From an uncultured virus (IMG/VR IMGVR_UViG_3300021964_000035) (lineage: Duplodnaviria; Heunggongvirae; Uroviricota; Caudoviricetes), in the IMG/VR virus record IMGVR_UViG_3300021964_000035: 64,000 bases of DNA. One strand, given 5' to 3'. Both the position numbers and the translations under genes were made by a program. This document shows positions 1 to 64,000 of this stretch, piece after piece. The notes beneath the pieces are model-generated. The model ran no database searches, was not told the DNA's origin, and saw only the letters and a list, made by a program, of their open reading frames with translations. Positions within the stretch are counted from its first letter, which is position 1; the number at the start of each line of letters is the position of its first letter.

Positions 1-152
1 GCAGCCGACGCCTACCTCCTGTCCGGATTGAAGATCCTTTTGGCAGTGCGTTCGGACGTCAACTTGATCTACCCCTGACGTTCAGGCGAGAAGTTCCAGT
101 CCCAGTCACTTCGACCTTCACTCGTCAAGGCGCTTCTTCTTCGATCGAGGCA

Positions 153-1178
153 ATGAGCTCGCCTCTTCGTGGCGCGAGCGAGATGGACCCCGGAACGGCT
201 AGCTCAATTCGTCAATTAGCAGAAGGTCTAAGCCGTCGGACTGGTGTTCCCGCAGATGAGATTTTCACCCGTGTAACCCAACAGGGTGGGACTGACTATC
301 TGAACGAGCTTGCAAGCCGCAACGCCCTCACGAATCTCTCAAATCGGCTCGGACTAGAGCCTTTGAGCCAGACTCAGAAAAATGTTCTGTTGGGTCTGGC
401 TGGCGCAGGTACTCTCACCGCTGCTGTTAACCAAGGAGCCAACCAGCGTGAACAGGCACGTGAGGCAGCCCGCTTAAGGCAGGCTGCAACTATCCAACCA
501 GCTGCAAGCGTTCAACCAGGAACCTACGAGCTTTCTGAGCAGGAACAGAACGCAGCGTTCGAGCGGATTCTTCAGAAAGCCAGAGCCGGCGAAACGCCTG
601 AAGAAGTTACCCGTGAGGTTGTTGAGCAGGTCTACGAAAACCCTTCAGGCCAAACCGTAATTAAAACGGGAGAGGCAGTTTTTGCCCCAAGTCCTGACGA
701 GGCCAAGACCTTGTCTGAGTATTACAGGCAGCGTGGCGCCTACACCGCTCAGGCTGACGTCGCTGAGAAACTGGTCGAAGACTTCATTACTCGCGGCGGT
801 TTCCAGGGCGAACAGAAGAGCGCCATGACGAAGTGGGCGGAGGCAAATCCTCACCTCGTCTACGAGATGAAGCGTCGCTCCATGGTCGACCCCAATCAGT
901 CTTTGCAGTCTGGGGAGAATGTTACTTCCGAGACTATCGGGACAGAGCTTGGAAGCGACAGCCTTAATAGTGCTGCTGGCAGCGCTCAAGCCATTAGCGA
1001 CGCTGCCGTAAGCCCTACCGCCGGCGGTATGGATATGGTTGCTGCCACTAGCCCTCTGAAGAGCAATGTTTTGCTCAATAAGGGCCAAGCTCGCAACTAT
1101 GCAGAGGAAAGCATCCAAGCTGCTCCAACATTTACAGATAAACTGTTAATGATGGCTGCTGCTCGTCGGACCGCTTAA
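153..1178 (+). CDS. Hypothetical Ala/Gln/Glu-rich protein, probable virion/internal protein (may start upstream)
   Basis: 341-aa ORF, Cys-free helical composition, co-directional with structural-type genes. Confidence 0.55.
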   Translation: MSSPLRGASEMDPGTASSIRQLAEGLSRRTGVPADEIFTRVTQQGGTDYLNELASRNALTNLSNRLGLEPLSQTQKNVLLGLAGAGTLTAAVNQGANQREQAREAARLRQAATIQPAASVQPGTYELSEQEQNAAFERILQKARAGETPEEVTREVVEQVYENPSGQTVIKTGEAVFAPSPDEAKTLSEYYRQRGAYTAQADVAEKLVEDFITRGGFQGEQKSAMTKWAEANPHLVYEMKRRSMVDPNQSLQSGENVTSETIGTELGSDSLNSAAGSAQAISDAAVSPTAGGMDMVAATSPLKSNVLLNKGQARNYAEESIQAAPTFTDKLLMMAAARRTA

Positions 1179-1188
1179 GGAGTAAACC

Positions 1189-1743
1189 ATGTCGCAAGCC
1201 CCAATTGGAACTTTAACTCCAGAAGTTACTCCTGTACCCAAGAAGAAGACTCGCGCTGAGGAAATTAAGGAGCTTCTCGATATCCTTAATCCTCCCAAAG
1301 AGGACAACCGACCTGAATGGCAGAAAGGGTTCGAAGCCGTAACCACAGGCCTCGAAAAAGGTTTGAAGGGAATCGCCAAAGGCATCCGTGCCGCCCGTGG
1401 CGACGACATGGCAGGTGACCGCTTGGGTGAGTATCTCGCTCAGATGCGAGGCGACGAGGAAAAGCAGCGTGAAAACGCCAACATGCAATTCCTCAAGACA
1501 ATCATTCTGAGCCAAGCACTCGGAGACATCTTTAAAGATAAAGATGACAAAACCGAGGTCGAAGCCACTGAAGCCTTGAAGCCGGAAAAAGCCGCGGGCG
1601 GTCCAGGATATAAAACTGTGACCTACATCTCCCCGTCTAAGGATCTTTACGAGGACGTCGTTGTTGGTCTCGACCGCAACATGGTCGATGCCTTTGGACC
1701 TTTAGCTGGTATGGGTCTTTATAACGCCCGCATGCGTGGCTAG
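1189..1743 (+). CDS. Hypothetical protein, partial paralog of 53825..54580
   Basis: AAGGAG RBS before ATG; KGLKGIAKGIRAARGDD resembles KGLEGIAKGVAAARGEE in 53825. Confidence 0.7.
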   Translation: MSQAPIGTLTPEVTPVPKKKTRAEEIKELLDILNPPKEDNRPEWQKGFEAVTTGLEKGLKGIAKGIRAARGDDMAGDRLGEYLAQMRGDEEKQRENANMQFLKTIILSQALGDIFKDKDDKTEVEATEALKPEKAAGGPGYKTVTYISPSKDLYEDVVVGLDRNMVDAFGPLAGMGLYNARMRG

Positions 1744-1786
1744 GGCTAGACTTAGCTTAACTCCCTAAGAAACACAGAGCTCACAA

Positions 1787-2341
1787 ATGTCCTCAACGAG
1801 CACCAATAAGCAGCCCTGCTTGGTTGACCGCCCGTTTCTTCGCGGAGCCCGGATCAACAGCGCCACCACGGTTGTTAACCCAGTAACGCCTACCTTCGCT
1901 GACTTGGTTCAGCTGGTTCGTGTCGGCGATCTTCCTTCTGAAGATGCTGCACTGTGTGAGGACATTTTTCTTGTAAGCAACGAAGGTTATCCCGATAACG
2001 GCGGTGTTCGTACTGCTGAGTTCGGTGTCTACGTCTACGCCCCGAACCAGGCAGCTCCTTCGACCTCTGCATCCTTGCTTGTTGGTCGGATCGAGGTTGG
2101 CCTGAGCGGCGGCACTCAAGGTGTTCCTCTGCACCTCGAGCTTCCCTTCAACAACGCTCCCACCCCTCAAGTCGGCGATACGTCGTTGGGCGGTGCTGTC
2201 TCCATCGGCAAGATGGAAGGTCTGTACTTGGAGAAAGGCTACATCCTGGGTATCGGATACCTCGGCGATGGCCCGACCGCCGTCTCTGGTGGTCTCAGTC
2301 CTTCCGGCGTTACTGTCTGGGCGCAGGGCGGTTTCTATTGA
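1787..2341 (+). CDS. Putative virion structural protein
   Basis: 184-aa beta-rich Gly/Ser/Val ORF ending GGFY; TAGACT -10-like box at 1747. Confidence 0.6.
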   Translation: MSSTSTNKQPCLVDRPFLRGARINSATTVVNPVTPTFADLVQLVRVGDLPSEDAALCEDIFLVSNEGYPDNGGVRTAEFGVYVYAPNQAAPSTSASLLVGRIEVGLSGGTQGVPLHLELPFNNAPTPQVGDTSLGGAVSIGKMEGLYLEKGYILGIGYLGDGPTAVSGGLSPSGVTVWAQGGFY

Positions 2342-2344
2342 TCC

Positions 2345-3865
2345 GTGGCTAAAAAGAACCCCTTCGGTTACGGCGGATATAAAAAGCCGAAGGGAGTTGA
2401 TGGCGTAGCGCCAGTAAATGGAGTGTCGAGGGGCGATATGAGTCGTCCTTTGCCGCTCCATCGGCGTTTTAGGCCACCTCTAGGAATGAAGGCCAGTTCG
2501 GCCGAAAGCAATTACAACTACGCTTCTTTATACGCTCGTTGGCGCCGTGGCTATGAACTGGCCATGTATTCGCAGCAAGCCTATGACGGTTTAACTTATT
2601 CGTTTCGTTATTACATTACTGCTCAAAATGTCGGGCAGTTTTTGCCGGGTATGTGCTTTATGTACCCGACGACAAAGACCGACATGCGGATGTACATGGT
2701 CGGCGTCAGGCCAAGAGATAGCTTTAACTTTCTTGACTTCGGCTTTGCAATTGAGTCTGTAACAGACTTTGACTCAGATACTATCGCCGTAAAAATTAAC
2801 ACCAACTTCGGCGCTCCTATTTCCTTCTTTACTGGGGAAGTTTTATCGAATCGGTACAATTCTGACGGCACAGAAAAGACAGAGGACTATGGAAACTACA
2901 CCGTTGTTGCTGTAGGCCGTGATGGCGTAAAACTTCCGCCAAGTCCCTTTCCAATCTTTAATACTCTTTTCTTAGCTGTAAGCAAAGATCTAAGTTGGAC
3001 GGTCGTTAACTCGACTACCCTCACTGCGCCGGCCAGAGCGAATCCATTACCTGGAGAGTTTCTGACTACGGAGATGCGTTATGCGTGTAGCTGCCCTGAC
3101 TACTTAAGTCGACGCAACGCAAACCTTTACGACTATCCGAATAACGATTTTTACCCATATACGAAACCTTTAAATATGCGCCCCGGCCAATATGACGCCG
3201 GCGATATGTTCCAAGACGACCGTTTTGTCCCTGCGTCTGATGACCCAGGCTGGGTACGAGACTTTGGTTTTATCTACCTGAACCAGATCTACAACATTCC
3301 CGCAGGGTCGGAAGCGTCGTACACCAACCTTTATTTCCATCAGCCACGGTGGTGCAAACACATCTACGCAGCCATGTGGGACATGCAGCTGCGCTTCTCG
3401 CAAGGCGAGATGACTCAGCCTTGGTTGGTCCAGCCAAATGATGAACCTCTAGATCCTTATTACAGAGAACACCTCGAACATCAGATTGCTAAGCAGTCTG
3501 AGTTTTTGTACAGGGATAAAAATCTCGTGTGGTGGCAAAGGTACTCACCGGCACGAGACAACATGCCGTCGCACATGATGCGACCTGACATGTACAACAT
3601 GATGGTCAAGGTGTTGAACTTTGGCGCATCGGGCAACTTCGCGACTCCAATCGCGAGCGGCAACTTCGTCATGACAGATGTCGACGAATACAATCCGTTC
3701 GACCCAGCTTCTGCTCCGAATATCATCTATGACGGTGGCACATACGAAAATGGAGCTGCCACAAGTAGTGGGGTCGTCTTTGTCTTTGACGGCGGCCAGT
3801 ATCAGAATGGAGCTCTGATCCCTCCCTCAGGCTTCCCCTCATTTATTAACGGAGGTACTTACTGA
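2345..3865 (+). CDS. Protein with split SWIM-like Zn motif, probably structural
   Basis: YACSCPDY ... WCKHIYA; C-terminal DGGTY/DGGQY/NGGTY repeats. Confidence 0.6.
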   Translation: MAKKNPFGYGGYKKPKGVDGVAPVNGVSRGDMSRPLPLHRRFRPPLGMKASSAESNYNYASLYARWRRGYELAMYSQQAYDGLTYSFRYYITAQNVGQFLPGMCFMYPTTKTDMRMYMVGVRPRDSFNFLDFGFAIESVTDFDSDTIAVKINTNFGAPISFFTGEVLSNRYNSDGTEKTEDYGNYTVVAVGRDGVKLPPSPFPIFNTLFLAVSKDLSWTVVNSTTLTAPARANPLPGEFLTTEMRYACSCPDYLSRRNANLYDYPNNDFYPYTKPLNMRPGQYDAGDMFQDDRFVPASDDPGWVRDFGFIYLNQIYNIPAGSEASYTNLYFHQPRWCKHIYAAMWDMQLRFSQGEMTQPWLVQPNDEPLDPYYREHLEHQIAKQSEFLYRDKNLVWWQRYSPARDNMPSHMMRPDMYNMMVKVLNFGASGNFATPIASGNFVMTDVDEYNPFDPASAPNIIYDGGTYENGAATSSGVVFVFDGGQYQNGALIPPSGFPSFINGGTY

Positions 3866-3866
3866 T

Positions 3867-4511
3867 ATGACCAGCACACCGGTAACAATTCTCCTCAAGC
3901 GGACGGGCCAAGCCTCCGACCGTCCAAACGACTCGATTCTCTCTGGAGGAGAGATGGCGCTGGCCTTTGGTGCTGCCGACCCCGGCATGTACTACAAGGA
4001 TTCAGCGGGAAATATCCGGAAGATCGGGGGAGCTCAGTACGCAACAACCGCTCCGAACTCAAGCCCCGTGGGATCGACCGGCAACTCGGTCGGGGAACTT
4101 TGGGCGGAAGCAGCAGGTAACACGATCCTTTCAGTTTGGACCGGAGCGTCTTGGCAAGGCGTTGGAGCCGCTTTCGCGACAAACGCCACAACAGCTCAAT
4201 CCGCTGTAAGTGCGGGCACAGCCACTTTGGCTTCGGGAGCGATTACAGCATCAGGGGCAGCCACGGCAGATACATGCTTATTGGCTTCCGGAGCGATTCT
4301 GGCCTCCGGCTCTGTCGGCGCGATCATTGCTAGCGGTGCTGTCGGAGCCACAATTGCTAGCGGAGCAGTCCCTGGGTCTGAGATTGTGACTATTGTCGCG
4401 ACAACACTGCCAGCGTCTGTAGTTACTGGTGGCCTTGTTTATCAGACGAGTGCTGGCGCCCAGCCCAGCGGTCTTTATGTCGGAACCGCTGCCGGGTGGG
4501 CAAAGACCTAA
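3867..4511 (+). CDS. Short tail-fibre-like protein
   Basis: N-terminal ILLKR...GEMAL...MYYKD typical of fibre/hyaluronidase-type N-termini; repeated ASGA units. Confidence 0.65.
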   Translation: MTSTPVTILLKRTGQASDRPNDSILSGGEMALAFGAADPGMYYKDSAGNIRKIGGAQYATTAPNSSPVGSTGNSVGELWAEAAGNTILSVWTGASWQGVGAAFATNATTAQSAVSAGTATLASGAITASGAATADTCLLASGAILASGSVGAIIASGAVGATIASGAVPGSEIVTIVATTLPASVVTGGLVYQTSAGAQPSGLYVGTAAGWAKT

Positions 4512-5029
4512 CGAAGAGAGGCCTTAAGGAACCAAGCCGCTTTAAACATCGCGCCCACGACTTCTGCGCAATAGTTCTCGATATCGGGCGCTTTTACTTC
4601 GCGAGCGTATTCACCGACGTCTTTAGCTTCGAAACCTGCTCGCTCAAGGTTGCGCACGTAAGTGACGAGCATCTCCCGAGCGTCGTGGGATTTGACGTGA
4701 TCAAATTTCTTGTGTGCAGCTAAGAGTCCTCGCTGGCACATAGGCATCAGATAGTCCATCGAACGGACTAACTCGCCTAAATGATCGAACTGCTCGATGT
4801 GAGCTTCGTACTGCTTCTTAAGAAATTTGTGTAAAGCCAGAAAGTTGGCGCACTCAATGTTGAGGTGAGCCAGGTGTGCCTGAGTGGAAAGCTGATAGCA
4901 GAACGAGGACAGGTCGATCAGTTTGAGGATCAACCCGTCCGCGTTGGCGTCTTGCTCTACAACGATTGTGACTTCGGATGCTTCAGTAGCAGCAGGATCT
5001 GGTAAGGAAGAACCCGAAAAAGTCATCAC
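4508..5029 (-). CDS. dps: Dps/ferritin-like protein
   Basis: HLAHLNIE..NFLALHKFLKKQYE...FDHLGELVR matches the Dps ferroxidase pattern; C-terminal KAAWFLKA. Confidence 0.8.
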   Translation of the reverse strand: MMTFSGSSLPDPAATEASEVTIVVEQDANADGLILKLIDLSSFCYQLSTQAHLAHLNIECANFLALHKFLKKQYEAHIEQFDHLGELVRSMDYLMPMCQRGLLAAHKKFDHVKSHDAREMLVTYVRNLERAGFEAKDVGEYAREVKAPDIENYCAEVVGAMFKAAWFLKASLR

Positions 5030-5298
5030 ACAACGCAGCTGGAAGCATCAGCTGCAACTTCGTTACTAGCTACTTTAGCGCCAGCCGTGGTGTCCTGCAG
5101 GAAGGTCTCCAGTGCATCACGCTTGATGCGATACAGAGACTTAGCACCGTTGGGCTGCAGGTTCACGAAGACTTCTTTAGGCCAACCACCAGCTTGGTTG
5201 GACTCAGTAAGGGCAATACGCTTACGCACAAAACCAGCACTGCAGTTAAGGAGCTCAGCAGTCTCCGCAATAGTCAACAGGGTTTTTTGGTCAGCCAT
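5026..5298 (-). CDS. Excisionase-type HTH DNA-binding protein
   Basis: LLTIAETAELLNCSAGFVRKRI ... YRIKRDALETFL. Confidence 0.75.
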   Translation of the reverse strand: MADQKTLLTIAETAELLNCSAGFVRKRIALTESNQAGGWPKEVFVNLQPNGAKSLYRIKRDALETFLQDTTAGAKVASNEVAADASSCVV

Positions 5299-5423
5299 GT
5301 AAGGGCTACGACGTTTCGCGAAGTAATAGTAACTTGAAAATTTGTACGCGGTACATCAACTTCTTGATTTCAGATTGTCTTCAGAATCGGATTCGCTATG
5401 CTGTTGAGAGAGGATTGTGACCA

Positions 5424-5669
5424 ATGATTCGTCTCGCTGGCGAAGTTTTCTCGGGGTACAACAAACCCAAGCGGGACAAGCAGGGCGGTAAGAAGTTTGC
5501 CGTAGCCGCCAAAGAGGGTGATGAAGTTCGGCTTGTCCGGTTCGGTGACGCGAATATGGAGATCAAACGTGATAATCCTGAACGCCGTGCGAACTTCAGG
5601 GCACGTCATAGCTGTGATGAAAAGAAGAGCAAACTGACGGCAGGTTATTGGAGTTGTAAAAACTGGTGA
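5424..5669 (+). CDS. Conserved small basic marine-phage protein
   Basis: KKFAVAAKEG..VRFGD...RRANFRARHSC...AGYWSCKNW pattern recognised from phage hypotheticals. Confidence 0.75.
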   Translation: MIRLAGEVFSGYNKPKRDKQGGKKFAVAAKEGDEVRLVRFGDANMEIKRDNPERRANFRARHSCDEKKSKLTAGYWSCKNW

Positions 5670-5735
5670 GTCTAGGTGCGGTTTAAACTTGGGTTGATCT
5701 TCGTCCTAGAATCCAGATAGTCCCACGGAGGAGCC

Positions 5736-5981
5736 GTGGCTATCGCTGATGACGACTCTGCAAGTCTGAACTGCCATCTCACGCTTGAGGACGAGTTCAC
5801 GCTGACTCGAATCAAGAACAAAGCGTACGAACTTCAAAAAGGCGACCGGGATCAATATTTATGGTCAGTCGTCTTTCGCTTAGTATGTAGGGAACGCGCC
5901 TACCGCTCAGTAATGAGCGAAATTGGCATCGCGATTGATACCAACGTTCAGATCTTCGAAGACGATGGCGCAGACGAATAG
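5736..5981 (+). CDS. nblA: NblA-like phycobilisome degradation protein (copy 1)
   Basis: LTLEDEFTLTRI (NblA L[ST]LEQxF motif), two predicted helices, RERAYRSVM resembles REATYQELL; TAGAAT box and GGAGG RBS. Confidence 0.6.
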   Translation: MAIADDDSASLNCHLTLEDEFTLTRIKNKAYELQKGDRDQYLWSVVFRLVCRERAYRSVMSEIGIAIDTNVQIFEDDGADE

Positions 5982-6882
5982 CGAGGGTCGCATAACCCTT
6001 CCTCGCCAGTCTTTTGGGTCTGCTCTATCGCAGAATCTTTTGTATCAGCTTGCTTCAAAGCAGGCCAATCCCAACACATCCTTTCGTCGAGCAGAACAGT
6101 TCAACGCTCTCGCTGATGAGCTCGAGGAAAGTGATGATCCTCGAAGCATCGAGATGGCCGAGCGTCTGAGGGCAGAGGCTGGCGCTCTCCCTCAAGTCTC
6201 GCAAAACTCAGGAATAGATCCGACGAGTATTCTGAGCACTGTTTTTTCGACCTTTAGGCAGGTAGACAAACAGAATCAAAAAATCAGCGAGTACGAAAAG
6301 TACGTCAATAATCTGCAGACCAGTCTTCTCCAGCAACGAGCGAAGCTTGACAGCCGGAACCTTCAAGGAGTTACGGCGCCAGGAGCCCCTCTTTTTTCAC
6401 AAGGCCCTGTTTTCAAATCGAACGTCCTCGGAATGAACCGTGGGATTTCGATTCCTTCATACGACGCAACTGGCGAGCCGGGATTCGATTACAGCGTTGA
6501 AGGTGGAAAAGAGAACGCTATTTACTTCAGCCCTGAGGAAGCTGAAGTTGTCGAAGTGGTCGGAAACCAGAACTGGCGCACCGACGTAAAAACCAATCCA
6601 GGCGGTCGAAGGGGTTATGGAAACTATGTAGATCTCCGATTCAAGCGACCTGATGGAAAATTCTTTGATGCTCGGATCGCCCACTTCAACGCGGTAAACC
6701 AGAACTTAAAGGTTGGCGACCGCATACCCCGTGGCTATCCCATTGGAACACAAGGAACAACAGGATCTACTACTGGTCCTCACATTTCCTTTGACCTGTA
6801 CGGGCCAGGAAGTTACACCGGAGATCTGAACACAAGAGATTTGATATACCCTAATATGACTTCAGGCAGGCTTTTTAGGTAA
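5965..6882 (+). CDS. Coiled-coil protein with degenerate M23/LytM domain
   Basis: GYGNYV..IAHF..LKVGD..IGTQGTTGSTTGPHISF; HxxxD reads EPGFD and HxH reads HIS. Confidence 0.7.
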   Translation: MAQTNSEGRITLPRQSFGSALSQNLLYQLASKQANPNTSFRRAEQFNALADELEESDDPRSIEMAERLRAEAGALPQVSQNSGIDPTSILSTVFSTFRQVDKQNQKISEYEKYVNNLQTSLLQQRAKLDSRNLQGVTAPGAPLFSQGPVFKSNVLGMNRGISIPSYDATGEPGFDYSVEGGKENAIYFSPEEAEVVEVVGNQNWRTDVKTNPGGRRGYGNYVDLRFKRPDGKFFDARIAHFNAVNQNLKVGDRIPRGYPIGTQGTTGSTTGPHISFDLYGPGSYTGDLNTRDLIYPNMTSGRLFR

Positions 6883-6888
6883 GCAGGA

Positions 6889-7329
6889 ATGGGTCGGAAA
6901 AAATCATCTGGCGGTGACTCCGGCGCAGCTGCACGCGCAGCAGCTGAAGCCTCTCGTAAAGCTGCTGAAGCTGCAGAACGGGCTGCTCGTGAACGGGAAG
7001 AGCGTGCCCGTCAAGAGTTTCAGCAATCTCTCGCTCGCGTCAAAAACTACACTGGGCAAACTGCTCAGCAATTCGTCGAGGGTGCAAAAGGTGAGCTCGC
7101 CACCACCCTTGGCGATATGACGAGTAAGTACGAAAAACAGCTTGCTGCTTTTGATCCAGACGTTTCTAAAGGGATCTCTCGTTTACAGCAGACTGCAGTT
7201 CAGGCTCAGCAGCTGACTAACCTGAACCCTCAATCGGAATTCCAAAAGTACCTTTCCGGCATTGAAGGCAAAGTTCGTAAGTCGACCGCCGGCGGTCAGA
7301 ACTTAGGGTTCCAGACCAGCGATCTCTGA
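6889..7329 (+). CDS. Hypothetical coiled-coil protein
   Basis: 146-aa Ala/Glu/Arg-rich ORF with RBS. Confidence 0.65.
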   Translation: MGRKKSSGGDSGAAARAAAEASRKAAEAAERAAREREERARQEFQQSLARVKNYTGQTAQQFVEGAKGELATTLGDMTSKYEKQLAAFDPDVSKGISRLQQTAVQAQQLTNLNPQSEFQKYLSGIEGKVRKSTAGGQNLGFQTSDL

Positions 7330-7640
7330 TGAGCTCGGAATATCAGATCCGACCCTCCAGTCACGAGCGGAAAATCGATTTCCATGGCAGAGCTCCAGAA
7401 GCTCGCCAAGACACTCGTTACGGAAGACGTCCGAACATTCGGATGGCCGGACAGATCTTTCCCGAAAGTTCCAGAGAACGTAGGGGTCGTCTAGAGCGGG
7501 AGCGCATGGGCCGAATCCAAAAACAAACACCCGTGGGTTACGGCGAGGTTTTAGGTTTTGCCCAAAACGACAGCTTTGGCCCCGATAATTCGTACGAAAG
7601 TAAAGAGCGTATTAGCTATAAACACGACCAAGAGTACTAA
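7329..7640 (+). CDS. Hypothetical protein with RMAGQIFPE motif
   Basis: TGATG translational coupling to the previous gene. Confidence 0.6.
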   Translation: MSSEYQIRPSSHERKIDFHGRAPEARQDTRYGRRPNIRMAGQIFPESSRERRGRLERERMGRIQKQTPVGYGEVLGFAQNDSFGPDNSYESKERISYKHDQEY

Positions 7641-8190
7641 ATAAATCTTGGAAATCCTGAACTCTTTGTTCCGGATTTATAAAGGCGGGTAAGTAAAAAA
7701 CAAACCCATAGCACTTTGTATTTTTTACTTTTGGAAGATCCTTTTCGTCCCAGCTTAAGTTGGGTTTTTCTTTGAGAATGCAAAGGGGAAAGTCGAAACC
7801 AATTTTCTGAGTTACCAATAACGCTACATCAGTGGACGTCAAAAAAACTAAGGCCTCCTCAAATTCGTTTTTGCGGTAGCGGGCAAGCAACTCCTCGAGC
7901 CAAACCCGCTGCGCAGACTTCTTGAAGCGCTTGGTTTTTTTGAAAAGAGTTTTATCGGGCGGCTGTTCGCTGGAAAACAGAAAGTCCCTCGGAGGAAAAA
8001 GGTAAACGTTTTTAGCCTTCCAACTCTGCTTTAGTCCGTTTACTGAAGGATCGTAGAAACGCTCAGCGCCGACAAGATTATTGGCAGTCTCGCTGGATGC
8101 CGGGTCTAAATAAATTGTGCCGCCAAAGAACGCCGTGGCAGTGCCAAGCAACTCTGGCGGCGATACAAAATCAAATGATCCGAGGGGCAT
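7612..8190 (-). CDS. Phage Dam-like N6-adenine MTase homolog, degenerate motif IV
   Basis: IYLDPASSETAN...RFY...NGLKQSW...VYLFPPR (NPPY expected). Confidence 0.7.
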   Translation of the reverse strand: MPLGSFDFVSPPELLGTATAFFGGTIYLDPASSETANNLVGAERFYDPSVNGLKQSWKAKNVYLFPPRDFLFSSEQPPDKTLFKKTKRFKKSAQRVWLEELLARYRKNEFEEALVFLTSTDVALLVTQKIGFDFPLCILKEKPNLSWDEKDLPKVKNTKCYGFVFYLPAFINPEQRVQDFQDLFSTLGRVYS

Positions 8191-8593
8191 TCTCAGCTAT
8201 TTCCTCAATAGCGTCAGCGGCTTCCTCGAGTTCAACAACATGAATCTGGAGGTTGGTGCAACCAGATTCGACGAGCATAATTACTGCCGTATTGTTATCT
8301 TCTTCCTTCTCGACGATGTTGGCAGCCGAGCTAAGGAATGCCGCAGTTTCCTCGTCGCACATTTCTTCTGCGACAGCTTTATCAGCTAGCAGGTCAGCCA
8401 TTGTGATGTAACGGCTCTGGCCGGGCTTGTCCATATTGAAGACAAGAATACCTGCACCTGATGCCATGTAATACTCTCGATAGAGAGTAATCATGTCTTC
8501 GAGGATCACCTGCGCAATGCCTTTAGACATCTTCCGCTTGACCTCATCGCCGCCACCAAACAGGTGCTTAATCAGCTGAGTTCTCCTGCTCAT
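8171..8593 (-). CDS. Hypothetical protein
   Basis: Likely start MSRRTQL; packed with neighbours. Confidence 0.65.
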   Translation of the reverse strand: MSRRTQLIKHLFGGGDEVKRKMSKGIAQVILEDMITLYREYYMASGAGILVFNMDKPGQSRYITMADLLADKAVAEEMCDEETAAFLSSAANIVEKEEDNNTAVIMLVESGCTNLQIHVVELEEAADAIEEIAENAPRII

Positions 8594-8894
8594 AGCCTTT
8601 AAAATTCGTCCAAGCGTCCTGAAGAACCTTAGCTGCATCGTAAAGAAAAGAACTGGTGTTGCTATCCGTAGGACTGAGTTTGCAATAGTGACGCCCCTCG
8701 ATCAAGCCTGACTTGCCGCTTGATGCAACACCTTGATGAACAAGGCGATCGATGGCAACCGTCGGTACACCAAGCCTTTGGGACAAAGCCTTGCGAGAGA
8801 CAAACGCCGTGGTTGACTTACCGGCTTTGGAGTTTGCAATCTGCTGGAGCGAGATGTCAATGCTTCTTAAGAGCTCTAGGAGTTCCTTGTCCAC
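8568..8894 (-). CDS. HTH DNA-binding protein
   Basis: FVSRKALSQRLGVPTVAIDRLVHQG...EGRHY; GTG start inferred. Confidence 0.65.
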   Translation of the reverse strand: MDKELLELLRSIDISLQQIANSKAGKSTTAFVSRKALSQRLGVPTVAIDRLVHQGVASSGKSGLIEGRHYCKLSPTDSNTSSFLYDAAKVLQDAWTNFKGYEQENSAD

Positions 8895-9039
8895 TGTGTT
8901 GTGAAAAAGTATGAGAGGCCGCCAACTCACCAGGATCCTGGCAAGCTAGTTCAGTTACCGCTGTTCGGAAAGGACGAAAACGAACAGCACCTCTCGGTTG
9001 CTGCGCTCAGGTCCTTCTTACCGAGCGAGCGTCTGAAGA

Positions 9040-9504
9040 CTACAAAAGCTCTTTGAGTTGGTCAACAAAATCAGGACCATCCTCAATGAGGATTTGCATT
9101 ACGGCTTTGAGCTTGCTTTCGAGCTCGTTAGCTGCAGTGGTTTCTTTCCTGTCGTTTAACAGTAGCCAGTAAGTATATGCGTTCTGTAAATACAGATGAG
9201 TTTGGCGAGCTTTAAGAGCCTGGACCTTCCACTTCTCGAAGTCGTAACTGGAGTTGTGTCGACTCAAACCGATGCGCTGCTCGAGATCCCGAATCTCGAT
9301 CTGCATGTCGATGTCCTGCAAAGTGAAGGACAAAGCGGAGAGCTTGGCCTGGCACTCACTAATAGAGGTAGGCTCCGGATTGTCTGTGTAAATCCAGGGC
9401 GGCAGGTTATCAATGATGTACTCCTGCTTCCAGAGAACCTCCTTAACTTCTACGTTCTTGAAGGTCGAGGAGGGTTGAGAAGACCTGAGCGTTGTACTTT
9501 CCAT
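9040..9504 (-). CDS. Hypothetical coiled-coil protein (start uncertain)
   Basis: Protein-like C-terminal ~140 aa. Confidence 0.6.
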   Translation of the reverse strand: MESTTLRSSQPSSTFKNVEVKEVLWKQEYIIDNLPPWIYTDNPEPTSISECQAKLSALSFTLQDIDMQIEIRDLEQRIGLSRHNSSYDFEKWKVQALKARQTHLYLQNAYTYWLLLNDRKETTAANELESKLKAVMQILIEDGPDFVDQLKELL

Positions 9505-9778
9505 CGATGCAGTAGAGCGTGTGGGCCTCGAATCTGGTTTGAACGACCAGGTGTCGATTGATGAGGGCACGAAGTTGTTGTTGTAGTGAAGTTTTACTGA
9601 TTCCCAGGTAACCGAGTAAATCCTTACTCGATAGGGGTTGGTGGAACCGTAGCACGTTTAAGACATCTTCATGACGTCTGATGGCTGCCACGAGCGTTTG
9701 ATATTCGAAATTGATCGCTTGCTGACGGACCGACCGTACTTGAGCTGAATCTGATGCTGGATCTTTAAATTGCTCCAT
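9443..9778 (-). CDS. Winged-HTH (ArsR/MarR-like) regulator
   Basis: VLNVLRFHQPLSSKDLLGYLGISKTSLQQQLRALINRHLVVQTR...LYCI. Confidence 0.7.
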   Translation of the reverse strand: MEQFKDPASDSAQVRSVRQQAINFEYQTLVAAIRRHEDVLNVLRFHQPLSSKDLLGYLGISKTSLQQQLRALINRHLVVQTRFEAHTLYCIDGKYNAQVFSTLLDLQERRS

Positions 9779-10356
9779 CCGAGGGTTGAGCTCCATACGA
9801 CAACATCGTGTTTCATTTCTGGTGTGATCTTACCGGCGGGGCTTCTACAGATCATCAAGTGGTAGGGATTAATACAGAATTCATCGTTACACTTGGTCAT
9901 CACGAACTGCTTTGAGGCGAGCTCGTCCTCGAAGAAGGCCTGAAAAACGGCGCGTCTGGTTCGGATGGTTGTGCCGGACGAAGCGTCAAAGAGGATCTCG
10001 GTGTGCTTGGGCAGGTGCAAGTGCTGGTCTGCCTCGATCTCTCTTTTGTTTTGCCGTAGCCAGACCTCCAGCTTGTCCTTCATGGTCTTGGCGCTTTTGA
10101 ACTCCTGTATGCAGACAGGACACGCGTAGAGGTGGTTGAGCCTATTTATCTTTCTGAAATCGTCAGAAGCGACAAGGAGTGGCTCAGAGCGCCCACAAGC
10201 GCAGGCGCAGGAGAAGACGCCTCGATACTCGTCCACATAGAAGGAATCCAGCCTGAAGGCTCTCTGAGAGGCTCCTCGAGGCTTCGGAGGCTCCGTGGGA
10301 TCCAGGAGTCCGAACACCGTGAACAGGGCGTTCTGGGGGTTTTCTGTGATGTTCAT
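9658..10356 (-). CDS. Zn-finger plus degenerate HNH-like plus HTH protein
   Basis: CACACG, CPVC, VMTKCNDEFCINPYHL, C-terminal HTH-like segment. Confidence 0.65.
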   Translation of the reverse strand: MNITENPQNALFTVFGLLDPTEPPKPRGASQRAFRLDSFYVDEYRGVFSCACACGRSEPLLVASDDFRKINRLNHLYACPVCIQEFKSAKTMKDKLEVWLRQNKREIEADQHLHLPKHTEILFDASSGTTIRTRRAVFQAFFEDELASKQFVMTKCNDEFCINPYHLMICRSPAGKITPEMKHDVVVWSSTLGWSNLKIQHQIQLKYGRSVSKRSISNIKRSWQPSDVMKMS

Positions 10357-11032
10357 GTGAAATCGAACTCGTTGTGTGTCGCAGGGTGCGACGTGAGGGA
10401 CGGAAAAACCCGTACCAAGCTCACAGAGCTCACGTAACGCACAGGAGTATAGCTCAGCCGGCCTGCCCTAGAAATTTCTTCTTTGTCAGGAACTGAATCT
10501 TTACAAGATTTGCCTGCCGGGCGCTTGATCCAGACCGCTAGCTACAGGTCGCAGACGGGCTCGCAGTTCGTGTAAAGCGGTTTTTAGTAATTTTATTTTT
10601 TAAATAATTTACCTAATACCAATTTAGGAAGCAATTCTTGTATAGAAGCCTCACTACCACTACTTTTTCTAGGAATTTTTTCGCAGACGCAACTCGACGT
10701 GGGATTTTGGGCGTTCCTAGTGGCCACAGATCTTGGGGAGCGCGAGGGGTTTTATGGTCCTTTTGCGCGTATGAGTCCCCATGAGACTCGCAATGAGGTA
10801 ACATTCGCTTAATAGTGTTGCGGCTTTTAACAATGCCGACTACCCACCCAGCTCCTTTCCGCCCACCTTCTGACTCTTTAGAGACCTTTTGGCAGCAATG
10901 TCGTAGACGTTCTTCTGAACTCAATGTCCCGGCATGGAGGCTTGCCGAAGACAGTTACACTCACGAAATTAAGCTACCGAAAGAGAGCTAAGCTAGAATC
11001 TTCAGAGGAGGGCACTGTAGTTATTTTTTGCT

Positions 11033-11869
11033 ATGGGAGCGTGCCCACATTATCCGTCACGTAAAAGCTTTAACCAGCCCAACTTTGGCGGAATCATCTC
11101 GGCTCTAACAGAATGCATCGTCACGATTTCCGGCGTGGGAACTACAACCTTTACTCTTGATCCCTCCGGTTACGCTTCGAATTTCGAAGGGATCGTACAG
11201 TGTATTGAAGACTTAAATTTCACTCTTAGCGGCATTGTTACCGGCGGGGGCGGGGGAACTGCTTCTGGTGTTGCAGGCGGTTCGGGTATTTATATCGTTC
11301 AAAGCGGCGAGTACAACGTAATTAACGTCAACTACGACGACGTTTTCTACAACTCGGTTTCTGGTCATCTTGTCGGGGACGGCACCGTCACCGTTTTGTA
11401 TAGCGGTACGACTGCAACCATTTCCGGCGCACCAAGTGCGGGCGGCGGCGGTGGCGGCGGTGCAACGGTTGTTGTTTCTGGTGCTCCCGGAACCGGGTAC
11501 AACGCTGGTGCTCTTTGGTACGACACCAACGAAGGTCGTCTCTTTATCTACGCTTCGGGCAACGGCATCGTTTCTCCGGACTGGTATCAGACCAACGCGG
11601 AGAGCATTGCCAACATCGGCGAGTATCCGCCCAGTGGCGCTGGGTTCAACGCCCCTCCCCGAGACGGTTCTCTCTGGTTCAACACGATCTACGGATCGCT
11701 GTTCATCTACGACGCCACCTCGAGCGGTTGGTATCAGACCCAGACCAACGCCGTGGCAGCCTTCACACCTACCGAACCCGCACCCGATACCGAGGGCTCG
11801 ATGTGGTACGACAGCGGCAACACCGACCTCAAGGTCTGGAACGGCTCCGAGTGGACTTCAACCATCTGA
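11033..11869 (+). CDS. Tail-fibre-related structural protein
   Basis: Poly-Gly linkers; three G.LW[YF][DN]T...L.[IV][YW]....W repeats. Confidence 0.75.
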   Translation: MGACPHYPSRKSFNQPNFGGIISALTECIVTISGVGTTTFTLDPSGYASNFEGIVQCIEDLNFTLSGIVTGGGGGTASGVAGGSGIYIVQSGEYNVINVNYDDVFYNSVSGHLVGDGTVTVLYSGTTATISGAPSAGGGGGGGATVVVSGAPGTGYNAGALWYDTNEGRLFIYASGNGIVSPDWYQTNAESIANIGEYPPSGAGFNAPPRDGSLWFNTIYGSLFIYDATSSGWYQTQTNAVAAFTPTEPAPDTEGSMWYDSGNTDLKVWNGSEWTSTI

Positions 11870-11901
11870 TCTAAACTTAATTAAACGGAGGACAGACGGA
11901 A

Positions 11902-12297
11902 GTGGCACTTATTTCGTTCCGAGCGGGGCAAACGGTTACTTCCGGAAACTTCTTGCGTGTCGTTGGCAGCGGAATCGGCAAAGGATTCGCTTTTCCCGCG
12001 AACTGCGGTTCTCTTGCCGAATCGATTTGCGTCGGCGTGGCCATCAACTCAGCCGAGCAAGATGGAGTTGTAATTGTCAATAAGGACTACATTTACGATG
12101 GTTTGCCTGGTTTGACTCCCGGCGAACGTGTTTACCTGTCGCTTTCTTCCGGTCAGGTCTACACAAGTTACAACGCTTTTGATACTGATCTTCAGGCTTC
12201 TACTTTGTCAGGTATGTATCTTGTTGAGCTTGGTACGGCATTGGCCACCAATAAATTGCACGTCGAAATTAAACCGCCGAAGTACATCGAGCGATAG
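11902..12297 (+). CDS. Capsid cement/decoration-like (DUF2190-like) protein
   Basis: AGQTV..G...CVGVA...GLTPGERVYLS...LGTAL; GGAGG RBS. Confidence 0.6.
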   Translation: MALISFRAGQTVTSGNFLRVVGSGIGKGFAFPANCGSLAESICVGVAINSAEQDGVVIVNKDYIYDGLPGLTPGERVYLSLSSGQVYTSYNAFDTDLQASTLSGMYLVELGTALATNKLHVEIKPPKYIER

Positions 12298-12339
12298 TTT
12301 CGGAGTATCATTAAAACACTGAGACTGCGGTTATAGCGG

Positions 12340-12849
12340 ATGGCCAACCGCTCTATTTTCAATAGACGCTATACGAGCTTTGACTCCGCAGGACAGGAGG
12401 TTTATCTCGTTAACGGCGCTGGTGTAGTCACAACGCTCGCTAGTAGCACTGACTTCACGGCTGGTGAGTCCTTGGTCCAAGGCGCCGTGGTTTATGTCAG
12501 CGGCACTCAGGTTTTTAACGCGACCGCTATTAGCGGTGTTGACGACTGGAACTACCGAGCTATCGGCGTTACTGCCGCTTCCGGCTCTCCCGGTCAGTCA
12601 GTTTCTGTTGTCGTCGACGACGCTGTCACGATCGCAAACGAAAATATCACCGCTGAAGCCGCTCTGGTTCCGGGCGAAATTTACTATCTGTCCAAGTTTG
12701 ACGGTCAGATCACTCGGTTTACTACCACTTCCGGTTCTGTAACTAACTCTGGAACTGATCAGTACCAGGCGCTGGCTGTCATTGGCACCGCTCTGAGCAC
12801 TGCCGAGCTTGAGGTCGAAATTGCTACGCCCGTCATTCTCTTTGAGTGA
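12340..12849 (+). CDS. Capsid cement/decoration-like protein (paralog of 11902)
   Basis: AGESLVQGAVVYV..AIGV..LVPGEIYYLS..IGTALS. Confidence 0.6.
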   Translation: MANRSIFNRRYTSFDSAGQEVYLVNGAGVVTTLASSTDFTAGESLVQGAVVYVSGTQVFNATAISGVDDWNYRAIGVTAASGSPGQSVSVVVDDAVTIANENITAEAALVPGEIYYLSKFDGQITRFTTTSGSVTNSGTDQYQALAVIGTALSTAELEVEIATPVILFE

Positions 12850-12858
12850 GGGTAGCTA

Positions 12859-13416
12859 ATGGTTGTCCAAAGCCCACTAATTCTGATTAGCGGCTTTTTA
12901 AGCCAGCTCCCTCCCGGCGATACGATTCGGGGCGTCAGTGCATCTGGCGACGCAGCTTATATTCTTGCCGAAGAAGCTCTTGCTTCTGGTAACGCTGCTT
13001 TAGTCGATGCTGCTGAAGCACTTGCTTCTGGTAATGCGGCTCTCGTTGATGCCGAAAGTGCCCTTGCCAATATTTCTGGTTACTCCGTAGCTCCCTCCGG
13101 TGCTTTTGGAGGAACGGGGGCTTCCATTGTCCTCCTCTCTGATCTCGCTGTTCAGAGCCAGGTCAATATTTCTGGCCAAGGCGGACTTGCTGTTCAGTTT
13201 GAGTCGGATGTCATCACGATTTCCGGTGGAACTGGAGCCGGCGGTGGCGGCGCAGTCGGTTCCGGGAACGGCGAAGTCTTCTTCCTCAACGACACCGTTA
13301 TCTCAGGCAGCTATGTTATACCTAGCGGGAAAAATGCGATGTCAGCCGGACCCCTCACTCAGCTGAGCGGCGTGGTCATCACCATTCCTAGCGGCAGTGC
13401 CTGGACGATTGTGTAA
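12859..13416 (+). CDS. Tail-fibre adaptor-like protein (paralog of 16651)
   Basis: C-terminal FFLN..I...Y.IPSGKNAMSAGP...ITIPSGSAWTIV; internal EALASGNAALVDA duplication. Confidence 0.7.
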   Translation: MVVQSPLILISGFLSQLPPGDTIRGVSASGDAAYILAEEALASGNAALVDAAEALASGNAALVDAESALANISGYSVAPSGAFGGTGASIVLLSDLAVQSQVNISGQGGLAVQFESDVITISGGTGAGGGGAVGSGNGEVFFLNDTVISGSYVIPSGKNAMSAGPLTQLSGVVITIPSGSAWTIV

Positions 13417-13418
13417 CT

Positions 13419-14015
13419 ATGGCTCTCATTCTTGACGGCGCAGGAACTATTACCGGTCTTCAGGCTGGCGGTTTGCCTGACAACAGCATCACGTCAACGG
13501 AACTGGCAAATGATGCGGTGACGACTGCAAAGATCGCAGATAACGCGGTCACTAGCGCCAAATACGCAATTAGCGTCGCTCGAATCACGGACTCTAAAGC
13601 CTCAGGCACTGACGGTGGAACATTTACAAGCGGAGCGTGGCGAACGAGAGATTTGAACGCTATTGAAGACGACCCAGACAGTATTGTCACTCTTTCAAGT
13701 AATCAATTTACCCTTGGCGCAGGTACATATTTAATTCAGTGGAGTGCTCCTGCTTTTGACATCGGTAGACACAGGACGCAACTTTGGGATGTAACTGGCT
13801 CAACTGATTTAGCTAAGGGTACAAGCGAATATGTCGGCACTACCGACGACAGTCAGACGCGCAGTTTTGGGTTTGACATTGTAACCTTGACAGCGAGCAA
13901 TGCTTTTGAAATTCAGCATCGGTCTGACAACAGTCAATCTGGTAATGGTTTTGGAGTCGCATCTAGTATGGCTGCTGAAAAATACACAATGGTCACCATC
14001 TTTAAGTTGAGCTAA
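13419..14015 (+). CDS. Short fibre/spike protein
   Basis: AVTTAKIADNAVT repeat; C-terminal domain shared with 14377. Confidence 0.7.
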   Translation: MALILDGAGTITGLQAGGLPDNSITSTELANDAVTTAKIADNAVTSAKYAISVARITDSKASGTDGGTFTSGAWRTRDLNAIEDDPDSIVTLSSNQFTLGAGTYLIQWSAPAFDIGRHRTQLWDVTGSTDLAKGTSEYVGTTDDSQTRSFGFDIVTLTASNAFEIQHRSDNSQSGNGFGVASSMAAEKYTMVTIFKLS

Positions 14016-14017
14016 CC

Positions 14018-14338
14018 ATGGACATCAATATCGCAATTGACCATCTTGGTCTTAACGCCAACAGCTACAAGCTGAGCCAGTCCGTACCTCCTCACTCCAT
14101 CGTGGAGTGGAACGGCCCAGACGCTCAACCAACCGAGGCTGAGCTGCAAGCCGCTTACGACGCCTACGTCGCTGAGCAAAACTCGACTGAATACCAGCGC
14201 CAACGCGCACCGGAATATCCCGACCTAAAGCAACTCGCCGACGGTCTTTATTGGGCCAGCCGTGGTGACACCACCAAGCTCGACGAATATTACGCTGCTT
14301 GCGAAGCTGTTAAAGCTAAGTACCCCAAGCCAGCCTGA
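14018..14338 (+). CDS. XkdW-like tail-fibre assembly protein
   Basis: IVEWNGPDAQPTEAELQAA...YQRQRAPEYP...AVKAKYPKP. Confidence 0.7.
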   Translation: MDINIAIDHLGLNANSYKLSQSVPPHSIVEWNGPDAQPTEAELQAAYDAYVAEQNSTEYQRQRAPEYPDLKQLADGLYWASRGDTTKLDEYYAACEAVKAKYPKPA

Positions 14339-14376
14339 GCTAATATGAACTTACGCTTGAGGGTCAGCGCAGCTAA

Positions 14377-15009
14377 ATGACCAGTAAGATCCGATTTAGG
14401 GGCGCTACATCAGGCTTCGTAGAACTTGCTGCGCCTGACGCTGCTGGAAGTAATACGCTGACTCTACCTACGGGTAATGGTACTGCCGGTCAATATCTGC
14501 AGACTGCAGGTTCGAGCGGGGAGTTGAGTTGGCAGACGGTTAGTACGCCCAATGTTGCGTTTGAAAGCTACGCAGTTATTGCAGATCAAAAAACTAGCAA
14601 CACTGACGCCGGAACATTTAGTAGCGGTGACTGGCGTACTAGAGATTTGAATACAGAACTATTTGACCCTGATGGCATTGTCAGCATTAGCAGTAATCAG
14701 TTCACTTTGGGAGCGGGAACGTATTATATGGTTGCCTACGCACCTGCACACAGGGTTGATAAACATATAGCACGAGTCAGAAATGTAACTGATTCAGTAG
14801 ACGTTGCCTTTGGTACATCCGAGGTTGCCAACAATGGAACATATAATACAAGTACCTCGAAAGTTTTTGCGCGAGTTACAATAACCAGCAGTAAAGCTTT
14901 TGAAGTTCAGCACAAATGCGAGACTACATTTACTGATAGGGGTTTCGGTTGGGGTGTTGGTTTCAGTGTTGAGAAGTACACCGTTGTTGAAATCTTTAAG
15001 GAAGCATGA
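14377..15009 (+). CDS. Short fibre/spike protein (paralog of 13419)
   Basis: GATSGFVELAAPDAAGSNTLTLP N-terminus; shared GTF.SG.WRTRDLN domain. Confidence 0.7.
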   Translation: MTSKIRFRGATSGFVELAAPDAAGSNTLTLPTGNGTAGQYLQTAGSSGELSWQTVSTPNVAFESYAVIADQKTSNTDAGTFSSGDWRTRDLNTELFDPDGIVSISSNQFTLGAGTYYMVAYAPAHRVDKHIARVRNVTDSVDVAFGTSEVANNGTYNTSTSKVFARVTITSSKAFEVQHKCETTFTDRGFGWGVGFSVEKYTVVEIFKEA

Positions 15010-15011
15010 TC

Positions 15012-15350
15012 ATGGATATTAACCTTGCAATCGACCATCTTGGTCTCAACGCTAACAGCTACAAGCTGACACAATCCGTACCTCCTCACTCCATTCTTGA
15101 GTGGAATGGTCCGGATGCTCAACCGACTGAAGCTGAACTTCAAGCCGCTTACGACGCTGCTGTCGTCAACGTTGCTCTTGCTGATCTTCGTTCTAAGCGC
15201 AACCAACTCCTAGCCGAAACCGACTACCTCGCTCTTGCTGATTCAACCCTGACTGACGAGATGCGTACCTATCGCCAAGCACTCCGCGATCTACCGGCTA
15301 ACACCGTGGATCCGGCTAACCCCGTTTGGCCTACTAAGCCAGGAGCCTAA
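15012..15350 (+). CDS. XkdW-like domain fused to phage tail assembly chaperone domain
   Basis: First ~48 aa nearly identical to 14018; LRSKRNQLLAETDY...YRQALRDLP...WPTKP. Confidence 0.75.
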   Translation: MDINLAIDHLGLNANSYKLTQSVPPHSILEWNGPDAQPTEAELQAAYDAAVVNVALADLRSKRNQLLAETDYLALADSTLTDEMRTYRQALRDLPANTVDPANPVWPTKPGA

Positions 15351-15352
15351 CG

Positions 15353-16084
15353 ATGAGCACACTTCGTGTAACTCACTTAAAAAACGAGACCAGCAGCTCG
15401 AATAACATAACTCTGGATAGCTCAGGTCGCGTCTTGGCTGGCGCATCTAGCAGCTCTGCTAATACTCGTGCCGTTTTTACTGGCAACAGTGCAGGACCAA
15501 CAGGCGCTGGCGTTGTTCAAATTGCTCGTGGCAATACGTTTACTGCAGCTAATACAAACATTGCAAACCTAGAGTTTACTGATTTAGACGGAAACATTTT
15601 TGGCCGAATCCAATGCGAAAGTGATGCGGATACGGTTGCTGGCTCAGATCATCCCGGTCGAATTTCAATTGAAACGACAGCAGATGGTGGCACCACTGTT
15701 ACGGAGGCGGTGCGAATTGACTCATCGCAAAACCTCCGCTTCAACTCCGGCTACGGCAGTGTTGCTACGGCTTACGGCGTAAGGGCGTGGATTAACTTTG
15801 ACGGTACCGCCGCAACTATTGGCACTGGTCGTGCAAGTGGAAATATGGATGCAGTTACCGATAACAGCTCAGGTGATTATACGATAAACTTTACAAATGA
15901 TATGCCTGACGCTAATTATTGCGTTGCCGGCATTTGTTTTGAAACTGGAAGTACTGGAGCCACTGATAATTTTATTGGCATAAAACGCGCTACCAATTAT
16001 TCGGATAGCGTGACAGCAGGTTCTGTTAGGATCGCAACAAACGGCGGTGGAGACCGATCCTGTTTTGTAATGATTATTAGGTAA
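15353..16084 (+). CDS. Tail-fibre protein
   Basis: RIDSS repeats; RAWINFDG...DNSSGDYTINFT..MPDANY C-terminal domain. Confidence 0.75.
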   Translation: MSTLRVTHLKNETSSSNNITLDSSGRVLAGASSSSANTRAVFTGNSAGPTGAGVVQIARGNTFTAANTNIANLEFTDLDGNIFGRIQCESDADTVAGSDHPGRISIETTADGGTTVTEAVRIDSSQNLRFNSGYGSVATAYGVRAWINFDGTAATIGTGRASGNMDAVTDNSSGDYTINFTNDMPDANYCVAGICFETGSTGATDNFIGIKRATNYSDSVTAGSVRIATNGGGDRSCFVMIIR

Positions 16085-16090
16085 TTTACG

Positions 16091-16348
16091 ATGTCAAAAA
16101 TTCTTTTCCAAAATTCCGAAGGTGGTTTAAGCGTGGTTGTACCAACCGGCGCAACGCCCGTTGAAGACCTTTGCCATAAGTGCATCCCTTCTGGTACGCC
16201 CTACCTAATCGTTGAAGACGACGCTATTCCTGCTGACCGTACTTTCCGCGACGCTTGGGAGGCTGACCTGAGCAGTCCCACTGGAACTAGCATTGGGCGG
16301 GAAGCTTGGTTTGCCGCTAAAGCAGCAGCTGAGGAGGCTGAGCAATGA
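16091..16348 (+). CDS. Tail-fibre-associated small protein
   Basis: GGLSVVVP...PYLIV...IPADRTFRDAW. Confidence 0.7.
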   Translation: MSKILFQNSEGGLSVVVPTGATPVEDLCHKCIPSGTPYLIVEDDAIPADRTFRDAWEADLSSPTGTSIGREAWFAAKAAAEEAEQ

Positions 16349-16605
16349 TCAACATCAACATGGATAAAGCGCGGGACATTCACCGCGATCGAATTCGGCA
16401 GGCACGAACCAAGCTTTTCGAGACGGCTGATCTTGCCTTCATGAGGGCCATCGAAACCGGCGACGATCTGGCCAAGGCTCAAGCTGTTGCTGTTAAACAG
16501 CTCCTTCGGGACGCACCCGCTGCTTCTGATATCGACGCTGCGTCGAATCCCGACGAACTGAAGGCCGCGTGGAACGAGTCGTTACTTGGACCTTCTCCTT
16601 ATTAA
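16345..16605 (+). CDS. Tail-fibre assembly-like protein
   Basis: ININMDKARDIHRDRIRQAR..FMRAIE..KQLLRDAP..ELKAAW; ATGA coupling. Confidence 0.7.
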   Translation: MININMDKARDIHRDRIRQARTKLFETADLAFMRAIETGDDLAKAQAVAVKQLLRDAPAASDIDAASNPDELKAAWNESLLGPSPY

Positions 16606-16650
16606 CTAAATTCGGCTAAAGTAAACTAGGCACTAGGGCCAGATGTAGGG

Positions 16651-17145
16651 ATGGTACTCCGCTCACCACTTGTTATTATCAGCGGCACCATCGCCCAGTT
16701 GCCTCCCGGTGACTCGATTGGCGGTGAAACCGATCCCGTAGCTCTAGCGTCTGGTAACGCAGCTCTTGAAGTTGCGGTTTCGAACCGCGCTGCACTTTCT
16801 GGTTATTCGATTGTTCCGTCCGGCGCCTTCGACGGAACTTCAGCATCCCTTGTCTTCCTGCAAGACGGTTTAGTCGGCAGCCAAGTCAACTTGTCGGGTC
16901 AGGGCGGCCTGCAACTCGCTCAAGTTGGCGACGTTATTACCGTCAGCGGTGGAACTGGAGCTGGCGGCGGTGGCGGCGGCGCGGTTGGTAGCGGCACCGA
17001 GCAAGCCTTCTTCCTGAATGTTATTCAAATTTCGGGAAGTTATACTATTCCTAGCGGCTTTAACGCCGGTACTTTTGGCCCCGTTGATGTTCTCAGCGGC
17101 GTCACAATTACCTCTCCTTCCGGCTCTACTTGGACGGTGGTCTAA
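16651..17145 (+). CDS. Tail-fibre adaptor-like protein (paralog of 12859)
   Basis: SPLVIISG..QLPPGD; ALASGNAAL; PSGSTWTVV. Confidence 0.7.
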   Translation: MVLRSPLVIISGTIAQLPPGDSIGGETDPVALASGNAALEVAVSNRAALSGYSIVPSGAFDGTSASLVFLQDGLVGSQVNLSGQGGLQLAQVGDVITVSGGTGAGGGGGGAVGSGTEQAFFLNVIQISGSYTIPSGFNAGTFGPVDVLSGVTITSPSGSTWTVV

Positions 17146-18399
17146 ATGGTTGTTCGTGTTAACGGCTCCACTGGCATCATCACCGTCAGTGGTACTTCTG
17201 GAGCCCCGTCGCTGCGTGGCCCCGATGGAAACTCGGGCATCAGTTTTGACGGCGATCAGGTAATCATTAGTTCGAGTGGTCTTGTCGCTGCGACTTTTAG
17301 CGACAGTGCCGCGACTATTAATAATCTCTCGGTCGATACAACTACTTTAGAGTTTTCCCCTGGTTCTAGCGCTGCTCCCACTATCGCTCCCAGCGGAGAT
17401 TTAAATACCGGTATCTATTTCCCTGCAGCGGATACGATCGGTTTTGTTGAAGGCGGCAGTGAGGCTGCTCGATTGAACAACTCTGGGCGCGTACTGGTTG
17501 CCTCTACCACTTCTAGAACAAACGTTGCAAATCTAGAGCCGCGAATCCAGATTGAGGGCATAAACAACGACACCAGCACTGTTGCGGTTATCTCCAACAG
17601 CACTGCTGATGGTACAGCTGCTCAAGTGCATCTTTGCAAGAGCAGCAATGGTACGGTCGGAGGCAATGGTGCCGTAGTTAATAACGAGGTTTTGGGTCGT
17701 GTTACCTTTGACGGAAGTGACGGCACCAACTTTGTTAGTGGCGCTGACATTTTGTCTACTTGCGAGGCAAATGCCGCCACTAATGCTATGACGGCAAATT
17801 TGCGTTTTTACACAAATAACGGTGGATCTGGTCCGTCGGAGCGGATGCGGATTGCAAACGCAGGTGAAACCCAAATTGCTAGCCGACCAAATAATACAAC
17901 CTTACTACTTCGATATGGAGGTAGTCCAGATACCGGTAGAAATATCCTGGAAGTTTTTAGAGACGCAGGGATGGATAGCGGTGTTCAGAATTGCGTAATT
18001 CGATCTGATGGAAACCTGTATAACACTAATGGAACATACGGGACACTTTCTGATCGCAAACTAAAAGAAAACATTGTTAATGCCAGTTCCCAGTGGGATG
18101 ACGTCAAAGCAATTCAGGTCCGCAACTTCAACTTTAGGGAAGACACTGGACACGAAACCCATACTCAAATTGGTGTTGTTGCTCAGGAAGTTGAACTTGT
18201 TTCACCACGTCTAGTTACTGAATCCCCTGACAGAGACGATGACGGCAACGACCTTGGCACTACTACTAAGTATGTCAATCTCTCTGTGCTTTACATGAAG
18301 TCGGTTAAAGCACTTCAAGAGGCAATGGAGCGCATCGAAACCCTAGAAACCGCCAACGCTTCCCTTGAGGCTCGCCTTACCGCACTTGAGTCTGCGTGA
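17146..18399 (+). CDS. Tail fibre with C-terminal S74 intramolecular chaperone domain
   Basis: GDLNTGIYFPAADTI; LSDRKLKENIV autocleavage motif; IGVVAQEVE; terminal coiled coil. Confidence 0.85.
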   Translation: MVVRVNGSTGIITVSGTSGAPSLRGPDGNSGISFDGDQVIISSSGLVAATFSDSAATINNLSVDTTTLEFSPGSSAAPTIAPSGDLNTGIYFPAADTIGFVEGGSEAARLNNSGRVLVASTTSRTNVANLEPRIQIEGINNDTSTVAVISNSTADGTAAQVHLCKSSNGTVGGNGAVVNNEVLGRVTFDGSDGTNFVSGADILSTCEANAATNAMTANLRFYTNNGGSGPSERMRIANAGETQIASRPNNTTLLLRYGGSPDTGRNILEVFRDAGMDSGVQNCVIRSDGNLYNTNGTYGTLSDRKLKENIVNASSQWDDVKAIQVRNFNFREDTGHETHTQIGVVAQEVELVSPRLVTESPDRDDDGNDLGTTTKYVNLSVLYMKSVKALQEAMERIETLETANASLEARLTALESA

Positions 18400-18510
18400 C
18401 CCACAGGGCTTACGTGAATCCGGGCGTTTAATTACGCCTCGATTCCCCCGTGGCGAGTTAAAATTAAGAATATCTGCCCGTGTTACGGATACTCTGAGGA
18501 TTTTTGACCG

Positions 18511-19710
18511 ATGAGCACAATCAGGGCTAACAACTTTCAGGGTCTTGATGCAGCCAACCCTGCTATTGAGCTCCCAGCTGACGGCACTTTAATTGTTGCT
18601 TCTGGTTTTAGCGGAGATTTAGAGAGTAAGGGTACTTTTGTTGCCAGCGGTCTGACTGTCGAAAGCACCGCGACTTTTGCCGTGGGAGCTAGTGGCACGC
18701 CTGCTATCGCTGCCAGCGGTGACGCTAATACCGGTATCTATTTCCCTGCAGCAGATACGATCGGTTTTACTGAGGGTGGTAACGAAGCTGCCCGCATCGA
18801 CAACGAAGGCAGGCTGTTAGTTGGCACGTCTTCGAGCACTAACGCTTCTGCAAACTGCAAACTGGTTGTAAACACTAACGGTGCCGCAGCCAGATTTGAA
18901 GGAACTGTAGGCTATGGACTGGACGTTGTTTATACCACGGTTCCTGCTAATGGAGATGATCTAGGACTTTTTGGTTTCAAGGGGTATACGACTGGAACGA
19001 CAGAGGCATACGGTGCATGGATTATGGCCGAGGCGGATGGAGCCTGGGCATCTGGTAATGCAAGAAGTCGGTTAGTGTTCTCCACTACTGCCGACGGAAC
19101 GAGCAGCCCGACGGAGAGGATGAGGATTACGAATGATGGCACGTTAAAGGTAGGGACTACTTCTGCAACGCCTGCAAACTGCTCTATTTTCACTCGTTCT
19201 AATTCAAGCGATTTTGGGATTGTAGATCAACCAACCACATCGGTCGGATACCCCATGGGGTTTTACAATAGTAGTGGTACCGGTGTTGGCTACATTGAAA
19301 CCACCGCGAGTGCGACCAACTACGTCACTTCGTCTGATTATCGCCTGAAAGAAAACGTTGTCCCGCTAACTGGTGCAGCAGATCGCATCAACCAGCTTCA
19401 AGTTCACCGCTTTAACTTCATTGTTGATCCTGACACTACGTTTGATGGTTTCCTTGCTCACGAAGCACAAGCTGTTGTCCCAGAAGCTGTTAGTGGTACG
19501 CACAACGAAGTTGAAGTCTGGAAGGAAGGCGAAGAACTGCCCGATGGCGTTTCAGTTGGCGACGCCAAGCTGGACGAAGATGGCAACACGATTCCGGTCT
19601 ATCAAGGCATCGACCAATCCAAGCTGGTGCCGTTGTTGACCGCTGCGCTGCAGGAAGCACTGGCTGAGATTGAAAGCCTGAAGGCTCGTGTTACTGCGCT
19701 AGAGCCATAA
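18511..19710 (+). CDS. Tail fibre with C-terminal S74 chaperone domain
   Basis: TSSDYRLKENV; GFLAHEAQ; IDQSKLVPLLTAALQE. Confidence 0.85.
   Translation: MSTIRANNFQGLDAANPAIELPADGTLIVASGFSGDLESKGTFVASGLTVESTATFAVGASGTPAIAASGDANTGIYFPAADTIGFTEGGNEAARIDNEGRLLVGTSSSTNASANCKLVVNTNGAAARFEGTVGYGLDVVYTTVPANGDDLGLFGFKGYTTGTTEAYGAWIMAEADGAWASGNARSRLVFSTTADGTSSPTERMRITNDGTLKVGTTSATPANCSIFTRSNSSDFGIVDQPTTSVGYPMGFYNSSGTGVGYIETTASATNYVTSSDYRLKENVVPLTGAADRINQLQVHRFNFIVDPDTTFDGFLAHEAQAVVPEAVSGTHNEVEVWKEGEELPDGVSVGDAKLDEDGNTIPVYQGIDQSKLVPLLTAALQEALAEIESLKARVTALEP
18665..18788 (+). repeat. 124-bp block repeated in inverted orientation at 60463..60586
   Basis: 8 mismatches by manual alignment; 41-bp perfect run. 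Confidence 0.9.
19603..19658 (+). repeat. 56-bp block repeated in inverted orientation at 59392..59447
   Basis: 2 mismatches by manual alignment. Confidence 0.9.
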
Positions 19711-19832
19711 GTCCTACTCTCTAAAAGACGTAAGTTCATGGAGTCTTAGATCTAAGCGAAGGCTCATCTTTAGGGTTCATTTAGAACCTTTGGTCCTGTA
19801 AATACTTAGAATTAGGCAACGGCCATTTTTAT

Positions 19833-20243
19833 TTGGCTGCCTCAGAAAACGAGTTATTATTCGAGCTCTCGTGCCTGCAAAAGCGCACAGCTCGAAAGCG
19901 CTTCCGTCAGGACATTTTCGACGCGTGGGAACACAGGTGCGCTTATTGCGGGTCTGATCGCGGGTGCACACTCGATCACATCGTCGCAAAAGCAAAAGGC
20001 GGCCCCACTAAGCGCGGGAACATGGTTGCATGTTGTGCGTCCTGTAATTTATTAAAGTCTTCTGAGGACTGGTATCGCTGGTTCCGGGTTCAATCGTTTT
20101 GGACCCTTGAGCGTGAGATTCGTATATTCGAGTGGCTTTCGGATAACCACGACGCTTCGGTAGCTGCACGCGAATACGAGCAAAAGTTCCGGATGCCTCC
20201 TCCTTTACCGTTTGGGGAAGAAGTGCCTCCTGCAGAGATATAA
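19833..20243 (+). CDS. HNH endonuclease
   Basis: CAYCG...TLDHIV...GG...NMVACCASCNLLK, intact motif. Confidence 0.85.
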   Translation: MAASENELLFELSCLQKRTARKRFRQDIFDAWEHRCAYCGSDRGCTLDHIVAKAKGGPTKRGNMVACCASCNLLKSSEDWYRWFRVQSFWTLEREIRIFEWLSDNHDASVAAREYEQKFRMPPPLPFGEEVPPAEI

Positions 20244-20267
20244 TATTTTTAGGCTTACAGGTGTGCC

Positions 20268-20939
20268 GTGCCGATACGTAGAAACCTAGACGATGCGAAG
20301 GATTACAGCCGTCTTGTATCTCGGCAAAACGAGCTGATCACGCAGAATCAGGTTGCTCCTGAAGACCGTATTCTTTTTATTGATCGTAGTGAGTTCTACG
20401 AGTTAGCTCAGCCGAAGCAGACTTCCCTAAGTGGGTTAGCGCAGTCTGTCGTCGATACTCCTGAGTTTACTAATGCTGTTGTAGAAACCGTAAAAGCTTA
20501 CGGCGCTTGGTTTGATACGACGACACAAACAAACCCCGTGGCAGATACACGGAGGTTTATGCAACTTAATACTCAGTCTTTGACAGACAGTATTACTCTT
20601 GTTTCTGGTACACGTGTTGTTATACCAACTTCGGGTGTTTATGATATTGAGTTTTCTGCTCAATTACAAACTTCGTCGGGTAAAGTTGATTTCGATATTT
20701 GGCTGATTAAAAATAACGTTGACGTTCCTTGGTCGAACGGCCGAGTCGAAGCTGAGGCGAATACAGCTGCCGCAACAGTTGCCAACTGGAATTATCTTGT
20801 CGAAGCAGTACCTGGGGATAATTTCCAGATTGGGTGGTCCTCCCCCAGTACAAATGCCCAACTTCCGGCTATTAGTGGGCTTACAAATCCTGTTCGTCCA
20901 GATATTCCTTCGGTAATTTTGACGGTTGAACAGGTTTAA
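20268..20939 (+). CDS. Putative structural protein with beta-sandwich C-terminus
   Basis: YGAWFDTTTQ...GVYDIEFSAQL...PDIPSVILTV. Confidence 0.65.
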   Translation: MPIRRNLDDAKDYSRLVSRQNELITQNQVAPEDRILFIDRSEFYELAQPKQTSLSGLAQSVVDTPEFTNAVVETVKAYGAWFDTTTQTNPVADTRRFMQLNTQSLTDSITLVSGTRVVIPTSGVYDIEFSAQLQTSSGKVDFDIWLIKNNVDVPWSNGRVEAEANTAAATVANWNYLVEAVPGDNFQIGWSSPSTNAQLPAISGLTNPVRPDIPSVILTVEQV

Positions 20940-21184
20940 CGATTCAACAGAATTTGATCGAGTTTTCGGTTTATATCGCGCAACCACACTCGCATATCAT
21001 CAAGTTCGTCCTTTAAGTCTGCTTTTAGGACGAATTTTTCGGACATATCTTTATTGTGATCCTCAAGCTTCACGAGGCGTTCTTTGATGTTATCAAATCT
21101 TTTGTTTGTTACACGCTGACGCTGCTCATGAGCCCACGTCAGGAGCGCTATAGCAGTACTAAACGCAACGACGATGCCTTCCAT
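20936..21184 (-). CDS. Small membrane protein with coiled coil (holin/hemolysin-like)
   Basis: N-terminal hydrophobic helix, coiled-coil tail, divergent from endolysin. Confidence 0.55.
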   Translation of the reverse strand: MEGIVVAFSTAIALLTWAHEQRQRVTNKRFDNIKERLVKLEDHNKDMSEKFVLKADLKDELDDMRVWLRDINRKLDQILLNR

Positions 21185-21228
21185 AGAGCGCTCTCCTCCT
21201 CTAAATTTTAAGTGGATAATTCACGATC

Positions 21229-22467
21229 ATGGACCTCTCTTCCGAGGGTTTAGCTTTAATCAAAGAGTTTGAAGGGCTTCGTCTGCACGCATATCGCTGC
21301 AGCGCAGGTGTTGTCACGATCGGCTACGGCCATACTGGCTCTAAATGGCTTCACGACGAATCGGAAATAACTGAAGTTGAAGCAGAAGAGCTTCTAAAAC
21401 TGGACTGCAAACGTTTTGTTCAAGGTGTAAATGACTGCCTTCGCGTTCAAGTAAATCAGCACGAGTTTGATGCGCTTGTCAGCTTCGCTTTTAACTGCGG
21501 CATAAGCGCATTGCGTGGCTCGACTTTATTGAGGCTGTTAAATGATAAATGTGACAAGCATATCGTCGCTGCAGAGTTTCAAAAGTGGTGCAAGGCCGGA
21601 AATAAAGTATTGGATGGGCTGCTTAGGCGCCGTAAAGCGGAAGCGGCGTTATTCTTGAAGACAGCTCCTAACAGCCTGTTGGCCCATTCGATTATTGCCA
21701 AGCAAGACACTTGGTTGAAGCGGAGCCCTATCCAGTCTTCAGATTTAGCGGACGAGGAAAAGCTGTTTGTGCCTGAAGGAGCGGCGCACGTCTGGAAGCA
21801 GATCGTGATGATTCCAGGCGAGATTCACTACAAAGTAATCCTTGAAGCGCAGCCCGACAAAAACTGGTGGATCTACCCAGAGCACTGGAAGATTATTAAC
21901 GACCCAAAGCAGAAGAACACTGAGCCTCAGGTTCAGCACGATTCGAAGCTGATTCTGTCGACCCCTTACTTCAGTCAGCGGGACAATTATCGGGACGCTT
22001 CGCGGACTTGTTTCAGTTCTAGTTGCGCGATGCTCGTCGCGACTCTGTCACCAGGGTCAATCGAGAACGACGACGAATATCTCGAAACTGTCTTTTCGAT
22101 TGGGGATACCACCGAAGCGTGGGTTCAGATCCGTGCGCTCGAGCAGTACGGAATCAAAGCCGAGTTCTGTCAGGATGGCGGTTGGTCCGATATTGATTCG
22201 CTTCTTACGGATGGCGTGCCCGTTCCTATCGGCATTCTGCATCACGGAAAGTCCAGTGCGCCGACCGGAGGCGGTCACTGGGTGATCATTGTCGGTCGTA
22301 CAGAAGACAACACCGGATACATCGTCAACGATCCTTGGGGAGAGTTGGACGTAAAAAATGGAGGTTATCTTAACGAGAACGGGAAGCACGTCATATACGA
22401 TAAAAAGAACCTTGCACCTAGGTGGATGGTCGAAGGGTCTGGTTCTGGCTGGTTTTTAAAGGCGTAG
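21229..22467 (+). CDS. Endolysin: GH24 lysozyme plus C39-like cysteine peptidase
   Basis: IKEFEGLRL.AYRCSAGV.TIGYGHT; PYFSQRDN..TCFSSSCAM..GGHW..VNDPWG. Confidence 0.9.
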   Translation: MDLSSEGLALIKEFEGLRLHAYRCSAGVVTIGYGHTGSKWLHDESEITEVEAEELLKLDCKRFVQGVNDCLRVQVNQHEFDALVSFAFNCGISALRGSTLLRLLNDKCDKHIVAAEFQKWCKAGNKVLDGLLRRRKAEAALFLKTAPNSLLAHSIIAKQDTWLKRSPIQSSDLADEEKLFVPEGAAHVWKQIVMIPGEIHYKVILEAQPDKNWWIYPEHWKIINDPKQKNTEPQVQHDSKLILSTPYFSQRDNYRDASRTCFSSSCAMLVATLSPGSIENDDEYLETVFSIGDTTEAWVQIRALEQYGIKAEFCQDGGWSDIDSLLTDGVPVPIGILHHGKSSAPTGGGHWVIIVGRTEDNTGYIVNDPWGELDVKNGGYLNENGKHVIYDKKNLAPRWMVEGSGSGWFLKA

Positions 22468-22499
22468 CCAGTAGACTCTTAGGGCTCAAAGGACAACTC

Positions 22500-22694
22500 G
22501 TGAACACATTCGAAGAACAACTTCGGGCTGATTTTCTCGACTATCTCTACGACAAATATGGTCGTACAAATGGCTGCTACACCGGCCTTTGGAAGCAGTA
22601 TCAGGAGGATATTTCCCTTCAGATGCGTAAAGCTGTTATTGAAGGGAGAGTCAAGTTAGAATGCGGTTACGCCGAATCTAAAAAGTTAGCGTAA
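22500..22694 (+). CDS. Cyanophage-type hypothetical protein
   Basis: RADFLDYLY..YGRTNGCYTGLW; GTG start after AGGA. Confidence 0.65.
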   Translation: MNTFEEQLRADFLDYLYDKYGRTNGCYTGLWKQYQEDISLQMRKAVIEGRVKLECGYAESKKLA

Positions 22695-22705
22695 GGAACT
22701 GAGTA

Positions 22706-23227
22706 ATGGCCGTACTCCCGCTGTCTACACAAGCTGAGGCGCTTCAGATTCCTGAAACGCAGAAACTTCTGCCTGGCGCGGAGCTCGACTTTCCGACCGG
22801 CCCGCAAACTTTTTCCAACACGCCCCAAGGGATCAACCAGCGTAGGGCGTTCACCATTGACAACTTTGAGCGCCTTCAAGCGCAGTATCAAGTTGATCAC
22901 GGGGTGTACCAACGTCCTGCTGTTGGTCCCGTTGAGTACGCAGAAAGCAATATCAAAAAGTCAAACCAGCCTGTCGGCGTGGCTGGTTACCAGCATCGGG
23001 CTCTCCCCATGCCTGATTCTGCTGATGACCTTACCCAGGCTCAGTATTTCGCTGGGCTTACTAACGCTACCCCGGAGAAGCGCCTCAAGTTCGCTGAGGC
23101 ACTGGCAAATACCAACCAGTACTTCCTCAACACTCCTGATCAGTCTGCACTGATGCTCGGGAGCAGCCACAACATGGCCAACAATTTGCTGGCCTTAGCG
23201 AGTCAGAAGAAGGGACAGAACAAGTGA
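22706..23227 (+). CDS. Hypothetical Gln/Asn-rich protein (possibly virion)
   Basis: 173-aa ORF with RBS. Confidence 0.65.
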   Translation: MAVLPLSTQAEALQIPETQKLLPGAELDFPTGPQTFSNTPQGINQRRAFTIDNFERLQAQYQVDHGVYQRPAVGPVEYAESNIKKSNQPVGVAGYQHRALPMPDSADDLTQAQYFAGLTNATPEKRLKFAEALANTNQYFLNTPDQSALMLGSSHNMANNLLALASQKKGQNK

Positions 23228-23358
23228 TGGCTGATAACGACTTCCCTGTGCGCATGGCCGGTCAACGGCTTGGCCTCTTCGCTCCTCATCTCGCTGGCTT
23301 GACTCCTCAAGAAGTCACTCGGCGGCTAAGGTATCAGGAAACTTTCCCTCAAACCTAA
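23227..23358 (+). CDS. 43-aa peptide MADNDFPVRMAGQRLG... (not in ORF track)
   Basis: Translated by hand; TGATG coupling. Confidence 0.55.
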   Translation: MADNDFPVRMAGQRLGLFAPHLAGLTPQEVTRRLRYQETFPQT

Positions 23359-23360
23359 CC

Positions 23361-23537
23361 GTGCTTCCCAGAAACTTGTTGAGTCAGCTTGCAGGTCAGC
23401 AGCTTCAGCTCGATCCGAAGGTTATGCAGATGGGTTTGGCTGACCGTTTGGCGGGTCAGGCTGCCATTGAAAATCCTGAGTTAGCTAGCCGCATCATTAC
23501 CAATATTGAAGGGGACACCACGTCCGAACAGGCTTAA
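23361..23537 (+). CDS. 58-aa peptide with two LAGQ motifs (not in ORF track)
   Basis: GTG start 2 nt after previous stop; fills the gap to thyX. Confidence 0.5.
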   Translation: MLPRNLLSQLAGQQLQLDPKVMQMGLADRLAGQAAIENPELASRIITNIEGDTTSEQA

Positions 23538-23562
23538 ACTAACGAGCCGAAGCGCACGTGGA

Positions 23563-24249
23563 ATGCATACAGCCGAGCTGGATTGGATCACGCCTGATGC
23601 TGAGCGTGTAATTGCTAGGCACGCACGAGTAAGTACAAAGAACCCTGACCGTGAGGAGTTCAAAGGCTTACTCAAGTACTGCATCAACCACGGGCACTGG
23701 AGTATCTACGAGCAAGCAAGTGCATCGTTTGAAATAATAACGACTAGATCAATTAGTGCTCAGATAATCCGTCACCGTAGCTTCGCATTTCAGGAAACGA
23801 GTCAGCGGTATTGCGACCCAACTTCAGTTTTGGCTGAGGCTGAGAGCAGCTGTTGGGATTTCGATCTTCGACGTCAGGACGAAAAGAACCGTCAGAACTC
23901 AACGCCTGACCTCGACCCTGTGCTTGTTAAAGCGTTCAAGGAACGAATCCAGATCCTTTATTCGGACCTCAAAAACACCTACACGGATATGCTCGAAGCC
24001 GGCGTGGCCAAGGAGTGTGCCCGGAATATTCTGCCTATGTGCTCTCCGACTCGTTTGCACATGAGCGGCTCGATCCGAAGCTGGATTCATTACGTCGGTT
24101 TACGGGGTGGAGTCGAGACTCAGCTCGAACATCGAACGATCGCCGTTGAAATCGGTAAAGCACTCGAGCGTGAGGTTCCCTCCGTCATTGAAGCGGTGAA
24201 GGAGCAGGCAGCCAAAGAATTTAACTTGAAGGGCTGGCTGTTTATCTGA
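23563..24249 (+). CDS. thyX: FAD-dependent thymidylate synthase
   Basis: HWSIYE; QIIRHRSFAFQETSQRY; AKECARNILP. Confidence 0.95.
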   Translation: MHTAELDWITPDAERVIARHARVSTKNPDREEFKGLLKYCINHGHWSIYEQASASFEIITTRSISAQIIRHRSFAFQETSQRYCDPTSVLAEAESSCWDFDLRRQDEKNRQNSTPDLDPVLVKAFKERIQILYSDLKNTYTDMLEAGVAKECARNILPMCSPTRLHMSGSIRSWIHYVGLRGGVETQLEHRTIAVEIGKALEREVPSVIEAVKEQAAKEFNLKGWLFI

Positions 24250-24318
24250 GTGTATCCGCGTGAACTAGGTGCCAAAGGGTTAATTGTGTAAGATTAAAAG
24301 GTAGCGAATGTTACGACA

Positions 24319-24453
24319 ATGACTCTCAACTATCGCGGTCTTACCTACGACAAGCCTTCTCAGGATTTCGTCCGCGTGGGCTCCAACACCGTCCTGACCT
24401 GGCGCGGCAAGCAGTACATCCACATGGATATCAAGGAGAAGAAAAATGGTTAA
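24319..24453 (+). CDS. DUF4278-like small protein (44 aa)
   Basis: LNYRGLTY ... LTWRGKQY tandem YRG-type motifs. Confidence 0.7.
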   Translation: MTLNYRGLTYDKPSQDFVRVGSNTVLTWRGKQYIHMDIKEKKNG

Positions 24454-24538
24454 TACGTTGGCTTTAATCCAAGCCAGTATTCTTAAGCGTCAGCGACTTT
24501 TGGCGGCACAATTACTCATCGCCAAAAAGGAAATCTAG
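24446..24538 (+). CDS. 30-aa peptide MVNTLALIQASILKRQRLLAAQ...
   Basis: AAGGAG RBS; overlaps the previous stop. Confidence 0.5.
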   Translation: MVNTLALIQASILKRQRLLAAQLLIAKKEI

Positions 24539-24579
24539 GGACAATCTGTCACTAGACTGATGGTAATCGGTGAAACAAT

Positions 24580-24891
24580 ATGCTCAGCACCAAGACAAGG
24601 CTGAGAGTTGAGTTCATCTGTGATCGGATAAAAAACGGGGCCGAGGTAGAGCTTAACGATATGGCTTGGATCCAGAAATGGGCCAAGCGCAATCCGACAG
24701 TAGAAAAGATGCTCCGGCAGGCTCGGCGAGCGGTGACGCAACCCGAGCCTTCTGATCTTGATGAGTTCTGCCAAGCTCTAGATCTCGGAGACCCAGACCC
24801 TTCGGAGCATTTAGTCGGACCGCAAGATCCGGTTGATCTTGCCGCGTGGTTTACCAGGCGCCAACGCTGGTTCCGAGGAGAGAACAGCTAG
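24580..24891 (+). CDS. Conserved cyanophage hypothetical protein
   Basis: MLST..RLRVEFIC..I..G.EV.L.DM.W...LGDPDPSEH. Confidence 0.75.
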   Translation: MLSTKTRLRVEFICDRIKNGAEVELNDMAWIQKWAKRNPTVEKMLRQARRAVTQPEPSDLDEFCQALDLGDPDPSEHLVGPQDPVDLAAWFTRRQRWFRGENS

Positions 24892-25087
24892 CCGCCCGTG
24901 TCGTAGATTTTTTTTGATGCGCACCAGGTCGTGTCTTTTGGCAGCGGCTCGGTGCCATAAGCCCAGGTGTCAAAGTCTTCCTCGTTTCGAGGATCTTTAA
25001 CGGGACAAGGCTTGGTGCAACGACTGCCTTTGGCGCTGCGCTTTCGGTTTGTTTTGCACTGCCGCTCGCACATAATGCTGAGAAGCG

Positions 25088-25255
25088 CTACTCCCCAACT
25101 TTAGGCATACCGCCAGCTAAGTCTGTATCTTCGAACGGATCTCTCTGTCCTCTACAGATTGCGCATGCTCTCTTGTAGAAGAAGCAGTCGGTTTTCCCAG
25201 CGACTTCCAAGGCATCTTTGACTTTCCGCCAGTTGTCCTTGGTTCGCTGGTCCAC
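25088..25255 (-). CDS. Conserved cyanophage small protein
   Basis: DQRTKDNWRKVKDALEVAGKTDCFFYKRA, translated by hand. Confidence 0.65.
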   Translation of the reverse strand: MDQRTKDNWRKVKDALEVAGKTDCFFYKRACAICRGQRDPFEDTDLAGGMPKVGE

Positions 25256-25258
25256 GGT

Positions 25259-25513
25259 CTAGACGCCTCTCAGAAAGGGAGGAAGACCAATCGGACGAGG
25301 AGCTGGACGCGGTCCTCTTTCTTGGATGATTTCCCTCATGATGTCCCTGAACTCCTGCTGCGTCAGGGGACGACCGCCGTCGATATCGTGCCTCTCGTAA
25401 TCAATCTGCGCTACTTCCCGGCGTGGCTGACCGAGCTCAGAAAAGTTCGGACGGTTCCCTCCAAGCCGCAGCTGCAGCGTGTCTTCGGGAAAAATCGAAC
25501 CTGCGAATCGCAT
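25259..25513 (-). CDS. Hypothetical protein starting MRFAGSIFPE
   Basis: ORF track; motif shared with 7329. Confidence 0.6.
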   Translation of the reverse strand: MRFAGSIFPEDTLQLRLGGNRPNFSELGQPRREVAQIDYERHDIDGGRPLTQQEFRDIMREIIQERGPRPAPRPIGLPPFLRGV

Positions 25514-25574
25514 GATAGTTAGGGAGACAAGGGGCTTGAATTAGGCCCCTTAAATATCTCCACGTTAATCGATT

Positions 25575-26213
25575 CTACATTTTGTTCCAGGGATCGACAT
25601 CCATTCCAGGCAGTGGATCAGTCTCAGGAACGTAAGATTTCTGTATTTCTTCCATTTCCTTAGAGAAATTGGAAACCTGTTGCTGAACTGGAATGGGTCT
25701 GGGTGCCACAGGAGCAGGACGACTGAGCTGTTGGACAGTCTGCTGGAGGAGAGCAATCTGTTCCATCAGAGGCGTTTCCCTCGACTTGACCCAGTTGGTT
25801 GCGTTCTCCGTCAGTTGATTGAGAACGTTTTCAGGGTGAGGGAAGTTATAGACAGAGCCGTACTCAGTGTCGATGCGCCTGCCCTGTTGTTCGGAAGCAA
25901 GGCTGGAGAGGAACTCTTGAATCCGCTCGAGCGGAATACGCGTGTGGTAGCTGAGTTGATCGGGGCTGACTAGACCTTTGTTGATGTCGTACAGGTGCTT
26001 GAAGCTTTGAGCGAGAACTTCGCCCTCGGCTTTCTGCTCTTCGGTTTTTTTAGTGAAGCCAGCCCCAAGGGCAACGCCAGTCATAACTCCTCCGAATGCC
26101 CCGTAGGCAGCAGGAGTCATTGCAGGGTTGGCAATAGCCGTAGCCACCACACCACCAGCTGCGACGCTGCTGGCAATCGCAAGGATGTTATTGAGAAACG
26201 GGAGGTTCAGCAT
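25575..26213 (-). CDS. Membrane protein (2 TM) with soluble C-terminal domain
   Basis: Two hydrophobic helices followed by a wHTH-like segment. Confidence 0.65.
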   Translation of the reverse strand: MLNLPFLNNILAIASSVAAGGVVATAIANPAMTPAAYGAFGGVMTGVALGAGFTKKTEEQKAEGEVLAQSFKHLYDINKGLVSPDQLSYHTRIPLERIQEFLSSLASEQQGRRIDTEYGSVYNFPHPENVLNQLTENATNWVKSRETPLMEQIALLQQTVQQLSRPAPVAPRPIPVQQQVSNFSKEMEEIQKSYVPETDPLPGMDVDPWNKM

Positions 26214-28944
26214 GTTCTTCAAATGCGAGTTTCCAAAGATCGGGCTGAGGGTTTGAGGCGTACTCGACAGGCGTGGGAAGTCGGGTATCGCCGTAGGCAG
26301 CTCGGCTCGTTGAGATGTCGAAGGGTTTCAGTATAAGGCCAGTAAACACGGCGAAACCGTTGTTAATCGTACGTTTACACGCGTCTAGTTTCAGGACGTT
26401 ACTCAAGGTTTCCTTGAGCCGCTCTGAGAATCTTTCGCGTGCAGCGGCTTTATATCCGTTGGATTTACAGAAGTTGCAGTAGGAGGCATACAGTTCGGTG
26501 TACGCGTTCTTAAAGAACATACCCCGCTCCGATTCATCGGTAGAAGGTTTGAATGCGCCGCCTCCAATCTTGGTGCTCTTGCCAGGTGCGTAGAGGGTGC
26601 ACTCGTTGAGCCATGCTGCGAATGGGTTGTTGAACAGCAGGCTCTCAAAATCGGAAGCTCGGAGGTCAGGACAATGCTTGACCGGATTGGCTAGGACGTC
26701 GCGCATAGTGTCGAAGTCCATCGAGAGAGCCCAAGTCACAATCCCGCTGAGCTCAGGCTCGAGCTCACCCTCGATGCGATCTTGATAGACGTTCAGAAGA
26801 TCGCGTCGCTTTGAAGCAGGCACGACCTTGTCCATGACAATGGTCAGGCGACGTCGCTCAAGACCGCTCGTGGTGTCCGAGGAGCTGATGTGCTCGTTGG
26901 ATGCGATACAGACCAGACACTCAGGCTTAAAAGAGATAACTTCTTTGCCGTATTTACGCTCGGCTCGGAGAGTATCGGAAGCCGATGTCAGTTTTTTCAT
27001 CGTATCCATCCGCTTGCTGTAGGACGATTCGTCCGTAAGCACGACCAGTTTTTTACCGATCAAGCTGAAGCACTCGAACTTGTTGGTTTCAAGTTGCTCG
27101 AGGCTTGTGGTGTGGAGGCCTTGCAGACCCACAAGAGCAGTCAAGACTTGTTGCAGCGTTGACTTACCGGTGCCACCAGGACCCACCAGATGCAGGAACC
27201 TTTCGCCCTGGGTATAGGAAGTCAGGACAGCCCGAGAGAAAGCCTGGATGATCTTGACCCGATCCTTGCCGATGGCGTCAGTCAGCCACGCGACAAACTT
27301 TGGGCACTGGGAGCTGGGGTCGTAGTCGTAGGGAAGTCGGTTTCGGATGTATTGGTTGGGGTCAAAACCAGCAAGGAACTCACCAGTCTGAGAATCCAGA
27401 GCACCGTTTTTGAAGGGAACGAGACCACGGTTGGCAGACCAAATAGAGTTTCGACCGCCCCGGCTAGAACGCAGAAGTTTTCCCTGAAGGAGCTGATAGA
27501 CCGAGTTGACCGTGGCAGAACTGTATTTCGGAATCACGCCAGACGTCACAAAGACGTCAAGAGCCTTGATAATACGGCGCTTGATATGGGTCGAATCCTG
27601 CAGATACCAGACGCCCTCGTCCTCGTCGTAGCAAAAGAACTCGTCGAGGCTTGAGTCGAAAAGGAACGTATCCTTGTTGTTGGAAACGATTACGTCGGCG
27701 ACGTCGTTTTCCGAAAACTGCTTCTTCTTGCCCTGCAAGCTGACGAGCTGCGCAGGGGTCTGCGGGGTTGCAGAGTTGGAGGCCATGGGCTGCTCCTTGG
27801 GTTTTGGTGTTGATGTTGTTGATGATGTGGATGGCTCAAAGTCGAAAGTAAGGATCGAGTTCCTAGCTTTCTCTTGAGGTTTCAGCTGGGCCTGAACTGA
27901 TTCAGGCGCGGACGCGAGAAAGGTCTCGCGGCTGACTCGTTTGACTTTTCGCCAGACGGCAAGGTCACCGTCATCAGAGGCCAGTGCTACCGAAGGAAGC
28001 AGCGTGGCTGGGTCGTAGATCGAATTTAGTATGCGCTTGTACTTGCCGTCAAGCGCTGGTGCGTACTGATAGATGTTTTCAAAACACAGCTCAGCCAGCT
28101 GCTCAGGGCTCACCTGACACTTAAGATCCTTCTCCCGGAGCCAGTTCGACCAGCCGATCAGCTCTTTAAAGGCAACTGCCATGGAGGCAGAGCGGTCCTC
28201 GACCTCGAACCCATCGAGCATGTCGCGGACTTTGGTGCTGACCAGATCGGTGATGTCGATCCCGTCGCTCGCCGTTTCTGCTGTTAAGCAAGATGCTGGG
28301 TCGTCCTCGGCTCGAGCCTCTTTTGGCAAAGCTACATAGGCTTGGTACGCCTCAGTGACTTTGCTCTGTGGGATTGCTTTATCGGAGTAGTAAAAAACTT
28401 TTGGATCGTGCTCTGGATGCGCTCCGTAAAAGAGATTTACGGCTTGGGTTGCGCGGCGATCGGAGCCTGGGATGGATTCTGAGATCGTACGAACAAACCA
28501 CTGGTAGAAGTCCGGGTCAAGAATCTCGCTCTCAAGGCCAAAAACAAGGCGAAAGCGTGGCCAACCGTCAGCAGTACTAGGAGAGAAATAAGCGAGAGAA
28601 AGATACTTTTGACAAATAGGTAGTTCAAGAGCTTGTTCTGGTGTTAGTTGTTGGTCTTGAATTTTGTTGCCTTCTGCATCCTTTCCATCGGCTTGATTGT
28701 CGATGTCAATGATGACAAGGCCAGCTTTAATTGCACCTGTTGAGTTACTCTTACGCTGACCGTTTACGAGATGCCACGCACAGATACCGTGCGCACGCAT
28801 AACCTCGTCGGCAAGCTCTGAGGATGACAGGCTGGAGGCAATCCAGTTGTCGTTAAACGCACCAAACTTCCCACCAGCCGGGATCTTCCCAGAAGGGCCT
28901 AGAGCGGCACGAACTTCACGGTTGATCGAACAGGTGAAACGCAT
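26188..28944 (-). CDS. Primase-helicase (primase-like N-terminus, D5/P4-type SF3 helicase)
   Basis: IIDIDN, PRFRLVF; PFKNG; Walker A GPGGTGKST; Walker B LVVLTDE; IASN. Confidence 0.9.
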   Translation of the reverse strand: MRFTCSINREVRAALGPSGKIPAGGKFGAFNDNWIASSLSSSELADEVMRAHGICAWHLVNGQRKSNSTGAIKAGLVIIDIDNQADGKDAEGNKIQDQQLTPEQALELPICQKYLSLAYFSPSTADGWPRFRLVFGLESEILDPDFYQWFVRTISESIPGSDRRATQAVNLFYGAHPEHDPKVFYYSDKAIPQSKVTEAYQAYVALPKEARAEDDPASCLTAETASDGIDITDLVSTKVRDMLDGFEVEDRSASMAVAFKELIGWSNWLREKDLKCQVSPEQLAELCFENIYQYAPALDGKYKRILNSIYDPATLLPSVALASDDGDLAVWRKVKRVSRETFLASAPESVQAQLKPQEKARNSILTFDFEPSTSSTTSTPKPKEQPMASNSATPQTPAQLVSLQGKKKQFSENDVADVIVSNNKDTFLFDSSLDEFFCYDEDEGVWYLQDSTHIKRRIIKALDVFVTSGVIPKYSSATVNSVYQLLQGKLLRSSRGGRNSIWSANRGLVPFKNGALDSQTGEFLAGFDPNQYIRNRLPYDYDPSSQCPKFVAWLTDAIGKDRVKIIQAFSRAVLTSYTQGERFLHLVGPGGTGKSTLQQVLTALVGLQGLHTTSLEQLETNKFECFSLIGKKLVVLTDESSYSKRMDTMKKLTSASDTLRAERKYGKEVISFKPECLVCIASNEHISSSDTTSGLERRRLTIVMDKVVPASKRRDLLNVYQDRIEGELEPELSGIVTWALSMDFDTMRDVLANPVKHCPDLRASDFESLLFNNPFAAWLNECTLYAPGKSTKIGGGAFKPSTDESERGMFFKNAYTELYASYCNFCKSNGYKAAARERFSERLKETLSNVLKLDACKRTINNGFAVFTGLILKPFDISTSRAAYGDTRLPTPVEYASNPQPDLWKLAFEEHAEPPVSQ

Positions 28945-29004
28945 GGCGCTCAGGAGCGGTTCTTAGTTTGGCATGGATTTCCGAGATCGGAACGGAAGAG
29001 AGTA

Positions 29005-29784
29005 TTAAGTGGCGACTACGTCACTGTAGAACTTTCTTACAACTTCAAGCCAAGCGGCTTCGTCCTTCTCGATGTCCTTGCCACTGAAGGTGAAAACCTG
29101 AACCGAAAACTCCGGAACCGGCGTGGACACAATGATCTGCGTCTTCGAAATTTTAATCCCGAAGCATCGTTCGGCGGCCAATTTGTAGGCGGCAAGTTGC
29201 AGCCTTGTCTTTTTCGTCTTGTAAACCCCGCCGATCAGAGCTTTGCGGAGCTTGTCATCGATGTCGGCTTTTGAACTTGGGAAGCGAGCGGAGTAAGGAC
29301 CTAAGGAAGTTTTGAAGTCGCCGAGGATAATTTCGCCGTTTGCGTCCTCGTAGATGACGTCGCAACAACCTGCCCAACCGTGGTCTGTGACCTGGTCGTA
29401 GTAGTGAATTCTGCCAACGCCGTCCTCTCCTACGTACTTGTTCCATTCCGGTTTGTTCATTGGTTTTTCGGACCACAGGATCCGACCACCCTCAAAAAGC
29501 TCATCGAGCTTCTCTGGCATCCCATCCCAGTAAGGCTGGAATTGCTTTGGTGGATTTACATCGATCCCACGGACGTAGTTTTCCACGCCGTTGTGGATCC
29601 AAGTCCCTCGTTCTGCAGCCTTCTCGAGCATGCCTGGGTTCATCGCATTCCAGGCTGCGAGCTTTCGACGACTGTCTTCAGACTGCGTGGCCGAGAGGAT
29701 TGAGGTTACTGAAGCTAATGGACGGTCTACACCTAGTACGTTGTAGTGCCTGTAGCCGTTAATCGTTACTCGAGTGTCTGACAC
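29005..29784 (-). CDS. PD-(D/E)XK exonuclease (Cas4-like fold)
   Basis: SVTSILS; RGTWIH; WAGCCD; LGDFKTS; LQLAAY. Confidence 0.85.
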   Translation of the reverse strand: MSDTRVTINGYRHYNVLGVDRPLASVTSILSATQSEDSRRKLAAWNAMNPGMLEKAAERGTWIHNGVENYVRGIDVNPPKQFQPYWDGMPEKLDELFEGGRILWSEKPMNKPEWNKYVGEDGVGRIHYYDQVTDHGWAGCCDVIYEDANGEIILGDFKTSLGPYSARFPSSKADIDDKLRKALIGGVYKTKKTRLQLAAYKLAAERCFGIKISKTQIIVSTPVPEFSVQVFTFSGKDIEKDEAAWLEVVRKFYSDVVAT

Positions 29785-29851
29785 TTATGTGTCGCAATTA
29801 TTGGAAGTCTAGTTCAATCAATGCAAAAAAATAAAATCAACGAGCTGTACT

Positions 29852-30388
29852 TCAAGCAGCGTCAGAAATCCACTCGGGGAAGTTCAATTTAGTTCGACCG
29901 AGCTTGTGCGCGACTTGATCCCATGCTCGTGCAGCTTCTATGGGACTCTTATAATATCCGATATGCACATATGAATTCTTAGTTCGGATAGTTGCGCGGT
30001 ATTTGTTGGTGTCCTTTATCTGACAGACCCCGATGAATTTCTGGTTCCCGTAACTACGCCCACGATTCAACTCCCCTTCAGTGACAAGCCGCAGGTTGTT
30101 GAGCTTGTTATTAAAGCCATTCCCATCGGCGTGGAGGATGTCGTAGCCAGCAGGGATCAATCCGTTGTGAAGCACCCACACAATGTGATGGCATTCCCAA
30201 AGTTCGTCTTCGCAACGAACCTTGAAACGTTTGTAGATCTTTGATCCGGCTGGTGAGTTAGGTCGGCGCTTGCCTTTGGGACGACGAGCCTTCCATCGAA
30301 GGCAAGTAGGTGCGTCGGGATCGTAGTACCAGTTTTTAGTGGCATTAGCGGCAAGCCACTCGGCCTGCCGTCGAGAGATAACGTTCAC
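29852..30388 (-). CDS. HNH-AP2 homing endonuclease
   Basis: HHIVW..ILHADGNGFNNKLNNLR; FIGV..KYRATI..HIGYY..EAARAWD..LNFP. Confidence 0.85.
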   Translation of the reverse strand: MNVISRRQAEWLAANATKNWYYDPDAPTCLRWKARRPKGKRRPNSPAGSKIYKRFKVRCEDELWECHHIVWVLHNGLIPAGYDILHADGNGFNNKLNNLRLVTEGELNRGRSYGNQKFIGVCQIKDTNKYRATIRTKNSYVHIGYYKSPIEAARAWDQVAHKLGRTKLNFPEWISDAA

Positions 30389-30582
30389 TCTTCAGGTGGA
30401 AAGTTGAGAGAGGACACTGATCTGCCGAGAGCGATAGCAGCTTTGTCGTAAGCCTTAGCTGCAGCTACCGAACCGGTGAAGTATCCGATGTGGATTTGTT
30501 TGTTGTTTGCGTAGATCACCGCACGGTAGCGGCTGAGTCTGCTTACAAAGTTGACTCCTTTGAACTTGCGCTCACTGGGCAT
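30385..30582 (-). CDS. Stand-alone AP2 domain protein
   Basis: FKGV..RYRAVI..HIGYF..AAKAYDKAA..LNFP. Confidence 0.8.
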   Translation of the reverse strand: MPSERKFKGVNFVSRLSRYRAVIYANNKQIHIGYFTGSVAAAKAYDKAAIALGRSVSSLNFPPEE

Positions 30583-30935
30583 CAGAACTTGTTCATGCTG
30601 GATTGATTTGGCTCAATCGTATCATCGTCATCAGGTTCTTCGAGGACCTCTTCCTCTTCTTCAGATTCAATAAAGAACTCAGAGACCTGGTAGTCAAAGC
30701 CCTTCTGATGTGAGTTGAGCTCGTTGCTAATGCATAGAGCACCACAGAAAGACTCCGTCACAAGTTCAGCAACAGAGTCGGCATCTCGGACCTTGCCATC
30801 AGGAGCGATGCACTCGGTGAGCAGTTGGGTGGAGAGATTGACGGCGATGAGCTTTTCGATTCGCTTGATCAGCTCCGTGGTCAATTCAATCTGCTGGCGT
30901 TGCAGCTTGAGAATCTGATCGAACTTGGCTCCCAT
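30582..30935 (-). CDS. Hypothetical protein with acidic tail
   Basis: TGATG coupling with the downstream gene. Confidence 0.65.
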   Translation of the reverse strand: MGAKFDQILKLQRQQIELTTELIKRIEKLIAVNLSTQLLTECIAPDGKVRDADSVAELVTESFCGALCISNELNSHQKGFDYQVSEFFIESEEEEEVLEEPDDDDTIEPNQSSMNKF

Positions 30936-31473
30936 GAGCTACCGCATCCAGGTCAATAAGATCGCTCCAATCTAGTGCGTACTCGAGGCTCACACTATCT
31001 TGCCACTGATCCTGATGCCTAAAGACAAACCAAGCTGATGTGACGGAGTCTTTCTGGCTGCCAAGCTGTCGGAAGTTTGGTCGAGGGCTGAAGATGATAA
31101 GGTTGCTCATTTTGTAAGCGAGCAGAAAGTCACGTCTTTTTGCGACGGGCTCCAGGAAGGTCAAGCGCTCGAGCAGACATACGCCTTGCATGGCAATGGC
31201 CATCCCATATTTCAGGATGTACTCCGTGTGCTCTTTCAACCCAACGGTCGTCTGCACTATGTAGTCGTAACCCTGACCTCGTTGTTTTAACCACCAGGTT
31301 GGGTCAAGCAAATTGTCGGGATCGCTATTGCTGACCACGGAAACGTTTTGGTTCTTGAGCTCAGCTTCGAGCCGACCATCTATGTCGTAGGGGATGAAGA
31401 CCTTGCCATCGAGAAGGACCCTTTTGCTGAGCGCGTGGCCGACGCCCTGCGGTGTTTGATAGAAGGAAGCCAT
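30886..31473 (-). CDS. DNA MTase-fold protein with degenerate motifs I and IV
   Basis: FYQTP; LLERLTFLEP..RR; RPNF; DSVTSAWFVF present, but EPCAGDG reads IPYDIDG and TNPPF reads QTTVG. Confidence 0.65.
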   Translation of the reverse strand: MASFYQTPQGVGHALSKRVLLDGKVFIPYDIDGRLEAELKNQNVSVVSNSDPDNLLDPTWWLKQRGQGYDYIVQTTVGLKEHTEYILKYGMAIAMQGVCLLERLTFLEPVAKRRDFLLAYKMSNLIIFSPRPNFRQLGSQKDSVTSAWFVFRHQDQWQDSVSLEYALDWSDLIDLDAVAHGSQVRSDSQAATPAD

Positions 31474-31537
31474 TGTTTTGTTAAAGAATTGAAAGCGTTG
31501 GTGAGGCTAAAGTGTACGGATAACCTGCGTGCTCGCT

Positions 31538-31780
31538 ATGGAGATCGCTTGGTTCACGATGGAGAATGAGTTTGCGCATGCTCGTGTTATGGGCAGCGCC
31601 GCAAAACTCGACAAGGCTGAACTGCTCGAAGTCTTCGACATAATCCATAAGCAGTATCAGCTCAGGGGAAGACTGTTCACGCAGCTTTTGAAGCATTGTG
31701 CATCGGCTGGCGTAGAGCTTCCTCCTTTGAACGAGTTGTTAGAACCCAGCACGGCTCAGCACCCAGAGGCGAGCGAATAA
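31538..31780 (+). CDS. nblA: NblA-like protein (copy 2)
   Basis: FTMENEFAHARV..AAKLDKAELLEVF..IHKQYQLRGRLFTQLLK; own TAAAGT box. Confidence 0.55.
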   Translation: MEIAWFTMENEFAHARVMGSAAKLDKAELLEVFDIIHKQYQLRGRLFTQLLKHCASAGVELPPLNELLEPSTAQHPEASE

Positions 31781-32117
31781 ACCCAATACGTTCGATGTAC
31801 CGGGAGATCACCTCGACGCTGGTCGACTGTGGTCTTGCAAAGATAACAGCGTTTTCAGGGAGCTCAAGGATCAAGCTTTTAAACAAAGACATTGCTTTAT
31901 AGACTGTTGTAGACGGTGCGCCTGTGTGCGGAACATTGGTCTTACGAGACCGCTTGTTCTTACGGTTCTCGATCCAGTCGCATGATGCACGCTTGGACTT
32001 GGTGATGCACACCGCTCCTTCCCAGTAGTCAGAGCGCGTGGGGATGAAGCGGTAGACCCAGACGCTGATCCAGAAGCCTTTGTGCTTGATTCTTTTGACG
32101 CGAGTATTTTTCCGCAT
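31677..32117 (-). CDS. Hypothetical basic protein
   Basis: Likely start MRKNTRVK directly after a terminator. Confidence 0.6.
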   Translation of the reverse strand: MRKNTRVKRIKHKGFWISVWVYRFIPTRSDYWEGAVCITKSKRASCDWIENRKNKRSRKTNVPHTGAPSTTVYKAMSLFKSLILELPENAVIFARPQSTSVEVISRYIERIGFIRSPLGAEPCWVLTTRSKEEALRQPMHNASKAA

Positions 32118-32147
32118 AAAAAAAGGGGCCGCAACGGTGACGGCCCC
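32118..32147 (-). terminator. Intrinsic terminator
   Basis: GGGGCCG/CGGCCCC stem followed by T7 on the minus strand. Confidence 0.8.
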
Positions 32148-32161
32148 TGAGACATTCCACG

Positions 32162-32980
32162 TCAGAAGTCTATCCCAAGTTTCTTGGCTTGCTCTGGCGT
32201 TAGCTCTACAGCTTTCTTCTTTTTGCTGTCGGCAGCGGGAGGAGCGGTAGTCTCCACCACTTCGACTTTGGCGTTCAGCGGATTGGCATCCGCAGGAAGC
32301 GCTGCAAGGCTCGGCGCAGGGAGGGCATTGTTTGCCTCGAAGGCCGCCTTGATCTGAGCGTGGTCCTCTCCAAGGGGTAGTTCCACAAGGTTGGATCCTG
32401 GGATGCTCGAGCGAAGAGCGTTGGCCACCGACGACGCTCCGCTGGACTGAAGCCACTCATTGATGTCCGCAATGAGTTTCTTCTCTTCGTCTGATTCAGC
32501 TGGTCGATCGCTGAACTCAACCGCGTTGTAATTGATCTTTGCGCCGTCCGCGCCAGTGACCGGATCCCGCTCATTGAAGGACTTGGTAACGAACTTGGTG
32601 GTAGTGATGACAGAAGCACAGTTGATTCTGTTGTTGTACAGCGTCTGGAAGTAGCTGATGAACCCCTTCTGAGAGGTCTTACCACTGATTATCGTTGAGG
32701 TGACGCAGCGAGGCGGGAGGAGCCTGTGGTTGGGTGAGACGCCGATGTAAGCAATACGGATGAATTCCTCTCCATGACGCATACCGAGGTTTCCGTAGAA
32801 AGGAGTGAAACCAAGGAGAACAAAGTTAAGAGGAATGCCGTTGCCATTAGCGTCGACGATTGCGGATTCAGAGTCGACATCAGACTTCCAGCGGCGTTGC
32901 TGAAGGTCGATGCGCAGAGTGTGGGGAGGGCAGTTGCAGAGGATTTCGTCCTCTTCAAATTGGCCAGCGATAAAAACCAT
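32162..32980 (-). CDS. Hypothetical replication/recombination-region protein
   Basis: 272 aa next to SSB; flexible tail ending IDF. Confidence 0.7.
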   Translation of the reverse strand: MVFIAGQFEEDEILCNCPPHTLRIDLQQRRWKSDVDSESAIVDANGNGIPLNFVLLGFTPFYGNLGMRHGEEFIRIAYIGVSPNHRLLPPRCVTSTIISGKTSQKGFISYFQTLYNNRINCASVITTTKFVTKSFNERDPVTGADGAKINYNAVEFSDRPAESDEEKKLIADINEWLQSSGASSVANALRSSIPGSNLVELPLGEDHAQIKAAFEANNALPAPSLAALPADANPLNAKVEVVETTAPPAADSKKKKAVELTPEQAKKLGIDF

Positions 32981-33000
32981 GATGAGTCAGGAAGCAGGAA

Positions 33001-33645
33001 TCAAAGAGAGAAGTCGATTGAACCGATAGCGGCAGCGGACACCTTTCCCTTGTCGGGATCGGCAGCCTTCTTAGGAGTCGAGCGTTGGGTTTTAGGAAGG
33101 TAGAGAACCTTGTCCAAGGTGTAGTTTAGGTAGGACTTTTCGTCCTTCTCTGAGGTCGAGACTCGACCAACGGCGACGGTCGGCGTACCAGGAGACAGCT
33201 CGGAAAGCTGCTTCGAAAGGTCTCCCCAAGCGGTCAGTTTGAACCACTGGGTTTCTTGACCTTCGTCTTGCCAAGCCAGAGAACGATTGGTGACCGTGGT
33301 ATCGGTCAGCTCAACCTGGTCTGACTTGGGACCGAGACCACCTGCAGCAACAAAGAAGTTGACCGCCAGGAGATCCTGGAAGTTTTCTTCGGTGACGATC
33401 AGCATTGCTTGCATTTGCAGCACGCCGTCGGGAGTTGCCCGCGTGGGACCGATTGCCAAAAAGGTCTGATCTTTTTTGAGGTCGGCCATGAGCTTGCCGA
33501 CGTAATGATCTTTCTTTTGGAGGACTTGGACTTTGGATGCGACGCGCTTGTCGTTAGAGGGAAGCGCCTCAGCGAGGACGTTGATTGCGTCGTCAGTGGT
33601 TTGAGACTCAGCAGTGACTCTGAGACCTAGAACAAAAACGTTCAT
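33001..33645 (-). CDS. ssb: Single-stranded DNA-binding protein, probably tandem OB folds
   Basis: ETQWFKLTAWGDLSKQL..LSPG.P.VAVGRV. Confidence 0.7.
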   Translation of the reverse strand: MNVFVLGLRVTAESQTTDDAINVLAEALPSNDKRVASKVQVLQKKDHYVGKLMADLKKDQTFLAIGPTRATPDGVLQMQAMLIVTEENFQDLLAVNFFVAAGGLGPKSDQVELTDTTVTNRSLAWQDEGQETQWFKLTAWGDLSKQLSELSPGTPTVAVGRVSTSEKDEKSYLNYTLDKVLYLPKTQRSTPKKAADPDKGKVSAAAIGSIDFSL

Positions 33646-34192
33646 CTTTGAGCTTTCGGTAGATCGTTGAACGGTGAACTTTAAGCGCCTTGGCGATCTG
33701 GGTAACCGAGATCCCTTGGCCCAGAAAGGCTAAGAGCAACTGATCGTCTCCAGCACTGAGCTTCTGGTTCTTTTTAGATTTGGATGAGTAGTCAGTGTGA
33801 TAAGGATTAATACATGCTTTGCATGAACACGAGGGCCTGGCAATCGCGTCGTCTTTGGGTATGTCTAAGTACTTTAGGATGACATTACGAACATACAGTC
33901 GTTTACGGAACACATACACGCAAGGAACGTTGTTACAGAACGAACCATTCCATAAAAAGCAGTCCGGATGCGTGAAGTCGTTGGCTGCCAGCTTTTTAAA
34001 AAGTATTGATAGCGGAGTGTCTTTGCACTCCCAATAGTTGAGCTCGAATTGATCCCCCTCGAGGGCTCGGCAGATATCTTCAGCTTGTGCTTGCGCGTGG
34101 CTGGTGTCGTTCGCTGAAATCGGAAGCGACAGCTTTTGCTTCCCCTTCCGGAGAACCAGCTGGTAATGGTTAGACGAGGGGTTTGAACTCAA
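33608..34192 (-). CDS. Degenerate HNH Zn-loop plus C-terminal HTH protein
   Basis: DCFLWNG..ARPSCSCKACINPYH; GISVTQIAKALKVHRSTIYRKL. Confidence 0.7.
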   Translation of the reverse strand: MSSNPSSNHYQLVLRKGKQKLSLPISANDTSHAQAQAEDICRALEGDQFELNYWECKDTPLSILFKKLAANDFTHPDCFLWNGSFCNNVPCVYVFRKRLYVRNVILKYLDIPKDDAIARPSCSCKACINPYHTDYSSKSKKNQKLSAGDDQLLLAFLGQGISVTQIAKALKVHRSTIYRKLKDERFCSRSQSHC

Positions 34193-34593
34193 TCTTGTGA
34201 CCCTTCGCCAGCTTGTTTTGCAAGTTCGCGTGCGACTTGTGTGGTTGCGCCTCCCAAGACGTTTCCAACGATATCTCCGGCAGCAAATGCATAAGGATTT
34301 TTGAACCGGGACCGAACCAGCCGACCGCCGATTTCTGCCGCAGTAATGTCTGTGGCCGCCTCTACGGGATCTTCGCCTTGCTTTACTCGATTGACGAAAT
34401 CAGTTACAGGAAACCCGTACTCCAGACTCATCCTGACAGCTCTTTGAGCAGGAGGAGGCAAACGGCTATAAGCCTCACCTGCCATCCTGGGCACCCTTGT
34501 TAACTGTTGAAGGCCTTTTCCCGCGAGGCCTAGACCGCCGCCAACTACGTTGATTAAACCAACCAGAGGACCTAAACCGCCGTCGTCACCCAC
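34189..34593 (-). CDS. Gly-rich hypothetical protein
   Basis: ORF track; RMAGE motif. Confidence 0.55.
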   Translation of the reverse strand: MGDDGGLGPLVGLINVVGGGLGLAGKGLQQLTRVPRMAGEAYSRLPPPAQRAVRMSLEYGFPVTDFVNRVKQGEDPVEAATDITAAEIGGRLVRSRFKNPYAFAAGDIVGNVLGGATTQVARELAKQAGEGSQD

Positions 34594-34620
34594 AGTTCAT
34601 ACCTGTACCGTTTACTAAAT

Positions 34621-35196
34621 CTACTTCTTATTTCGCATCCAGTAGCGACGCAGCTCGTGGCCAGGACCCACTACCCCGTTGAGAGTTTTGACCATATTCA
34701 TCGCTTCTTCAAAGCTTGGGTAAAGCTCGGCGAATTCTTTTTGGTCGCAGTACTCCGCCACCGATTTACCGGTCAGACTTTTATGTAGGTAGTTCCCGGT
34801 CTTACGGTCTTTAATGACCCAGACCTCACGGAACGTCAGCCCAGTTTGAGCAGCGATAGAGGACATTTCCTCCTCACCGTACAGTTCGGTAGCACATCCA
34901 TCAATTTTAAGTTTCGACTTAGTTATCTTTGGTTTTTTAAAGGTTTTGGGTTTAGGCTCTTCTACCTTCTTAATGGTCGGCGCCTTCGTAATTGTCGCCT
35001 CGATGTTGTTGGCTTTCTTTAGTGCTCTTGCTTTGTTTGCAGCTTGCAAGGCAGTGTCAAAAGAGCACTCAGTCATATAAAGCTTATTACCTGCGTTGAT
35101 AACGCCGTACCAAACCAGCCCTTTCTTGACTGTAAAGATCTCCTTACCCTCTTGAATCTCCAGCTCGAAGAGATCAGAAACGGATTTCGTGGTCAT
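34621..35196 (-). CDS. Hypothetical protein with Lys-rich linker
   Basis: ATGA coupling to polA stop. Confidence 0.65.
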   Translation of the reverse strand: MTTKSVSDLFELEIQEGKEIFTVKKGLVWYGVINAGNKLYMTECSFDTALQAANKARALKKANNIEATITKAPTIKKVEEPKPKTFKKPKITKSKLKIDGCATELYGEEEMSSIAAQTGLTFREVWVIKDRKTGNYLHKSLTGKSVAEYCDQKEFAELYPSFEEAMNMVKTLNGVVGPGHELRRYWMRNKK

Positions 35197-37085
35197 TTTG
35201 CTGCCCATGAGCTACCTACTGATGCGTCTGCACTGGCTGGCACCGACTTTAATACGTGTTCTGCGGCAGTGATCATGGTGGTTTCCAGTACTTCTTTGTA
35301 GTGCTCGGCCTTGTCCTCACGGACTTCGAGCACCAATTCGTCATGCACTGCAGCTACGAGGTGCACGTCATCGCAGAGATGGTCGTTGAGTTCCGCGATT
35401 GCGATCTTCAAGATGTCAGCGCCTGAGCCCTGAATCAAAGTGTTTGCGCTGACCATCATTGACGCATCGTTGTAGCTAAGTAGACGGCGTCTACCAAGGG
35501 CTGTTCGGGTGTACGCCCAACCGTCATCGACCAAGGCTGCGCGTTCCCTGTGCCACGAACGAAGTCTCGGGTACGCCCTGTGGAAAGCCATGTGCGCAAC
35601 CTTGGCATCACTGAGGCTGATGATTTTGCCGGATTGCGCAGCGTAGGTTTTGTACTTTCGGAAACCCATTCCGTACAGCAGAGCGAAGTTCAACGTCTTG
35701 CCGTCTTGGCGCTGATCTTTTGTGACCTCCTCGATTCCGACGTTGTAGATCAAGCTCGCTGTAAGAGTATGGAGGTCGATCCCCTCGCTAAAGGCCTGCT
35801 TCATTTGAGGGATGTTGATCAGCTCAGCCCCAAGACGCAGTTCGATCTGAGCCCAGTCGCAGATAACTAGCTTGAAACCCGGTGCTGGGATAAAGCACTC
35901 ACGGAAGTCTTTGGTTCTCGGGACCTGCTGGATGTTGACTCCGAACTGTGTCTTTGGTTTTTTCTTTGATCCTTTCGGCGCTCCGCTGCTGGTAAACCGC
36001 CCGGAGTTTGCGCCCACTTGGTTGTACCCAGAGTGGATCCTTCCAGTAACAGGATTGATATTTAAGAGAAGTTTTTCTACGTGTTCGACACGGGTTTCAA
36101 GCTTGACCCTTTCCCTGTACAAGTTCAGGGTCGGATCATCACTATCGAACTCGGCCAATGCAATTTGGTTCAGCGTGGTCTTGTTTGTCTTTTGATCGAC
36201 GGGAAGCTCGATGCCGCAAAGACTGAAGGCCTTCGCTACCTGCATCGTTGAGCCAGGATTAAATTCTTTCTTGGCGTTTTTACCTACGGCAATTTCGCCC
36301 TGATCGTTTCGAGGAAGCTTTGCTTGATCGGGTAAGCGAGCATCTAAGGAGTTGATAAACTCAGCTGTTTTTACTTCGAGCTTTTTCTGAATCTCGAGTT
36401 CAAGCTCCAGGAGTTTTGCTTTGTCGACGCCAAAACCACGGGAGCACATCCGTGCTACTGGTCGGATGCATTTGGATTCGATGCTGTAAATGGGTAAAAG
36501 ATTCTCCTCGCGCATCTCAGAGAGTTGCTCTGCTGCCAGACGTGGCAAGATGTCTACATCTCGAGCGGCATATTCGATCTGTTCGGGGTCAAGTTCTTCT
36601 TTGCTCCAGTCTGAAACCTGCTGCTGTTTATCTATTTCGATCTCAAAGCGTCGCTCCAGACAGGCTTTAAGGCTGCAGCTGACGTCCTCGAAGTATTGCT
36701 TTTGCGCCTGCGGTGAGATCTTGGCTTCTTTGAATCCAGCACGCAGGATTCGTTCAGCTATGTAAGTGCAGAAGATCTTGTTTTTGAAGTCGATGCCAAG
36801 GTAAAGAAGGAACTGGAGATCAAAGTTGAGGTTGTGCCCAATGAGCATCTCCCGTGACTCAATGAACTCCTTAAGTTCTGAGGTGCAAGGAGATTTAAAG
36901 AGATCGATCACGTAGACCGTTCTGTCCTGCTCGGCCGGATCAGCGTTACAGATTTGAATCAGACGCGGTTTAGCGATACCGGCTTGCAGACCAGTCGTCT
37001 CGAAGTCAAGGCAGATTTTTGCTGAATCAAATTCAGCAAGAAACGAACCCAGTTGTTGAGGGGTCTCGATCAGTTTTATTTTCAC
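35193..37085 (-). CDS. polA: Family A DNA polymerase with 3'-5' exonuclease
   Basis: LDFETTGL, GHNLNFD, YAARD; DWAQIELR, RQDGKTLNFALLYG, VHDELV; GTG start overlapping the upstream TGA. Confidence 0.95.
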   Translation of the reverse strand: MKIKLIETPQQLGSFLAEFDSAKICLDFETTGLQAGIAKPRLIQICNADPAEQDRTVYVIDLFKSPCTSELKEFIESREMLIGHNLNFDLQFLLYLGIDFKNKIFCTYIAERILRAGFKEAKISPQAQKQYFEDVSCSLKACLERRFEIEIDKQQQVSDWSKEELDPEQIEYAARDVDILPRLAAEQLSEMREENLLPIYSIESKCIRPVARMCSRGFGVDKAKLLELELEIQKKLEVKTAEFINSLDARLPDQAKLPRNDQGEIAVGKNAKKEFNPGSTMQVAKAFSLCGIELPVDQKTNKTTLNQIALAEFDSDDPTLNLYRERVKLETRVEHVEKLLLNINPVTGRIHSGYNQVGANSGRFTSSGAPKGSKKKPKTQFGVNIQQVPRTKDFRECFIPAPGFKLVICDWAQIELRLGAELINIPQMKQAFSEGIDLHTLTASLIYNVGIEEVTKDQRQDGKTLNFALLYGMGFRKYKTYAAQSGKIISLSDAKVAHMAFHRAYPRLRSWHRERAALVDDGWAYTRTALGRRRLLSYNDASMMVSANTLIQGSGADILKIAIAELNDHLCDDVHLVAAVHDELVLEVREDKAEHYKEVLETTMITAAEHVLKSVPASADASVGSSWAAK

Positions 37086-37483
37086 GCTTCGTCCTCGCGG
37101 GTGAAGTAGTTGCACTCGCTTGCAAACAACTCGTCTACTGCGTCAGGCAAGCCGAGCCGACAACCTCCTTCAACGTAATGAACACAATCACTGCAGTGAC
37201 GTTCGCCGTCTGGCTGGTTCGTACAAGCCTGTACCTCAGCTTCCCAGCGTGGCTGACCGATGGCGCTCAGGATCTTATTGAGCATCCTCTCTGAGTCGAG
37301 GAGCTGGTTGTATCGCTTCTCAGGGAGTGTGAAGTTGGTTGAGCGCTCTCCACAGAACGTGCACTCGAGCCGTCTTCTTTGTCCACCTGGCTGCAGTCGG
37401 AGCTTTCTGCTCTCAATTACGCCGATCGTTGTCTTCCCACAGTGGCCGCAAACGAAGGCTGGGTCCTTGGCATTTAATGACAT
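37082..37483 (-). CDS. NrdR-N-like zinc-ribbon protein
   Basis: CGHCG...VIESR...RRRLECTFCGERSTN plus extra C-terminal Cys cluster. Confidence 0.7.
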   Translation of the reverse strand: MSLNAKDPAFVCGHCGKTTIGVIESRKLRLQPGGQRRRLECTFCGERSTNFTLPEKRYNQLLDSERMLNKILSAIGQPRWEAEVQACTNQPDGERHCSDCVHYVEGGCRLGLPDAVDELFASECNYFTREDEA

Positions 37484-38025
37484 TTGGGATAATTAGATGT
37501 CCAGGTCTCCCATGACGGGGCGACCTGCTCTATCCCATTGTAGTGTCCAGTCTTCTCGTAACCCACTAATGGGGATTCCTCCATACGATGAAACACTAGC
37601 TGCCCGATCTTCATTCCTTTCCAGAGTCTCACTGGATGCAGCTTGCGAGCATTGACCAGCTCGAGCGTGAGCTTCGATCCGTTGAAGCCAGGGTCTACGT
37701 AGCCGGCCATCAAGTGTTCAATTCCTTCTCGAGCCCTGGAACTCTTAAGAGCAAATTGCGCTGCAAGTTTTAGGTGCGAAGGCATATTGAGTGTTTCCAT
37801 CGTCTCGCCCAGCACGAACTGGCCCGGATCCAGCAGGAATGGGTCGTGCTCTGAGCTTTGTTCGATTGATACCGTAAACAGCTTGTCACTGTGCTTGACC
37901 TCAACCATGAGGTTGGGTCCGAGTCTTACATCTAACGAAGCTGGGTTAACGAGCGACTCATCGAAAGGGTCGACCAGCAGACCTTCCTGCCCAAGGTTCC
38001 GGATCTGCCAGTCAGCAAGAATCAT
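37474..38025 (-). CDS. dcd: dCTP deaminase
   Basis: NPASLDVRLG; FVLGETME; KSSRAREG; AGYVDPGF..LTLEL; IGQLVF. Confidence 0.92.
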   Translation of the reverse strand: MILADWQIRNLGQEGLLVDPFDESLVNPASLDVRLGPNLMVEVKHSDKLFTVSIEQSSEHDPFLLDPGQFVLGETMETLNMPSHLKLAAQFALKSSRAREGIEHLMAGYVDPGFNGSKLTLELVNARKLHPVRLWKGMKIGQLVFHRMEESPLVGYEKTGHYNGIEQVAPSWETWTSNYPKCH

Positions 38026-38031
38026 CGCAAT

Positions 38032-38058
38032 AAAAAACCCCGCCAATAGTAGCGGGGT
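38032..38058 (-). terminator. Intrinsic terminator
   Basis: CCCCGC/GCGGGG stem followed by a T tract on the minus strand. Confidence 0.75.
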
Positions 38059-38088
38059 CAGTGGGCTTCAAACTCAGACTAGCGACGT

Positions 38089-38925
38089 TTACGCAGCCTT
38101 TTGTTGCTTTCTGGAGTGCCAGAAGTTACGTACGAACTTCTCGACGTCACCCCACTCATCCTTGAGCTGCTTGCCTGCCGCAGTCAACTTGAACACGTAG
38201 TACTTACGCGTCGTGGAAAGCGAGCGTTGATCCGCCTCGGGTTTCCGTGCTCCCTTGGACCACCGAACCTCAGTGGTCACGAGGCCATACTCCTGCATCA
38301 TCTTGAGCCCCGTGGTGACACTCAAGTAAGTAGGAGACACCCAGTACGTTTCGTTCCGACTCACACCTGACTCGCGTTCCATTGGAACTAGAGCCCGGCT
38401 ATCGAGAGGATCGTTCTTGAAACCCTTGAAGAGCAGAGAGGACTCAGGGAACTTCTCGTCTTTCCAGAACTCGTTCGCCCAGTGACTCCCGACCTCACGG
38501 AGAGCCAACATCGTTTCCGTGTCGGCTTGAGCCAGGATCATCGCCGCTCCGACCGTTCGGTAGGACGGATGCTCGACACATTCTTGAATGAAGTCAGCTT
38601 TCTTGATCAGACGCAGCAGCGTAGGCTTTTTGGTGGAAGGGATCTTCCTGATCGCTTTTGCAGGCCTGGCTTTTACGACTGCTGCTTTGGTCGCTGTCGA
38701 TCCGGTTTTTTCCGAAGCAACCTTCCAAGCCAGCGAGGCCAAAGCTGCATCCTGCTTTTCGACGCTGAGAGCGAAGAGCTCCTGGGCGTTCATCACCTGA
38801 GCGTCGAGGTGGTGCTCAAGGTTGATGGTGATCGGCGTGGTTTTGTTGGAAGTGCTGAGTAGTTGCTTTGCTTCGGCGTCGGTCAGGTCAACGCCATTCA
38901 ATTTAAAGAGTAAGTCCATACTCAT
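38089..38925 (-). CDS. Hypothetical protein with possible C-terminal winged helix
   Basis: GLKMMQEYGLV...RKYYVFKLTAAGKQL. Confidence 0.65.
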   Translation of the reverse strand: MSMDLLFKLNGVDLTDAEAKQLLSTSNKTTPITINLEHHLDAQVMNAQELFALSVEKQDAALASLAWKVASEKTGSTATKAAVVKARPAKAIRKIPSTKKPTLLRLIKKADFIQECVEHPSYRTVGAAMILAQADTETMLALREVGSHWANEFWKDEKFPESSLLFKGFKNDPLDSRALVPMERESGVSRNETYWVSPTYLSVTTGLKMMQEYGLVTTEVRWSKGARKPEADQRSLSTTRKYYVFKLTAAGKQLKDEWGDVEKFVRNFWHSRKQQKAA

Positions 38926-38967
38926 GTTTGTTGACGAGAAAAAGATTAGCGCATTTTTCGAGCAAGC

Positions 38968-39414
38968 TTAGTGCTTCACAATCTCTTCTGATTTGGAACC
39001 AGACTCTAGCTGCTCATAAATGTCCACAACTTTCCCTACCCAGAATGAAATGTCTGTAGCAATTTTGCCTGCTACATACTCAAGCTCTAGCACATCGAAC
39101 ACTACGTTACGCTCAACCTCTTCTTGCTCGCAACCGTAACCCTCAACGAAGTAACCGGTTGAGTTAAAGGAGACTATGTAGTACGTTCCGTCTTCATCAG
39201 TTTTGTGAAGCGCAAATCGCTGCGTGTTTCTATCGAACTCAAGTAGCGCACCTCGATAGTTCAGCTCGCTTTCGTCGCAAGAGATCGGCGAGCTCTTATT
39301 TATAGGCAGGCTCATCCACACGCAGCTCTGCACCCACTCGAACAAGTAATCGAAACTCGACGTCCACTCAAACCTTTCATTGATCCGACGGATGGGGTCG
39401 ATTGCAGACTGCAT
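38968..39414 (-). CDS. Hypothetical protein
   Basis: Likely start MQSAIDP. Confidence 0.55.
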   Translation of the reverse strand: MQSAIDPIRRINERFEWTSSFDYLFEWVQSCVWMSLPINKSSPISCDESELNYRGALLEFDRNTQRFALHKTDEDGTYYIVSFNSTGYFVEGYGCEQEEVERNVVFDVLELEYVAGKIATDISFWVGKVVDIYEQLESGSKSEEIVKH

Positions 39415-39482
39415 GAGTGTTTTACAGACGAGTTTTTTATAGCTCGTTAATGACCTGCTGTCCCGTGCTGGTGAGCACAGTT

Positions 39483-41030
39483 TCACCTTATGCAACGCTG
39501 AATGCAATCAATGCTCTCAGCTGTCTTGGTCAAGTCCACAGTGTGGACTTCGTCGCTGAACCGATTCAGAATTGGACCTGCGTCGGTCTCAATGCAGATC
39601 GTCGACCACATCGCACCGGTTCTTTCTTTCATCGCGTTGATGTTCCTGATCGTGTGATCGTGCACTTCACTGTGCCCGTCCGTGATCATCAGAATGTCGG
39701 TCTTGTCGGTGATCTTGGCCGAGGTGACTGCGTGCGCCAGTACAGCGTTGAAAGACGTACCACCTCCGAGGTGCCACGTAGCCACAAAGTCCAGCAACTC
39801 ATTGTTGTCAGTCCGCGTGGCATCCAAGCTCACTGAATCCGTAATCCGGACGTCAAACAAATGAATCTGCACACCTCGCTTCTGCTTCAAGGCCTCCTCA
39901 GCAATGAGAAGTGCAATCGCTTTGCTCCAGATTTCAGTCTCGCCCGTCATCGAGCCGGAGACATCGATGTACATGACGATCGGTCCCTTACCGAGATCCT
40001 TTCGATGCGCCTCGTAGTCTTTGGTCAGCAGGCTTCTCTGGCTGTACTTCAGGGCGAAGAGAGCGCGTCCCTGAGGCGTGGCAGCTAACGCCAGCTCATT
40101 GGGGAAAGCTTTGACCACTTCATTACTAAAGGCAGCGCCTGCAATTGCTTCGTAGCTGGCCTTTGCTCGGCGAGCTTTCTTTCGCTCTGTCCAGATCCGC
40201 CGCAAGAAACCAAGACGGTTGGCGATTGCCCTCAGCTTCTTGTTTTGGCGAAGGCGTTTTGCCAACTCACGTTTCTGATTGAGATCGTTTGTGTGCTTGC
40301 CTGTCCCAGCATCGGAGCCGTGAAGCTTGCTGATCCCTTCGTTAGTTTGCTCGGTTTCTTCCTTGGCTTTGTCGACAATCTCATCTATACGGCTGGAGAT
40401 CCTTTCACCAGCTTCCATAAGGTGCTGCTCCATGACAGCGCCAAGCTTCTTGCCCTCTTCTCGCAGCACTGCTGCAGCGCCGTCATCACCAGCGTCCTTC
40501 GCTTCTTGAAACTCCTGACGGATCTTTTCCAGCTTGTCTTTGTTGCTGCTGAGCATCGAGGGTGCCAGCTGCTCCAGGTCCTCGATCAATTCCTCAAGAA
40601 CCTCGGACAGCTCGTTCAGGATGTTTACAGCAGTGTTTCCAGCGTTCCACTGATCGCCGACGCAAAGCATCATCAAGTCGTGCCACGCTGCTGAATTGGT
40701 CAGGTCGTCCATCAGCCCGTACCAGAACGAATCTTCAGGTTTGTAGCCGCGTGGATACACAACCTTTTCCCCGTTCTGTTTTGCTCTGAAATACTCTTCC
40801 CAAGCATTCAGATCGATAAGCCAGCTGACGTTGTCGCCTGAGTAAAGACGCTCGAAAACTTCTTTCCCAAAGCGTGACAACTGGTTGATGTTGTACTGAT
40901 CGGCTAGGTAGCTGACCTGGGGCCTTGCGTCTCGAACAAAGTCGTCCCAAAGAAAATCTGCAAGTGCAGAGCAAGCCAGCGTCAAAGGCTGGTTGTCACT
41001 CAGCCTCAGGATCTCCTGTCGTTTGTCCAT
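39483..41030 (-). CDS. VWA-domain protein (ViaA-like)
   Basis: KGPIVMYIDVSGSM MIDAS; GGGTSF; MITDG. Confidence 0.88.
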   Translation of the reverse strand: MDKRQEILRLSDNQPLTLACSALADFLWDDFVRDARPQVSYLADQYNINQLSRFGKEVFERLYSGDNVSWLIDLNAWEEYFRAKQNGEKVVYPRGYKPEDSFWYGLMDDLTNSAAWHDLMMLCVGDQWNAGNTAVNILNELSEVLEELIEDLEQLAPSMLSSNKDKLEKIRQEFQEAKDAGDDGAAAVLREEGKKLGAVMEQHLMEAGERISSRIDEIVDKAKEETEQTNEGISKLHGSDAGTGKHTNDLNQKRELAKRLRQNKKLRAIANRLGFLRRIWTERKKARRAKASYEAIAGAAFSNEVVKAFPNELALAATPQGRALFALKYSQRSLLTKDYEAHRKDLGKGPIVMYIDVSGSMTGETEIWSKAIALLIAEEALKQKRGVQIHLFDVRITDSVSLDATRTDNNELLDFVATWHLGGGTSFNAVLAHAVTSAKITDKTDILMITDGHSEVHDHTIRNINAMKERTGAMWSTICIETDAGPILNRFSDEVHTVDLTKTAESIDCIQRCIR

Positions 41031-42214
41031 TAGTTTGAGATTTCGGCGATTGTGTGGGCGATTGTTTCGCTGAACTTTTCGAGCTGCCTGTTTAGCTGCA
41101 CGCCTTTTTGTCGGACTGCGATTGACATCTTGTAACGGTCGCCATCCAGTGCATCATTGACCTTCTTCTGGATGCTCAAGATGTCATTGCGAGCACGGCG
41201 ACACTGGGTGACGTAGTCGTTCAGGTCAGCCAGGGAGCGACCGCTGAGCTTTGTTGCGTTGGCCTGGAACTCAGTCATGATTCCAGAGGCAGCCCGCTTT
41301 GCATCGGCAAAGTATTTTTCAGCCGTGGGGCATACCTGCATCAAGCACTCTTTAATAGTGGCTTGATCTTCGTCGTTACGGTAAACAATGTGCACCAGTG
41401 AGTTGTGCATGTGTTCGCCATAGAGTTCTTCGTCGCCTTGGACAACTGCCCAAGCTTTGAGGAACTTGATGATCTGAACTCGCCGGCGGTCACTGATAGT
41501 CAGGCCTCGTGCTTCGAGCATTGACCAGAGCTCGCCGAACTTATCCAGGAAGTCATCGGTGACAGGCAGCGTTGCTGCTTTTGCCTGCAGCTCGAACAGA
41601 TCGCCAAGCTTTAAGTGCACACCGACGTCGGGTCTTTGCTGGATGCCTGCAGCCCAGAGATCAAGCGTGCGCTTACTGGCGCTCATCGCCAGGAACCGAA
41701 CAGTTGGGCGGAACAGGAAACGATCGGCGAAAGCTTGGAGTGATTCCTCCTCAGGCCAGCTGTTTGTGGCAGCGACGATCGACTGGATCGGCGTCTCGAT
41801 TGTTTCTTTGCCGTTGTTGAACGTGCGCTCGTTCAGAAGGGTGAGCAGTGAATTCAGGATCGCGGAAGAGCCACGAAACAGTTCGTCAGTGAACGCGATG
41901 TGCGCAGAGGGAAGGTAGCCATCGACGTCACGTTGGTACTCGTCCTTGAGGAGCTTCGTGACAGCTACAGGACCGAAGAGTTCGCTTGGGTCGCTGGTTG
42001 GCGTGAGGAGGTAGCCGAAGTAGTTGGCGCCGTCGATGCCCTTGCAAATGCTCCGGACCAGATCTGACTTACCAGTGCCGGGCTCGCCCAGTAGGAAAGC
42101 GTTTTGCTTTGAGAGCAGCGTGGCAAGCAGACCGTCGATAACATCGACGCGCTCGAGGTGCGCAGTGTTGAGAGCAGCTCGGAAGTTCTGAAGTGATTTG
42201 AAAAGATCAGTCAT
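41030..42214 (-). CDS. MoxR-family AAA+ ATPase (RavA-like)
   Basis: GEPGTGKS; PSELFGP; GYLP; FTDELF; ILNSLLTLLNER; AFADRF; ISDRR. Confidence 0.9.
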   Translation of the reverse strand: MTDLFKSLQNFRAALNTAHLERVDVIDGLLATLLSKQNAFLLGEPGTGKSDLVRSICKGIDGANYFGYLLTPTSDPSELFGPVAVTKLLKDEYQRDVDGYLPSAHIAFTDELFRGSSAILNSLLTLLNERTFNNGKETIETPIQSIVAATNSWPEEESLQAFADRFLFRPTVRFLAMSASKRTLDLWAAGIQQRPDVGVHLKLGDLFELQAKAATLPVTDDFLDKFGELWSMLEARGLTISDRRRVQIIKFLKAWAVVQGDEELYGEHMHNSLVHIVYRNDEDQATIKECLMQVCPTAEKYFADAKRAASGIMTEFQANATKLSGRSLADLNDYVTQCRRARNDILSIQKKVNDALDGDRYKMSIAVRQKGVQLNRQLEKFSETIAHTIAEISN

Positions 42215-42226
42215 GTCGGTGAGTTG

Positions 42227-43408
42227 TTAGAAATCGACCTCGTCGATGGTTTGTACTTCCTCGATCATCTGAGGAAGGCTGCGGTCGCCCGCGTCAATGA
42301 GCTCGCGCCTGACAGCAATAAGCTTTGTCAGTTGCTTGCTGCGTTGCTGGTAGATGCTCTGCTCTACCTCAGCTAGCTGGGACAACTCTTGGAGTTCGTC
42401 CAGCGCCTCTGCGTTCTTGATTTTGTCGCAGAGATCTTTGAACTGGCTCGACAGTGTCAGGGATTTTTGCAGAGCTTCAAGTCCTTTGGAGTCGTCCCGT
42501 TGTTGGACGATTGACTGAAGCTCGCTCCGGATCTCGAGGCCCACTTCCTGGAATGTTTTGGCGCCGTGGTCACGGACCTTGCGATCCGTTGACTGGATGT
42601 GGTGACCTGCTTCTAGGAGCTTGTCAGCCAAGCTGCTGAGCTTTTGGAAGCCAGGCACTGAGTCACTGATCAGTCGCAACCGGTCTGCGGTGAGCTCCCA
42701 GGAGCCACGCTTGACGCCGCCTCCGACTTGAGCACGTCCGACCTTGGTGACATTGCGAACGTCAAGATCATCCAGAAGTTCCGCTCCGATTTGCAGAGCG
42801 CGATCGGCAGCTCCCTCGCGAGCAGCCTCGATGACCTCTTTCGTATTGATGTAACACTCAGCCGAGATAACTCCTTCGATGTCGTCTTCAGCAGGGTTCT
42901 CCACCGGTGTCATGGAAACGGGAAGCGGCCCGACAACGGCGACTCGGATGGGTTCCTTGTACGACTTGCGATCGGGGAACACCTTGAGGTATGCCTCCTT
43001 GGCCAGTCGGTACTCCTCTTCATCTGAGAACAAAGGCCGGAGCATGTTCTCGACGGTCAGGCACCAGTGCCGGAACTCGTTATCCCAGAGAGAAGCGAGG
43101 CGTTCGTTTGCCTCCTCAGCTCGCTGCTTGATCTCTCTGATCCGAGCCTGGGCTTCTCTGAAGTAGCCAGCCGTCACGAAGTGCGAGTCGCCGAAGTTGA
43201 TGGTGCACTCGTCGTACATCTCACGCTGCATTGCGCGAAGTTGGTCGAGCTCGTTCTTCAGAGAGTTAGACAGCTGCGGTCGGAGCGTGCCTGTGCTCTG
43301 GGATTTCAGATGGTCGATCGTCTGAGCAGGAAGCTTCAGGTCGTCGAACTTGATGCCCACGGTTTGGCGGATGCGTGAGCTGATGCTGCAGGTGATCAGG
43401 TAGTTCAT
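42227..43408 (-). CDS. DUF3150-like helical protein
   Basis: True start MNYLIT (ATGA overlap); FGDSHFV...IREIK...WDNEFRHW; upstream of AAA/VWA pair. Confidence 0.6.
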   Translation of the reverse strand: MNYLITCSISSRIRQTVGIKFDDLKLPAQTIDHLKSQSTGTLRPQLSNSLKNELDQLRAMQREMYDECTINFGDSHFVTAGYFREAQARIREIKQRAEEANERLASLWDNEFRHWCLTVENMLRPLFSDEEEYRLAKEAYLKVFPDRKSYKEPIRVAVVGPLPVSMTPVENPAEDDIEGVISAECYINTKEVIEAAREGAADRALQIGAELLDDLDVRNVTKVGRAQVGGGVKRGSWELTADRLRLISDSVPGFQKLSSLADKLLEAGHHIQSTDRKVRDHGAKTFQEVGLEIRSELQSIVQQRDDSKGLEALQKSLTLSSQFKDLCDKIKNAEALDELQELSQLAEVEQSIYQQRSKQLTKLIAVRRELIDAGDRSLPQMIEEVQTIDEVDF

Positions 43409-43833
43409 TTGATGCGAGTGAAGGCGAGGCTGACTTTGTTCGTGGTGAAATCGATCTTGTTGTCGAGTGCCAGGCTGTCGATCAACTGCTTGCGCTCGAG
43501 CTTTGCTTTCTTGAGCTTGCGCTCCAGCTCGGCGATCTTGTCGTCCATCTTCAGCAGCTTCTCGTGCTCGGTCGGCAGCTTCGTGACCTTGACGACGATG
43601 TTGGTTCGGAACTCCTCGTATCTGAAGAGGCTGCTTTTGCCGCTGAACACGCTGAGATCCATGCCCATGCGGCACGCAGCGATGTTGACGTCGTCCGAAA
43701 GGTTCTGTCGCGCTGCCTCGAAGGCAACACCGAAACCCTCGTTGAGCTGGGCGAGCGCGGTGTCGCACTCGTCGTAGGTCTCAGCCGCGTGGCGACCGAG
43801 CTGGACCAGGGAGTTCTGAGTGATCTTGGCCAT
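43405..43833 (-). CDS. Hypothetical coiled-coil protein, first gene of the operon
   Basis: Directly after a sigma70 promoter. Confidence 0.7.
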   Translation of the reverse strand: MAKITQNSLVQLGRHAAETYDECDTALAQLNEGFGVAFEAARQNLSDDVNIAACRMGMDLSVFSGKSSLFRYEEFRTNIVVKVTKLPTEHEKLLKMDDKIAELERKLKKAKLERKQLIDSLALDNKIDFTTNKVSLAFTRIK

Positions 43834-43871
43834 GATGGTTTGATTTGATGTGGCGTGAAGCCGTGCTCAGG

Positions 43872-43900
43872 AATGTAGAGGTTTCAAGGTGGTCTGTCAA
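43872..43900 (-). promoter_or_regulatory. Near-consensus sigma70 promoter
   Basis: TTGACA-17 bp-TACATT on the minus strand. Confidence 0.85.
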
Positions 43901-43999
43901 GCATGCAGCTCATGGTTGGGGTAGCAAGGTCGTCATTTTGATAAATAAAATCTTTAATCGTTTAGACTTTGTTTACATAAATTGCGTTCTTTTAAAACT

Positions 44000-44029
44000 A
44001 AAAAGACCACCTTATTACTCAGTGGTCTT
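44000..44029 (-). terminator. Intrinsic terminator
   Basis: GACCAC/GTGGTC stem followed by T5 on the minus strand. Confidence 0.7.
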
Positions 44030-44036
44030 CTGTATT

Positions 44037-44246
44037 CTATAGACGTTTCAGAGTAATCGAGCTCACTAGCTCACCAGATTCCTTCTGGATCTCGCACACG
44101 ACGTCGATCTCCGTCTGTCCCGCCCAGACCGTGTTGTTGTGCTCCGCGCATAGGTTGGCGTGCTTCTGTGCGTTAGCGATTACATCATCATCTTCCTCTA
44201 TCGGTATGTCAAAAGAGATAGATGTGACAAGCCAGTGTAGTGCCAT
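44037..44246 (-). CDS. Small hypothetical protein
   Basis: ISFDIP...VWAG resembles 46594 ORF (ITFDFD...FWEA). Confidence 0.55.
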   Translation of the reverse strand: MALHWLVTSISFDIPIEEDDDVIANAQKHANLCAEHNNTVWAGQTEIDVVCEIQKESGELVSSITLKRL

Positions 44247-44307
44247 CGCTAGCAATCTTTGATGCCAGCATAGCGAGAGACGGCTTTACTTATTTGCGCT
44301 TAAGTAA

Positions 44308-44484
44308 TCAGTCTTCGTCATCGTCAACCCAGTCAATGCCTGGGATCCGAGCGATGTAAAACCAATTTTCAGGGCATGCAGCTTTGAACTCGTTGCAGAG
44401 TTTCGCCGCTTCCTTGAGGTTGGTAGCTTTGGCGACCGTGGCAGTCTTGAGGTCAGGTGTTCGACACTTGACGTAAGCAGGCAT
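44308..44484 (-). CDS. 58-aa hypothetical (not in ORF track)
   Basis: MPAYVKCRTP...WVDDDED, translated by hand. Confidence 0.5.
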   Translation of the reverse strand: MPAYVKCRTPDLKTATVAKATNLKEAAKLCNEFKAACPENWFYIARIPGIDWVDDDED

Positions 44485-44577
44485 GGTTCTGGATTGGAAT
44501 CGTGAGACTAAGTAACGTTGTGAGCGTGAGCACTAGAGTGCCCGTAGGATGCTCCCATCAAAACAACATCAGATCAA

Positions 44578-45084
44578 GTGCCCAACCAATACAAGAAGGA
44601 CACTGCAACCCATCTCTACGAAGCGATGCGCAAGCTTTGGTGCATCGACTGGACAAAGCCTAGCGGTGTTGCCTTCGCACGAGGGACGGGCGGCCATGTG
44701 CCAGGAGATCCTGCTGGTTACAGGGACTCGAGCCTGGGAGGCTTCGCCTTCACTTTTAACAAGCGAGCCTATGAAGGGTTTCGGATTCTCGTCTATCTAT
44801 TGCAAGACGTAGACGTAGACGGCCGGAGCATCGTGCCGCTGAGTGAGTACAGCTTTTGGGACATCGACCCGACGCGCTCACCTTTTCGCGTCAACACCAC
44901 CACTGGTTATCGCGGAGTCTTTTGGGACTCTTCCCAGAAGCGGTACAAAGCGCTGCTAAGCATTCGGCCCAAGCGGCTGCTGATCAAGACAAGCAAGTGC
45001 CCGATCGAGTGCGCTCGTGCGTTTAACGAGGCAGCGCTCCAGCACTACGGAGATGAAGCGATCTTGAACGAGATCCCTGCGTAG
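44578..45084 (+). CDS. AP2-domain protein, homing endonuclease-derived
   Basis: NTTTGYRGVFW..KRYKA..CARAFNEAA..YGDEAILN; no intact HNH motif. Confidence 0.7.
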   Translation: MPNQYKKDTATHLYEAMRKLWCIDWTKPSGVAFARGTGGHVPGDPAGYRDSSLGGFAFTFNKRAYEGFRILVYLLQDVDVDGRSIVPLSEYSFWDIDPTRSPFRVNTTTGYRGVFWDSSQKRYKALLSIRPKRLLIKTSKCPIECARAFNEAALQHYGDEAILNEIPA

Positions 45085-45106
45085 ACTTGAGAAAAGGGAT
45101 CGACCG

Positions 45107-45298
45107 ATGCGCTTTGCTGGAATGATGATGGGCGCCCAGGACAACGCCCAGCTGGCCTACTCGCCGCAAGAGAAAGCAGAGGACAAGATGCTGCTCCGTT
45201 CTCTGCAACGAGGTGAGATGGGGTCAGGCCCTGCGATCGACAAGGCCATCCAAGACATCATCAATCGAATCAACGGCGTAGGTGTTCGGGGCGTTTAA
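45107..45298 (+). CDS. Small protein starting MRFAG
   Basis: TAGACT box at 45082; inserted against the early-array orientation. Confidence 0.55.
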   Translation: MRFAGMMMGAQDNAQLAYSPQEKAEDKMLLRSLQRGEMGSGPAIDKAIQDIINRINGVGVRGV

Positions 45299-45339
45299 TC
45301 GCACCCATACCCGCGTGGCAAACAAGCAAAGCCACAGGT

Positions 45340-46976
45340 TTAACTAAGCTCGTTTGTAGGAAGGCAAGCGTAGGTCTCACCGAAAAATGTACGGTGCTGA
45401 ATCAGCGTGTGCTTCTGAGTTCCCTCGAGGATGTAAGCCTTCCGTGCTTCGTAGCACTTGTCTTGCTGGTTGAAGTTGTTGGCAGTGTGCACGGCTAAGC
45501 CAAGCCCAAGCGCCGTGGACAAGCCGAGAGCAAAGGGAAGGAAGTTGTTCATGGCAGTAGGAAGTCAGTGTGCTCTGGTGAGATGGCTGGAGCTTGCCAG
45601 CCTTCTTGCTTAGCTTGATCGTTCAAAACCTCGGCGATCTGTAGCAGCTGCTTGGGAGGGAGCTCAGCGAGCACTGCACTTAGCACCCGCGTGGGACCGT
45701 ACTGATCAGCTAGCGACAGGATCCCCCACCGGGCTTGGGCTTGTGAGTGGTTGACCGGCACTGTGTTTCATCTTGAGTTCAAAGAGAGCCTCTTGAGATT
45801 CGCGCTCACGTTCAACGAGGCGCGTCCTGCCGGGCTGCGGCTTCCATGCTGACAGTCTGATCAGTCGATCGGAGCTGCAACGGAAAGCGTCGCGAGCCCA
45901 GGCATGACAGGGGCCGGTAGTCATCATCGGTTTTGATGTGAAACAAGCGTAGGTAGCCGAGAACCGTTGCGACACGGTGCTTTTACCTATCTATAGATAA
46001 GGCCACTGGCGCACCAATTCGGCCAGGTCAGGGATGAGCACCTCTTTAATCGCCGTGGCGATCGAGTTAGTGTCCTCCCCGATGCCAGCCACCGACACAG
46101 ACTCGAGCATCACCTGATGCGAGTCGATCACAGACAAGGCCGGACCCATCAGATCAGCTGAGACGATCAGCTTGTAGTCGCCCTCTTCTATGTAAAAGTC
46201 AGCGGCGAGCTCAAGCCGCAGGCTGTAGTTGTCAGCCAGCTGCGCCCCATTGTTCTTGGCGACCTCCTCGGGATCAAGGTGATGGAGCAGCCCGACAAGA
46301 TGCGAGCTGATCGCCTCACGGATCTGTTTTGTGATGTCGTCAGTCGGCATCGATGAACCCCTTCATCTCTTCAATGCTGTCGTCGATAGCTTTAAGGATG
46401 CGTGGGTAGTTGTCCAGATCCTTAACGATCTCGATAGCTTCCAGCATGTCGCAATCGCGTACCTTGCCCAGTTCGCCGGTCATCATCACGTCGGTGGGCA
46501 GCGTTAGGAAGGACGTTACGGGCGTGTCTTTCCCGTACTTGTGCATCAGGAAGTCAACGTAGGTGTGCAGTTCTTGGAGGGTTCCGTACATGATCAGGCT
46601 TGGAAAAGGGGGTAGTAGTCGATTGTTTTGATGCACCAGCCGATCTCGTTTGAGATCTGGTCGATGAGGTCGTCACCGTCCTCGGCTTCCCAAAAGGTTC
46701 CGATCGTTTCGTCGATCAGTTCCTGCTGTTGGTCAGGGTTAGGTGCATCCAGTTCGTCGAAGTCAAAGGTGATCTCAGTGACGATGTAGTGCATGATCAG
46801 AACGTGACTGTCTGCTTGTCAGATAAAAACGTAAGGTTACGCAGTTGGCAAGCCGCTTGCAGGTCATCGAGTGCCCAATCCCCACCGGGGAACCGGTCAG
46901 TGTCGTTAATCAGCGTGGTCAGCTCAGCGATGTAGGCCCGCGCCATGCGGCGGACAAGCTCGCGATCGAGTTCCAT
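45340..46976 (-). other. Tightly packed small early ORFs (45340-45552, 45549-45761, 45991-46350, 46340-46592, 46594-46794, 46797-46976)
   Basis: Abutting or overlapping 59-119 aa ORFs, all on the minus strand. Confidence 0.65.
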
Positions 46977-46979
46977 AGG

Positions 46980-47687
46980 TCAGTCTGCGGTGATGTACTT
47001 GGCGCCAGTGCCGTGCGCTTCCACGAAGATGTCGGTCTTGCCGCCATCGCAGAGTGCACAAGTCAGGCATTGGGCTTTGCTGCCCTCAGCAGTAGCCGGG
47101 CAAAGCTTGCCGCTGTAGGCCTGGCTGCCCTTGGGGATGACGGCGAACGTCTTCCAGCCATGGGCGCTGGCATCCAGATAGTCAGCCAGCCCGTCGCAAG
47201 ATGCTTGAAAAACACCTTTGCACCACTGAGCCCAAGGCCAGCGCCATTGATGGGTGTAACCGGTATGGCCAGCTGCGTGGTCGTTCAGCAGGGCCACCAG
47301 TGTGGGGGAGATAATGGCAGGATCGCCATAGGCACCCCAGCGGATCTTGCGACCCTCAAGATGCTCCGGGCAGAGGTCAGACAGCTGCCCATAAACCCCA
47401 CGCTTGTAGGCCTTCCACACTGACAGGGGAGCCTGTCCCACGTTGACGTAGCAGGACCGGGTGCCATCGAGCTGCTTGCGATGGGGACAGCCACCGCAGA
47501 TCGAGACGTCTTCATGCGTGGCAACCGCTTCCACCGGGTTAATGTCTTCCCGGAGAATCCAGACCTGCAGCATCTTGCCGGTCTTGCGATTGCTGGTCTT
47601 CGTTGTAAGGATCACAACGAAAGGCTTGCCGTCGATTGGAGACTTGCCACGTTGAAGAACGTAGCCGGAGTAAATGTGCTTCTTCAT
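46980..47687 (-). CDS. Cys-rich phage early protein (Gp88/DUF7227-like, possibly Fe-S)
   Basis: SNRKTG; CGGCPH; CYV; RWGAYGDPA; GYTHQW; CP...CLTCALC. Confidence 0.7.
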   Translation of the reverse strand: MKKHIYSGYVLQRGKSPIDGKPFVVILTTKTSNRKTGKMLQVWILREDINPVEAVATHEDVSICGGCPHRKQLDGTRSCYVNVGQAPLSVWKAYKRGVYGQLSDLCPEHLEGRKIRWGAYGDPAIISPTLVALLNDHAAGHTGYTHQWRWPWAQWCKGVFQASCDGLADYLDASAHGWKTFAVIPKGSQAYSGKLCPATAEGSKAQCLTCALCDGGKTDIFVEAHGTGAKYITAD

Positions 47688-47689
47688 GG

Positions 47690-48761
47690 TTAGTCTTCGA
47701 GAAGATGGGGGTAGTAATCTTTAACCTCAGCGATGACTTCTTCGTCGCTGTAGTTCTCCATGCCCGCTGCTATCTGTTCGGCAGCTAGTTGGCAAAGGGC
47801 TTTAATGTCCATGCCATCGACAATCGTCCAGGCGTAATTGTCGATCAGTTGATCACGTTGTTCGGGTGTCATAGTCAGATTCCGATTGACTTCCAGTGTT
47901 CAGAAGGTGTAACTACTTTGTACAGACTTAAAAGGTATTCGTTTGATGTACGCATCGCGCACCACTTATCCTTAGCCTGCTCAAGATCGCGAGCATAAAT
48001 ATCAATGAAGCGGCGAACAGGGCCGCCCTCAGTCCACTCGTGGTAGACAGCTTTAAACCGTTGCATGATCATTTCCTCCGGGAGTGAAGTTCGTCGGCGT
48101 AAGTAAAAGCTTGGTCTTCGTAGTAACCTTCGCGGTCAGGATTAACACCCCGCAGACAAGTAGCAGCCTGGCGACAATCCTTGATCACATACTTAAGCGA
48201 GTAGGTGTCAAGAGTCTTGGCGTGTTCGCGCCACTTAGCGAAGTCTTCGGGTGTTGCGTAATCGGGTCGCATGTTAGTTAAAGAGAGAGTCCCACAGTGC
48301 GTTAATAATGTGCTCACGAACTTCTTCGTGCTTGGTGTCACGAATAGTGCGATAGCAAGCATCACTAAAGTCGATTGATTCGACGTGCTTTAATGCAATG
48401 TCTTCGCGTGACAGTTGCAGTACTTCAGTTTCGAACTTGTTCATTGTTCTCAGTTCCAGTAGTTGCCTAAGTTGAACTCAGCTCGAAAGGAGTCTTCGAG
48501 CATCTCAGCTACGCGAGTTCGCATAGCTTTGGGGAATGTATTGCGCAGGTTCTGGCTCATCGAGCCGTGGCACAGTAGGTAATCCTTAGCGGCAGGCATT
48601 ACCAGATTGCGCTCAATAAAACCGATTGCGGTGTCTACGTTGTAGTCACCCCGTCGGTGGAACTTACTCAGACAAATGCCGATATTGTTGTAGTGTCGGC
48701 CTGAGAAGTTGCGAGCATAAAGATCAAGCTCGCACAAAGCATCTTGGTCAAAAACAGTCAT
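47690..48761 (-). other. Small early ORFs (47690-47872, 47875-48066, 48069-48272, 48274-48444, 48450-48761)
   Basis: Packed minus-strand ORFs with gaps of a few nt. Confidence 0.65.
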
Positions 48762-48879
48762 GAAAAACACCTGTAATTTGATGAAGAGGGAGAGTCCCTC
48801 AGAGAACATAATGCTCAGTGAGAGATTCTGTGAGGGATCATAAATGATCACCTACTAAATGTAGTCAAGGGGACAGTGT

Positions 48880-49411
48880 GCTCAGTTAGAACAACCCTGC
48901 CCCCTTAAAAGGGGTGGGGAGATAACCTACCCGAAAAGTAATTTCAGTGCACAAAGTACAAAGAAGTTACCTGATTCTTCTGTATTTAGTTACCCACTGA
49001 CGAGATGGGCTAACAGTTAGCGTCGCTTAGCTAGTTGGAACTTGTGCCAGCGTACCTGCATCAGAAGCAGTTACGCGGACAAGGGGTACAGGGACAAGGG
49101 GCACCGCGATAAAAGCGACACCGGCCCTGTATCTTTACAGGAATTGCGTCGGAGTCGCACGCGCTTAGCCAGGCGGGTTGCACCTGTATCGCGTTCGGGG
49201 GATCACTCGCGCCCCTGGGTCCGTGTTCTGGCGACTCAGTTATGTAGAAGTCTCGCCCTCGCGCCCGGCTGCCCGTGCCAACCCGCGCCGCGTGGTGAGA
49301 TCTCAGGTTGTCAAGGTTCGGAATTGCCCTAGCTAACTAGAGCTGAGGTCTGAGGGGAGCGGAGCGGTTGGCCTAAGGCCCAGACCGCAAGGCGCTTTGC
49401 CCTCCGACTCC
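48880..49411 (-). ncRNA. Candidate structured leader/ncRNA
   Basis: No credible ORF; about ten helices found by eye, mostly with G-U pairs only on the minus strand. Confidence 0.55.
49307..49343 (-). promoter_or_regulatory. boxB-like hairpin plus rRNA-type boxA
   Basis: GCTCTAG-TTAG-CTAGGGC, then AATTCC, then GAACCTTGACAAC. Confidence 0.55.
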
Positions 49412-49414
49412 TTA

Positions 49415-49444
49415 ATAAGAACACATAGGTGCGCCCTAAGTCAA
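49415..49444 (-). promoter_or_regulatory. Possible promoter for the leader RNA
   Basis: TTGACT-18 bp-TCTTAT (imperfect -10). Confidence 0.4.
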
Positions 49445-49944
49445 CCCCTGTAACTAGATGAACTTGGTGCGCTGGCTCAGATCCCAGTCTGTGACTGGCT
49501 TCTGCTTGAAAAATATAAATGTAACAGGCTACCCCCCTCCCTGTAGTTATATAAACTGGGTGTAATCCTGTAGTTGATATAATTATATTTAGTAATCACT
49601 ATCTATAAACTTATACCAACCCCGTACCCGGCACCCGCAATTCGCCTTTTTTTTTCTTTTCCTTCCTTACGTCGCCGCCGGCGAGAAGTATTTGGGTTTC
49701 AGCGAGGTATTTTGGGGTGAAACTTTTTCGGGTCATTATGTTGGCATGGGTTTACGAAAAAATTTCGGATTTATTTTTTCGACCCAGAAAGGCTCCTGGT
49801 GCAACTCCAGGTGAATACATGCTCATTAAGAACACGTTCAATGCGAAAAAGTGGGCAATGCTCCGCAGAGAGACGGAGCGAAACGAAATAAACCGACGCC
49901 CGTGGCGACAAAAACGGGGTCCTTACTACTGGGACTAAAGGGAA

Positions 49945-50220
49945 GTGAGCTACAAAGATCCAAAGCTCAAAGCGCAGAGCGACAAATGTGCCGCTCTATG
50001 GCGCGAGTGGAACCGTCTGTACTGGCTTTGGAGGGAAGAGGGCAACAAGATGGAGGGCTCTTGCCCTCTAAAAGTCAGAAACGACGTACTGAAAATGCGG
50101 GAGAGGTGGTGTAAGTGCTGCGATAGGACGGCTCGTATGATCTCGACGGCGGCGAAGAAGCAGGCAAGGCAAAGAGAAATCGCAGAAAGAAGACGCCGAG
50201 GACGGGGACGATCAAAGTAA
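49945..50220 (+). CDS. Basic hypothetical protein
   Basis: GTG start after AGGGA. Confidence 0.45.
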   Translation: MSYKDPKLKAQSDKCAALWREWNRLYWLWREEGNKMEGSCPLKVRNDVLKMRERWCKCCDRTARMISTAAKKQARQREIAERRRRGRGRSK

Positions 50221-50294
50221 CGCCCAGGAATCCGAGCAAAACTTCCTTCCAGACAGGTAGTGAGTGCTTGTTTCGGCGATTAGAGGTGGTCATT

Positions 50295-50669
50295 TCAGAT
50301 GTCCTCCACTTTTACGTAGATTTTTTCGGGGTGTTCGGGGAAATAGTGCAGGGTTGCGGGGCAAAGCCAACCCTTTAGGCACTCGTGAGGCGCTTTAGTC
50401 CGATCTGGGTCGTCCTGTAGGCGATACCAACCACCGCCGTGCTCGAAATCGAACTTTTCAAGGCACCCGTGGCTACCAGGGAAGTTTTCGGCAGCAAAGA
50501 TGACTCGATAGCGCGATTGACCTTGCTTGCAGTTCTTGAAAGCGACTTCATCGATGATTTCGCTCATGCCGAGTACAAACGGCTCGGCGCGTAAGTCAAA
50601 ATTTTGGTCGTCAAAGGCCCAGCAGCCGGCTTGACGGTAAACCTGGAGAGCTTGAATGGCGTTTGCCAC
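50295..50669 (-). CDS. DUF6717-like protein
   Basis: WAFDD..L..EPFVLG...FPG...GGWY...GWLCPATLHYF. Confidence 0.75.
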   Translation of the reverse strand: MANAIQALQVYRQAGCWAFDDQNFDLRAEPFVLGMSEIIDEVAFKNCKQGQSRYRVIFAAENFPGSHGCLEKFDFEHGGGWYRLQDDPDRTKAPHECLKGWLCPATLHYFPEHPEKIYVKVEDI

Positions 50670-50783
50670 GGGTCTGTTGTGATGTGATCTGCACTAAGCG
50701 TACCATGTTCTCCAGAAAGCAGGGTCTGTACGGTTTACCGGCAAAAAAATCGAATTAATATAGATAGGGGAATTCTTAGAGAC

Positions 50784-53700
50784 ATGCCTTCTCGCGATAT
50801 TTTCACTCGCAACAACATCGAGAAGGCGGCAGAAGCAATTCGTCGCGAGTGGCGCAGGGACGACCAGGCTGACAGACGTGTCCGTCAGGCGATGCTGCAG
50901 CAAGGTCTGGACGAAGAAGATCTGGATCTCCGATATCGCTTGCAGGACTACGCGTCACAGGAATTAGACGAGTACGGGGATCCCATTGATCCGGACGATT
51001 TAACCGAAGCTCAACTTCGCGAGTACGCAACGCCAGCGGAGTTTCAACGTGATATCCCGTTCCGTGGGTTTGATGTAGACCCTGACGACGAGAGCTACGT
51101 CGGCTATCGCTTAGCTAGCCAGAATCCCGAGGTTCTCGAGCTGATGCGTCAGCAAAGAGCTCCTTTAGATAGCGACGCCAAGCGAGCCTCTCAGAATCGA
51201 CTGTTCGAAGATATTCGAGCAGGTCGGGTTAATAGGCAGGACTTACGAGCAATTGCGGATTTGTCGGGGGCGAGCACTCTTTTATCCGAGAACGCCGGTG
51301 ATGATGCCGCTTACGAAGCTGCCAGTTTTATTGAGCAGCAGCGGACTGGAAACCCCCAGGCTCAAATCGGTTTCGATCTAGACGACACTGTCGAAAGTTC
51401 ACTCGAAGAAGCGAGCCGTTTCATTACTCGTCCAATGCGGGCGGCCGATGAAGTTGCAGCTGGCCAAAGACGACTGGGTCAAAACATCAACGCAGCCCGA
51501 GGCGCTGTAGCCAGAAGCAGCAATGTACTTGCTGAGGAATTTGGTCAACGAATCAATCGACTGGAAGCAGAAGGTCTTGGATTAAGTGAACCCCAGACGC
51601 TTGAGGGCGCTGAGCGGAACGCCCGGCGACTAAGGGAAATAACTGAGAGCTTGCAGAATATCGAGCGTTTAGCCTCTACCGACGCCACCCCTGCTGCTGG
51701 AAGTGATATTGATGAGCGCACTGCAATTAGAAATCGAATCCTTCCCCAGGTTCAGGAAGCCCTTGGCGAGCGTGGCACGACTCGAGCTGTTGAGGAGGTG
51801 CTCCGCCAACAACGTGCTGAGAGAAATCTCGCTAGTCAGCAACAGCGTTTAGCGGCTGATGCGCTTCGCTCAGGTCCCATCTCTCAACAGCTGGAGACGT
51901 TGGATGCGCAGTTCCGCCGTCCGATGAGCCCTCGGATTGTTGATGAACTCGAAGTTATTGACCGAGGGGTGTCGCAGTCTGGTATTCCCGGACTTTGGGA
52001 ACAGGTAGAGATCGCACGTCAGGACACTGTCGAGCGTCAAACCGAAGGAGCTCGACGAGATATCGATCGACTGCTGGACCAGTACCCCGAAGTTCGCCAA
52101 GTTTTCGAGGCATCTCCTAAATCAGACACACGTCCCCGCGCACGTGGTGGTGAGTCATCAAAGGCTTTCCGCCAATATATGGACTTTGCGCAGCAGTATG
52201 CGTCGCCTGAGGATCGTGCCGCTACTTACAACGCCGCGCTGGATCTATACCCAGCTGAGACGAAAGGGGAAATTGCTAAGCAGCTGCAGCGGATTGAATC
52301 TGACTACACAAGCGGAAATACTGCATTACAACGTGACGCTGTTGATCAGCTTTTAGCGTTGGGCGGTGATCTACCGGAGTCTGAAACTCCTGCGATTTCG
52401 CCACGTCGACCCGTCATTGGTGGCGGTCGTTATGTCTCGAGGGAAGACATCGAGCAAAATCCTGAGCTGAAGCGCCTTGTGGATCGGATCGACACGAGGG
52501 CGAAAGACATCAACCAAGCTTTAAGTCAGTTCGATCGGACAACTCTCCGTCAGTTGTTCCCAGATCAAGTTGGTTCCCTGCTCTCGTTCCCGAAGCTGGG
52601 TCTTGCTTACGACGAAAGCACGGGTCAAGTAACTGAAGTTGATCCCACGGACCGCAACGCTTACCGCGTGGAAGTCATGGGAGCCTCTCGAGGAGGTACT
52701 CCTCAGATTCAGGGCACGGAAGAGCTTTTCCAAGGTAGAAGTGCCAGGGTTTCGGAGAACGCTCTACGTTTTCTTGCCGATAATCCCGTCCTCAGGCAGA
52801 GCAGCGTCTCGTTCAAGACCGGAATACCCGGTTACGGCGTCGATTACCAAGCTGAAGCTGCCCTTCCCAAGCCGGTTAGCGACGTTTTCACGAGTTTTAT
52901 TCAGCGAGAAGCACTCAAAGGTGCAAAACCGGGCACGCTGGTCGCTAATTCGCCCCTTTCTTCAGGCGATTTGATCGACGCACGTATCAGGCAGGGTGAA
53001 ACGGAAGCAACGAGTTCGATTCTTCGCCGTCTGATGCCTTTCAGCCGTGAGGCACAAACTCTTCCCAACCTGCGCGGTGTCGCTTATCAATCTGCAGGCT
53101 TCGGTCCAACGGATATTGGAGGCGCACAGTACACCTTCATTAGTCCTGAGGGTGAAGCAATCCCCGTTCAGTTCCGTCAAAGCGAAGTTGGCCTCCGAGG
53201 AAAGGTCAAGGTGGACCCCGATGGAGCTTACGTGAGCCAAGGAGCTCTTCCCGCTAGCTCGCCACGCTACTTCTCGACCGTTGTGCCCGGTCTGGATCAA
53301 GCCACCTTGTCCCGCGTTGCTAAAAACATCCGCCGTACCCCCGCATCCCTCCTTCCTGGTGCCGCTGACCTGATCCCTTCAGCCGAAGCGGTCCGCCGTG
53401 GCTATCAAGAAGGGCCTCAAGCCCTAGCTGAACAGGTCGGACGTGACTTCGTTTCTGGCCTTCCCGTTGGAGCAGCGTCTGCAGTTGTGCTTTCCACGCC
53501 TCTAGTTGCACCGTTAGCACCTGGTATCGGCGGCGGATTGGTTCTGACCGCAGCTGGCGAGGCAGCAAACGAAGCGATCAAGCAGCAAACCGGCGAAGGC
53601 ATTGTCCCTAAGGTTCGTCAGTTCCTTGGAACCAGGGAGCGTACCGGCGTGGCTGACGAAGGAAAGACGCGTAAACCGCGTGAAGCTGTCACTCCTCAGA

Positions 53701-53828
53701 TCGTCGCGAATACCGACCAGCGCAATCCTCTGCTTCGCGAGGTGCAGAATCGCATTGGTTTAGCTCGCGAGCGTTTCAACCCCGCCAAAGGTGAGTTTGG
53801 TCTGTCCGAATTCCTATTTAACCGATGA
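50784..53828 (+). CDS. Large Cys-free 1014-aa protein, probable internal virion protein
   Basis: Charged helical body with a hydrophobic Gly/Ala C-terminal segment. Confidence 0.7.
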   Translation: MPSRDIFTRNNIEKAAEAIRREWRRDDQADRRVRQAMLQQGLDEEDLDLRYRLQDYASQELDEYGDPIDPDDLTEAQLREYATPAEFQRDIPFRGFDVDPDDESYVGYRLASQNPEVLELMRQQRAPLDSDAKRASQNRLFEDIRAGRVNRQDLRAIADLSGASTLLSENAGDDAAYEAASFIEQQRTGNPQAQIGFDLDDTVESSLEEASRFITRPMRAADEVAAGQRRLGQNINAARGAVARSSNVLAEEFGQRINRLEAEGLGLSEPQTLEGAERNARRLREITESLQNIERLASTDATPAAGSDIDERTAIRNRILPQVQEALGERGTTRAVEEVLRQQRAERNLASQQQRLAADALRSGPISQQLETLDAQFRRPMSPRIVDELEVIDRGVSQSGIPGLWEQVEIARQDTVERQTEGARRDIDRLLDQYPEVRQVFEASPKSDTRPRARGGESSKAFRQYMDFAQQYASPEDRAATYNAALDLYPAETKGEIAKQLQRIESDYTSGNTALQRDAVDQLLALGGDLPESETPAISPRRPVIGGGRYVSREDIEQNPELKRLVDRIDTRAKDINQALSQFDRTTLRQLFPDQVGSLLSFPKLGLAYDESTGQVTEVDPTDRNAYRVEVMGASRGGTPQIQGTEELFQGRSARVSENALRFLADNPVLRQSSVSFKTGIPGYGVDYQAEAALPKPVSDVFTSFIQREALKGAKPGTLVANSPLSSGDLIDARIRQGETEATSSILRRLMPFSREAQTLPNLRGVAYQSAGFGPTDIGGAQYTFISPEGEAIPVQFRQSEVGLRGKVKVDPDGAYVSQGALPASSPRYFSTVVPGLDQATLSRVAKNIRRTPASLLPGAADLIPSAEAVRRGYQEGPQALAEQVGRDFVSGLPVGAASAVVLSTPLVAPLAPGIGGGLVLTAAGEAANEAIKQQTGEGIVPKVRQFLGTRERTGVADEGKTRKPREAVTPQIVANTDQRNPLLREVQNRIGLARERFNPAKGEFGLSEFLFNR

Positions 53829-54580
53829 ACGATTACGCGAAGAAAATGATTCAGAAAGACCCTATGATGTATGTAAATGCCAATGGCGTACGCCCTTTAC
53901 CTCGCGAAATGATGGGTAACGAGTTCGAACAATCCGGTCGTTACGGTCGCGTCATTACGCGTACCCCCGCCACAAGCTTCGACATGGGCATGCCCGGTGT
54001 GGGCGGCACCTATGACTCTGAACTCTTCCGCAAGATGATGGAAGAGAAGATGCGCGGTCAGCAGTCCGAAATGGACCAAATGATGCGCAGCCGGGGTCAG
54101 GAAGCTATCCAGCAGCAGCGTGATGCTTTTGCTGAGCAAGCTGCACGTCAGGCTGAAGAAGCCATGCGCGAAGGCGAAGGCGGTCCCGGTAAGGACGGCG
54201 TTGAAATGCATTCCGGTGGCGGCCACATGAGGCAAGGGTCCGGCATGGGCATGGGCATGCCTCGCATGGAGCGTCGGGAAGGTGGTCCCGGCGGCATCGA
54301 TATCAGTGGCTTAAGCGCTTACGAAACCGCAGACGATCAGCCCACGATGGCTGATTTCGCCGAGGAGAAAAAAGGCTTCTCCGCGAAAGATCTCCAGGGT
54401 CTCCTCGCAAGCGCAGGCAAAGGCTTAGAAGGAATCGCCAAAGGAGTCGCTGCTGCTCGTGGCGAAGAAGCTCCCTCCGATCGCGGTAGCTCCAACCTGC
54501 CCGACATGGACATGGGCGAAGGTGAAGGCAGCCTGGGTCAGAAGTTCATGGCTCAGTATCTTGCCTCTATCATGGGCTGA
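53825..54580 (+). CDS. Met/Gly-rich hypothetical protein
   Basis: ATGA coupling; motif shared with 1189. Confidence 0.7.
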   Translation: MNDYAKKMIQKDPMMYVNANGVRPLPREMMGNEFEQSGRYGRVITRTPATSFDMGMPGVGGTYDSELFRKMMEEKMRGQQSEMDQMMRSRGQEAIQQQRDAFAEQAARQAEEAMREGEGGPGKDGVEMHSGGGHMRQGSGMGMGMPRMERREGGPGGIDISGLSAYETADDQPTMADFAEEKKGFSAKDLQGLLASAGKGLEGIAKGVAAARGEEAPSDRGSSNLPDMDMGEGEGSLGQKFMAQYLASIMG

Positions 54581-54585
54581 TTCCC

Positions 54586-54717
54586 ATGAGCAGAATGAAG
54601 AAGTCCCCGACTGCCGAGCACATCGTCAGCCGTCCCAAAAAGACTCGCCAAGGTCAGGGAACTCGAAGCAAGGCAAATCACGGACGTAAAAAGCTCCGTG
54701 GCCAAGGCCGAGGCTGA
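54586..54717 (+). CDS. 43-aa basic cyanophage-type peptide
   Basis: PKKTRQGQG...KKLRGQGR. Confidence 0.7.
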   Translation: MSRMKKSPTAEHIVSRPKKTRQGQGTRSKANHGRKKLRGQGRG

Positions 54718-54722
54718 GACAT

Positions 54723-54757
54723 AAAAAAGACCCCTCCAATCGGAGGGGCTTTCTTTT
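54723..54757. terminator. Bidirectional intrinsic terminator
   Basis: A6-GA-CCCCTCC-AATC-GGAGGGG-CTTTCTTTT between convergent genes. Confidence 0.85.
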
Positions 54758-54765
54758 GCTTTGAA

Positions 54766-55164
54766 TCAGGCGGCAGTTGCAGTCAAGCGATACTCACTTC
54801 CACTGCGTCCTTTGCGGAAGACGTAGATCGAAGCGGTTTCGGCGCTGCTGACAGAGTAGGTAACTTCTGCGGACGTCCGGCGAGAGGTCTTAGGAGCATC
54901 GACTTCACCAGCCAGGGTGCCGTCAGACTTGTAGACAGCCACGCCGCGAATACCAAAAGCTTCTGCGTTGATCGTGATAGTCGCAGTGCCTGTGGTGCCG
55001 TAGGTGACTTCGTAGACGTCGGCCAGCTCATAAGATCCGTCGCCTGCGAATTCGCGGTAGCTATCGACAGTGACGTTAGAACCGTCTTGGGTGCGGAACT
55101 GACCAAAGCGAGTGATACCGGCTGGAGCCGCACCTAACTCGCGGTTGAAAGTAGCTTCAGCCAT
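54766..55164 (-). CDS. Putative Ig/PPC-like virion decoration protein
   Basis: beta-rich DVYEV...ASIYV...EYRLT. Confidence 0.6.
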   Translation of the reverse strand: MAEATFNRELGAAPAGITRFGQFRTQDGSNVTVDSYREFAGDGSYELADVYEVTYGTTGTATITINAEAFGIRGVAVYKSDGTLAGEVDAPKTSRRTSAEVTYSVSSAETASIYVFRKGRSGSEYRLTATAA

Positions 55165-55275
55165 TTTGGGCTTGTAAGGATATATCTATTTTAAACAAGG
55201 GGGCCACAATTTAATCTCAGCTTATTTGGGTTTAGCGCAGAAGATAGTTAATATAAAAACAGCTTTGTTATTCCA

Positions 55276-55425
55276 ATGCTCGAGCATATCCTTAGCGGCC
55301 CCGCTCTTTGGATCGTCGTTGCAGCTGCTTCTGAGCTGATTGCACTGAACCCCAAACTGAAGAGCAATAGCGTTATTCAGCTGGTCTTCCAGATTCTGAA
55401 TGTCCTTAAGGCAAAAAAGCGCTAG
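55276..55425 (+). CDS. 49-aa holin-like membrane peptide (0 frame)
   Basis: ALWIVVAAASELIALNPKLKSNSVIQLVFQILNVLKAKKR, translated by hand. Confidence 0.65.
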   Translation: MLEHILSGPALWIVVAAASELIALNPKLKSNSVIQLVFQILNVLKAKKR

Positions 55426-55450
55426 GCCTACCGGCTGACGCCCGGTGGCT
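55413..55450 (+). promoter_or_regulatory. Candidate -1 programmed ribosomal frameshift signal
   Basis: In-phase A_AAA_AAG, 5-nt spacer, then a GC-rich hairpin. Confidence 0.7.
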
Positions 55451-55673
55451 GTATAAATTTTCAACCCGCTCGAACTTCGACAAGCTCCAGCGGATGATTC
55501 AGGACCGCAAGTTTCAGGCCACTCTGAAACCCAAGGTGGATCGCGCTATTGAGGAATGGCACGATACGCAGCCGCCGGACTTCCCACGCCCTATTGTCGA
55601 CCTAGACAATTTGCAGATCAAAGCCCCTTGGTCTGTAGACAAAGACCCCAAAAGTCCCGATGGACAATCTTGA
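55416..55673 (+). CDS. -1 frame extension of the holin-like gene (fusion about 132 aa)
   Basis: Open for 85 codons: KALGLPADARWLYKFSTRS...QDRKFQATLKPKVDRAIEEWHDTQP...IKAPW. Confidence 0.6.
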   Translation, partial: KALGLPADARWLYKFSTRSNFDKLQRMIQDRKFQATLKPKVDRAIEEWHDTQPPDFPRPIVDLDNLQIKAPWSVDKDPKSPDGQS

Positions 55674-55830
55674 CGTCGAGGTTCTCGACACCGAGCTCAT
55701 TCGTGTGTGCTTAACGGAAGACGGTATAACTGAGTGTTGCTTTGTGACCAGTTTCCATCTGGTACAAGAAAAGGAAAGTCAGCTCAGACGTGCCATCATT
55801 AGGACAGCCGAAGAGACCCTCTGTGGTTGA
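55660..55830 (+). CDS. 56-aa cyanophage-type protein
   Basis: IRVCLTEDGITECCFVTSFHLV. Confidence 0.6.
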   Translation: MDNLDVEVLDTELIRVCLTEDGITECCFVTSFHLVQEKESQLRRAIIRTAEETLCG

Positions 55831-55931
55831 TGAACCGCTTCCCTTCGAAGACGAAGACCCTGGTTTCACTGAGGAAGAAGAGGAACTCCTCGATCTAGCT
55901 CTCAAGAACCTCGGAACATTCTTGACTGAGC

Positions 55932-56570
55932 ATGAATATCAAGATCCCGAGTGGGCTGAACCAGACTTCAAGGACGCCGAGCTACCCGAGCCTGACGGCT
56001 CCCCAAGTTACTGAGATCCCTCAGGTTGCAATACCTGAACCTTTAAATATCCCAACTCCCTATCTGAACATCCCTAAGCCGGATGTTCCGTCATATCGCC
56101 CTCTCCAGCTTTATGGCACGCCTGTTCCTCCTGGTATTCCACGACCTCCAAAGGCACAGGCCCCGAAACCCCCCGAGTCGAAAGAACAGCCTGCCCCGCC
56201 ACGGCCAGCATTAGTAACCCCACAAACGCCCCGAATACCAGCGCCATCTTCGTCGGAGGAACCTCAGGACGGTTTTCAGTCAAAGGAGGTGACCACGATT
56301 GAATTACCGATCGTCAATATAAAGGTTCCGGTCCCCCGCAAGGAAGTTGTTGTTACCGCAGCCACAACAAGTGTGATCAGCGTGGGCGCGGCTTTACTAG
56401 GAACCAGTATTTTTAAAAGACTGGTTACAGCTTTTAAGCCTGCTTTTAAGGCTCTGGCGAAGAAGATTCGGAAGCTTCGGGGGAAACCGACTCAGTCTTG
56501 GGCACGAGAGCGGCTACAGGGACGATATCAGCGCATAAAAAATGGAACTGTGAGTCTGGATGGAAAGTAA
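55932..56570 (+). CDS. Proline-rich membrane protein
   Basis: Pro-rich N-terminus, TM helix VVVTAATTSVISVGAALLG, basic tail. Confidence 0.7.
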   Translation: MNIKIPSGLNQTSRTPSYPSLTAPQVTEIPQVAIPEPLNIPTPYLNIPKPDVPSYRPLQLYGTPVPPGIPRPPKAQAPKPPESKEQPAPPRPALVTPQTPRIPAPSSSEEPQDGFQSKEVTTIELPIVNIKVPVPRKEVVVTAATTSVISVGAALLGTSIFKRLVTAFKPAFKALAKKIRKLRGKPTQSWARERLQGRYQRIKNGTVSLDGK

Positions 56571-56976
56571 AACCTTTGCTTTGAAGTTCAGCACATCTCA
56601 GTGCTCTGGCTATTTCGTAATTCAATTGTTCCCGCCTAACTTTTGCACGCCCTAGAGCCTTACAGAGCTCGACCATTCCGCCGTCCAAAGGCACGGATAG
56701 GGTCACTTGTGCCCCAAAGTTAGAGTTACGCACATAGTGTTTCTTCTGGTGTACGTCGTTTCCTAGGTAGAAGGGAGTTAATACCAGCGTCGAAGAATTG
56801 CATTGGTGCCCCGCACCAAAACCCTGCGTGGAATAACCCCCTTGATTTATTTGTACGGCTTGATTATTTACTGATCCACTTGAAGTAGCTACAGGATTAG
56901 CTATAGCTGTTGTCTCTGCGTTGGCTTTTAGGCCAAAGGTTATTGCGAGAAGACCGATAAGGAGTTGGTAGTAGAT
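56446..56976 (-). CDS. Secreted Cys-containing cyanophage-type protein (start uncertain)
   Basis: Signal peptide IYYQLLIGLLAITFGLKANA; ANPVATSSGSVNNQAVQI. Confidence 0.7.
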   Translation of the reverse strand: MYYQLLIGLLAITFGLKANAETTAIANPVATSSGSVNNQAVQINQGGYSTQGFGAGHQCNSSTLVLTPFYLGNDVHQKKHYVRNSNFGAQVTLSVPLDGGMVELCKALGRAKVRREQLNYEIARALRCAELQSKGFTFHPDSQFHFLCADIVPVAALVPKTESVSPEASESSSPEP

Positions 56977-57296
56977 TCGATATCGATGGTCCGATCGATT
57001 GTCGTTTCTTCCATCAGGTCGGTTGCACTGCGGGTGATGGTTTCGTACTGAAACTCCGCCCCGTCCGTCGTTAAGGAATAAGTGGTCCCGCTGGCTCCGA
57101 TAGCTCCTGAAGGGGTTAAGTTGTCCCCACTGACGTAGGAGTAAGCGCCACCATATTTTTTGATCGTGACGGTTTCGTCGATCGTGGTTGTTGTAGTGGT
57201 CGTTGAAGTCATCGACCCTGAAGTGAAGTTGGGTGTGACATTCTGAGCACTGGCCGGCTCTGCTAAGAGCATTAATAAAAGAACGAGCCATCTCAT
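56940..57296 (-). CDS. Secreted Thr-rich cyanophage-type protein
   Basis: Signal peptide ending ASA; VTPNFTSGSMTSTTTTT; SLSVFSQ. Confidence 0.75.
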   Translation of the reverse strand: MRWLVLLLMLLAEPASAQNVTPNFTSGSMTSTTTTTTTIDETVTIKKYGGAYSYVSGDNLTPSGAIGASGTTYSLTTDGAEFQYETITRSATDLMEETTIDRTIDIESTTNSLSVFSQ

Positions 57297-57544
57297 GGTT
57301 TTGGTTTAGGTATAGAGGGAGCTTTCCTAGTTCTATTTTGAACGGTTTGTGTTGGTTTATCGCGCTGATCTTTCTTTTGAATTCCGTACCACGCTAAAGA
57401 TCCAGAAAAGACGGATGCGATAAAAGTTGGATCGGCACGCACTACCCCGAAGTATTGGGCAGTAAGCAACGATGCCGACCACACTAAAACCGCGATACGT
57501 ACAAATTCTTGTACGCGTTCGTTATTATCTTTCCGCTGGGGCAT
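57293..57544 (-). CDS. Two-TM small membrane protein
   Basis: VRIAVLVWSASLLT...DPTFIASVFSGSLAWYGI. Confidence 0.7.
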   Translation of the reverse strand: MPQRKDNNERVQEFVRIAVLVWSASLLTAQYFGVVRADPTFIASVFSGSLAWYGIQKKDQRDKPTQTVQNRTRKAPSIPKPKP

Positions 57545-57729
57545 TACGACCCCGAGGTTTTCCCAAGTCTAACTAGCTAGCAACTTGTTGACGTTACTTT
57601 CGGATTTCTACAGGGCACCTATTTGTCTTTAGGGCCGCGAGGAAACGCGTCCAAAATGTACTTTTAAAAGGCAGATAGACAAGCATTTGTTCAGCTCGTT
57701 ACAGAGCAATCTGTTGTATTTACTACATT

Positions 57730-58626
57730 CTACATCTGTAAAAGAGCTTCGATGTTTTCAGTGAAGTAGTGGCGGAAGTGTTCTTTCCAGCGAGCCCAGA
57801 AAGCTCGACAATCCGATTGGACTTCGTCTACACGACCCTCGTCAACAATGGCTTTGACCTTTTGGGCAGCTTCACTCCACGTGGACGCCACAACGAAAGG
57901 CATCGCAGCTTCTTGCCGAAAGATCGCATGCCAATAGTTCGGATGAATCTTGAAGGCTTGGTGCTGGTCCAAAGCCACGGGGATGCAGCCGGCTTCTAGG
58001 GCCTCGTAGATCCTGAATGAATCGATGTTGCAGCCGCCCATAGGGGCGATCACAAACTTACTGTTAGAAAGGTTTCGGGCGTATTCGTCGGGCGTTAGGT
58101 GGTTCGGGTCGTGGAAGAGCTCGAAGATATTCAGCTGGAATGGCATGAGTTTCGACATTTCTCCTATCGCGACCTGGCGATCTGCCTTTAGACTTCCTGC
58201 GAAGGACCAAACGTTTTTACGCTTTGATGCGGGAATCGTTCGGCGCTCGTGGCAGAACTGGTAAAATCCATCAACCCACCCCAAGGGAATATGCAAAACC
58301 TTAGGGTGACTCAGAACGTGGGGATGCACGTAATTACGCGCAACAAAATGGCAGTAGGGCGAGTCCAAATAGTCCATGGGCTCGGACAAAGTCTCATCTG
58401 ATAACAAAACGAAAGCGTGGTTGATCGCCGATTCAGTTAGCCTCTTGAGGTAGGCGAATCCCGCACTGGTGTGCGAAACGACTACGCAATTCGTGTAAAG
58501 ATCAGCTGTTTCAGCATCTTTTTTGGAGATTCTGTGAAACTTGTGCCACGGAATAAGGTGACGAATCCAATCAGCTCCGTGCTTACTTTCTGAATCTTCG
58601 ATGAAAATAACGTCTATGGACTGCAT
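57730..58626 (-). CDS. Exostosin/GT47-like glycosyltransferase
   Basis: WSFAG; SKFVIAPMG...DSFRIYEALEAGCIPV. Confidence 0.8.
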   Translation of the reverse strand: MQSIDVIFIEDSESKHGADWIRHLIPWHKFHRISKKDAETADLYTNCVVVSHTSAGFAYLKRLTESAINHAFVLLSDETLSEPMDYLDSPYCHFVARNYVHPHVLSHPKVLHIPLGWVDGFYQFCHERRTIPASKRKNVWSFAGSLKADRQVAIGEMSKLMPFQLNIFELFHDPNHLTPDEYARNLSNSKFVIAPMGGCNIDSFRIYEALEAGCIPVALDQHQAFKIHPNYWHAIFRQEAAMPFVVASTWSEAAQKVKAIVDEGRVDEVQSDCRAFWARWKEHFRHYFTENIEALLQM

Positions 58627-58662
58627 ATGCTGTCAGTATGCTTGCAGTTAAGTTAGCAGATT

Positions 58663-58836
58663 ATGGACAAATTGATTCCCACCGCTGTTCTTGACTTCCT
58701 CTGGGATATGGCGAAGTCGTGGGCGGAAGATAAAGGTCAAGATGCGCATCTGATTTATGGGCGCATGGTTGCACACCATGTAACACGCGCTAAAGAGACG
58801 GAAAACGAGGAGCTGGAGAATTTGTGTGAGTCCTAA
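58663..58836 (+). CDS. 57-aa hypothetical protein
   Basis: Translated by hand. Confidence 0.45.
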   Translation: MDKLIPTAVLDFLWDMAKSWAEDKGQDAHLIYGRMVAHHVTRAKETENEELENLCES

Positions 58837-58927
58837 CTAGATGGGTGAGATTCGGCAAACCCTGTAAGTATTTCTCCCGGAAGCCGAATAAATCTGGTGT
58901 AATTGAGGGACCACCACGCTACCTGTA

Positions 58928-59170
58928 GTGCCTCGGCGTTCCCAGCTCCTCGTCCCTCAAGTCTTTGAGTGCCCTTTCTGCAAAAAGCAGTTGGTGCTAA
59001 AAGGCGCCCGTTTGAGGAAACATTTGTACAACAAGAGCCGTAAGCCGGAAATGGCTGGGCCTTTTTGCGATCACGTTTGCTCACGACGTTACGCTTCCGT
59101 ACGGGCGTACGAAAGAAAATTTGGGTCTGATACCATTGATGAGCTGCTAAAAGAACTTAATGTTCTCTAG
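58928..59170 (+). CDS. Zn-finger protein
   Basis: CPFC ... FCDHVC. Confidence 0.6.
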   Translation: MPRRSQLLVPQVFECPFCKKQLVLKGARLRKHLYNKSRKPEMAGPFCDHVCSRRYASVRAYERKFGSDTIDELLKELNVL

Positions 59171-59179
59171 AGCATGCCA

Positions 59180-59263
59180 GCCCAGGTGATGAAATTGGTA
59201 AACATAACGGACTTAAAATCCGTCGCTCGTTTGAGCTTGCGGGTTCAAGTCCCGCTCTGGGCA
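59180..59263 (+). tRNA. trnL: tRNA-Leu(UAA), CCA not encoded
   Basis: GCCCAGG/TCTGGGC acceptor; ACGGA-CT-TAA-AA-TCCGT anticodon arm; long variable arm; GGTTCAAGTCC. Confidence 0.95.
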
Positions 59264-59336
59264 TAAGGATTTATAGAAAGGGACTAGAGAAGGTGACTAC
59301 TCACCGCGCAAGTTACCGAGCAAGTAGTGAGTAGGA

Positions 59337-60731
59337 CTACGAGGCTTTTAGAGCTGCTACTTCAGCTTCCAGGGTTTCGATGCGTCCAATGGCTTCCTGC
59401 AGCGCAGCGGTCAGCAGCGGCACCAGCTTGGATTGGTCGATGCCTTGGTATTTAGGAATTGTGTTTCCGTATTCGTCAAGCTTGTTATCACCAACGGAAA
59501 CGCCATCAGGCAGCTCTTCGTCTTCCTGCCAGACCTGTAGTTCGTTGTGCGTACCCTTGACAGCTTCTGGAACGACTGCCTGCGCCTCGTGAGCGATAAA
59601 ACCATCAACAGTTTTTTCCGGGCTGGCTAGGAAGTTGAATCGCCTTGGCAGTAGTTGCTTGACGCGATCAATCGCACCATCCAGATCAACAATGTTTTCC
59701 TTCAGGCGATAGTCAGAGCTGGTGTTGTAAGACGTGCTTACGTTGTCGTGACTGATAGAGCCAACTGTGTTGGTGTTGTTGTGGAACAGCATGACGAAAC
59801 TGTCCAGTGCAGTGTCAGCCCTGTTCCAGGTGAATTCAGCGGCTCCGTTTGAAGTATCTTGCCGGAAGAAGATACCGCCTTGACCGAGCCTGGCGGTACA
59901 TCCGAAGCCCATATGTCCGTTACCTAGCAGCCTCAACCGCTCCGTTGAACTTGTGAAAAATTTGATATCGCCACCGCCTACTGCTTGTAATCTTGGGGCG
60001 CCGCTAAGGCAATCAAGTTCAAAGTAATCACTACCATTACCCCTATGAAGGCGTAATTTGGGAACACCGTTTCCTGAGTTTTCGTCGCCAACTTGCAACA
60101 TAGTTTGAGGCGACGTGGCGCCTATACCGACGTCGCCGCTGCTGGTGATGCGCATCCGCTCCACTGTATTAGTCGCGCCATCGGGACAGGTAACAAATGC
60201 AATACGACTGGGATGACTTGAACCGTCTGTCCAAGTACCGCCGTCTGAATAAACCTTAATTCCAGCAGAGTCTGCACCGTTGCTGCCGGTAAAGTTGATA
60301 AATCCCAAAGAACTATTATTGTTTGCGGGAGTGCTGCTACGGGATAAGTACACCTCACCTTGTGCTGTAGTAACGCCTTGAATCACAAGGTCGCCATCTG
60401 TTTGATTTCCAGTGGCGCTAGTCGTGCCCATCAACAACCTGCCGGAGCTGTCGAATCGAGCTGCTTCGTTACCACCCTCAGTAAAACCGATCGTATCTGC
60501 TGCGGGGAAATAAATACCGGTATTTAAATCTCCGCTGGCAGCGATAGCAGGCGTGCCGCTAGCTCCCACGGCAAAAGTCGCGGTGCCGTCAATAGTGATG
60601 TTACCTGTTGCATCAGCTGCAACCAGCTCAGTCCCCGTGGTAGGGAGAGTGATCGTGTTATTACCCGCCGCATCCGGCGCTGCGAGTTGAACGAAACCAG
60701 AAGTTTCGCCGAACAGCCTCACATTCGCCAT
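59337..60731 (-). CDS. Orphan tail fibre with S74 chaperone domain
   Basis: TSSDYRLKENI; IDQSKLVPLLTAALQE; mosaic of 14377, 17146 and 18511 segments. Confidence 0.85.
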   Translation of the reverse strand: MANVRLFGETSGFVQLAAPDAAGNNTITLPTTGTELVAADATGNITIDGTATFAVGASGTPAIAASGDLNTGIYFPAADTIGFTEGGNEAARFDSSGRLLMGTTSATGNQTDGDLVIQGVTTAQGEVYLSRSSTPANNNSSLGFINFTGSNGADSAGIKVYSDGGTWTDGSSHPSRIAFVTCPDGATNTVERMRITSSGDVGIGATSPQTMLQVGDENSGNGVPKLRLHRGNGSDYFELDCLSGAPRLQAVGGGDIKFFTSSTERLRLLGNGHMGFGCTARLGQGGIFFRQDTSNGAAEFTWNRADTALDSFVMLFHNNTNTVGSISHDNVSTSYNTSSDYRLKENIVDLDGAIDRVKQLLPRRFNFLASPEKTVDGFIAHEAQAVVPEAVKGTHNELQVWQEDEELPDGVSVGDNKLDEYGNTIPKYQGIDQSKLVPLLTAALQEAIGRIETLEAEVAALKAS

Positions 60732-60828
60732 TAACTCAAGCCTCCTTAAGGGCAGTCACTAGCGTTGAGTTAGAACGCCTGAATCTGCCCTAAGTTTAGC
60801 AGCGCCGAATTATAAAAACGCAATCAAC

Positions 60829-61353
60829 CTATTGATTTACCGGATAACCTGACTCCAGCGCACATTGTTCGTCACGTTCAATACCAGGCATCCTTGCTTC
60901 TTTAACATCAGGGTAATACTTTAAATACCCCGTTAATCTCCAAAGCCACGCTCTAAATCGATCTGACCGGACTAACGAAACGGGTTCCGGATCATGAGGT
61001 TCGCTGCCGAGATAGGGTTCCGGAACAACGGCAATTCGCGTAAAGAAATAGACGGCGCGGGCAACTGCCATCGCACGCCGCATATGGAATTTGTCCGTGA
61101 CCACAAAAACAACAGAAGGTCGAAAACTTTTAACTAAACCAATAGTTTCCGTAAAGTTGGTGACCGTATCCCAGGCGTGGAAATCAAAAATGTATCGGGT
61201 GTCGGCAATCCCAGCGTCGCTGAGTAAAGCGTGAACTCCTGTTGGATCTCCCTCGGAACTTATAACAATTTTGCTATCAGGATATCGTTGCGCTAGTTCG
61301 ATCGCTTTTTTCATCCTGAGCGTGTTTCCGCCCAGTTCCAGAATTACGTTCAT
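60829..61353 (-). CDS. YdcF/DUF218 family protein
   Basis: LGG..RMKKAIEL; DTVTNF; VVTDKFHMRRA. Confidence 0.8.
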   Translation of the reverse strand: MNVILELGGNTLRMKKAIELAQRYPDSKIVISSEGDPTGVHALLSDAGIADTRYIFDFHAWDTVTNFTETIGLVKSFRPSVVFVVTDKFHMRRAMAVARAVYFFTRIAVVPEPYLGSEPHDPEPVSLVRSDRFRAWLWRLTGYLKYYPDVKEARMPGIERDEQCALESGYPVNQ

Positions 61354-62057
61354 TGTTTTGGCAGAGCGAAGAACATGTTGTCGAAAGGTTGTAGTTTTTG
61401 AATTTCGTAGCCTCGCTCTTGTAAAAATCCGAAGAGCTCTAACCGAAGAGTATAGTTCTCGCGTCCCGAATTGGATTCGAGAATTAACGGAGGACGGCTG
61501 GCTTCCAGGATTGTTTCCGCTCCTTTAAGAGCATTTAACTCCCAACCCTCAACATCCAGTTTTATAAGACCGACGTCCTGATTAGCGATGTTCAGTTGAT
61601 CGAGTGCCACCATCTGACACTGATTTCTATTGAGTGCTTTTTGATTCGTCTCACAGAAGGTAGACCCACCTCCGTCCTCTGAGACAATCGTTAAACAGCG
61701 GACGGATCCGTGATCTTCTGGGTAGCTAACCCCTGCGTGGATAGCCTCGATATTCTCTTTTTCGTTGATAAAGATGTTGCCGCACAACTGCATAAACGTA
61801 CGTTTCTGCGCTTCAAACGCAAAAACAGCTGCAAATTCGTCAGCAAGAAGGACGGAGTACACACCCATGTGAGCCCCGCAATCGATAAAAATCTTTTCGG
61901 GGTCTCCAAACTGACGTGCAAACTCAATAATTTGCTGCTCGGGAATGCCTACCCTGTGCGCTTGACATAGTCCTGAATCGTCCCTGTGCATCAGGAACGC
62001 GACTTCCGGGGTCGGGACAATCATGTCTTCGGTCGGACCCCAGAAGAAGGTTGCCAT
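61350..62057 (-). CDS. FkbM-family methyltransferase
   Basis: FIDCGAHMG; VFAFEA; LIKLDVEGWELNALKGA. Confidence 0.88.
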   Translation of the reverse strand: MATFFWGPTEDMIVPTPEVAFLMHRDDSGLCQAHRVGIPEQQIIEFARQFGDPEKIFIDCGAHMGVYSVLLADEFAAVFAFEAQKRTFMQLCGNIFINEKENIEAIHAGVSYPEDHGSVRCLTIVSEDGGGSTFCETNQKALNRNQCQMVALDQLNIANQDVGLIKLDVEGWELNALKGAETILEASRPPLILESNSGRENYTLRLELFGFLQERGYEIQKLQPFDNMFFALPKQ

Positions 62058-62102
62058 CAAAGAAATTATCAGTGTTAGCATATTAACAGCAATTCGAATT
62101 TC

Positions 62103-62876
62103 GTGAACCCGATACCCGTTCTCGGCACAGCTTTAATCAACGAACCTTATTGGGTTTACCGTTTGTTCTACAGTATTGATTATCCTGTAGATGATTTTGT
62201 TGTATGGAATAACAACGGACGCGGACAGATCACAGAAGAGCTTGATCACTTAAAGAATCTTCCCCATCGGTTCGTTAAGAGAGTTCACATATGTCACCTA
62301 CCGCATAATCTTGGCTGCAGCGGTGCCTGGAACCTCACCATCAAAAGCTTCATGATGGCCCCCTACTGGGCGATCACGAACCACGACGTGATGTATGAGC
62401 CCGGTTTCCTTGAGGCTGTTGCCGAGAAAATGGAAGACCCTGATTTAGGGATATGTCACGGCAATAACGGAGGTTGGGACTTCTTCGCGATCAAGGACTG
62501 GATGATCGAGAAATACGGCTTGTTTGATGAAGCCCTTGTTCCTGCCTATGTAGAGGATCTGGAATACGGATCCCGCTTTATGCACACTGAGGACAACAAC
62601 AAGCGCTGTCTTGGCGTGGAGCCTGGGTACTACCACGGAGCTCTAAAAGACAGTTATGACGATGGATCTCAGTCTTGGCGGAGTGAACCTGAGCTAGCAC
62701 AGAAGATCCATCTCTCGCATGAGCTGAATAAGCAGTACGTCACTCAAAAATGGGGTCCCGGTTGGCAATCGCACGTGGAAGAACCAACCTATTCGACGCC
62801 TTTTAATGAGCGGTTACCCCAAACTTTCACCACCTATCCGCTCCATTTTGTTCGTCAGAAGAATCTAGGTTTTTAA
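62103..62876 (+). CDS. GT2-like glycosyltransferase
   Basis: SIDYPV; NLGCSGAWN; TNHDV; GLFDE..PAYVEDLEY. Confidence 0.75.
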   Translation: MNPIPVLGTALINEPYWVYRLFYSIDYPVDDFVVWNNNGRGQITEELDHLKNLPHRFVKRVHICHLPHNLGCSGAWNLTIKSFMMAPYWAITNHDVMYEPGFLEAVAEKMEDPDLGICHGNNGGWDFFAIKDWMIEKYGLFDEALVPAYVEDLEYGSRFMHTEDNNKRCLGVEPGYYHGALKDSYDDGSQSWRSEPELAQKIHLSHELNKQYVTQKWGPGWQSHVEEPTYSTPFNERLPQTFTTYPLHFVRQKNLGF

Positions 62877-62912
62877 AACTCGGTAATATGGAACTATATT
62901 TGTAGTCTGGGG

Positions 62913-63182
62913 ATGCCTTTTTACTCAGCGCATACCTCCTCTGGAAGGTTATTTAACTCGTTAAAGTTGTTGTGTGACGGCAAGAGCTTGAGCTCCTTCA
63001 AGCTCAGCAAGATTGCCGACCTATCGCCTACAACGACACGGAAGATATACACAGATCCCACGTACATTCCTTCTCCTGATGTGCTGGAGAAGCTCTGCCT
63101 GGTCTTGGATGTAACTCCTGGTGATCTGCTAAAAATATCGACTAATATGGAAAATATAGCGGCGGTGTGCTCTGGTGTTTAG
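62913..63182 (+). CDS. Cro/C1-type HTH protein
   Basis: LSSFKLSKIADLSPTTTRKI...LEKLCLVLDVTPGDLL. Confidence 0.85.
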   Translation: MPFYSAHTSSGRLFNSLKLLCDGKSLSSFKLSKIADLSPTTTRKIYTDPTYIPSPDVLEKLCLVLDVTPGDLLKISTNMENIAAVCSGV

Positions 63183-63675
63183 CCCTCAAGAATACGCTTT
63201 TGCAGCTCAGGCTCTAGGGCTTCCCGTTCCCCAGACCCCAGCCGAGAAGGCGGCAGCTGCACCTCTCGTGGCGCGTGTGCTCAGAGAGTACATGTATGAG
63301 CGTCCTCCGATGGTCGGCTTCGAGCAGGGCATGCAGACCGGTGCCACCCGCTCGCTGAACGGTTATCCCGATACTCGCGAGCCGATGCTTCGCAATGCGA
63401 TTGGTCGTCGCATGGAAGCTGGCGTCGAGACTCCTGAGGACGACGCGACCCTCGAGCAGTACCTGCTGGAATTCCTCAAGAATCCCGAGCTGGTCCAGGC
63501 TTTCTTCGAGTTTCTCCAGCAGCAGGATGAGAACGGAGAAGAGCAAGTGAACATGCTCAGCTCACAACGTCCTCTGCACTACGACGCCCCTAACCTGGGA
63601 AGTAACTACAGCGTTCTTAACGCTCCTTCTTCCGGTCCTATTCCTCCTTCCCAGGAGTACCAAAGCGTTTGCTGA
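63175..63675 (+). CDS. Hypothetical protein
   Basis: GTG start; TAATAT box at 63143. Confidence 0.6.
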   Translation: MFSPQEYAFAAQALGLPVPQTPAEKAAAAPLVARVLREYMYERPPMVGFEQGMQTGATRSLNGYPDTREPMLRNAIGRRMEAGVETPEDDATLEQYLLEFLKNPELVQAFFEFLQQQDENGEEQVNMLSSQRPLHYDAPNLGSNYSVLNAPSSGPIPPSQEYQSVC

Positions 63676-63911
63676 TGAACTCACTCTCTCGCCGTGGTCA
63701 GCTAGCAGAACGAGACGTTCGTGAGGACGCTCCTGACCTGAATCCGAACGAGTTTCTTAATGGCTATCTGAGGTCTAATTTCCCTCAGACTGTTGCTCAT
63801 CCTTCGAAAATGCAAATCGAAGGAAGAGTTCCTGCGATGCAAACTCAGCTAAAATTTGATAAGCCGAAGATCCCCTCTGGGATCGCATATGACCGTCCGG
63901 AGGTGACTTGA
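63675..63911 (+). CDS. Hypothetical protein
   Basis: TGATG coupling at both ends. Confidence 0.55.
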   Translation: MNSLSRRGQLAERDVREDAPDLNPNEFLNGYLRSNFPQTVAHPSKMQIEGRVPAMQTQLKFDKPKIPSGIAYDRPEVT

Positions 63912-64000
63912 TGCCAGCCCCAGCAGGATTAGGAGCATTTCTAACCGCAGCAGGCGGAGAAGTTGCAGGCCAAGGCGTGATGCGCCTTCTTGAAGGGGCG

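Follow-up and report, generated by a model that had tools for sequence, protein, structure and literature searches.

The region ahead of the early gene array of this uncultured tailed phage encodes a conserved structured RNA that displays, unpaired, the boxA of cyanobacterial rRNA operons. The universal core of the RNA, which is read from the minus strand, consists of a short hairpin, a single-stranded host-type boxA and a long helix whose cap is invariant. Taken at its most modest, the finding is a new RNA family that is well supported and has no counterpart in Rfam; the catalogue in PMC10690425 (>10,000 candidate viral structured RNAs) may list it. On the reading that we rank first, and whose prospects we consider evenly balanced, the leader would be a nut-like, rrn-type antitermination RNA that loads host Nus factors onto RNA polymerase at the start of the operon.

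Genomic position of the leader

The window, i.e., the whole stretch of 64,000 nt that was analysed, is part of the genome of an uncultured tailed phage. The leader lies within a divergent control region, immediately 5' of the first minus-strand gene, and its surroundings are as follows.

up to ~24 kb, plus strand: tail-fibre and lysis genes
48761 down to 25575 (~23 kb), minus strand: early/replication gene array with primase, DNA polymerase A, exonuclease, dCTP deaminase and a MoxR-VWA pair
from ~49717, plus strand: second gene array
48761-48759 (ATG) and 48772-48768 (Shine-Dalgarno AGGUG), minus strand: start of the first early gene, which encodes 103 aa without a family
49582-49609, minus strand: predicted promoter P1 (TTTATA, 16-nt spacer, TATAAT), expected start ~49575

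The neighbouring genes belong to no known family, and no N-like protein was recognised among them. The closest matches of the polymerase are from Pseudanabaena phages at 28% identity, and no cultured phage is close. The nearest virus record (G001) has no match to the region, and a blastn search in distant mode with positions 48700-49700 against 50,697 phage records gave zero matches.

P1 is sigma-70-like and the sole promoter-like site that a promoter scan called within 48500-50900, with 10 of 12 positions matched. Its -35, spacer and -10 are retained in the related lineages L086, L089, L001 and L085, where the -10 variants TATTAT and TATTCT occur. The first-pass annotation had placed the RNA at the head of the early region, and its location at the head of the leftward early/replication operon, downstream of this conserved, predicted promoter, agrees with that. 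Inside the array, two strong intrinsic-terminator-like sites are found on the operon strand (38059-38036 and 32148-32124), both upstream of the polymerase and primase genes.

Borders and homologs of the conserved block

Exact-word scans identified one contig identical to the window (L087), two at ~92% (L086 and L089) and two at ~83% (L001, which equals L088, and L085). The conserved, ORF-free block extends on the minus strand from 49344 (49391 in one lineage, L086/L089) to ~48762, with 83-92% identity across three close lineages and less conservation in both flanks. The first-pass annotation had described an ORF-free RNA at 48880-49411. A conserved RNA is indeed present there, whereas its borders have to be moved to those of the block. 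The region is ORF-free in the sense that only short, unconserved ORFs overlap it; small ORFs of 31, 40 and 96 aa were considered as genes and rejected, as they are unconserved and the substitutions track helices.

The 230 nt 5' of the block differ among the close lineages.

49345-49575, minus strand: 5' portion of the putative transcript, variable in sequence, with the 5' domain hairpin at 49411-49356

Between the window and L086/L001, this part shows no sequence conservation. The 5' domain at 49411-49356, formerly taken as part of the element, thus falls outside the conserved core, and what relatives retain is an analogous hairpin, in which alignment by eye shows GGCC/GGCC replaced by GACC/GGUC and GCGGU/ACCGC by GAGG/CCUC.

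At least five further uncultured phage lineages carry diverged versions of the leader; nhmmer and motif patterns located these in the same place and orientation in L034, L090, L093, L106 and L155. Fragments were found in L003, L012, L020 and L022. The 17-nt pattern GGTTRGCACGGRYAGCC occurs in 84 stretches of viral contigs; the stretches that survived the boxA-context or nhmmer filter lie in five contigs, of which two were new (L155 and L106) and three already known. At least 120 stretches in genome contigs contain the pattern; none passed the filter, and they are chance matches. Downstream of the same leader, the first gene is a different one in L001, L085, L090 and L106.

A covarying core

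We built a covariance model, R1, of the first 205 nt of the block (49344-49140), with a structure derived from compensatory changes visible in the alignments. Searching 92 sources with R1 gave 10 matches (9 distinct), all at the expected places. In the resulting alignment, which is model-fitted, so that pair counts are inflated towards the structure, and which represents ~8 independent lineages, 94.9% of the cells are standard pairs, compared with 26.8-43.4% in controls with the 3' partners displaced by 1-3 columns; 30 of the 49 pairs have changed on both sides, and the observed values were equalled in 0 of 500 shuffles. Even so, the controls are exceeded by a wide margin, and R1 is a conserved structured RNA. 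Covariation in homologs, which the first-pass annotation had named as a check, is thus present above controls. The core contains the following elements.

49326-49343, minus strand: hairpin H1 (GCUCUAG-UUAG-CUAGGGC), 6 nt upstream of boxA
49308-49319, minus strand: boxA-like motif GAACCUUGACAA, unpaired in R1, between H1 and Module A
49247-49304, minus strand: Module A, a long covarying helix with the nearly invariant cap GGUUR-GCACGGG-YAGCC (49283-49267)
49241-49247, minus strand: D4-like heptamer CUACAUA, just after Module A; retained in the window group and L034
49152-49237, minus strand: three-way junction with closing helix GAGUCGC/GCGACUC
49215-49197, minus strand: junction arm, hairpin GGGG...CCCC
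49194-49190 with 49163-49159, minus strand: junction arm, helix ACGCG/CGCGU
49186-49170, minus strand: junction arm, hairpin CAGGUG-CAACC-CGCCUG

Hairpin H1 (R1 helix 1) is paired in 87% of the cells, and two of its seven pairs have changed on both sides. By position only, it corresponds to the boxB-side hairpin that lies directly before boxA in cyanobacterial 16S-23S spacers. Module A (R1 helices 2 and 3) starts 3-4 nt downstream of boxA and is present in all 10 matches, with 94-95% of the cells paired and 13 of 20 pairs changed on both sides. Its arms have wholly different sequences in at least five lineages, and even the cap shows a compensatory change from G-C to A-U between the window and its close relatives. 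The junction (R1 helices 4-7) is paired in 98-100% of the cells with 15 of 22 pairs changed on both sides; its ACGCG/CGCGU helix is complete (5/5) in all five rows that have it, with full compensation. An alternative alignment with MAFFT and RNAalifold that included the diverged L034 was discarded, as it aligned poorly and contained misleading long-range pairs.

All sequences quoted in the first-pass annotation occur on the minus strand where it had placed them. The long-range helices that it drew between them fared less well. The pairing GCGGGUUG/CAACCCGC is complete (8/8) only in the window, falls to 7/8 in close relatives and 5/8 in L090, and shows no compensation; the 5' arm, GCGGGUUG, is part of the covarying Module A cap, and the 3' arm, CAACCCGC, is a hairpin loop. 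CACGCG/CGCGUG keeps 4/6 pairs in L086/L089 and 3/6 in L090, whereas the alternative ACGCG/CGCGU is retained in full. The third helix, GUGUCGCUU/AAGCGACGC, is compatible with all five close rows (9/9), with G-C to G-U as its sole change, but is unproven.

Folding energy alone leaves the strand ambiguous. With the coordinates of the first-pass annotation (48880-49411), the minus strand has z = -2.14 (4/100 shuffles as good) and the plus strand z = -4.44 (0/100), whereas with conserved-block coordinates (48762-49350) the order is reversed (minus -4.64, plus -2.96). In the diverged, AT-rich homolog L034, the homologous strand has z = -8.25 and the other strand -5.33. Which strand folds better thus depends on the coordinates used. 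The comparative data settle the strand: G-U/U-G outnumber A-C/C-A by 30 to 4 in the paired cells of R1, which identifies the molecule as the minus-strand RNA and upholds the argument made from G-U pairs in the window.

The RNA had not been recognised at first sight, and database searches agree. With Rfam, the region 48600-50900 gave zero matches at E<=5, and the whole window gave only a tRNA (59180-59263) at the gathering score. Seven homologous loci searched at E<=5 gave a tRNA and two sub-threshold snoRNA chance matches, in L093 only.

The boxA of cyanobacterial rRNA operons

The motif GAACCUUGACAA is the best conserved single-stranded stretch of the RNA and is present in all 10 R1 matches, with the variants UAGACAA, UUGAAAA and UCGACAA. 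In cyanobacterial 16S-23S spacers, as printed in an excerpt of PMC8461337, a boxA GAACCTTGAAAA is followed by the D4 box CTGCATA, and the phage motif matches this printed boxA at 11 of 12 positions. The reverse complement of a box A primer for marine picocyanobacteria, as given in an excerpt of PMC9769826, starts with GAACCTTGACAAC, which is the exact form found in the window (12/12). Judged by its sequence, GAACCUUGACAA is therefore the boxA antitermination box of cyanobacterial rRNA operons. This match supports a cyanobacterium as the probable host and the earlier description of the phage as a cyanophage. The likeness of the heptamer CUACAUA to the D4 box is faint; a host variant, GAACCTTGAAAACTACATA, occurs in two cyanobacterial genomes.

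We found the 12-mer in 78 of the 101 cyanobacterial-phylum genomes sampled; its 370 matches compare with 163 for the backward control. Rfam placed it between a tRNA gene and the 23S rRNA in five cyanobacterial genomes, one of which has a further copy ~107 nt upstream of the 16S; it also occurs outside rrn in cyanobacterial genomes. At four loci in three non-cyanobacterial genomes (Roseobacter, Marinobacter and Flavobacterium), 0 of 4 were near rRNA. A 19-mer of boxA and D4 with at most one mismatch was found in 35/101 genomes of the cyanobacterial phylum versus 0/101 of the Pseudomonadota, with a backward control of 0 in both. The exact 20-mer of the printed picocyanobacterial boxA and D4 was found in 0 of the 101 sampled genomes, many of which may lack assembled rRNA operons. 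As R1 had no match in 121 cyanobacterial genomes, only the box is common to phage and host.

Among the phages, the 12-mer is exact in L089 and L155, and boxA with at most one mismatch recurs on the operon strand of related leaders. It is present in L010, L040 and L047, where the remainder of the core is absent, and in two copies in L093 and L047. The boxA of L040 is GAACCTTGAAAACTGAATAG, a variant also found in hosts. More generally, the boxA and D4 variants of hosts (among them TAGAAA, GCACC..., CTGAATA and CTACATA) are those seen in the phage lineages. The leader thus combines the sequence and the structure of a nut or rrn site, namely a single-stranded boxA of the probable host's type with covarying hairpins on its flanks. 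The TTGACA within the motif was also considered as a promoter -35 and rejected; it is followed by a -10 in no lineage, because the bases downstream covary as a helix.

The 3' half and a second regulatory module

Downstream of the junction, the core continues as a chain of local hairpins, followed by a separate module close to the first gene.

48880-49151, minus strand: 3' half of the core, made up of successive local hairpins, with 83-92% identity in close lineages
49141-49126, minus strand: hairpin CCUGUA/UACAGG
~49081-49045, minus strand: GCAGGUACGC hairpin, recurring in seven lineages
49024-49012, minus strand: hairpin GACG/UGUU
49010-48992, minus strand: hairpin GCCC/GGGU
48984-48957, minus strand: hairpin UACAGAAG/CUUC..UGUA
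48867-48906, minus strand: 3' edge of the core, hairpin AAGGGGGCAG/CUGUCCCCUU
48836-48868, minus strand: candidate second promoter/operator with TTGACT (48868-48863), palindrome TGATCATTTATGATC (48850-48836) and -10-like TATGAT (48842-48837)
48791-48829, minus strand: 5'-UTR hairpin AGA-UCUCUCA...UGAGGGA-UCU, immediately 5' of the ribosome-binding site

The local hairpins of the first-pass annotation hold in part. The GCAGGUACGC hairpin recurs in the seven lineages mentioned; CCUGUA/UACAGG is complete (6/6) in three rows and reduced to 4/6 in two. The modules of the 3' half are not collinear and their order varies among lineages. RNAalifold on the close group only, which has little power in the 3' half, found 4 of 77 pairs changed on both sides, and this half may accommodate several alternative pairings. 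The AAGGGGGCAG/CUGUCCCCUU hairpin competes with an upstream partner, CCCCACCCC (48919-48911); between L001 and L086 it shows a C-G to G-C compensation, seen in the alignment by eye and without a formal count.

At least 10 relatives retain the TGATCA pairs of the candidate promoter/operator as conserved sequence that does not covary, and the promoter scan made no call at 48836-48868. The 5'-UTR hairpin was modelled separately (R2) and has 23 matches; in the 16 rows counted, G-U/U-G outnumber A-C/C-A by 24 to 3 and compensatory changes are present. Its occurrence extends to relatives that lack the core as well as to those that have it, and to other intergenic places. Short motifs are repeated in the region, namely UAACUG (four copies, ~38-fold over background) and CUUGUC. 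Pairing of the boxA motif with the repeated CUUGUC was considered and dropped, as inspection by eye gave no consistent covariation.

Proposed function and alternatives

We rank an antitermination leader first because a host-type boxA with hairpins, a predicted early promoter and a 23-kb array with internal terminator-like sites occur together. As described in excerpts of the literature, NusB-S10 binds boxA in nascent bacterial rRNA and nucleates a termination-resistant complex, and the nut sites of lambda share the box. In the mechanism that we propose, host RNA polymerase would start at P1 (~49575) and transcribe the leader, and host NusB-S10 would bind the nascent boxA. The box and the hairpins beside it, possibly aided by NusA, NusG or a phage protein, would give rise to a fast, termination-resistant elongation complex of the rrn type. 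This complex, tethered to the RNA, would pass the internal terminators of the array and continue as far as the polymerase and primase genes. The nut sites of lambda and the rrn leaders of bacteria follow the same broad scheme. The other ~400 nt, with the three-way junction and the 3' hairpins, might serve in transcript stabilisation or processing, or offer further protein sites. We know of no test in cyanobacteria of NusB-S10 binding to their boxA motif.

A more far-reaching version is tentative, and we think it rather more apt to fail than to hold. It states that a cyanophage clade built a new class of large (~0.25-0.8 kb) processive-antitermination RNAs around a stolen host boxA. An rrn-like Nus complex would then form without a lambda-N-type protein, with the GCACGGG-capped helix and the three-way junction replacing boxB, boxC and N, and the RNA might in addition deplete the Nus factors available for rRNA synthesis in the host.

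The first-pass annotation had offered a new ncRNA or a regulatory leader. A regulatory leader fits better than a free-standing RNA like GOLLD or ROOL, and the two are not separated by the data. We consider it unlikely that the RNA is instead a free-standing, trans-acting large ncRNA, which would run from P1 to ~48930, before the second promoter region, and represent either a new class comparable to GOLLD and ROOL or a decoy that titrates NusB-S10 off host rRNA operons and shuts down ribosome synthesis. The size, the multi-domain architecture and the invariant junction and loop nucleotides would suit such an RNA, but it has no match among the large-RNA families of Rfam, and no canonical terminator was found at the minus-strand 3' edge of the core. 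The core accompanies different first genes, and the TGATCA palindromes and the 5'-UTR hairpin form a separate module between core and gene that core-less relatives also have; however, in every lineage the element has the same orientation and lies directly before the early gene array, and the compact versions in L155 and L047 continue straight into the 5'-UTR hairpin and the gene. The two boxA copies in some lineages would be in line with a decoy.

It seems improbable that the structure of the leader serves stability, processing or translation control only (e.g., as RNase III or RNase E sites), with the boxA-like 12-mer captured from a host rrn spacer or convergent and either without Nus function or repressive. 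The chain of hairpins in the 3' half, whose order varies between lineages, would fit this, as would a 5'-UTR hairpin that recurs at other intergenic places like a processing signal. A precedent for a repressive boxA is the E. coli gene suhB, in which, according to an excerpt of PMC5725501, a boxA in the 5' UTR, <50 nt from the start codon, acts through NusB/E and represses the gene. The phage boxA, too, is predicted to lie within the 5' UTR of a protein-coding mRNA; unlike that of suhB, it is ~550 nt upstream of the first gene and part of a large structured RNA. That boxA is conserved better than any other single-stranded stretch, that it is retained where the rest of the core is lost or replaced, and that its phage variants stay within the natural variants of hosts all argue against a role of the leader in stability or processing only.

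A DNA-level element (replication origin, packaging site, genome terminus or single-stranded DNA initiation signal) with the structure formed by DNA hairpins is very improbable. In its favour, the divergent control region adjoins the replication module, the repeats described above are present, G-T wobble is tolerated in single-stranded DNA too, and the reading is kept alive by a related 80.5-kb contig whose last 750 nt, beginning ~95 nt upstream of its first early gene, are repeated at its start (98.9% identity). It is weakened because the element is internal in two contigs of rated completeness 100%, where >24 kb separate it from each end, because cumulative GC skew does not turn at the site and because the strand-specific G-U bias is of the RNA type, as is the host signal boxA. 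In addition, another complete contig, the third, terminates close by and has no repeat, and RNA-library contigs cover the element (see below). A genome terminus at this site was rejected.

Comparison with known RNA elements

As an antitermination leader, the RNA would work like an element of a known kind, from which it differs in architecture, size and host group. With the rrn antitermination signal (boxB-boxA-boxC; in cyanobacterial spacers boxB, boxA and D4, as far as excerpts of the sources describe them), it shares an identical boxA, a short hairpin upstream, a D4-like heptamer and a single-stranded motif. Unlike the rrn signal, it is a phage mRNA leader rather than part of an rRNA precursor, and a helix of ~58 nt with an invariant cap lies between boxA and the D4-like heptamer, followed by ~400 nt of conserved structure.

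Processive antitermination through a boxA leader is textbook biology for lambda-like enterobacterial phages. Like nutL and nutR of lambda, as described in excerpts of the literature, the leader would be promoter-proximal in an early transcript, ahead of a long operon with internal terminator-like sites, and has a host-type boxA beside a hairpin. In contrast to lambda, an N-like protein was not recognised, and the hairpin exceeds boxB by far in length; the leader is ~10x larger, and its probable host is from another phylum. Rfam searches of the region and the seven homologous loci gave no similarity of the leader to lambda nut, in sequence or by model. The put RNA of phage HK022 consists of two stem-loops of ~65 nt without a boxA and mediates factor-independent antitermination. 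The leader would resemble it as a structured, cis-acting RNA in a phage early transcript that modifies the transcribing polymerase, whereas the leader has a Nus-type box and is much larger. Compared by description, GOLLD and ROOL share its size class, its phage location and its many conserved helices and junctions, but their covariance models gave no match at E<=5, and they differ from the leader in its fixed position before an operon and its boxA. A limited search of the literature on cyanophages, boxA and antitermination returned nothing relevant, only an unrelated qPCR paper; to the extent of these searches, such antitermination has not been reported from phages of cyanobacteria.

If the proposed function is correct, marine and estuarine cyanophages hijack the rRNA transcription machinery of their hosts through an RNA signal. 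The boxA variant of a phage would then track that of its host and could provide a sequence-based host marker for uncultured phages. The leader would also add a new large structured RNA family with a well-defined core, and offer a handle on the Nus-factor biology of cyanobacteria, which is little studied.

Coverage by RNA-library contigs

RNA-library contigs from four runs in four studies cover parts of 48929-49654, at a depth of 2-9 at which carry-over of DNA is possible; one of them crosses P1. Position 48832-48928 is covered in none of the four runs. The contigs stop at 48929, 48963 and 48977, and breaks also occur inside the core; contig ends are therefore not read as transcript ends. Contigs of two runs share the double compensatory variant of L086 (49159/60 with 49193/94), in the ACGCG/CGCGU helix of the junction. 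One contig ends at 48831, which is the start point expected from the -10-like TATGAT of the candidate second promoter.

Possible signals in and around the probable leader RNA

The conserved structured RNA, a probable leader, is rich in particular short words. Within window 48880-49350 (minus strand), UAACUG occurs four times, about 38-fold above background, and AUACAG (three copies) and CCCCUU (four copies) are also strongly enriched. CCGAAC-type words are present repeatedly across all lineages. Protein sites or tertiary motifs are possible roles for these words.

Between the leader core and the first early gene lie a palindrome and a hairpin, the latter with counterparts in related phages:

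48836-48850, palindrome TGATCATTTATGATC
48791-48829, minus strand, 5'-UTR hairpin of the GAAUC-UCUCA...UGAGGGA-CUC type, with covariation and a G-U bias
L014:8423-8509, L017:3673-3759, L031:3189-3238 and L041:3753-3799, further intergenic hairpins of the 5'-UTR type in related phage contigs

At the palindrome site, relatives carry two to four TGATCA/GATC motifs, and the sequence is kept without covariation. The TGATCATTTATGATC region resembles an operator or a site sensitive to methylation, and it adjoins a possible second promoter. The intergenic recurrences of the 5'-UTR hairpin in related phage genomes are themselves covarying and G-U-biased, and the hairpin may be a repeated signal of this phage group for processing, stability or translation.

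Features of the flanking gene arrays

Further features were found in the two arrays and beyond:

49620-49733, second conserved non-coding element, where the plus-strand array begins
39483-42214, minus strand, gene for a MoxR-type AAA ATPase (bpMoxR domain) beside one for a VWA-domain protein
38036-38059, minus strand, strong canonical intrinsic-terminator-like hairpin with a T run, inside the leftward array
32124-32148, minus strand, a second such hairpin with a T run, also inside the leftward array
59180-59263, the window's own tRNA
L093:2709-2782, plus strand, tRNA gene of the L093 lineage, about 1.1 kb upstream of the leader element and on the opposite strand

The second non-coding element is common to more relatives (L006-L013). 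Read on the plus strand, it contains one copy of GTTTCAGCGAGGTATTTTGGGGTGAAAC, whose termini look like a CRISPR repeat; a conserved ORF of 73 aa starts at 49717. Both terminator-like hairpins precede the genes for DNA polymerase and primase.

In the related contig G002 (80,498 nt; loci L297 and L300), the final 750 nt match the initial 749 nt with 98.9% identity. This repeat starts some 95 nt ahead of the phage's first early gene. It may represent a terminal repeat, or else strain variants that overlap in the assembly.

boxA-like words in cyanobacterial genomes

Cyanobacterial genomes contain 12-mers like boxA, the rRNA-operon antitermination word, remote from rRNA genes, some of them followed by NNAAATAG-type words resembling D4, the box after boxA in cyanobacterial 16S-23S spacers. 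Loci with boxA-like 12-mers include L312, L321, L322, L304 and L310; a scan of the first three found no rRNA nearby. These non-rRNA 12-mers may be a sign of Nus-factor targets beyond rRNA, or of mobile elements; boxA-like copy number reaches 16-22 in some large cyanobacterial genomes.

What the first reader, a model, noticed from the sequence alone, without database searches (positions are those of the whole stretch)
55276..55673. Candidate programmed -1 frameshift giving short and long forms of a holin-like membrane protein
Seen: a 49-aa hydrophobic ORF (missing from the ORF track) ends GCA AAA AAG CGC TAG, placing A_AAA_AAG (55413-55419) in X_XXY_YYZ phase. Five nt later is a hairpin GGCC-T-ACCGG-CTGACGC-CCGGT-GGCT (55425-55450). 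The -1 frame stays open for 85 codons to TGA 55673, reads as protein, has no start codon in its first ~26 codons, and overlaps the next gene's ATG. Known: A_AAA_AAG plus a 3' stem-loop is the dnaX/IS3-type bacterial frameshift signal; phage frameshifts are mostly described in tail chaperone and capsid genes. Inference: one membrane anchor is made with or without an ~85-aa soluble tail, possibly a holin/antiholin-like or spanin-like pair whose ratio is set by recoding.
Basis: partly seen in the sequence, partly recalled or inferred. Interest (0 to 1): 0.82.

Follow-up and report, generated by a model that had tools for sequence, protein, structure and literature searches.

The report
Conserved frameshift in cyanophage membrane-protein gene
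A tiny membrane-protein gene of this cyanobacterial virus ends in a slippery sequence that is kept in dozens of related viruses, so ribosomes very probably slip back one base there and make both a 49-residue protein and a 132-residue form with an extra tail, most likely as part of the machinery that bursts the host cell.

Summary
ORF 55276-55425 (49 aa, phrog_22542) ends GCA AAA AAG CGC TAG, so A_AAA_AAG (55413-55419) is in X_XXY_YYZ phase. The -1 frame is closed by TAA at 55407-55409, then open to TGA 55671-55673.

Comparison decides the case. Of 76 distinct related sequences (7 cultured Synechococcus phages of three lineages, IMG/VR contigs, the window):
- 69 carry A_AAA_AAG in phase and one carries G_GGA_AAG.
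- The 0-frame stop lies 3 nt (68) or 0 nt (2) after the heptamer.
- The -1 frame then runs a median 77.5 codons and encodes a conserved peptide ending (A/S)PW.
- Many of these -1 frames have no start codon.
- Lineages without the heptamer have mostly lost the tail.

The hairpin exists (-13.7 kcal/mol, 5-nt spacer), but it is not conserved and shows no covariation.

In relatives the gene sits just upstream of the endolysin, or at the position of T7's holin. This suggests a lysis role, which is unproven; in this window the endolysin is 33 kb away.

I found no paper describing this. Other agents of this scan reported the same family in other genomes. Verdict: a very probable programmed -1 frameshift giving 49-aa and 132-aa forms, and a new use of a known mechanism.

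The parts
55276..55425 (+). Short form gene: 49 aa plus TAG. It has one hydrophobic helix (about residues 9-24, with invariant Ser19-Glu20), an NPKLK loop, an amphipathic helix (30-48) and a basic C-terminus.
   Evidence: phrog_22542 E 7e-20 covering 3-48 of a 49-position profile; AF2 pLDDT 76.8 with helices 9-24 and 30-48; hydropathy; 67 relatives of 46-79 aa, all unnamed or 'hypothetical'.
55413..55419 (+). Slippery heptamer A_AAA_AAG in X_XXY_YYZ phase. This is the site of tandem -1 slippage of two tRNA-Lys (inferred).
   Evidence: Phase checked. It is present in phase in 69 of 76 distinct relatives, and one more has G_GGA_AAG. It was unchanged in contigs of 4 metagenome runs.
55407..55409 (+). 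TAA in the -1 frame directly 5' of the heptamer. It closes the -1 frame upstream, so the tail cannot be reached from an upstream start in that frame.
55423..55425 (+). 0-frame stop TAG, one codon after the heptamer. It terminates the short form.
   Evidence: The same spacing (3 nt) is seen in 68 of the 70 heptamer-bearing relatives, and 0 nt in the 2 podoviruses.
55419..55673 (+). -1 frame extension: 84 sense codons plus TGA 55671-55673. Joined to residues 1-48 of the short form it gives a predicted 132-aa long form. Its end carries the conserved APW motif.
   Evidence: Homologous tails were found by tblastn from query residue 1 in KBS-S-2A and S-CBS1. See alignments A2/A3. AF2 pLDDT 71.9 with helices 8-17 and 21-51 followed by coil. 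The 3 natural variants seen in it all fall on third positions of the -1 frame.
55425..55450 (+). Hairpin GGCC-U-ACCGG / CCGGU-GGCU, 5 nt after the heptamer. It is a possible stimulator of the shift. It also scores as a weak terminator-like site (55432-55451 plus TATAAATTTT).
   Evidence: -13.7 kcal/mol, z -0.62; 4% of local windows as stable; no covariation; terminator-like; 3 found against 2.6 expected.
55494..55496 (+). First ATG of the -1 frame, the start of the 59-aa ORF that gene callers report. It is not conserved in relatives.
   Evidence: P0002; KBS-S-2A has GAA ATC at this place; 62 of 67 relatives have no ATG in the first 40 codons.
55660..55830 (+). Next ORF (56 aa, no family). Its ATG overlaps the end of the -1 frame by 14 nt. 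In relatives this position is held by the endolysin gene.

Best explanation
The gene at 55276-55425 encodes a 49-aa membrane protein: one hydrophobic helix, one amphipathic helix and a basic end.

Proposed mechanism. When the ribosome holds AAA in the P site and AAG in the A site (55414-55419), a fraction of ribosomes slip back one base on A_AAA_AAG. They miss the TAG one codon downstream and read 84 more codons in the -1 frame. This gives a 132-aa long form with the same membrane anchor and an added soluble tail: two helices, a proline-rich stretch and a conserved (A/S)PW end. Ribosomes that do not slip make the short form. The GC-rich hairpin 5 nt downstream may raise the slip rate, but this is not established.

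Shown here by comparison: the heptamer, the position of the stop and the start-less -1 coding frame are conserved together.

Inferred:
- The shift happens at all, and at what ratio.
- The tail is cytoplasmic. The positive charges follow the hydrophobic helix and the N-terminus is acidic, which points to an N-out/C-in orientation.
- The pair acts in host lysis, as a holin-like protein plus a longer form that modulates it or its timing (antiholin-like or adaptor-like).
For: 1. Anatomy in the window.

2. Conservation. The set is 89 sequences (the window, 8 GenBank records, 80 IMG/VR loci), of which 76 are distinct.
- 67 have A_AAA_AAG with the stop 3 nt later, 2 have A_AAA_AAG with the stop directly after, and 1 (S-EIVl) has G_GGA_AAG.
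- The -1 frame runs on for a median 77.5 codons (67 of 70 have at least 50). The +1 frame runs a median 9.
- 62 of 70 tails end in [AS]PW plus at most 16 residues.

3. Wobble constraint. The codon before AAA AAG encodes 8 different amino acids (A, P, V, T, G, Q, S, E) but ends in A in 69 of 70; the exception is CCG before GGA AAG. Lys codons elsewhere in the gene are AAG 80 to AAA 67.

4. Heptamer and tail go together: heptamer with tail 67, heptamer without an HMM-detected tail 3, no heptamer with tail 1, neither 5. Fisher p = 1.8e-5, not corrected for relatedness. Two of the three 'heptamer without tail' loci are podoviruses with divergent 53-62-codon tails ending SPW. L005, which lost the tail, writes Lys-Lys as AAG AAA.

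5. No independent start. Of 67 loci, 60 have no ATG/GTG/TTG in the first 10 codons after the shift site, 52 have none in the first 20 and 5 have none at all. tblastn aligns the tail from its first residue, overlapping the end of the short ORF by 10 nt in the +2 frame, in KBS-S-2A and S-CBS1.

6. No sequencing artefact. Contigs of 4 runs show no insertion or deletion across 55150-55900 and leave the heptamer unchanged.

7. Lysis context in relatives.
- 35 of 42 downstream genes scanned carry murein-hydrolase-type Pfam domains of four different architectures.
- In the T7-like podoviruses WH11-B and S-B28 the gene lies between the tail-fibre and small-terminase genes. By recall, that is where T7 has holin gene 17.5.
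- One protein (P0059) has the tail's C-terminal half fused in frame to a lysozyme domain.
- A homologue of the short form sits unannotated in a Microviridae genome.
Against: - No direct evidence of the long product exists: no proteomics, Ribo-seq or reporter.
- The hairpin is no better than shuffles and has no covariation in the window's clade. 62.7% of cells pair against 62.3% in shuffles, and 294 of 500 shuffles score as high.
- Across 28 sequence clusters only 9 have a downstream fold in the best tenth of local windows. A stimulator is therefore not demonstrated.
- The counts come from related sequences and from the best 80 of at least 539 IMG/VR relatives, so they are not independent and not a random sample.
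- L046/L048 keep an intact tail with A_AAG_AAG, which is not a canonical heptamer.
- L009 keeps the heptamer with only a 15-codon -1 frame.

On the lysis role:
- The short form matches no holin family in Pfam or NCBIfam, and its PHROG has no function.
- In this window the endolysin (21229-22467) is 33 kb away and lacks the N-terminal domain that relatives' endolysins share.
- Neither that domain nor the upstream TM-coiled-coil gene of relatives was found in the window.
Confidence: 0.78

Rival explanations
1. Two ordinary genes. The 49-aa ORF ends at TAG, and a separate 59-aa protein starts at ATG 55494. The heptamer is just a Lys-Lys codon pair.
For: ATG 55494 exists, and gene callers report the 59-aa ORF (P0002). 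GenBank annotators gave the tails of S-CBS1, S-CBS3 and S-EIVl their own internal starts. AAAAAAG is not rare in the window.
Against: - The peptide is conserved through the 25 codons before ATG 55494.
- The ATG is not conserved: 62 of 67 relatives have no ATG in the first 40 codons and 5 have no ATG/GTG/TTG at all.
- The third positions of the three heptamer codons are fixed while the amino acid before them varies.
- No Shine-Dalgarno-like run precedes ATG 55494 (read).
Confidence: 0.07
2. Termination-reinitiation. Ribosomes finish the short ORF and restart in the -1 frame at the codon that overlaps the stop (CUG or UUG in ...C/U-UGA).
For: The 0-frame stop is at a fixed place, and the -1 codon overlapping it is always Leu. 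Stops are TGA in 50 of 70, which makes that codon CTG or TTG. Several loci have TTG exactly there (first start 'TTG, 0' in L033, L035, L061, L062, L067).
Against: - 20 of 70 have TAG or TAA, which makes the overlapping codon CTA. CTA is not a start codon, and the window is one of these.
- The model does not explain why XXA AAA AAG is fixed at wobble positions, nor why the heptamer is lost together with the tail.
- S-EIVl changed to another canonical heptamer, G_GGA_AAG, instead of losing slipperiness.
Confidence: 0.05
3. Transcriptional slippage. RNA polymerase adds or drops an A in the A-run, so some mRNAs have the two frames fused.
For: The site holds a run of 6 A (7 in S-CBS1). By recall, A-runs are known sites of polymerase slippage.
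Against: By recall, a run of 6 is shorter than those that slip efficiently. S-EIVl has CCG GGA AAG with only three A, which still allows ribosomal tandem slippage but not polymerase slippage. The one contig from an RNA library that covers the site (X15, 55221-55442) shows no indel. This is weak evidence: it is a contig and may be DNA.
Confidence: 0.03
4. The hairpin is a transcription terminator or attenuator after the short gene, not a frameshift stimulator.
For: The consensus scan lists stem 55432-55451 followed by TATAAATTTT. The hairpin is not conserved as a frameshift element.
Against: Terminator-like hits are no more frequent than in shuffles (3 against 2.6). The T-run is weak. The sequence is coding in the conserved -1 frame, and downstream genes follow on the same strand. 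Relatives have different hairpins at this place, and most of those hairpins are not followed by a T-run.
Confidence: 0.1

Closest known systems
IS3-family transposases (IS911, IS150, IS3) OrfA / OrfAB -1 frameshift (recalled, not from a call)
   Same: The heptamer is the same A_AAA_AAG. The 0-frame stop follows soon after the site, and the -1 shift fuses a start-less second frame. One gene therefore yields a short protein and a long protein that share the N-terminal part. A downstream structure is often present.
   Different: Those are DNA-binding and transposase proteins of mobile elements. This is a roughly 50-aa membrane protein of a phage. No single conserved downstream structure was found here.
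E. coli dnaX tau/gamma -1 frameshift (recalled)
   Same: A_AAA_AAG with tandem tRNA-Lys slippage; a hairpin a few bases downstream; two products in a set ratio.
   Different: In dnaX the shift leads to an early stop and gives the shorter product; here the shift gives the longer one. No conserved Shine-Dalgarno-like element appears in the upstream codon columns that I tabulated, although I ran no dedicated search for one.
Tail assembly chaperone G/GT -1 frameshift of tailed phages (lambda G_GGA_AAG; recalled)
   Same: It is a phage-encoded, conserved -1 frameshift that makes a short form and a C-terminally extended form. S-EIVl uses this same heptamer, G_GGA_AAG, at the site studied here.
   Different: G/GT lies between the major tail and tape-measure genes and acts in tail assembly. 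This gene lies next to endolysin or terminase genes and encodes a membrane protein.
Holin/antiholin pairs from one gene by dual starts (lambda S105/S107, phage 21 S68/S71; recalled)
   Same: A small membrane lysis protein is made in two forms from one gene. The forms differ by an extension at one end, and their ratio is thought to set timing. That is the function proposed here.
   Different: Those use two start codons and differ by 2-3 N-terminal residues. Here the means is a ribosomal frameshift and the difference is about 84 C-terminal residues. Holin activity has not been shown for this family, and it matches no holin family.
T7 gene 17.5 holin, by position (recalled)
   Same: In the T7-like cyanopodoviruses WH11-B and S-B28 the gene lies between the tail-fibre gene and the small terminase gene (DNA_Packaging_2).
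   Different: No sequence similarity was tested or seen. T7 17.5 is not known to be frameshifted.

Membership tests
Programmed -1 ribosomal frameshift site (dnaX / IS3 type) | Slippery heptamer X_XXY_YYZ in the 0-frame phase | tested here: met
   A_AAA_AAG at 55413-55419, with the A as the third base of GCA.
Programmed -1 ribosomal frameshift site (dnaX / IS3 type) | The heptamer is conserved in phase among homologues, beyond what the protein sequence requires | tested here: met
   70 of 76 distinct sequences have it. The preceding codon encodes 8 different amino acids and ends in A in 69 of 70. Lys elsewhere is AAG 80 to AAA 67.
Programmed -1 ribosomal frameshift site (dnaX / IS3 type) | A long -1 frame encodes a conserved peptide that has no start of its own | tested here: met
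   Median 77.5 codons. The tail is conserved from its first residue. 52 of 67 have no ATG/GTG/TTG in the first 20 codons and 5 have none at all.
Programmed -1 ribosomal frameshift site (dnaX / IS3 type) | A conserved stimulatory RNA structure 5-9 nt downstream | tested here: inconclusive
   The window hairpin is -13.7 kcal/mol with a 5-nt spacer, z -0.62. There is no covariation. Across 28 clusters the downstream fold is more stable than the local mean (Wilcoxon p 2e-4), but only 9 of 28 lie in the best tenth.
Programmed -1 ribosomal frameshift site (dnaX / IS3 type) | The trans-frame protein is detected | not testable with these tools
   This needs proteomics, a tagged construct or a reporter.
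Holin | Small protein with at least one transmembrane helix and a charged C-terminus | tested here: met
   The best 15-residue window, ALWIVVAAASELIAL, has mean Kyte-Doolittle hydropathy 2.17. AF2 gives helices 9-24 and 30-48. The C-terminus is KAKKR. The hydrophobic helix is short (16 residues).
Holin | The gene lies next to the endolysin gene | tested here: not met
   In the window the endolysin is at 21229-22467. In relatives the feature is met: 35 of 42 downstream genes carry murein-hydrolase-type domains.
Holin | Match to a described holin family | tested here: not met
   No Pfam and no NCBIfam family matches. phrog_22542 has unknown function.
Holin | Forms lethal membrane lesions that release endolysin | not testable with these tools
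   This needs expression and lysis assays.
i-spanin (Rz-like) | N-in/C-out anchor with a periplasmic coiled-coil domain and a partner outer-membrane lipoprotein | tested here: inconclusive
   The long form would have an anchor, a 31-residue helix and a Pro-rich stretch. However, the charge distribution favours a cytoplasmic tail (reading), and I searched for no lipoprotein partner.
Tail assembly chaperone G/GT | Located between the major tail and tape-measure genes, with a soluble chaperone fold | tested here: not met
   The neighbours are unrelated, and the product is a membrane protein.

The most novel reading that the evidence does not exclude
A recoding switch built into the lysis module of Synechococcus phages of at least three lineages: S-CBS1-like siphoviruses, S-EIVl and T7-like podoviruses. 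The frameshift rate at A_AAA_AAG would set the ratio of a 49-aa holin-like protein to a 132-aa form whose cytoplasmic tail holds back or directs hole formation, or docks the endolysin. Because slippage on Lys codons depends on tRNA-Lys supply and modification, the timing of lysis would be coupled to the translational state of the host cell.
Probability: 0.25. Interest if true: 0.85.

Novelty: new variant of a known kind. Interest (0 to 1): 0.7.

Why it matters
Programmed frameshifts in phages are known mainly from tail chaperone and capsid genes. A conserved one in a small membrane protein of the lysis region would be a new way to make two forms of a lysis protein, comparable in purpose to the dual-start holin/antiholin genes.

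It also bears on annotation. In the seven cultured phages that carry it, the short ORF or the tail is either left unannotated or given an arbitrary internal start. The family is common: at least 539 relatives in IMG/VR.

Lysis genes of marine cyanophages are poorly known. This gives a concrete, testable candidate, and several of the phages concerned are in culture.

Tried and rejected
- Complex prediction (tail against the conserved N-terminal domain of relatives' endolysins) was not available, so no binding test was made.
- The window's own assembly is not held. The nearest record, G001 (27 kb, 34% complete), has no match to the tail profile, which shows nothing.
- Foldseek of the tail model against the PDB found nothing at E <= 0.001. 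The ESM Atlas gave no usable hit.
- The search for homologous proteins with the tail found only the 59-aa ATG-started ORF.
- A search for longer proteins containing the short form found none. This is weak evidence that no in-frame fused form exists.
- I looked for the genomic context of the tail-lysozyme fusion P0059 in IMG/VR. All 80 loci kept match only its lysozyme part, from about residue 41 onward (most from 59-69), so its context remains unknown.
- The 212-aa Pro-rich protein at 55932-56570 has no match in the phage collection.
- No sigma-70-like promoter was found in 54700-56700.
- A profile of the endolysin N-domain had its best window hit at E 0.009 (12 bits), on an ORF antisense to the dCTP deaminase gene. 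I judged it spurious.
- Reads: an RNA-library contig (X15) covers 55221-55442 only. Contigs cannot show expression or a frameshift.
- I considered sequencing error or a decaying gene and rejected both, because of the conservation and the indel-free independent contigs.
- I considered the spanin reading and ranked it low on charge topology.
- Literature searches found no paper on a frameshift in this or any holin-like phage gene, judged from titles and abstract beginnings only. The searches were: cyanophage + frameshift + holin, 16 papers; S-CBS1 + frameshift, 0; programmed ribosomal frameshift + holin + bacteriophage + slippery, 7; cyanophage + ribosomal frameshift, 13; S-CBS1 + holin, 1. I opened no paper.
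Full report
**What is in the window**

The plus strand holds a 49-aa ORF from ATG 55276 to TAG 55423-55425. Its last codons read GCA AAA AAG CGC TAG. The heptamer A_AAA_AAG therefore occupies 55413-55419 with its first A as the third base of a codon, which is the X_XXY_YYZ phase needed for tandem -1 slippage.

In the -1 frame there is a TAA at 55407-55409, directly before the heptamer. The frame is then open for 87 codons to TGA 55671-55673. Counted from the shift site it adds 84 residues. The predicted long form is therefore residues 1-48 of the short form plus 84 residues, 132 aa in total.

The first ATG/GTG/TTG in the -1 frame is ATG 55494, 25 codons after the shift. The next ORF starts at ATG 55660 and overlaps the end of the -1 frame.

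**What kind of genome this is**

The window is phage DNA. It carries a family A DNA polymerase (35193-37115), a primase/helicase (26188-28944), several tail-fibre genes, an endolysin (21229-22467), thymidylate synthase and dCTP deaminase. The 49-aa ORF matches phrog_22542, an unnamed 49-position family, at E 7e-20 over positions 3-48. It is therefore a real, conserved small gene that normally ends where it ends here.

**The comparative test**

tblastn found the short protein in 13 phage records, which are 9 distinct genomes once RefSeq duplicates are removed:
- the Synechococcus siphoviruses S-CBS1, S-CBS3 and KBS-S-2A;
- the polar phage S-EIVl;
- the T7-like podoviruses S-B28, WH11-B and 7B11-B;
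- an uncultured podovirus (MedDCM-OCT-S37-C6);
- one Microviridae genome.

The -1 peptide of the window aligns from its first residue to KBS-S-2A and S-CBS1. It starts 10 nt before the end of their short ORFs, in the +2 (that is, -1) frame.

Reading the DNA gave the following.
- KBS-S-2A, S-CBS1 and S-CBS3 all have A_AAA_AAG in phase, a stop one codon later, and an open -1 frame to the next gene.
- KBS-S-2A has GAA ATC where the window has its ATG, and GenBank annotates nothing there.
- S-EIVl has CCG GGA AAG. This is the other classical heptamer, G_GGA_AAG, in the same phase and with the same stop spacing, followed by a 93-codon -1 frame whose end resembles that of S-CBS3.
- The podoviruses have A_AAA_AAG directly followed by TAA, and 53-62 further codons ending SPW.
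- The uncultured podovirus and the microvirus have neither a heptamer nor a tail.

**A larger sample**

A scan of IMG/VR found at least 539 relatives; the best 80 were kept. Together with the 8 GenBank loci and the window this makes 89 sequences, of which 76 are distinct over 410 nt.
- 67 have A_AAA_AAG with the stop 3 nt later, 2 have it with the stop adjacent, 1 has G_GGA_AAG, and 6 have none.
- In the 70 with a heptamer the -1 frame continues for a median 77.5 codons (67 of 70 have at least 50). The +1 frame continues for a median 9.
- 62 of 70 tails end in [AS]PW plus at most 16 residues.
- The codon before AAA AAG is GCA 40, CCA 17, GTA 4, ACA 3, GGA 2, CAA 1, TCA 1 and GAA 1: eight amino acids, always with A in the wobble position. 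The single CCG is the one before GGA AAG.
- Lys elsewhere in these genes is AAG 80 to AAA 67.

The third-position entropies (0.11, 0 and 0 bits at the three heptamer codons against 0.72-1.74 elsewhere) were computed on the heptamer-bearing set only. They describe the pattern and are not an independent test.

A profile of the tails (alignment A3) recognises the -1 peptide in 67 of the 70 heptamer-bearing sequences and in 1 of the 6 without a heptamer. Fisher p is 1.8e-5, uncorrected for relatedness.
- The three heptamer-bearing sequences the profile missed are the two podoviruses, whose tails are divergent, and L009, whose -1 frame is 15 codons.
- The single exception the other way is L046/L048, with A_AAG_AAG and an intact tail.

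Where the tail is gone the Lys-Lys codons are free: L005 has AAG AAA, L038 AGG AAA and L076 CGG CGC.

Among the 67 with heptamer and tail:
- 60 have no ATG/GTG/TTG in the first 10 codons after the shift;
- 52 have none in the first 20;
- 62 have no ATG in the first 40;
- 5 have no such codon anywhere.

**Artefacts and natural variation**

The stretch occurs in 20 listed runs from 16 studies, 2 of which are flagged as the possible source. I laid contigs of 4 of these runs.
- They show no insertion or deletion in 55150-55900.
- The heptamer is unchanged.
- One run carries a G-to-T change at 55411, which turns GCA into TCA and keeps the A.
- Three changes fall in the tail, all at third positions of the -1 frame (my reading).

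Contigs cannot show expression.

**The hairpin**

The evidence for a role is mixed.
- Against dinucleotide shuffles it is unremarkable (z -0.62; 51 of 200 fold as well).
- Against other 45-nt windows within about 1 kb it is in the best 4%.
- In the window's own clade (12 sequences) the structure has no covariation support: 62.7% of cells pair against 62.3% in shuffles, with one double change. RNAalifold finds only a 6-pair GC stem with no compensatory change.
- Over 60 distinct sequences the 50 nt after the heptamer fold to a mean -14.9 kcal/mol against -10.2 for control windows, but the hairpins differ from clade to clade.
- Over 28 clusters below 80% identity the difference is significant (Wilcoxon p 2e-4), yet only 9 of 28 are in the best tenth.
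- The two podoviruses have a strong hairpin (z -3.3 and -4.3) whose stem sequences differ between them.

I conclude that a stimulatory structure is plausible but not shown. The same window hairpin is also listed as terminator-like, among 3 such hits against 2.6 expected.

**What the protein looks like**

AlphaFold on 41 sequences gives the short form a helix at 9-24 (hydrophobic, with invariant Ser19-Glu20), a loop NPKLK and an amphipathic helix at 30-48, at pLDDT 76.8. The N-terminus is acidic and the positive charges lie after the hydrophobic helix. By the positive-inside rule (established knowledge, my inference) this puts the C-terminus, and hence the tail, in the cytoplasm.

The tail model (45 sequences, pLDDT 71.9) has helices at 8-17 and 21-51, then a proline-rich coil. 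It has no structural match. The tail has 14 Lys+Arg, 13 Asp+Glu and 9 Pro.

**What it may do**

In relatives the -1 frame ends at, or overlaps, the start of the next gene. One search found 52 such downstream ORFs. I scanned 42: 40 of those 52, leaving out near-duplicates by eye, plus the annotated downstream genes of KBS-S-2A and S-CBS1.
- 35 of the 42 carry murein-hydrolase-type Pfam domains in four architectures: Phage_lysozyme+Peptidase_M15_3, Glucosaminidase+Peptidase_C39_2/C70, C39_2 alone and M15_3 alone.
- The other 7 were a small terminase, a microvirus Rep and 5 with no family.
- These endolysins share a conserved N-terminal domain of about 58 aa whatever their catalytic part.

Upstream, siphovirus and podovirus relatives alike have a gene of about 81 aa for a TM helix plus coiled coil.

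In the podoviruses the module lies between the tail-fibre and small-terminase genes. By recall, that is the place of holin gene 17.5 in T7.

Two further leads point the same way.
- P0059 (218 aa) joins the C-terminal half of the tail in frame to a lysozyme domain. Its genomic context could not be found.
- A Microviridae genome carries an unannotated homologue of the short form.

All this points to a role in lysis, but it is guilt by association.
- No holin family matches.
- In this window the gene is 33 kb from the endolysin.
- The window's endolysin lacks the shared N-domain.
- Neither that domain nor the 81-aa gene was found in the window.
- L009 and L038 keep the N-domain without a tail.

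A tail-to-N-domain partnership is therefore not obligatory. The binding test could not be run.

**Mechanism, with what is shown and what is inferred**

Shown by sequence and comparison: the heptamer, the stop spacing and a start-less coding -1 frame are conserved together and lost together. One lineage swapped one canonical heptamer for another.

Inferred:
- Ribosomes with tRNA-Lys on AAA and AAG slip back one base, bypass the stop and make the 132-aa form, while the rest make the 49-aa form.
- The ratio, the help from the hairpin or from the nearby stop, the cytoplasmic location of the tail, and a holin-like/modulator division of labour.

Rivals, all ranked low for the reasons given in their entries:
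- independent initiation;
- reinitiation at the CUG/UUG overlapping the stop, which fails for the 20 of 70 with CTA, including the window;
- polymerase slippage, which fails for G_GGA_AAG.

**Comparison with what is known (recalled unless a call is cited)**

The signal is that of dnaX and the IS3 family. The logic, a short form plus a C-terminally extended fusion, is that of IS3 OrfA/OrfAB and of the phage G/GT tail chaperones. The proposed purpose is that of dual-start holin/antiholin genes.

It is not a member of any of those gene families. It differs in the kind of protein (a membrane protein of about 50 aa) and in its location (the lysis module).

**Novelty**

Five literature searches (listings and abstract beginnings only, no paper opened) gave nothing on a frameshift in this or any holin-like phage gene. 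GenBank records of the seven cultured carriers do not annotate it.

Notes of this scan show that other agents reached the same reading for the same family in other genomes (e1-5989251, e1-6097847, e1-6035913, e1-6211003). Those are unchecked AI notes, not independent evidence. My counts come from my own calls.

I rate it a new variant of a known kind: a known mechanism in a new setting, widely conserved, experimentally untested.

Noticed in passing
L008 1504-1644 (Microviridae sp. MH572431, record about 2849-2989): There is an unannotated homologue of the 49-aa membrane protein (49% identity, with the SE and LK-NS--Q motifs kept). It lies between the scaffolding and replication-initiator genes of a 4.3-kb microvirus and has no heptamer and no tail. 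It may be that virus's lysis gene.
   Followed up: partly
P0059 (218 aa, from the profile search): The C-terminal half of the tail domain is fused in frame to a phage-lysozyme-like domain, without the usual N-terminal domain of the neighbouring endolysins. The IMG/VR scan matched only its lysozyme part, so its context is unknown.
   Followed up: partly
L009-L088, first ~58 codons of the genes downstream of the -1 frame (alignment A7): Endolysins with four different catalytic architectures share one conserved N-terminal domain (consensus ..DLFRYYK.LPHQMAAI.ELE....WFKTWSQ.GK) that has no Pfam family. The window's endolysin (21229-22467) lacks it.
   Followed up: partly
L001 1222-1467, L002 1220-1465, L003 1248-1490, L006/L007 1263-1508 and many IMG/VR loci: A conserved gene of about 81 aa (N-terminal TM helix plus coiled coil) lies directly upstream of the frameshift gene in both siphovirus and podovirus relatives. 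It is absent from the window.
   Followed up: partly
L046 and L048, last codons of the short ORF: These variants read GTA AAG AAG GGC TAG (A_AAG_AAG, not a canonical heptamer), yet they keep an intact 66-codon homologous tail. Either the site has weakened or it shifts by single-tRNA slippage.
   Followed up: no
L038 and L060, around 2137-2142: The tail is missing, the Lys-Lys codons are replaced, and the endolysin gene (369-371 codons in the +1 frame) starts before the stop of the short ORF. This looks like a lineage in which the tail was deleted.
   Followed up: no
GenBank records HQ634187, KJ410740, MK016662, HM480106, GU936715: Annotation is patchy. The tail region is unannotated in KBS-S-2A, and in the GenBank record of S-B28 only its last part lies under the next gene. 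The short ORF is unannotated in S-EIVl and S-B28. In S-CBS1, S-CBS3 and S-EIVl the tail is given an internal TTG or ATG start.
   Followed up: yes
window 59180-59263 (+): tRNA-Leu (anticodon TAA), the only tRNA gene found in the window. It lies beside a tail-fibre gene.
   Followed up: no
window 54730-54749: A GC-rich hairpin flanked by T-runs on both strands lies between the convergent genes 53825-54580 (+) and 54766-55164 (-). It looks like a bidirectional terminator.
   Followed up: no
window 39483-42214 (-): A MoxR-type AAA ATPase (bpMoxR, E 1e-53) is followed by a VWA-domain protein. This pair is more usual in cellular ternary systems than in phages.
   Followed up: no
window 55932-56570 (+): A 212-aa proline-rich protein with a C-terminal hydrophobic segment and basic end (phrog_9426, unknown function) lies two small ORFs downstream of the frameshift gene. 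It has no match in the phage collection.
   Followed up: partly
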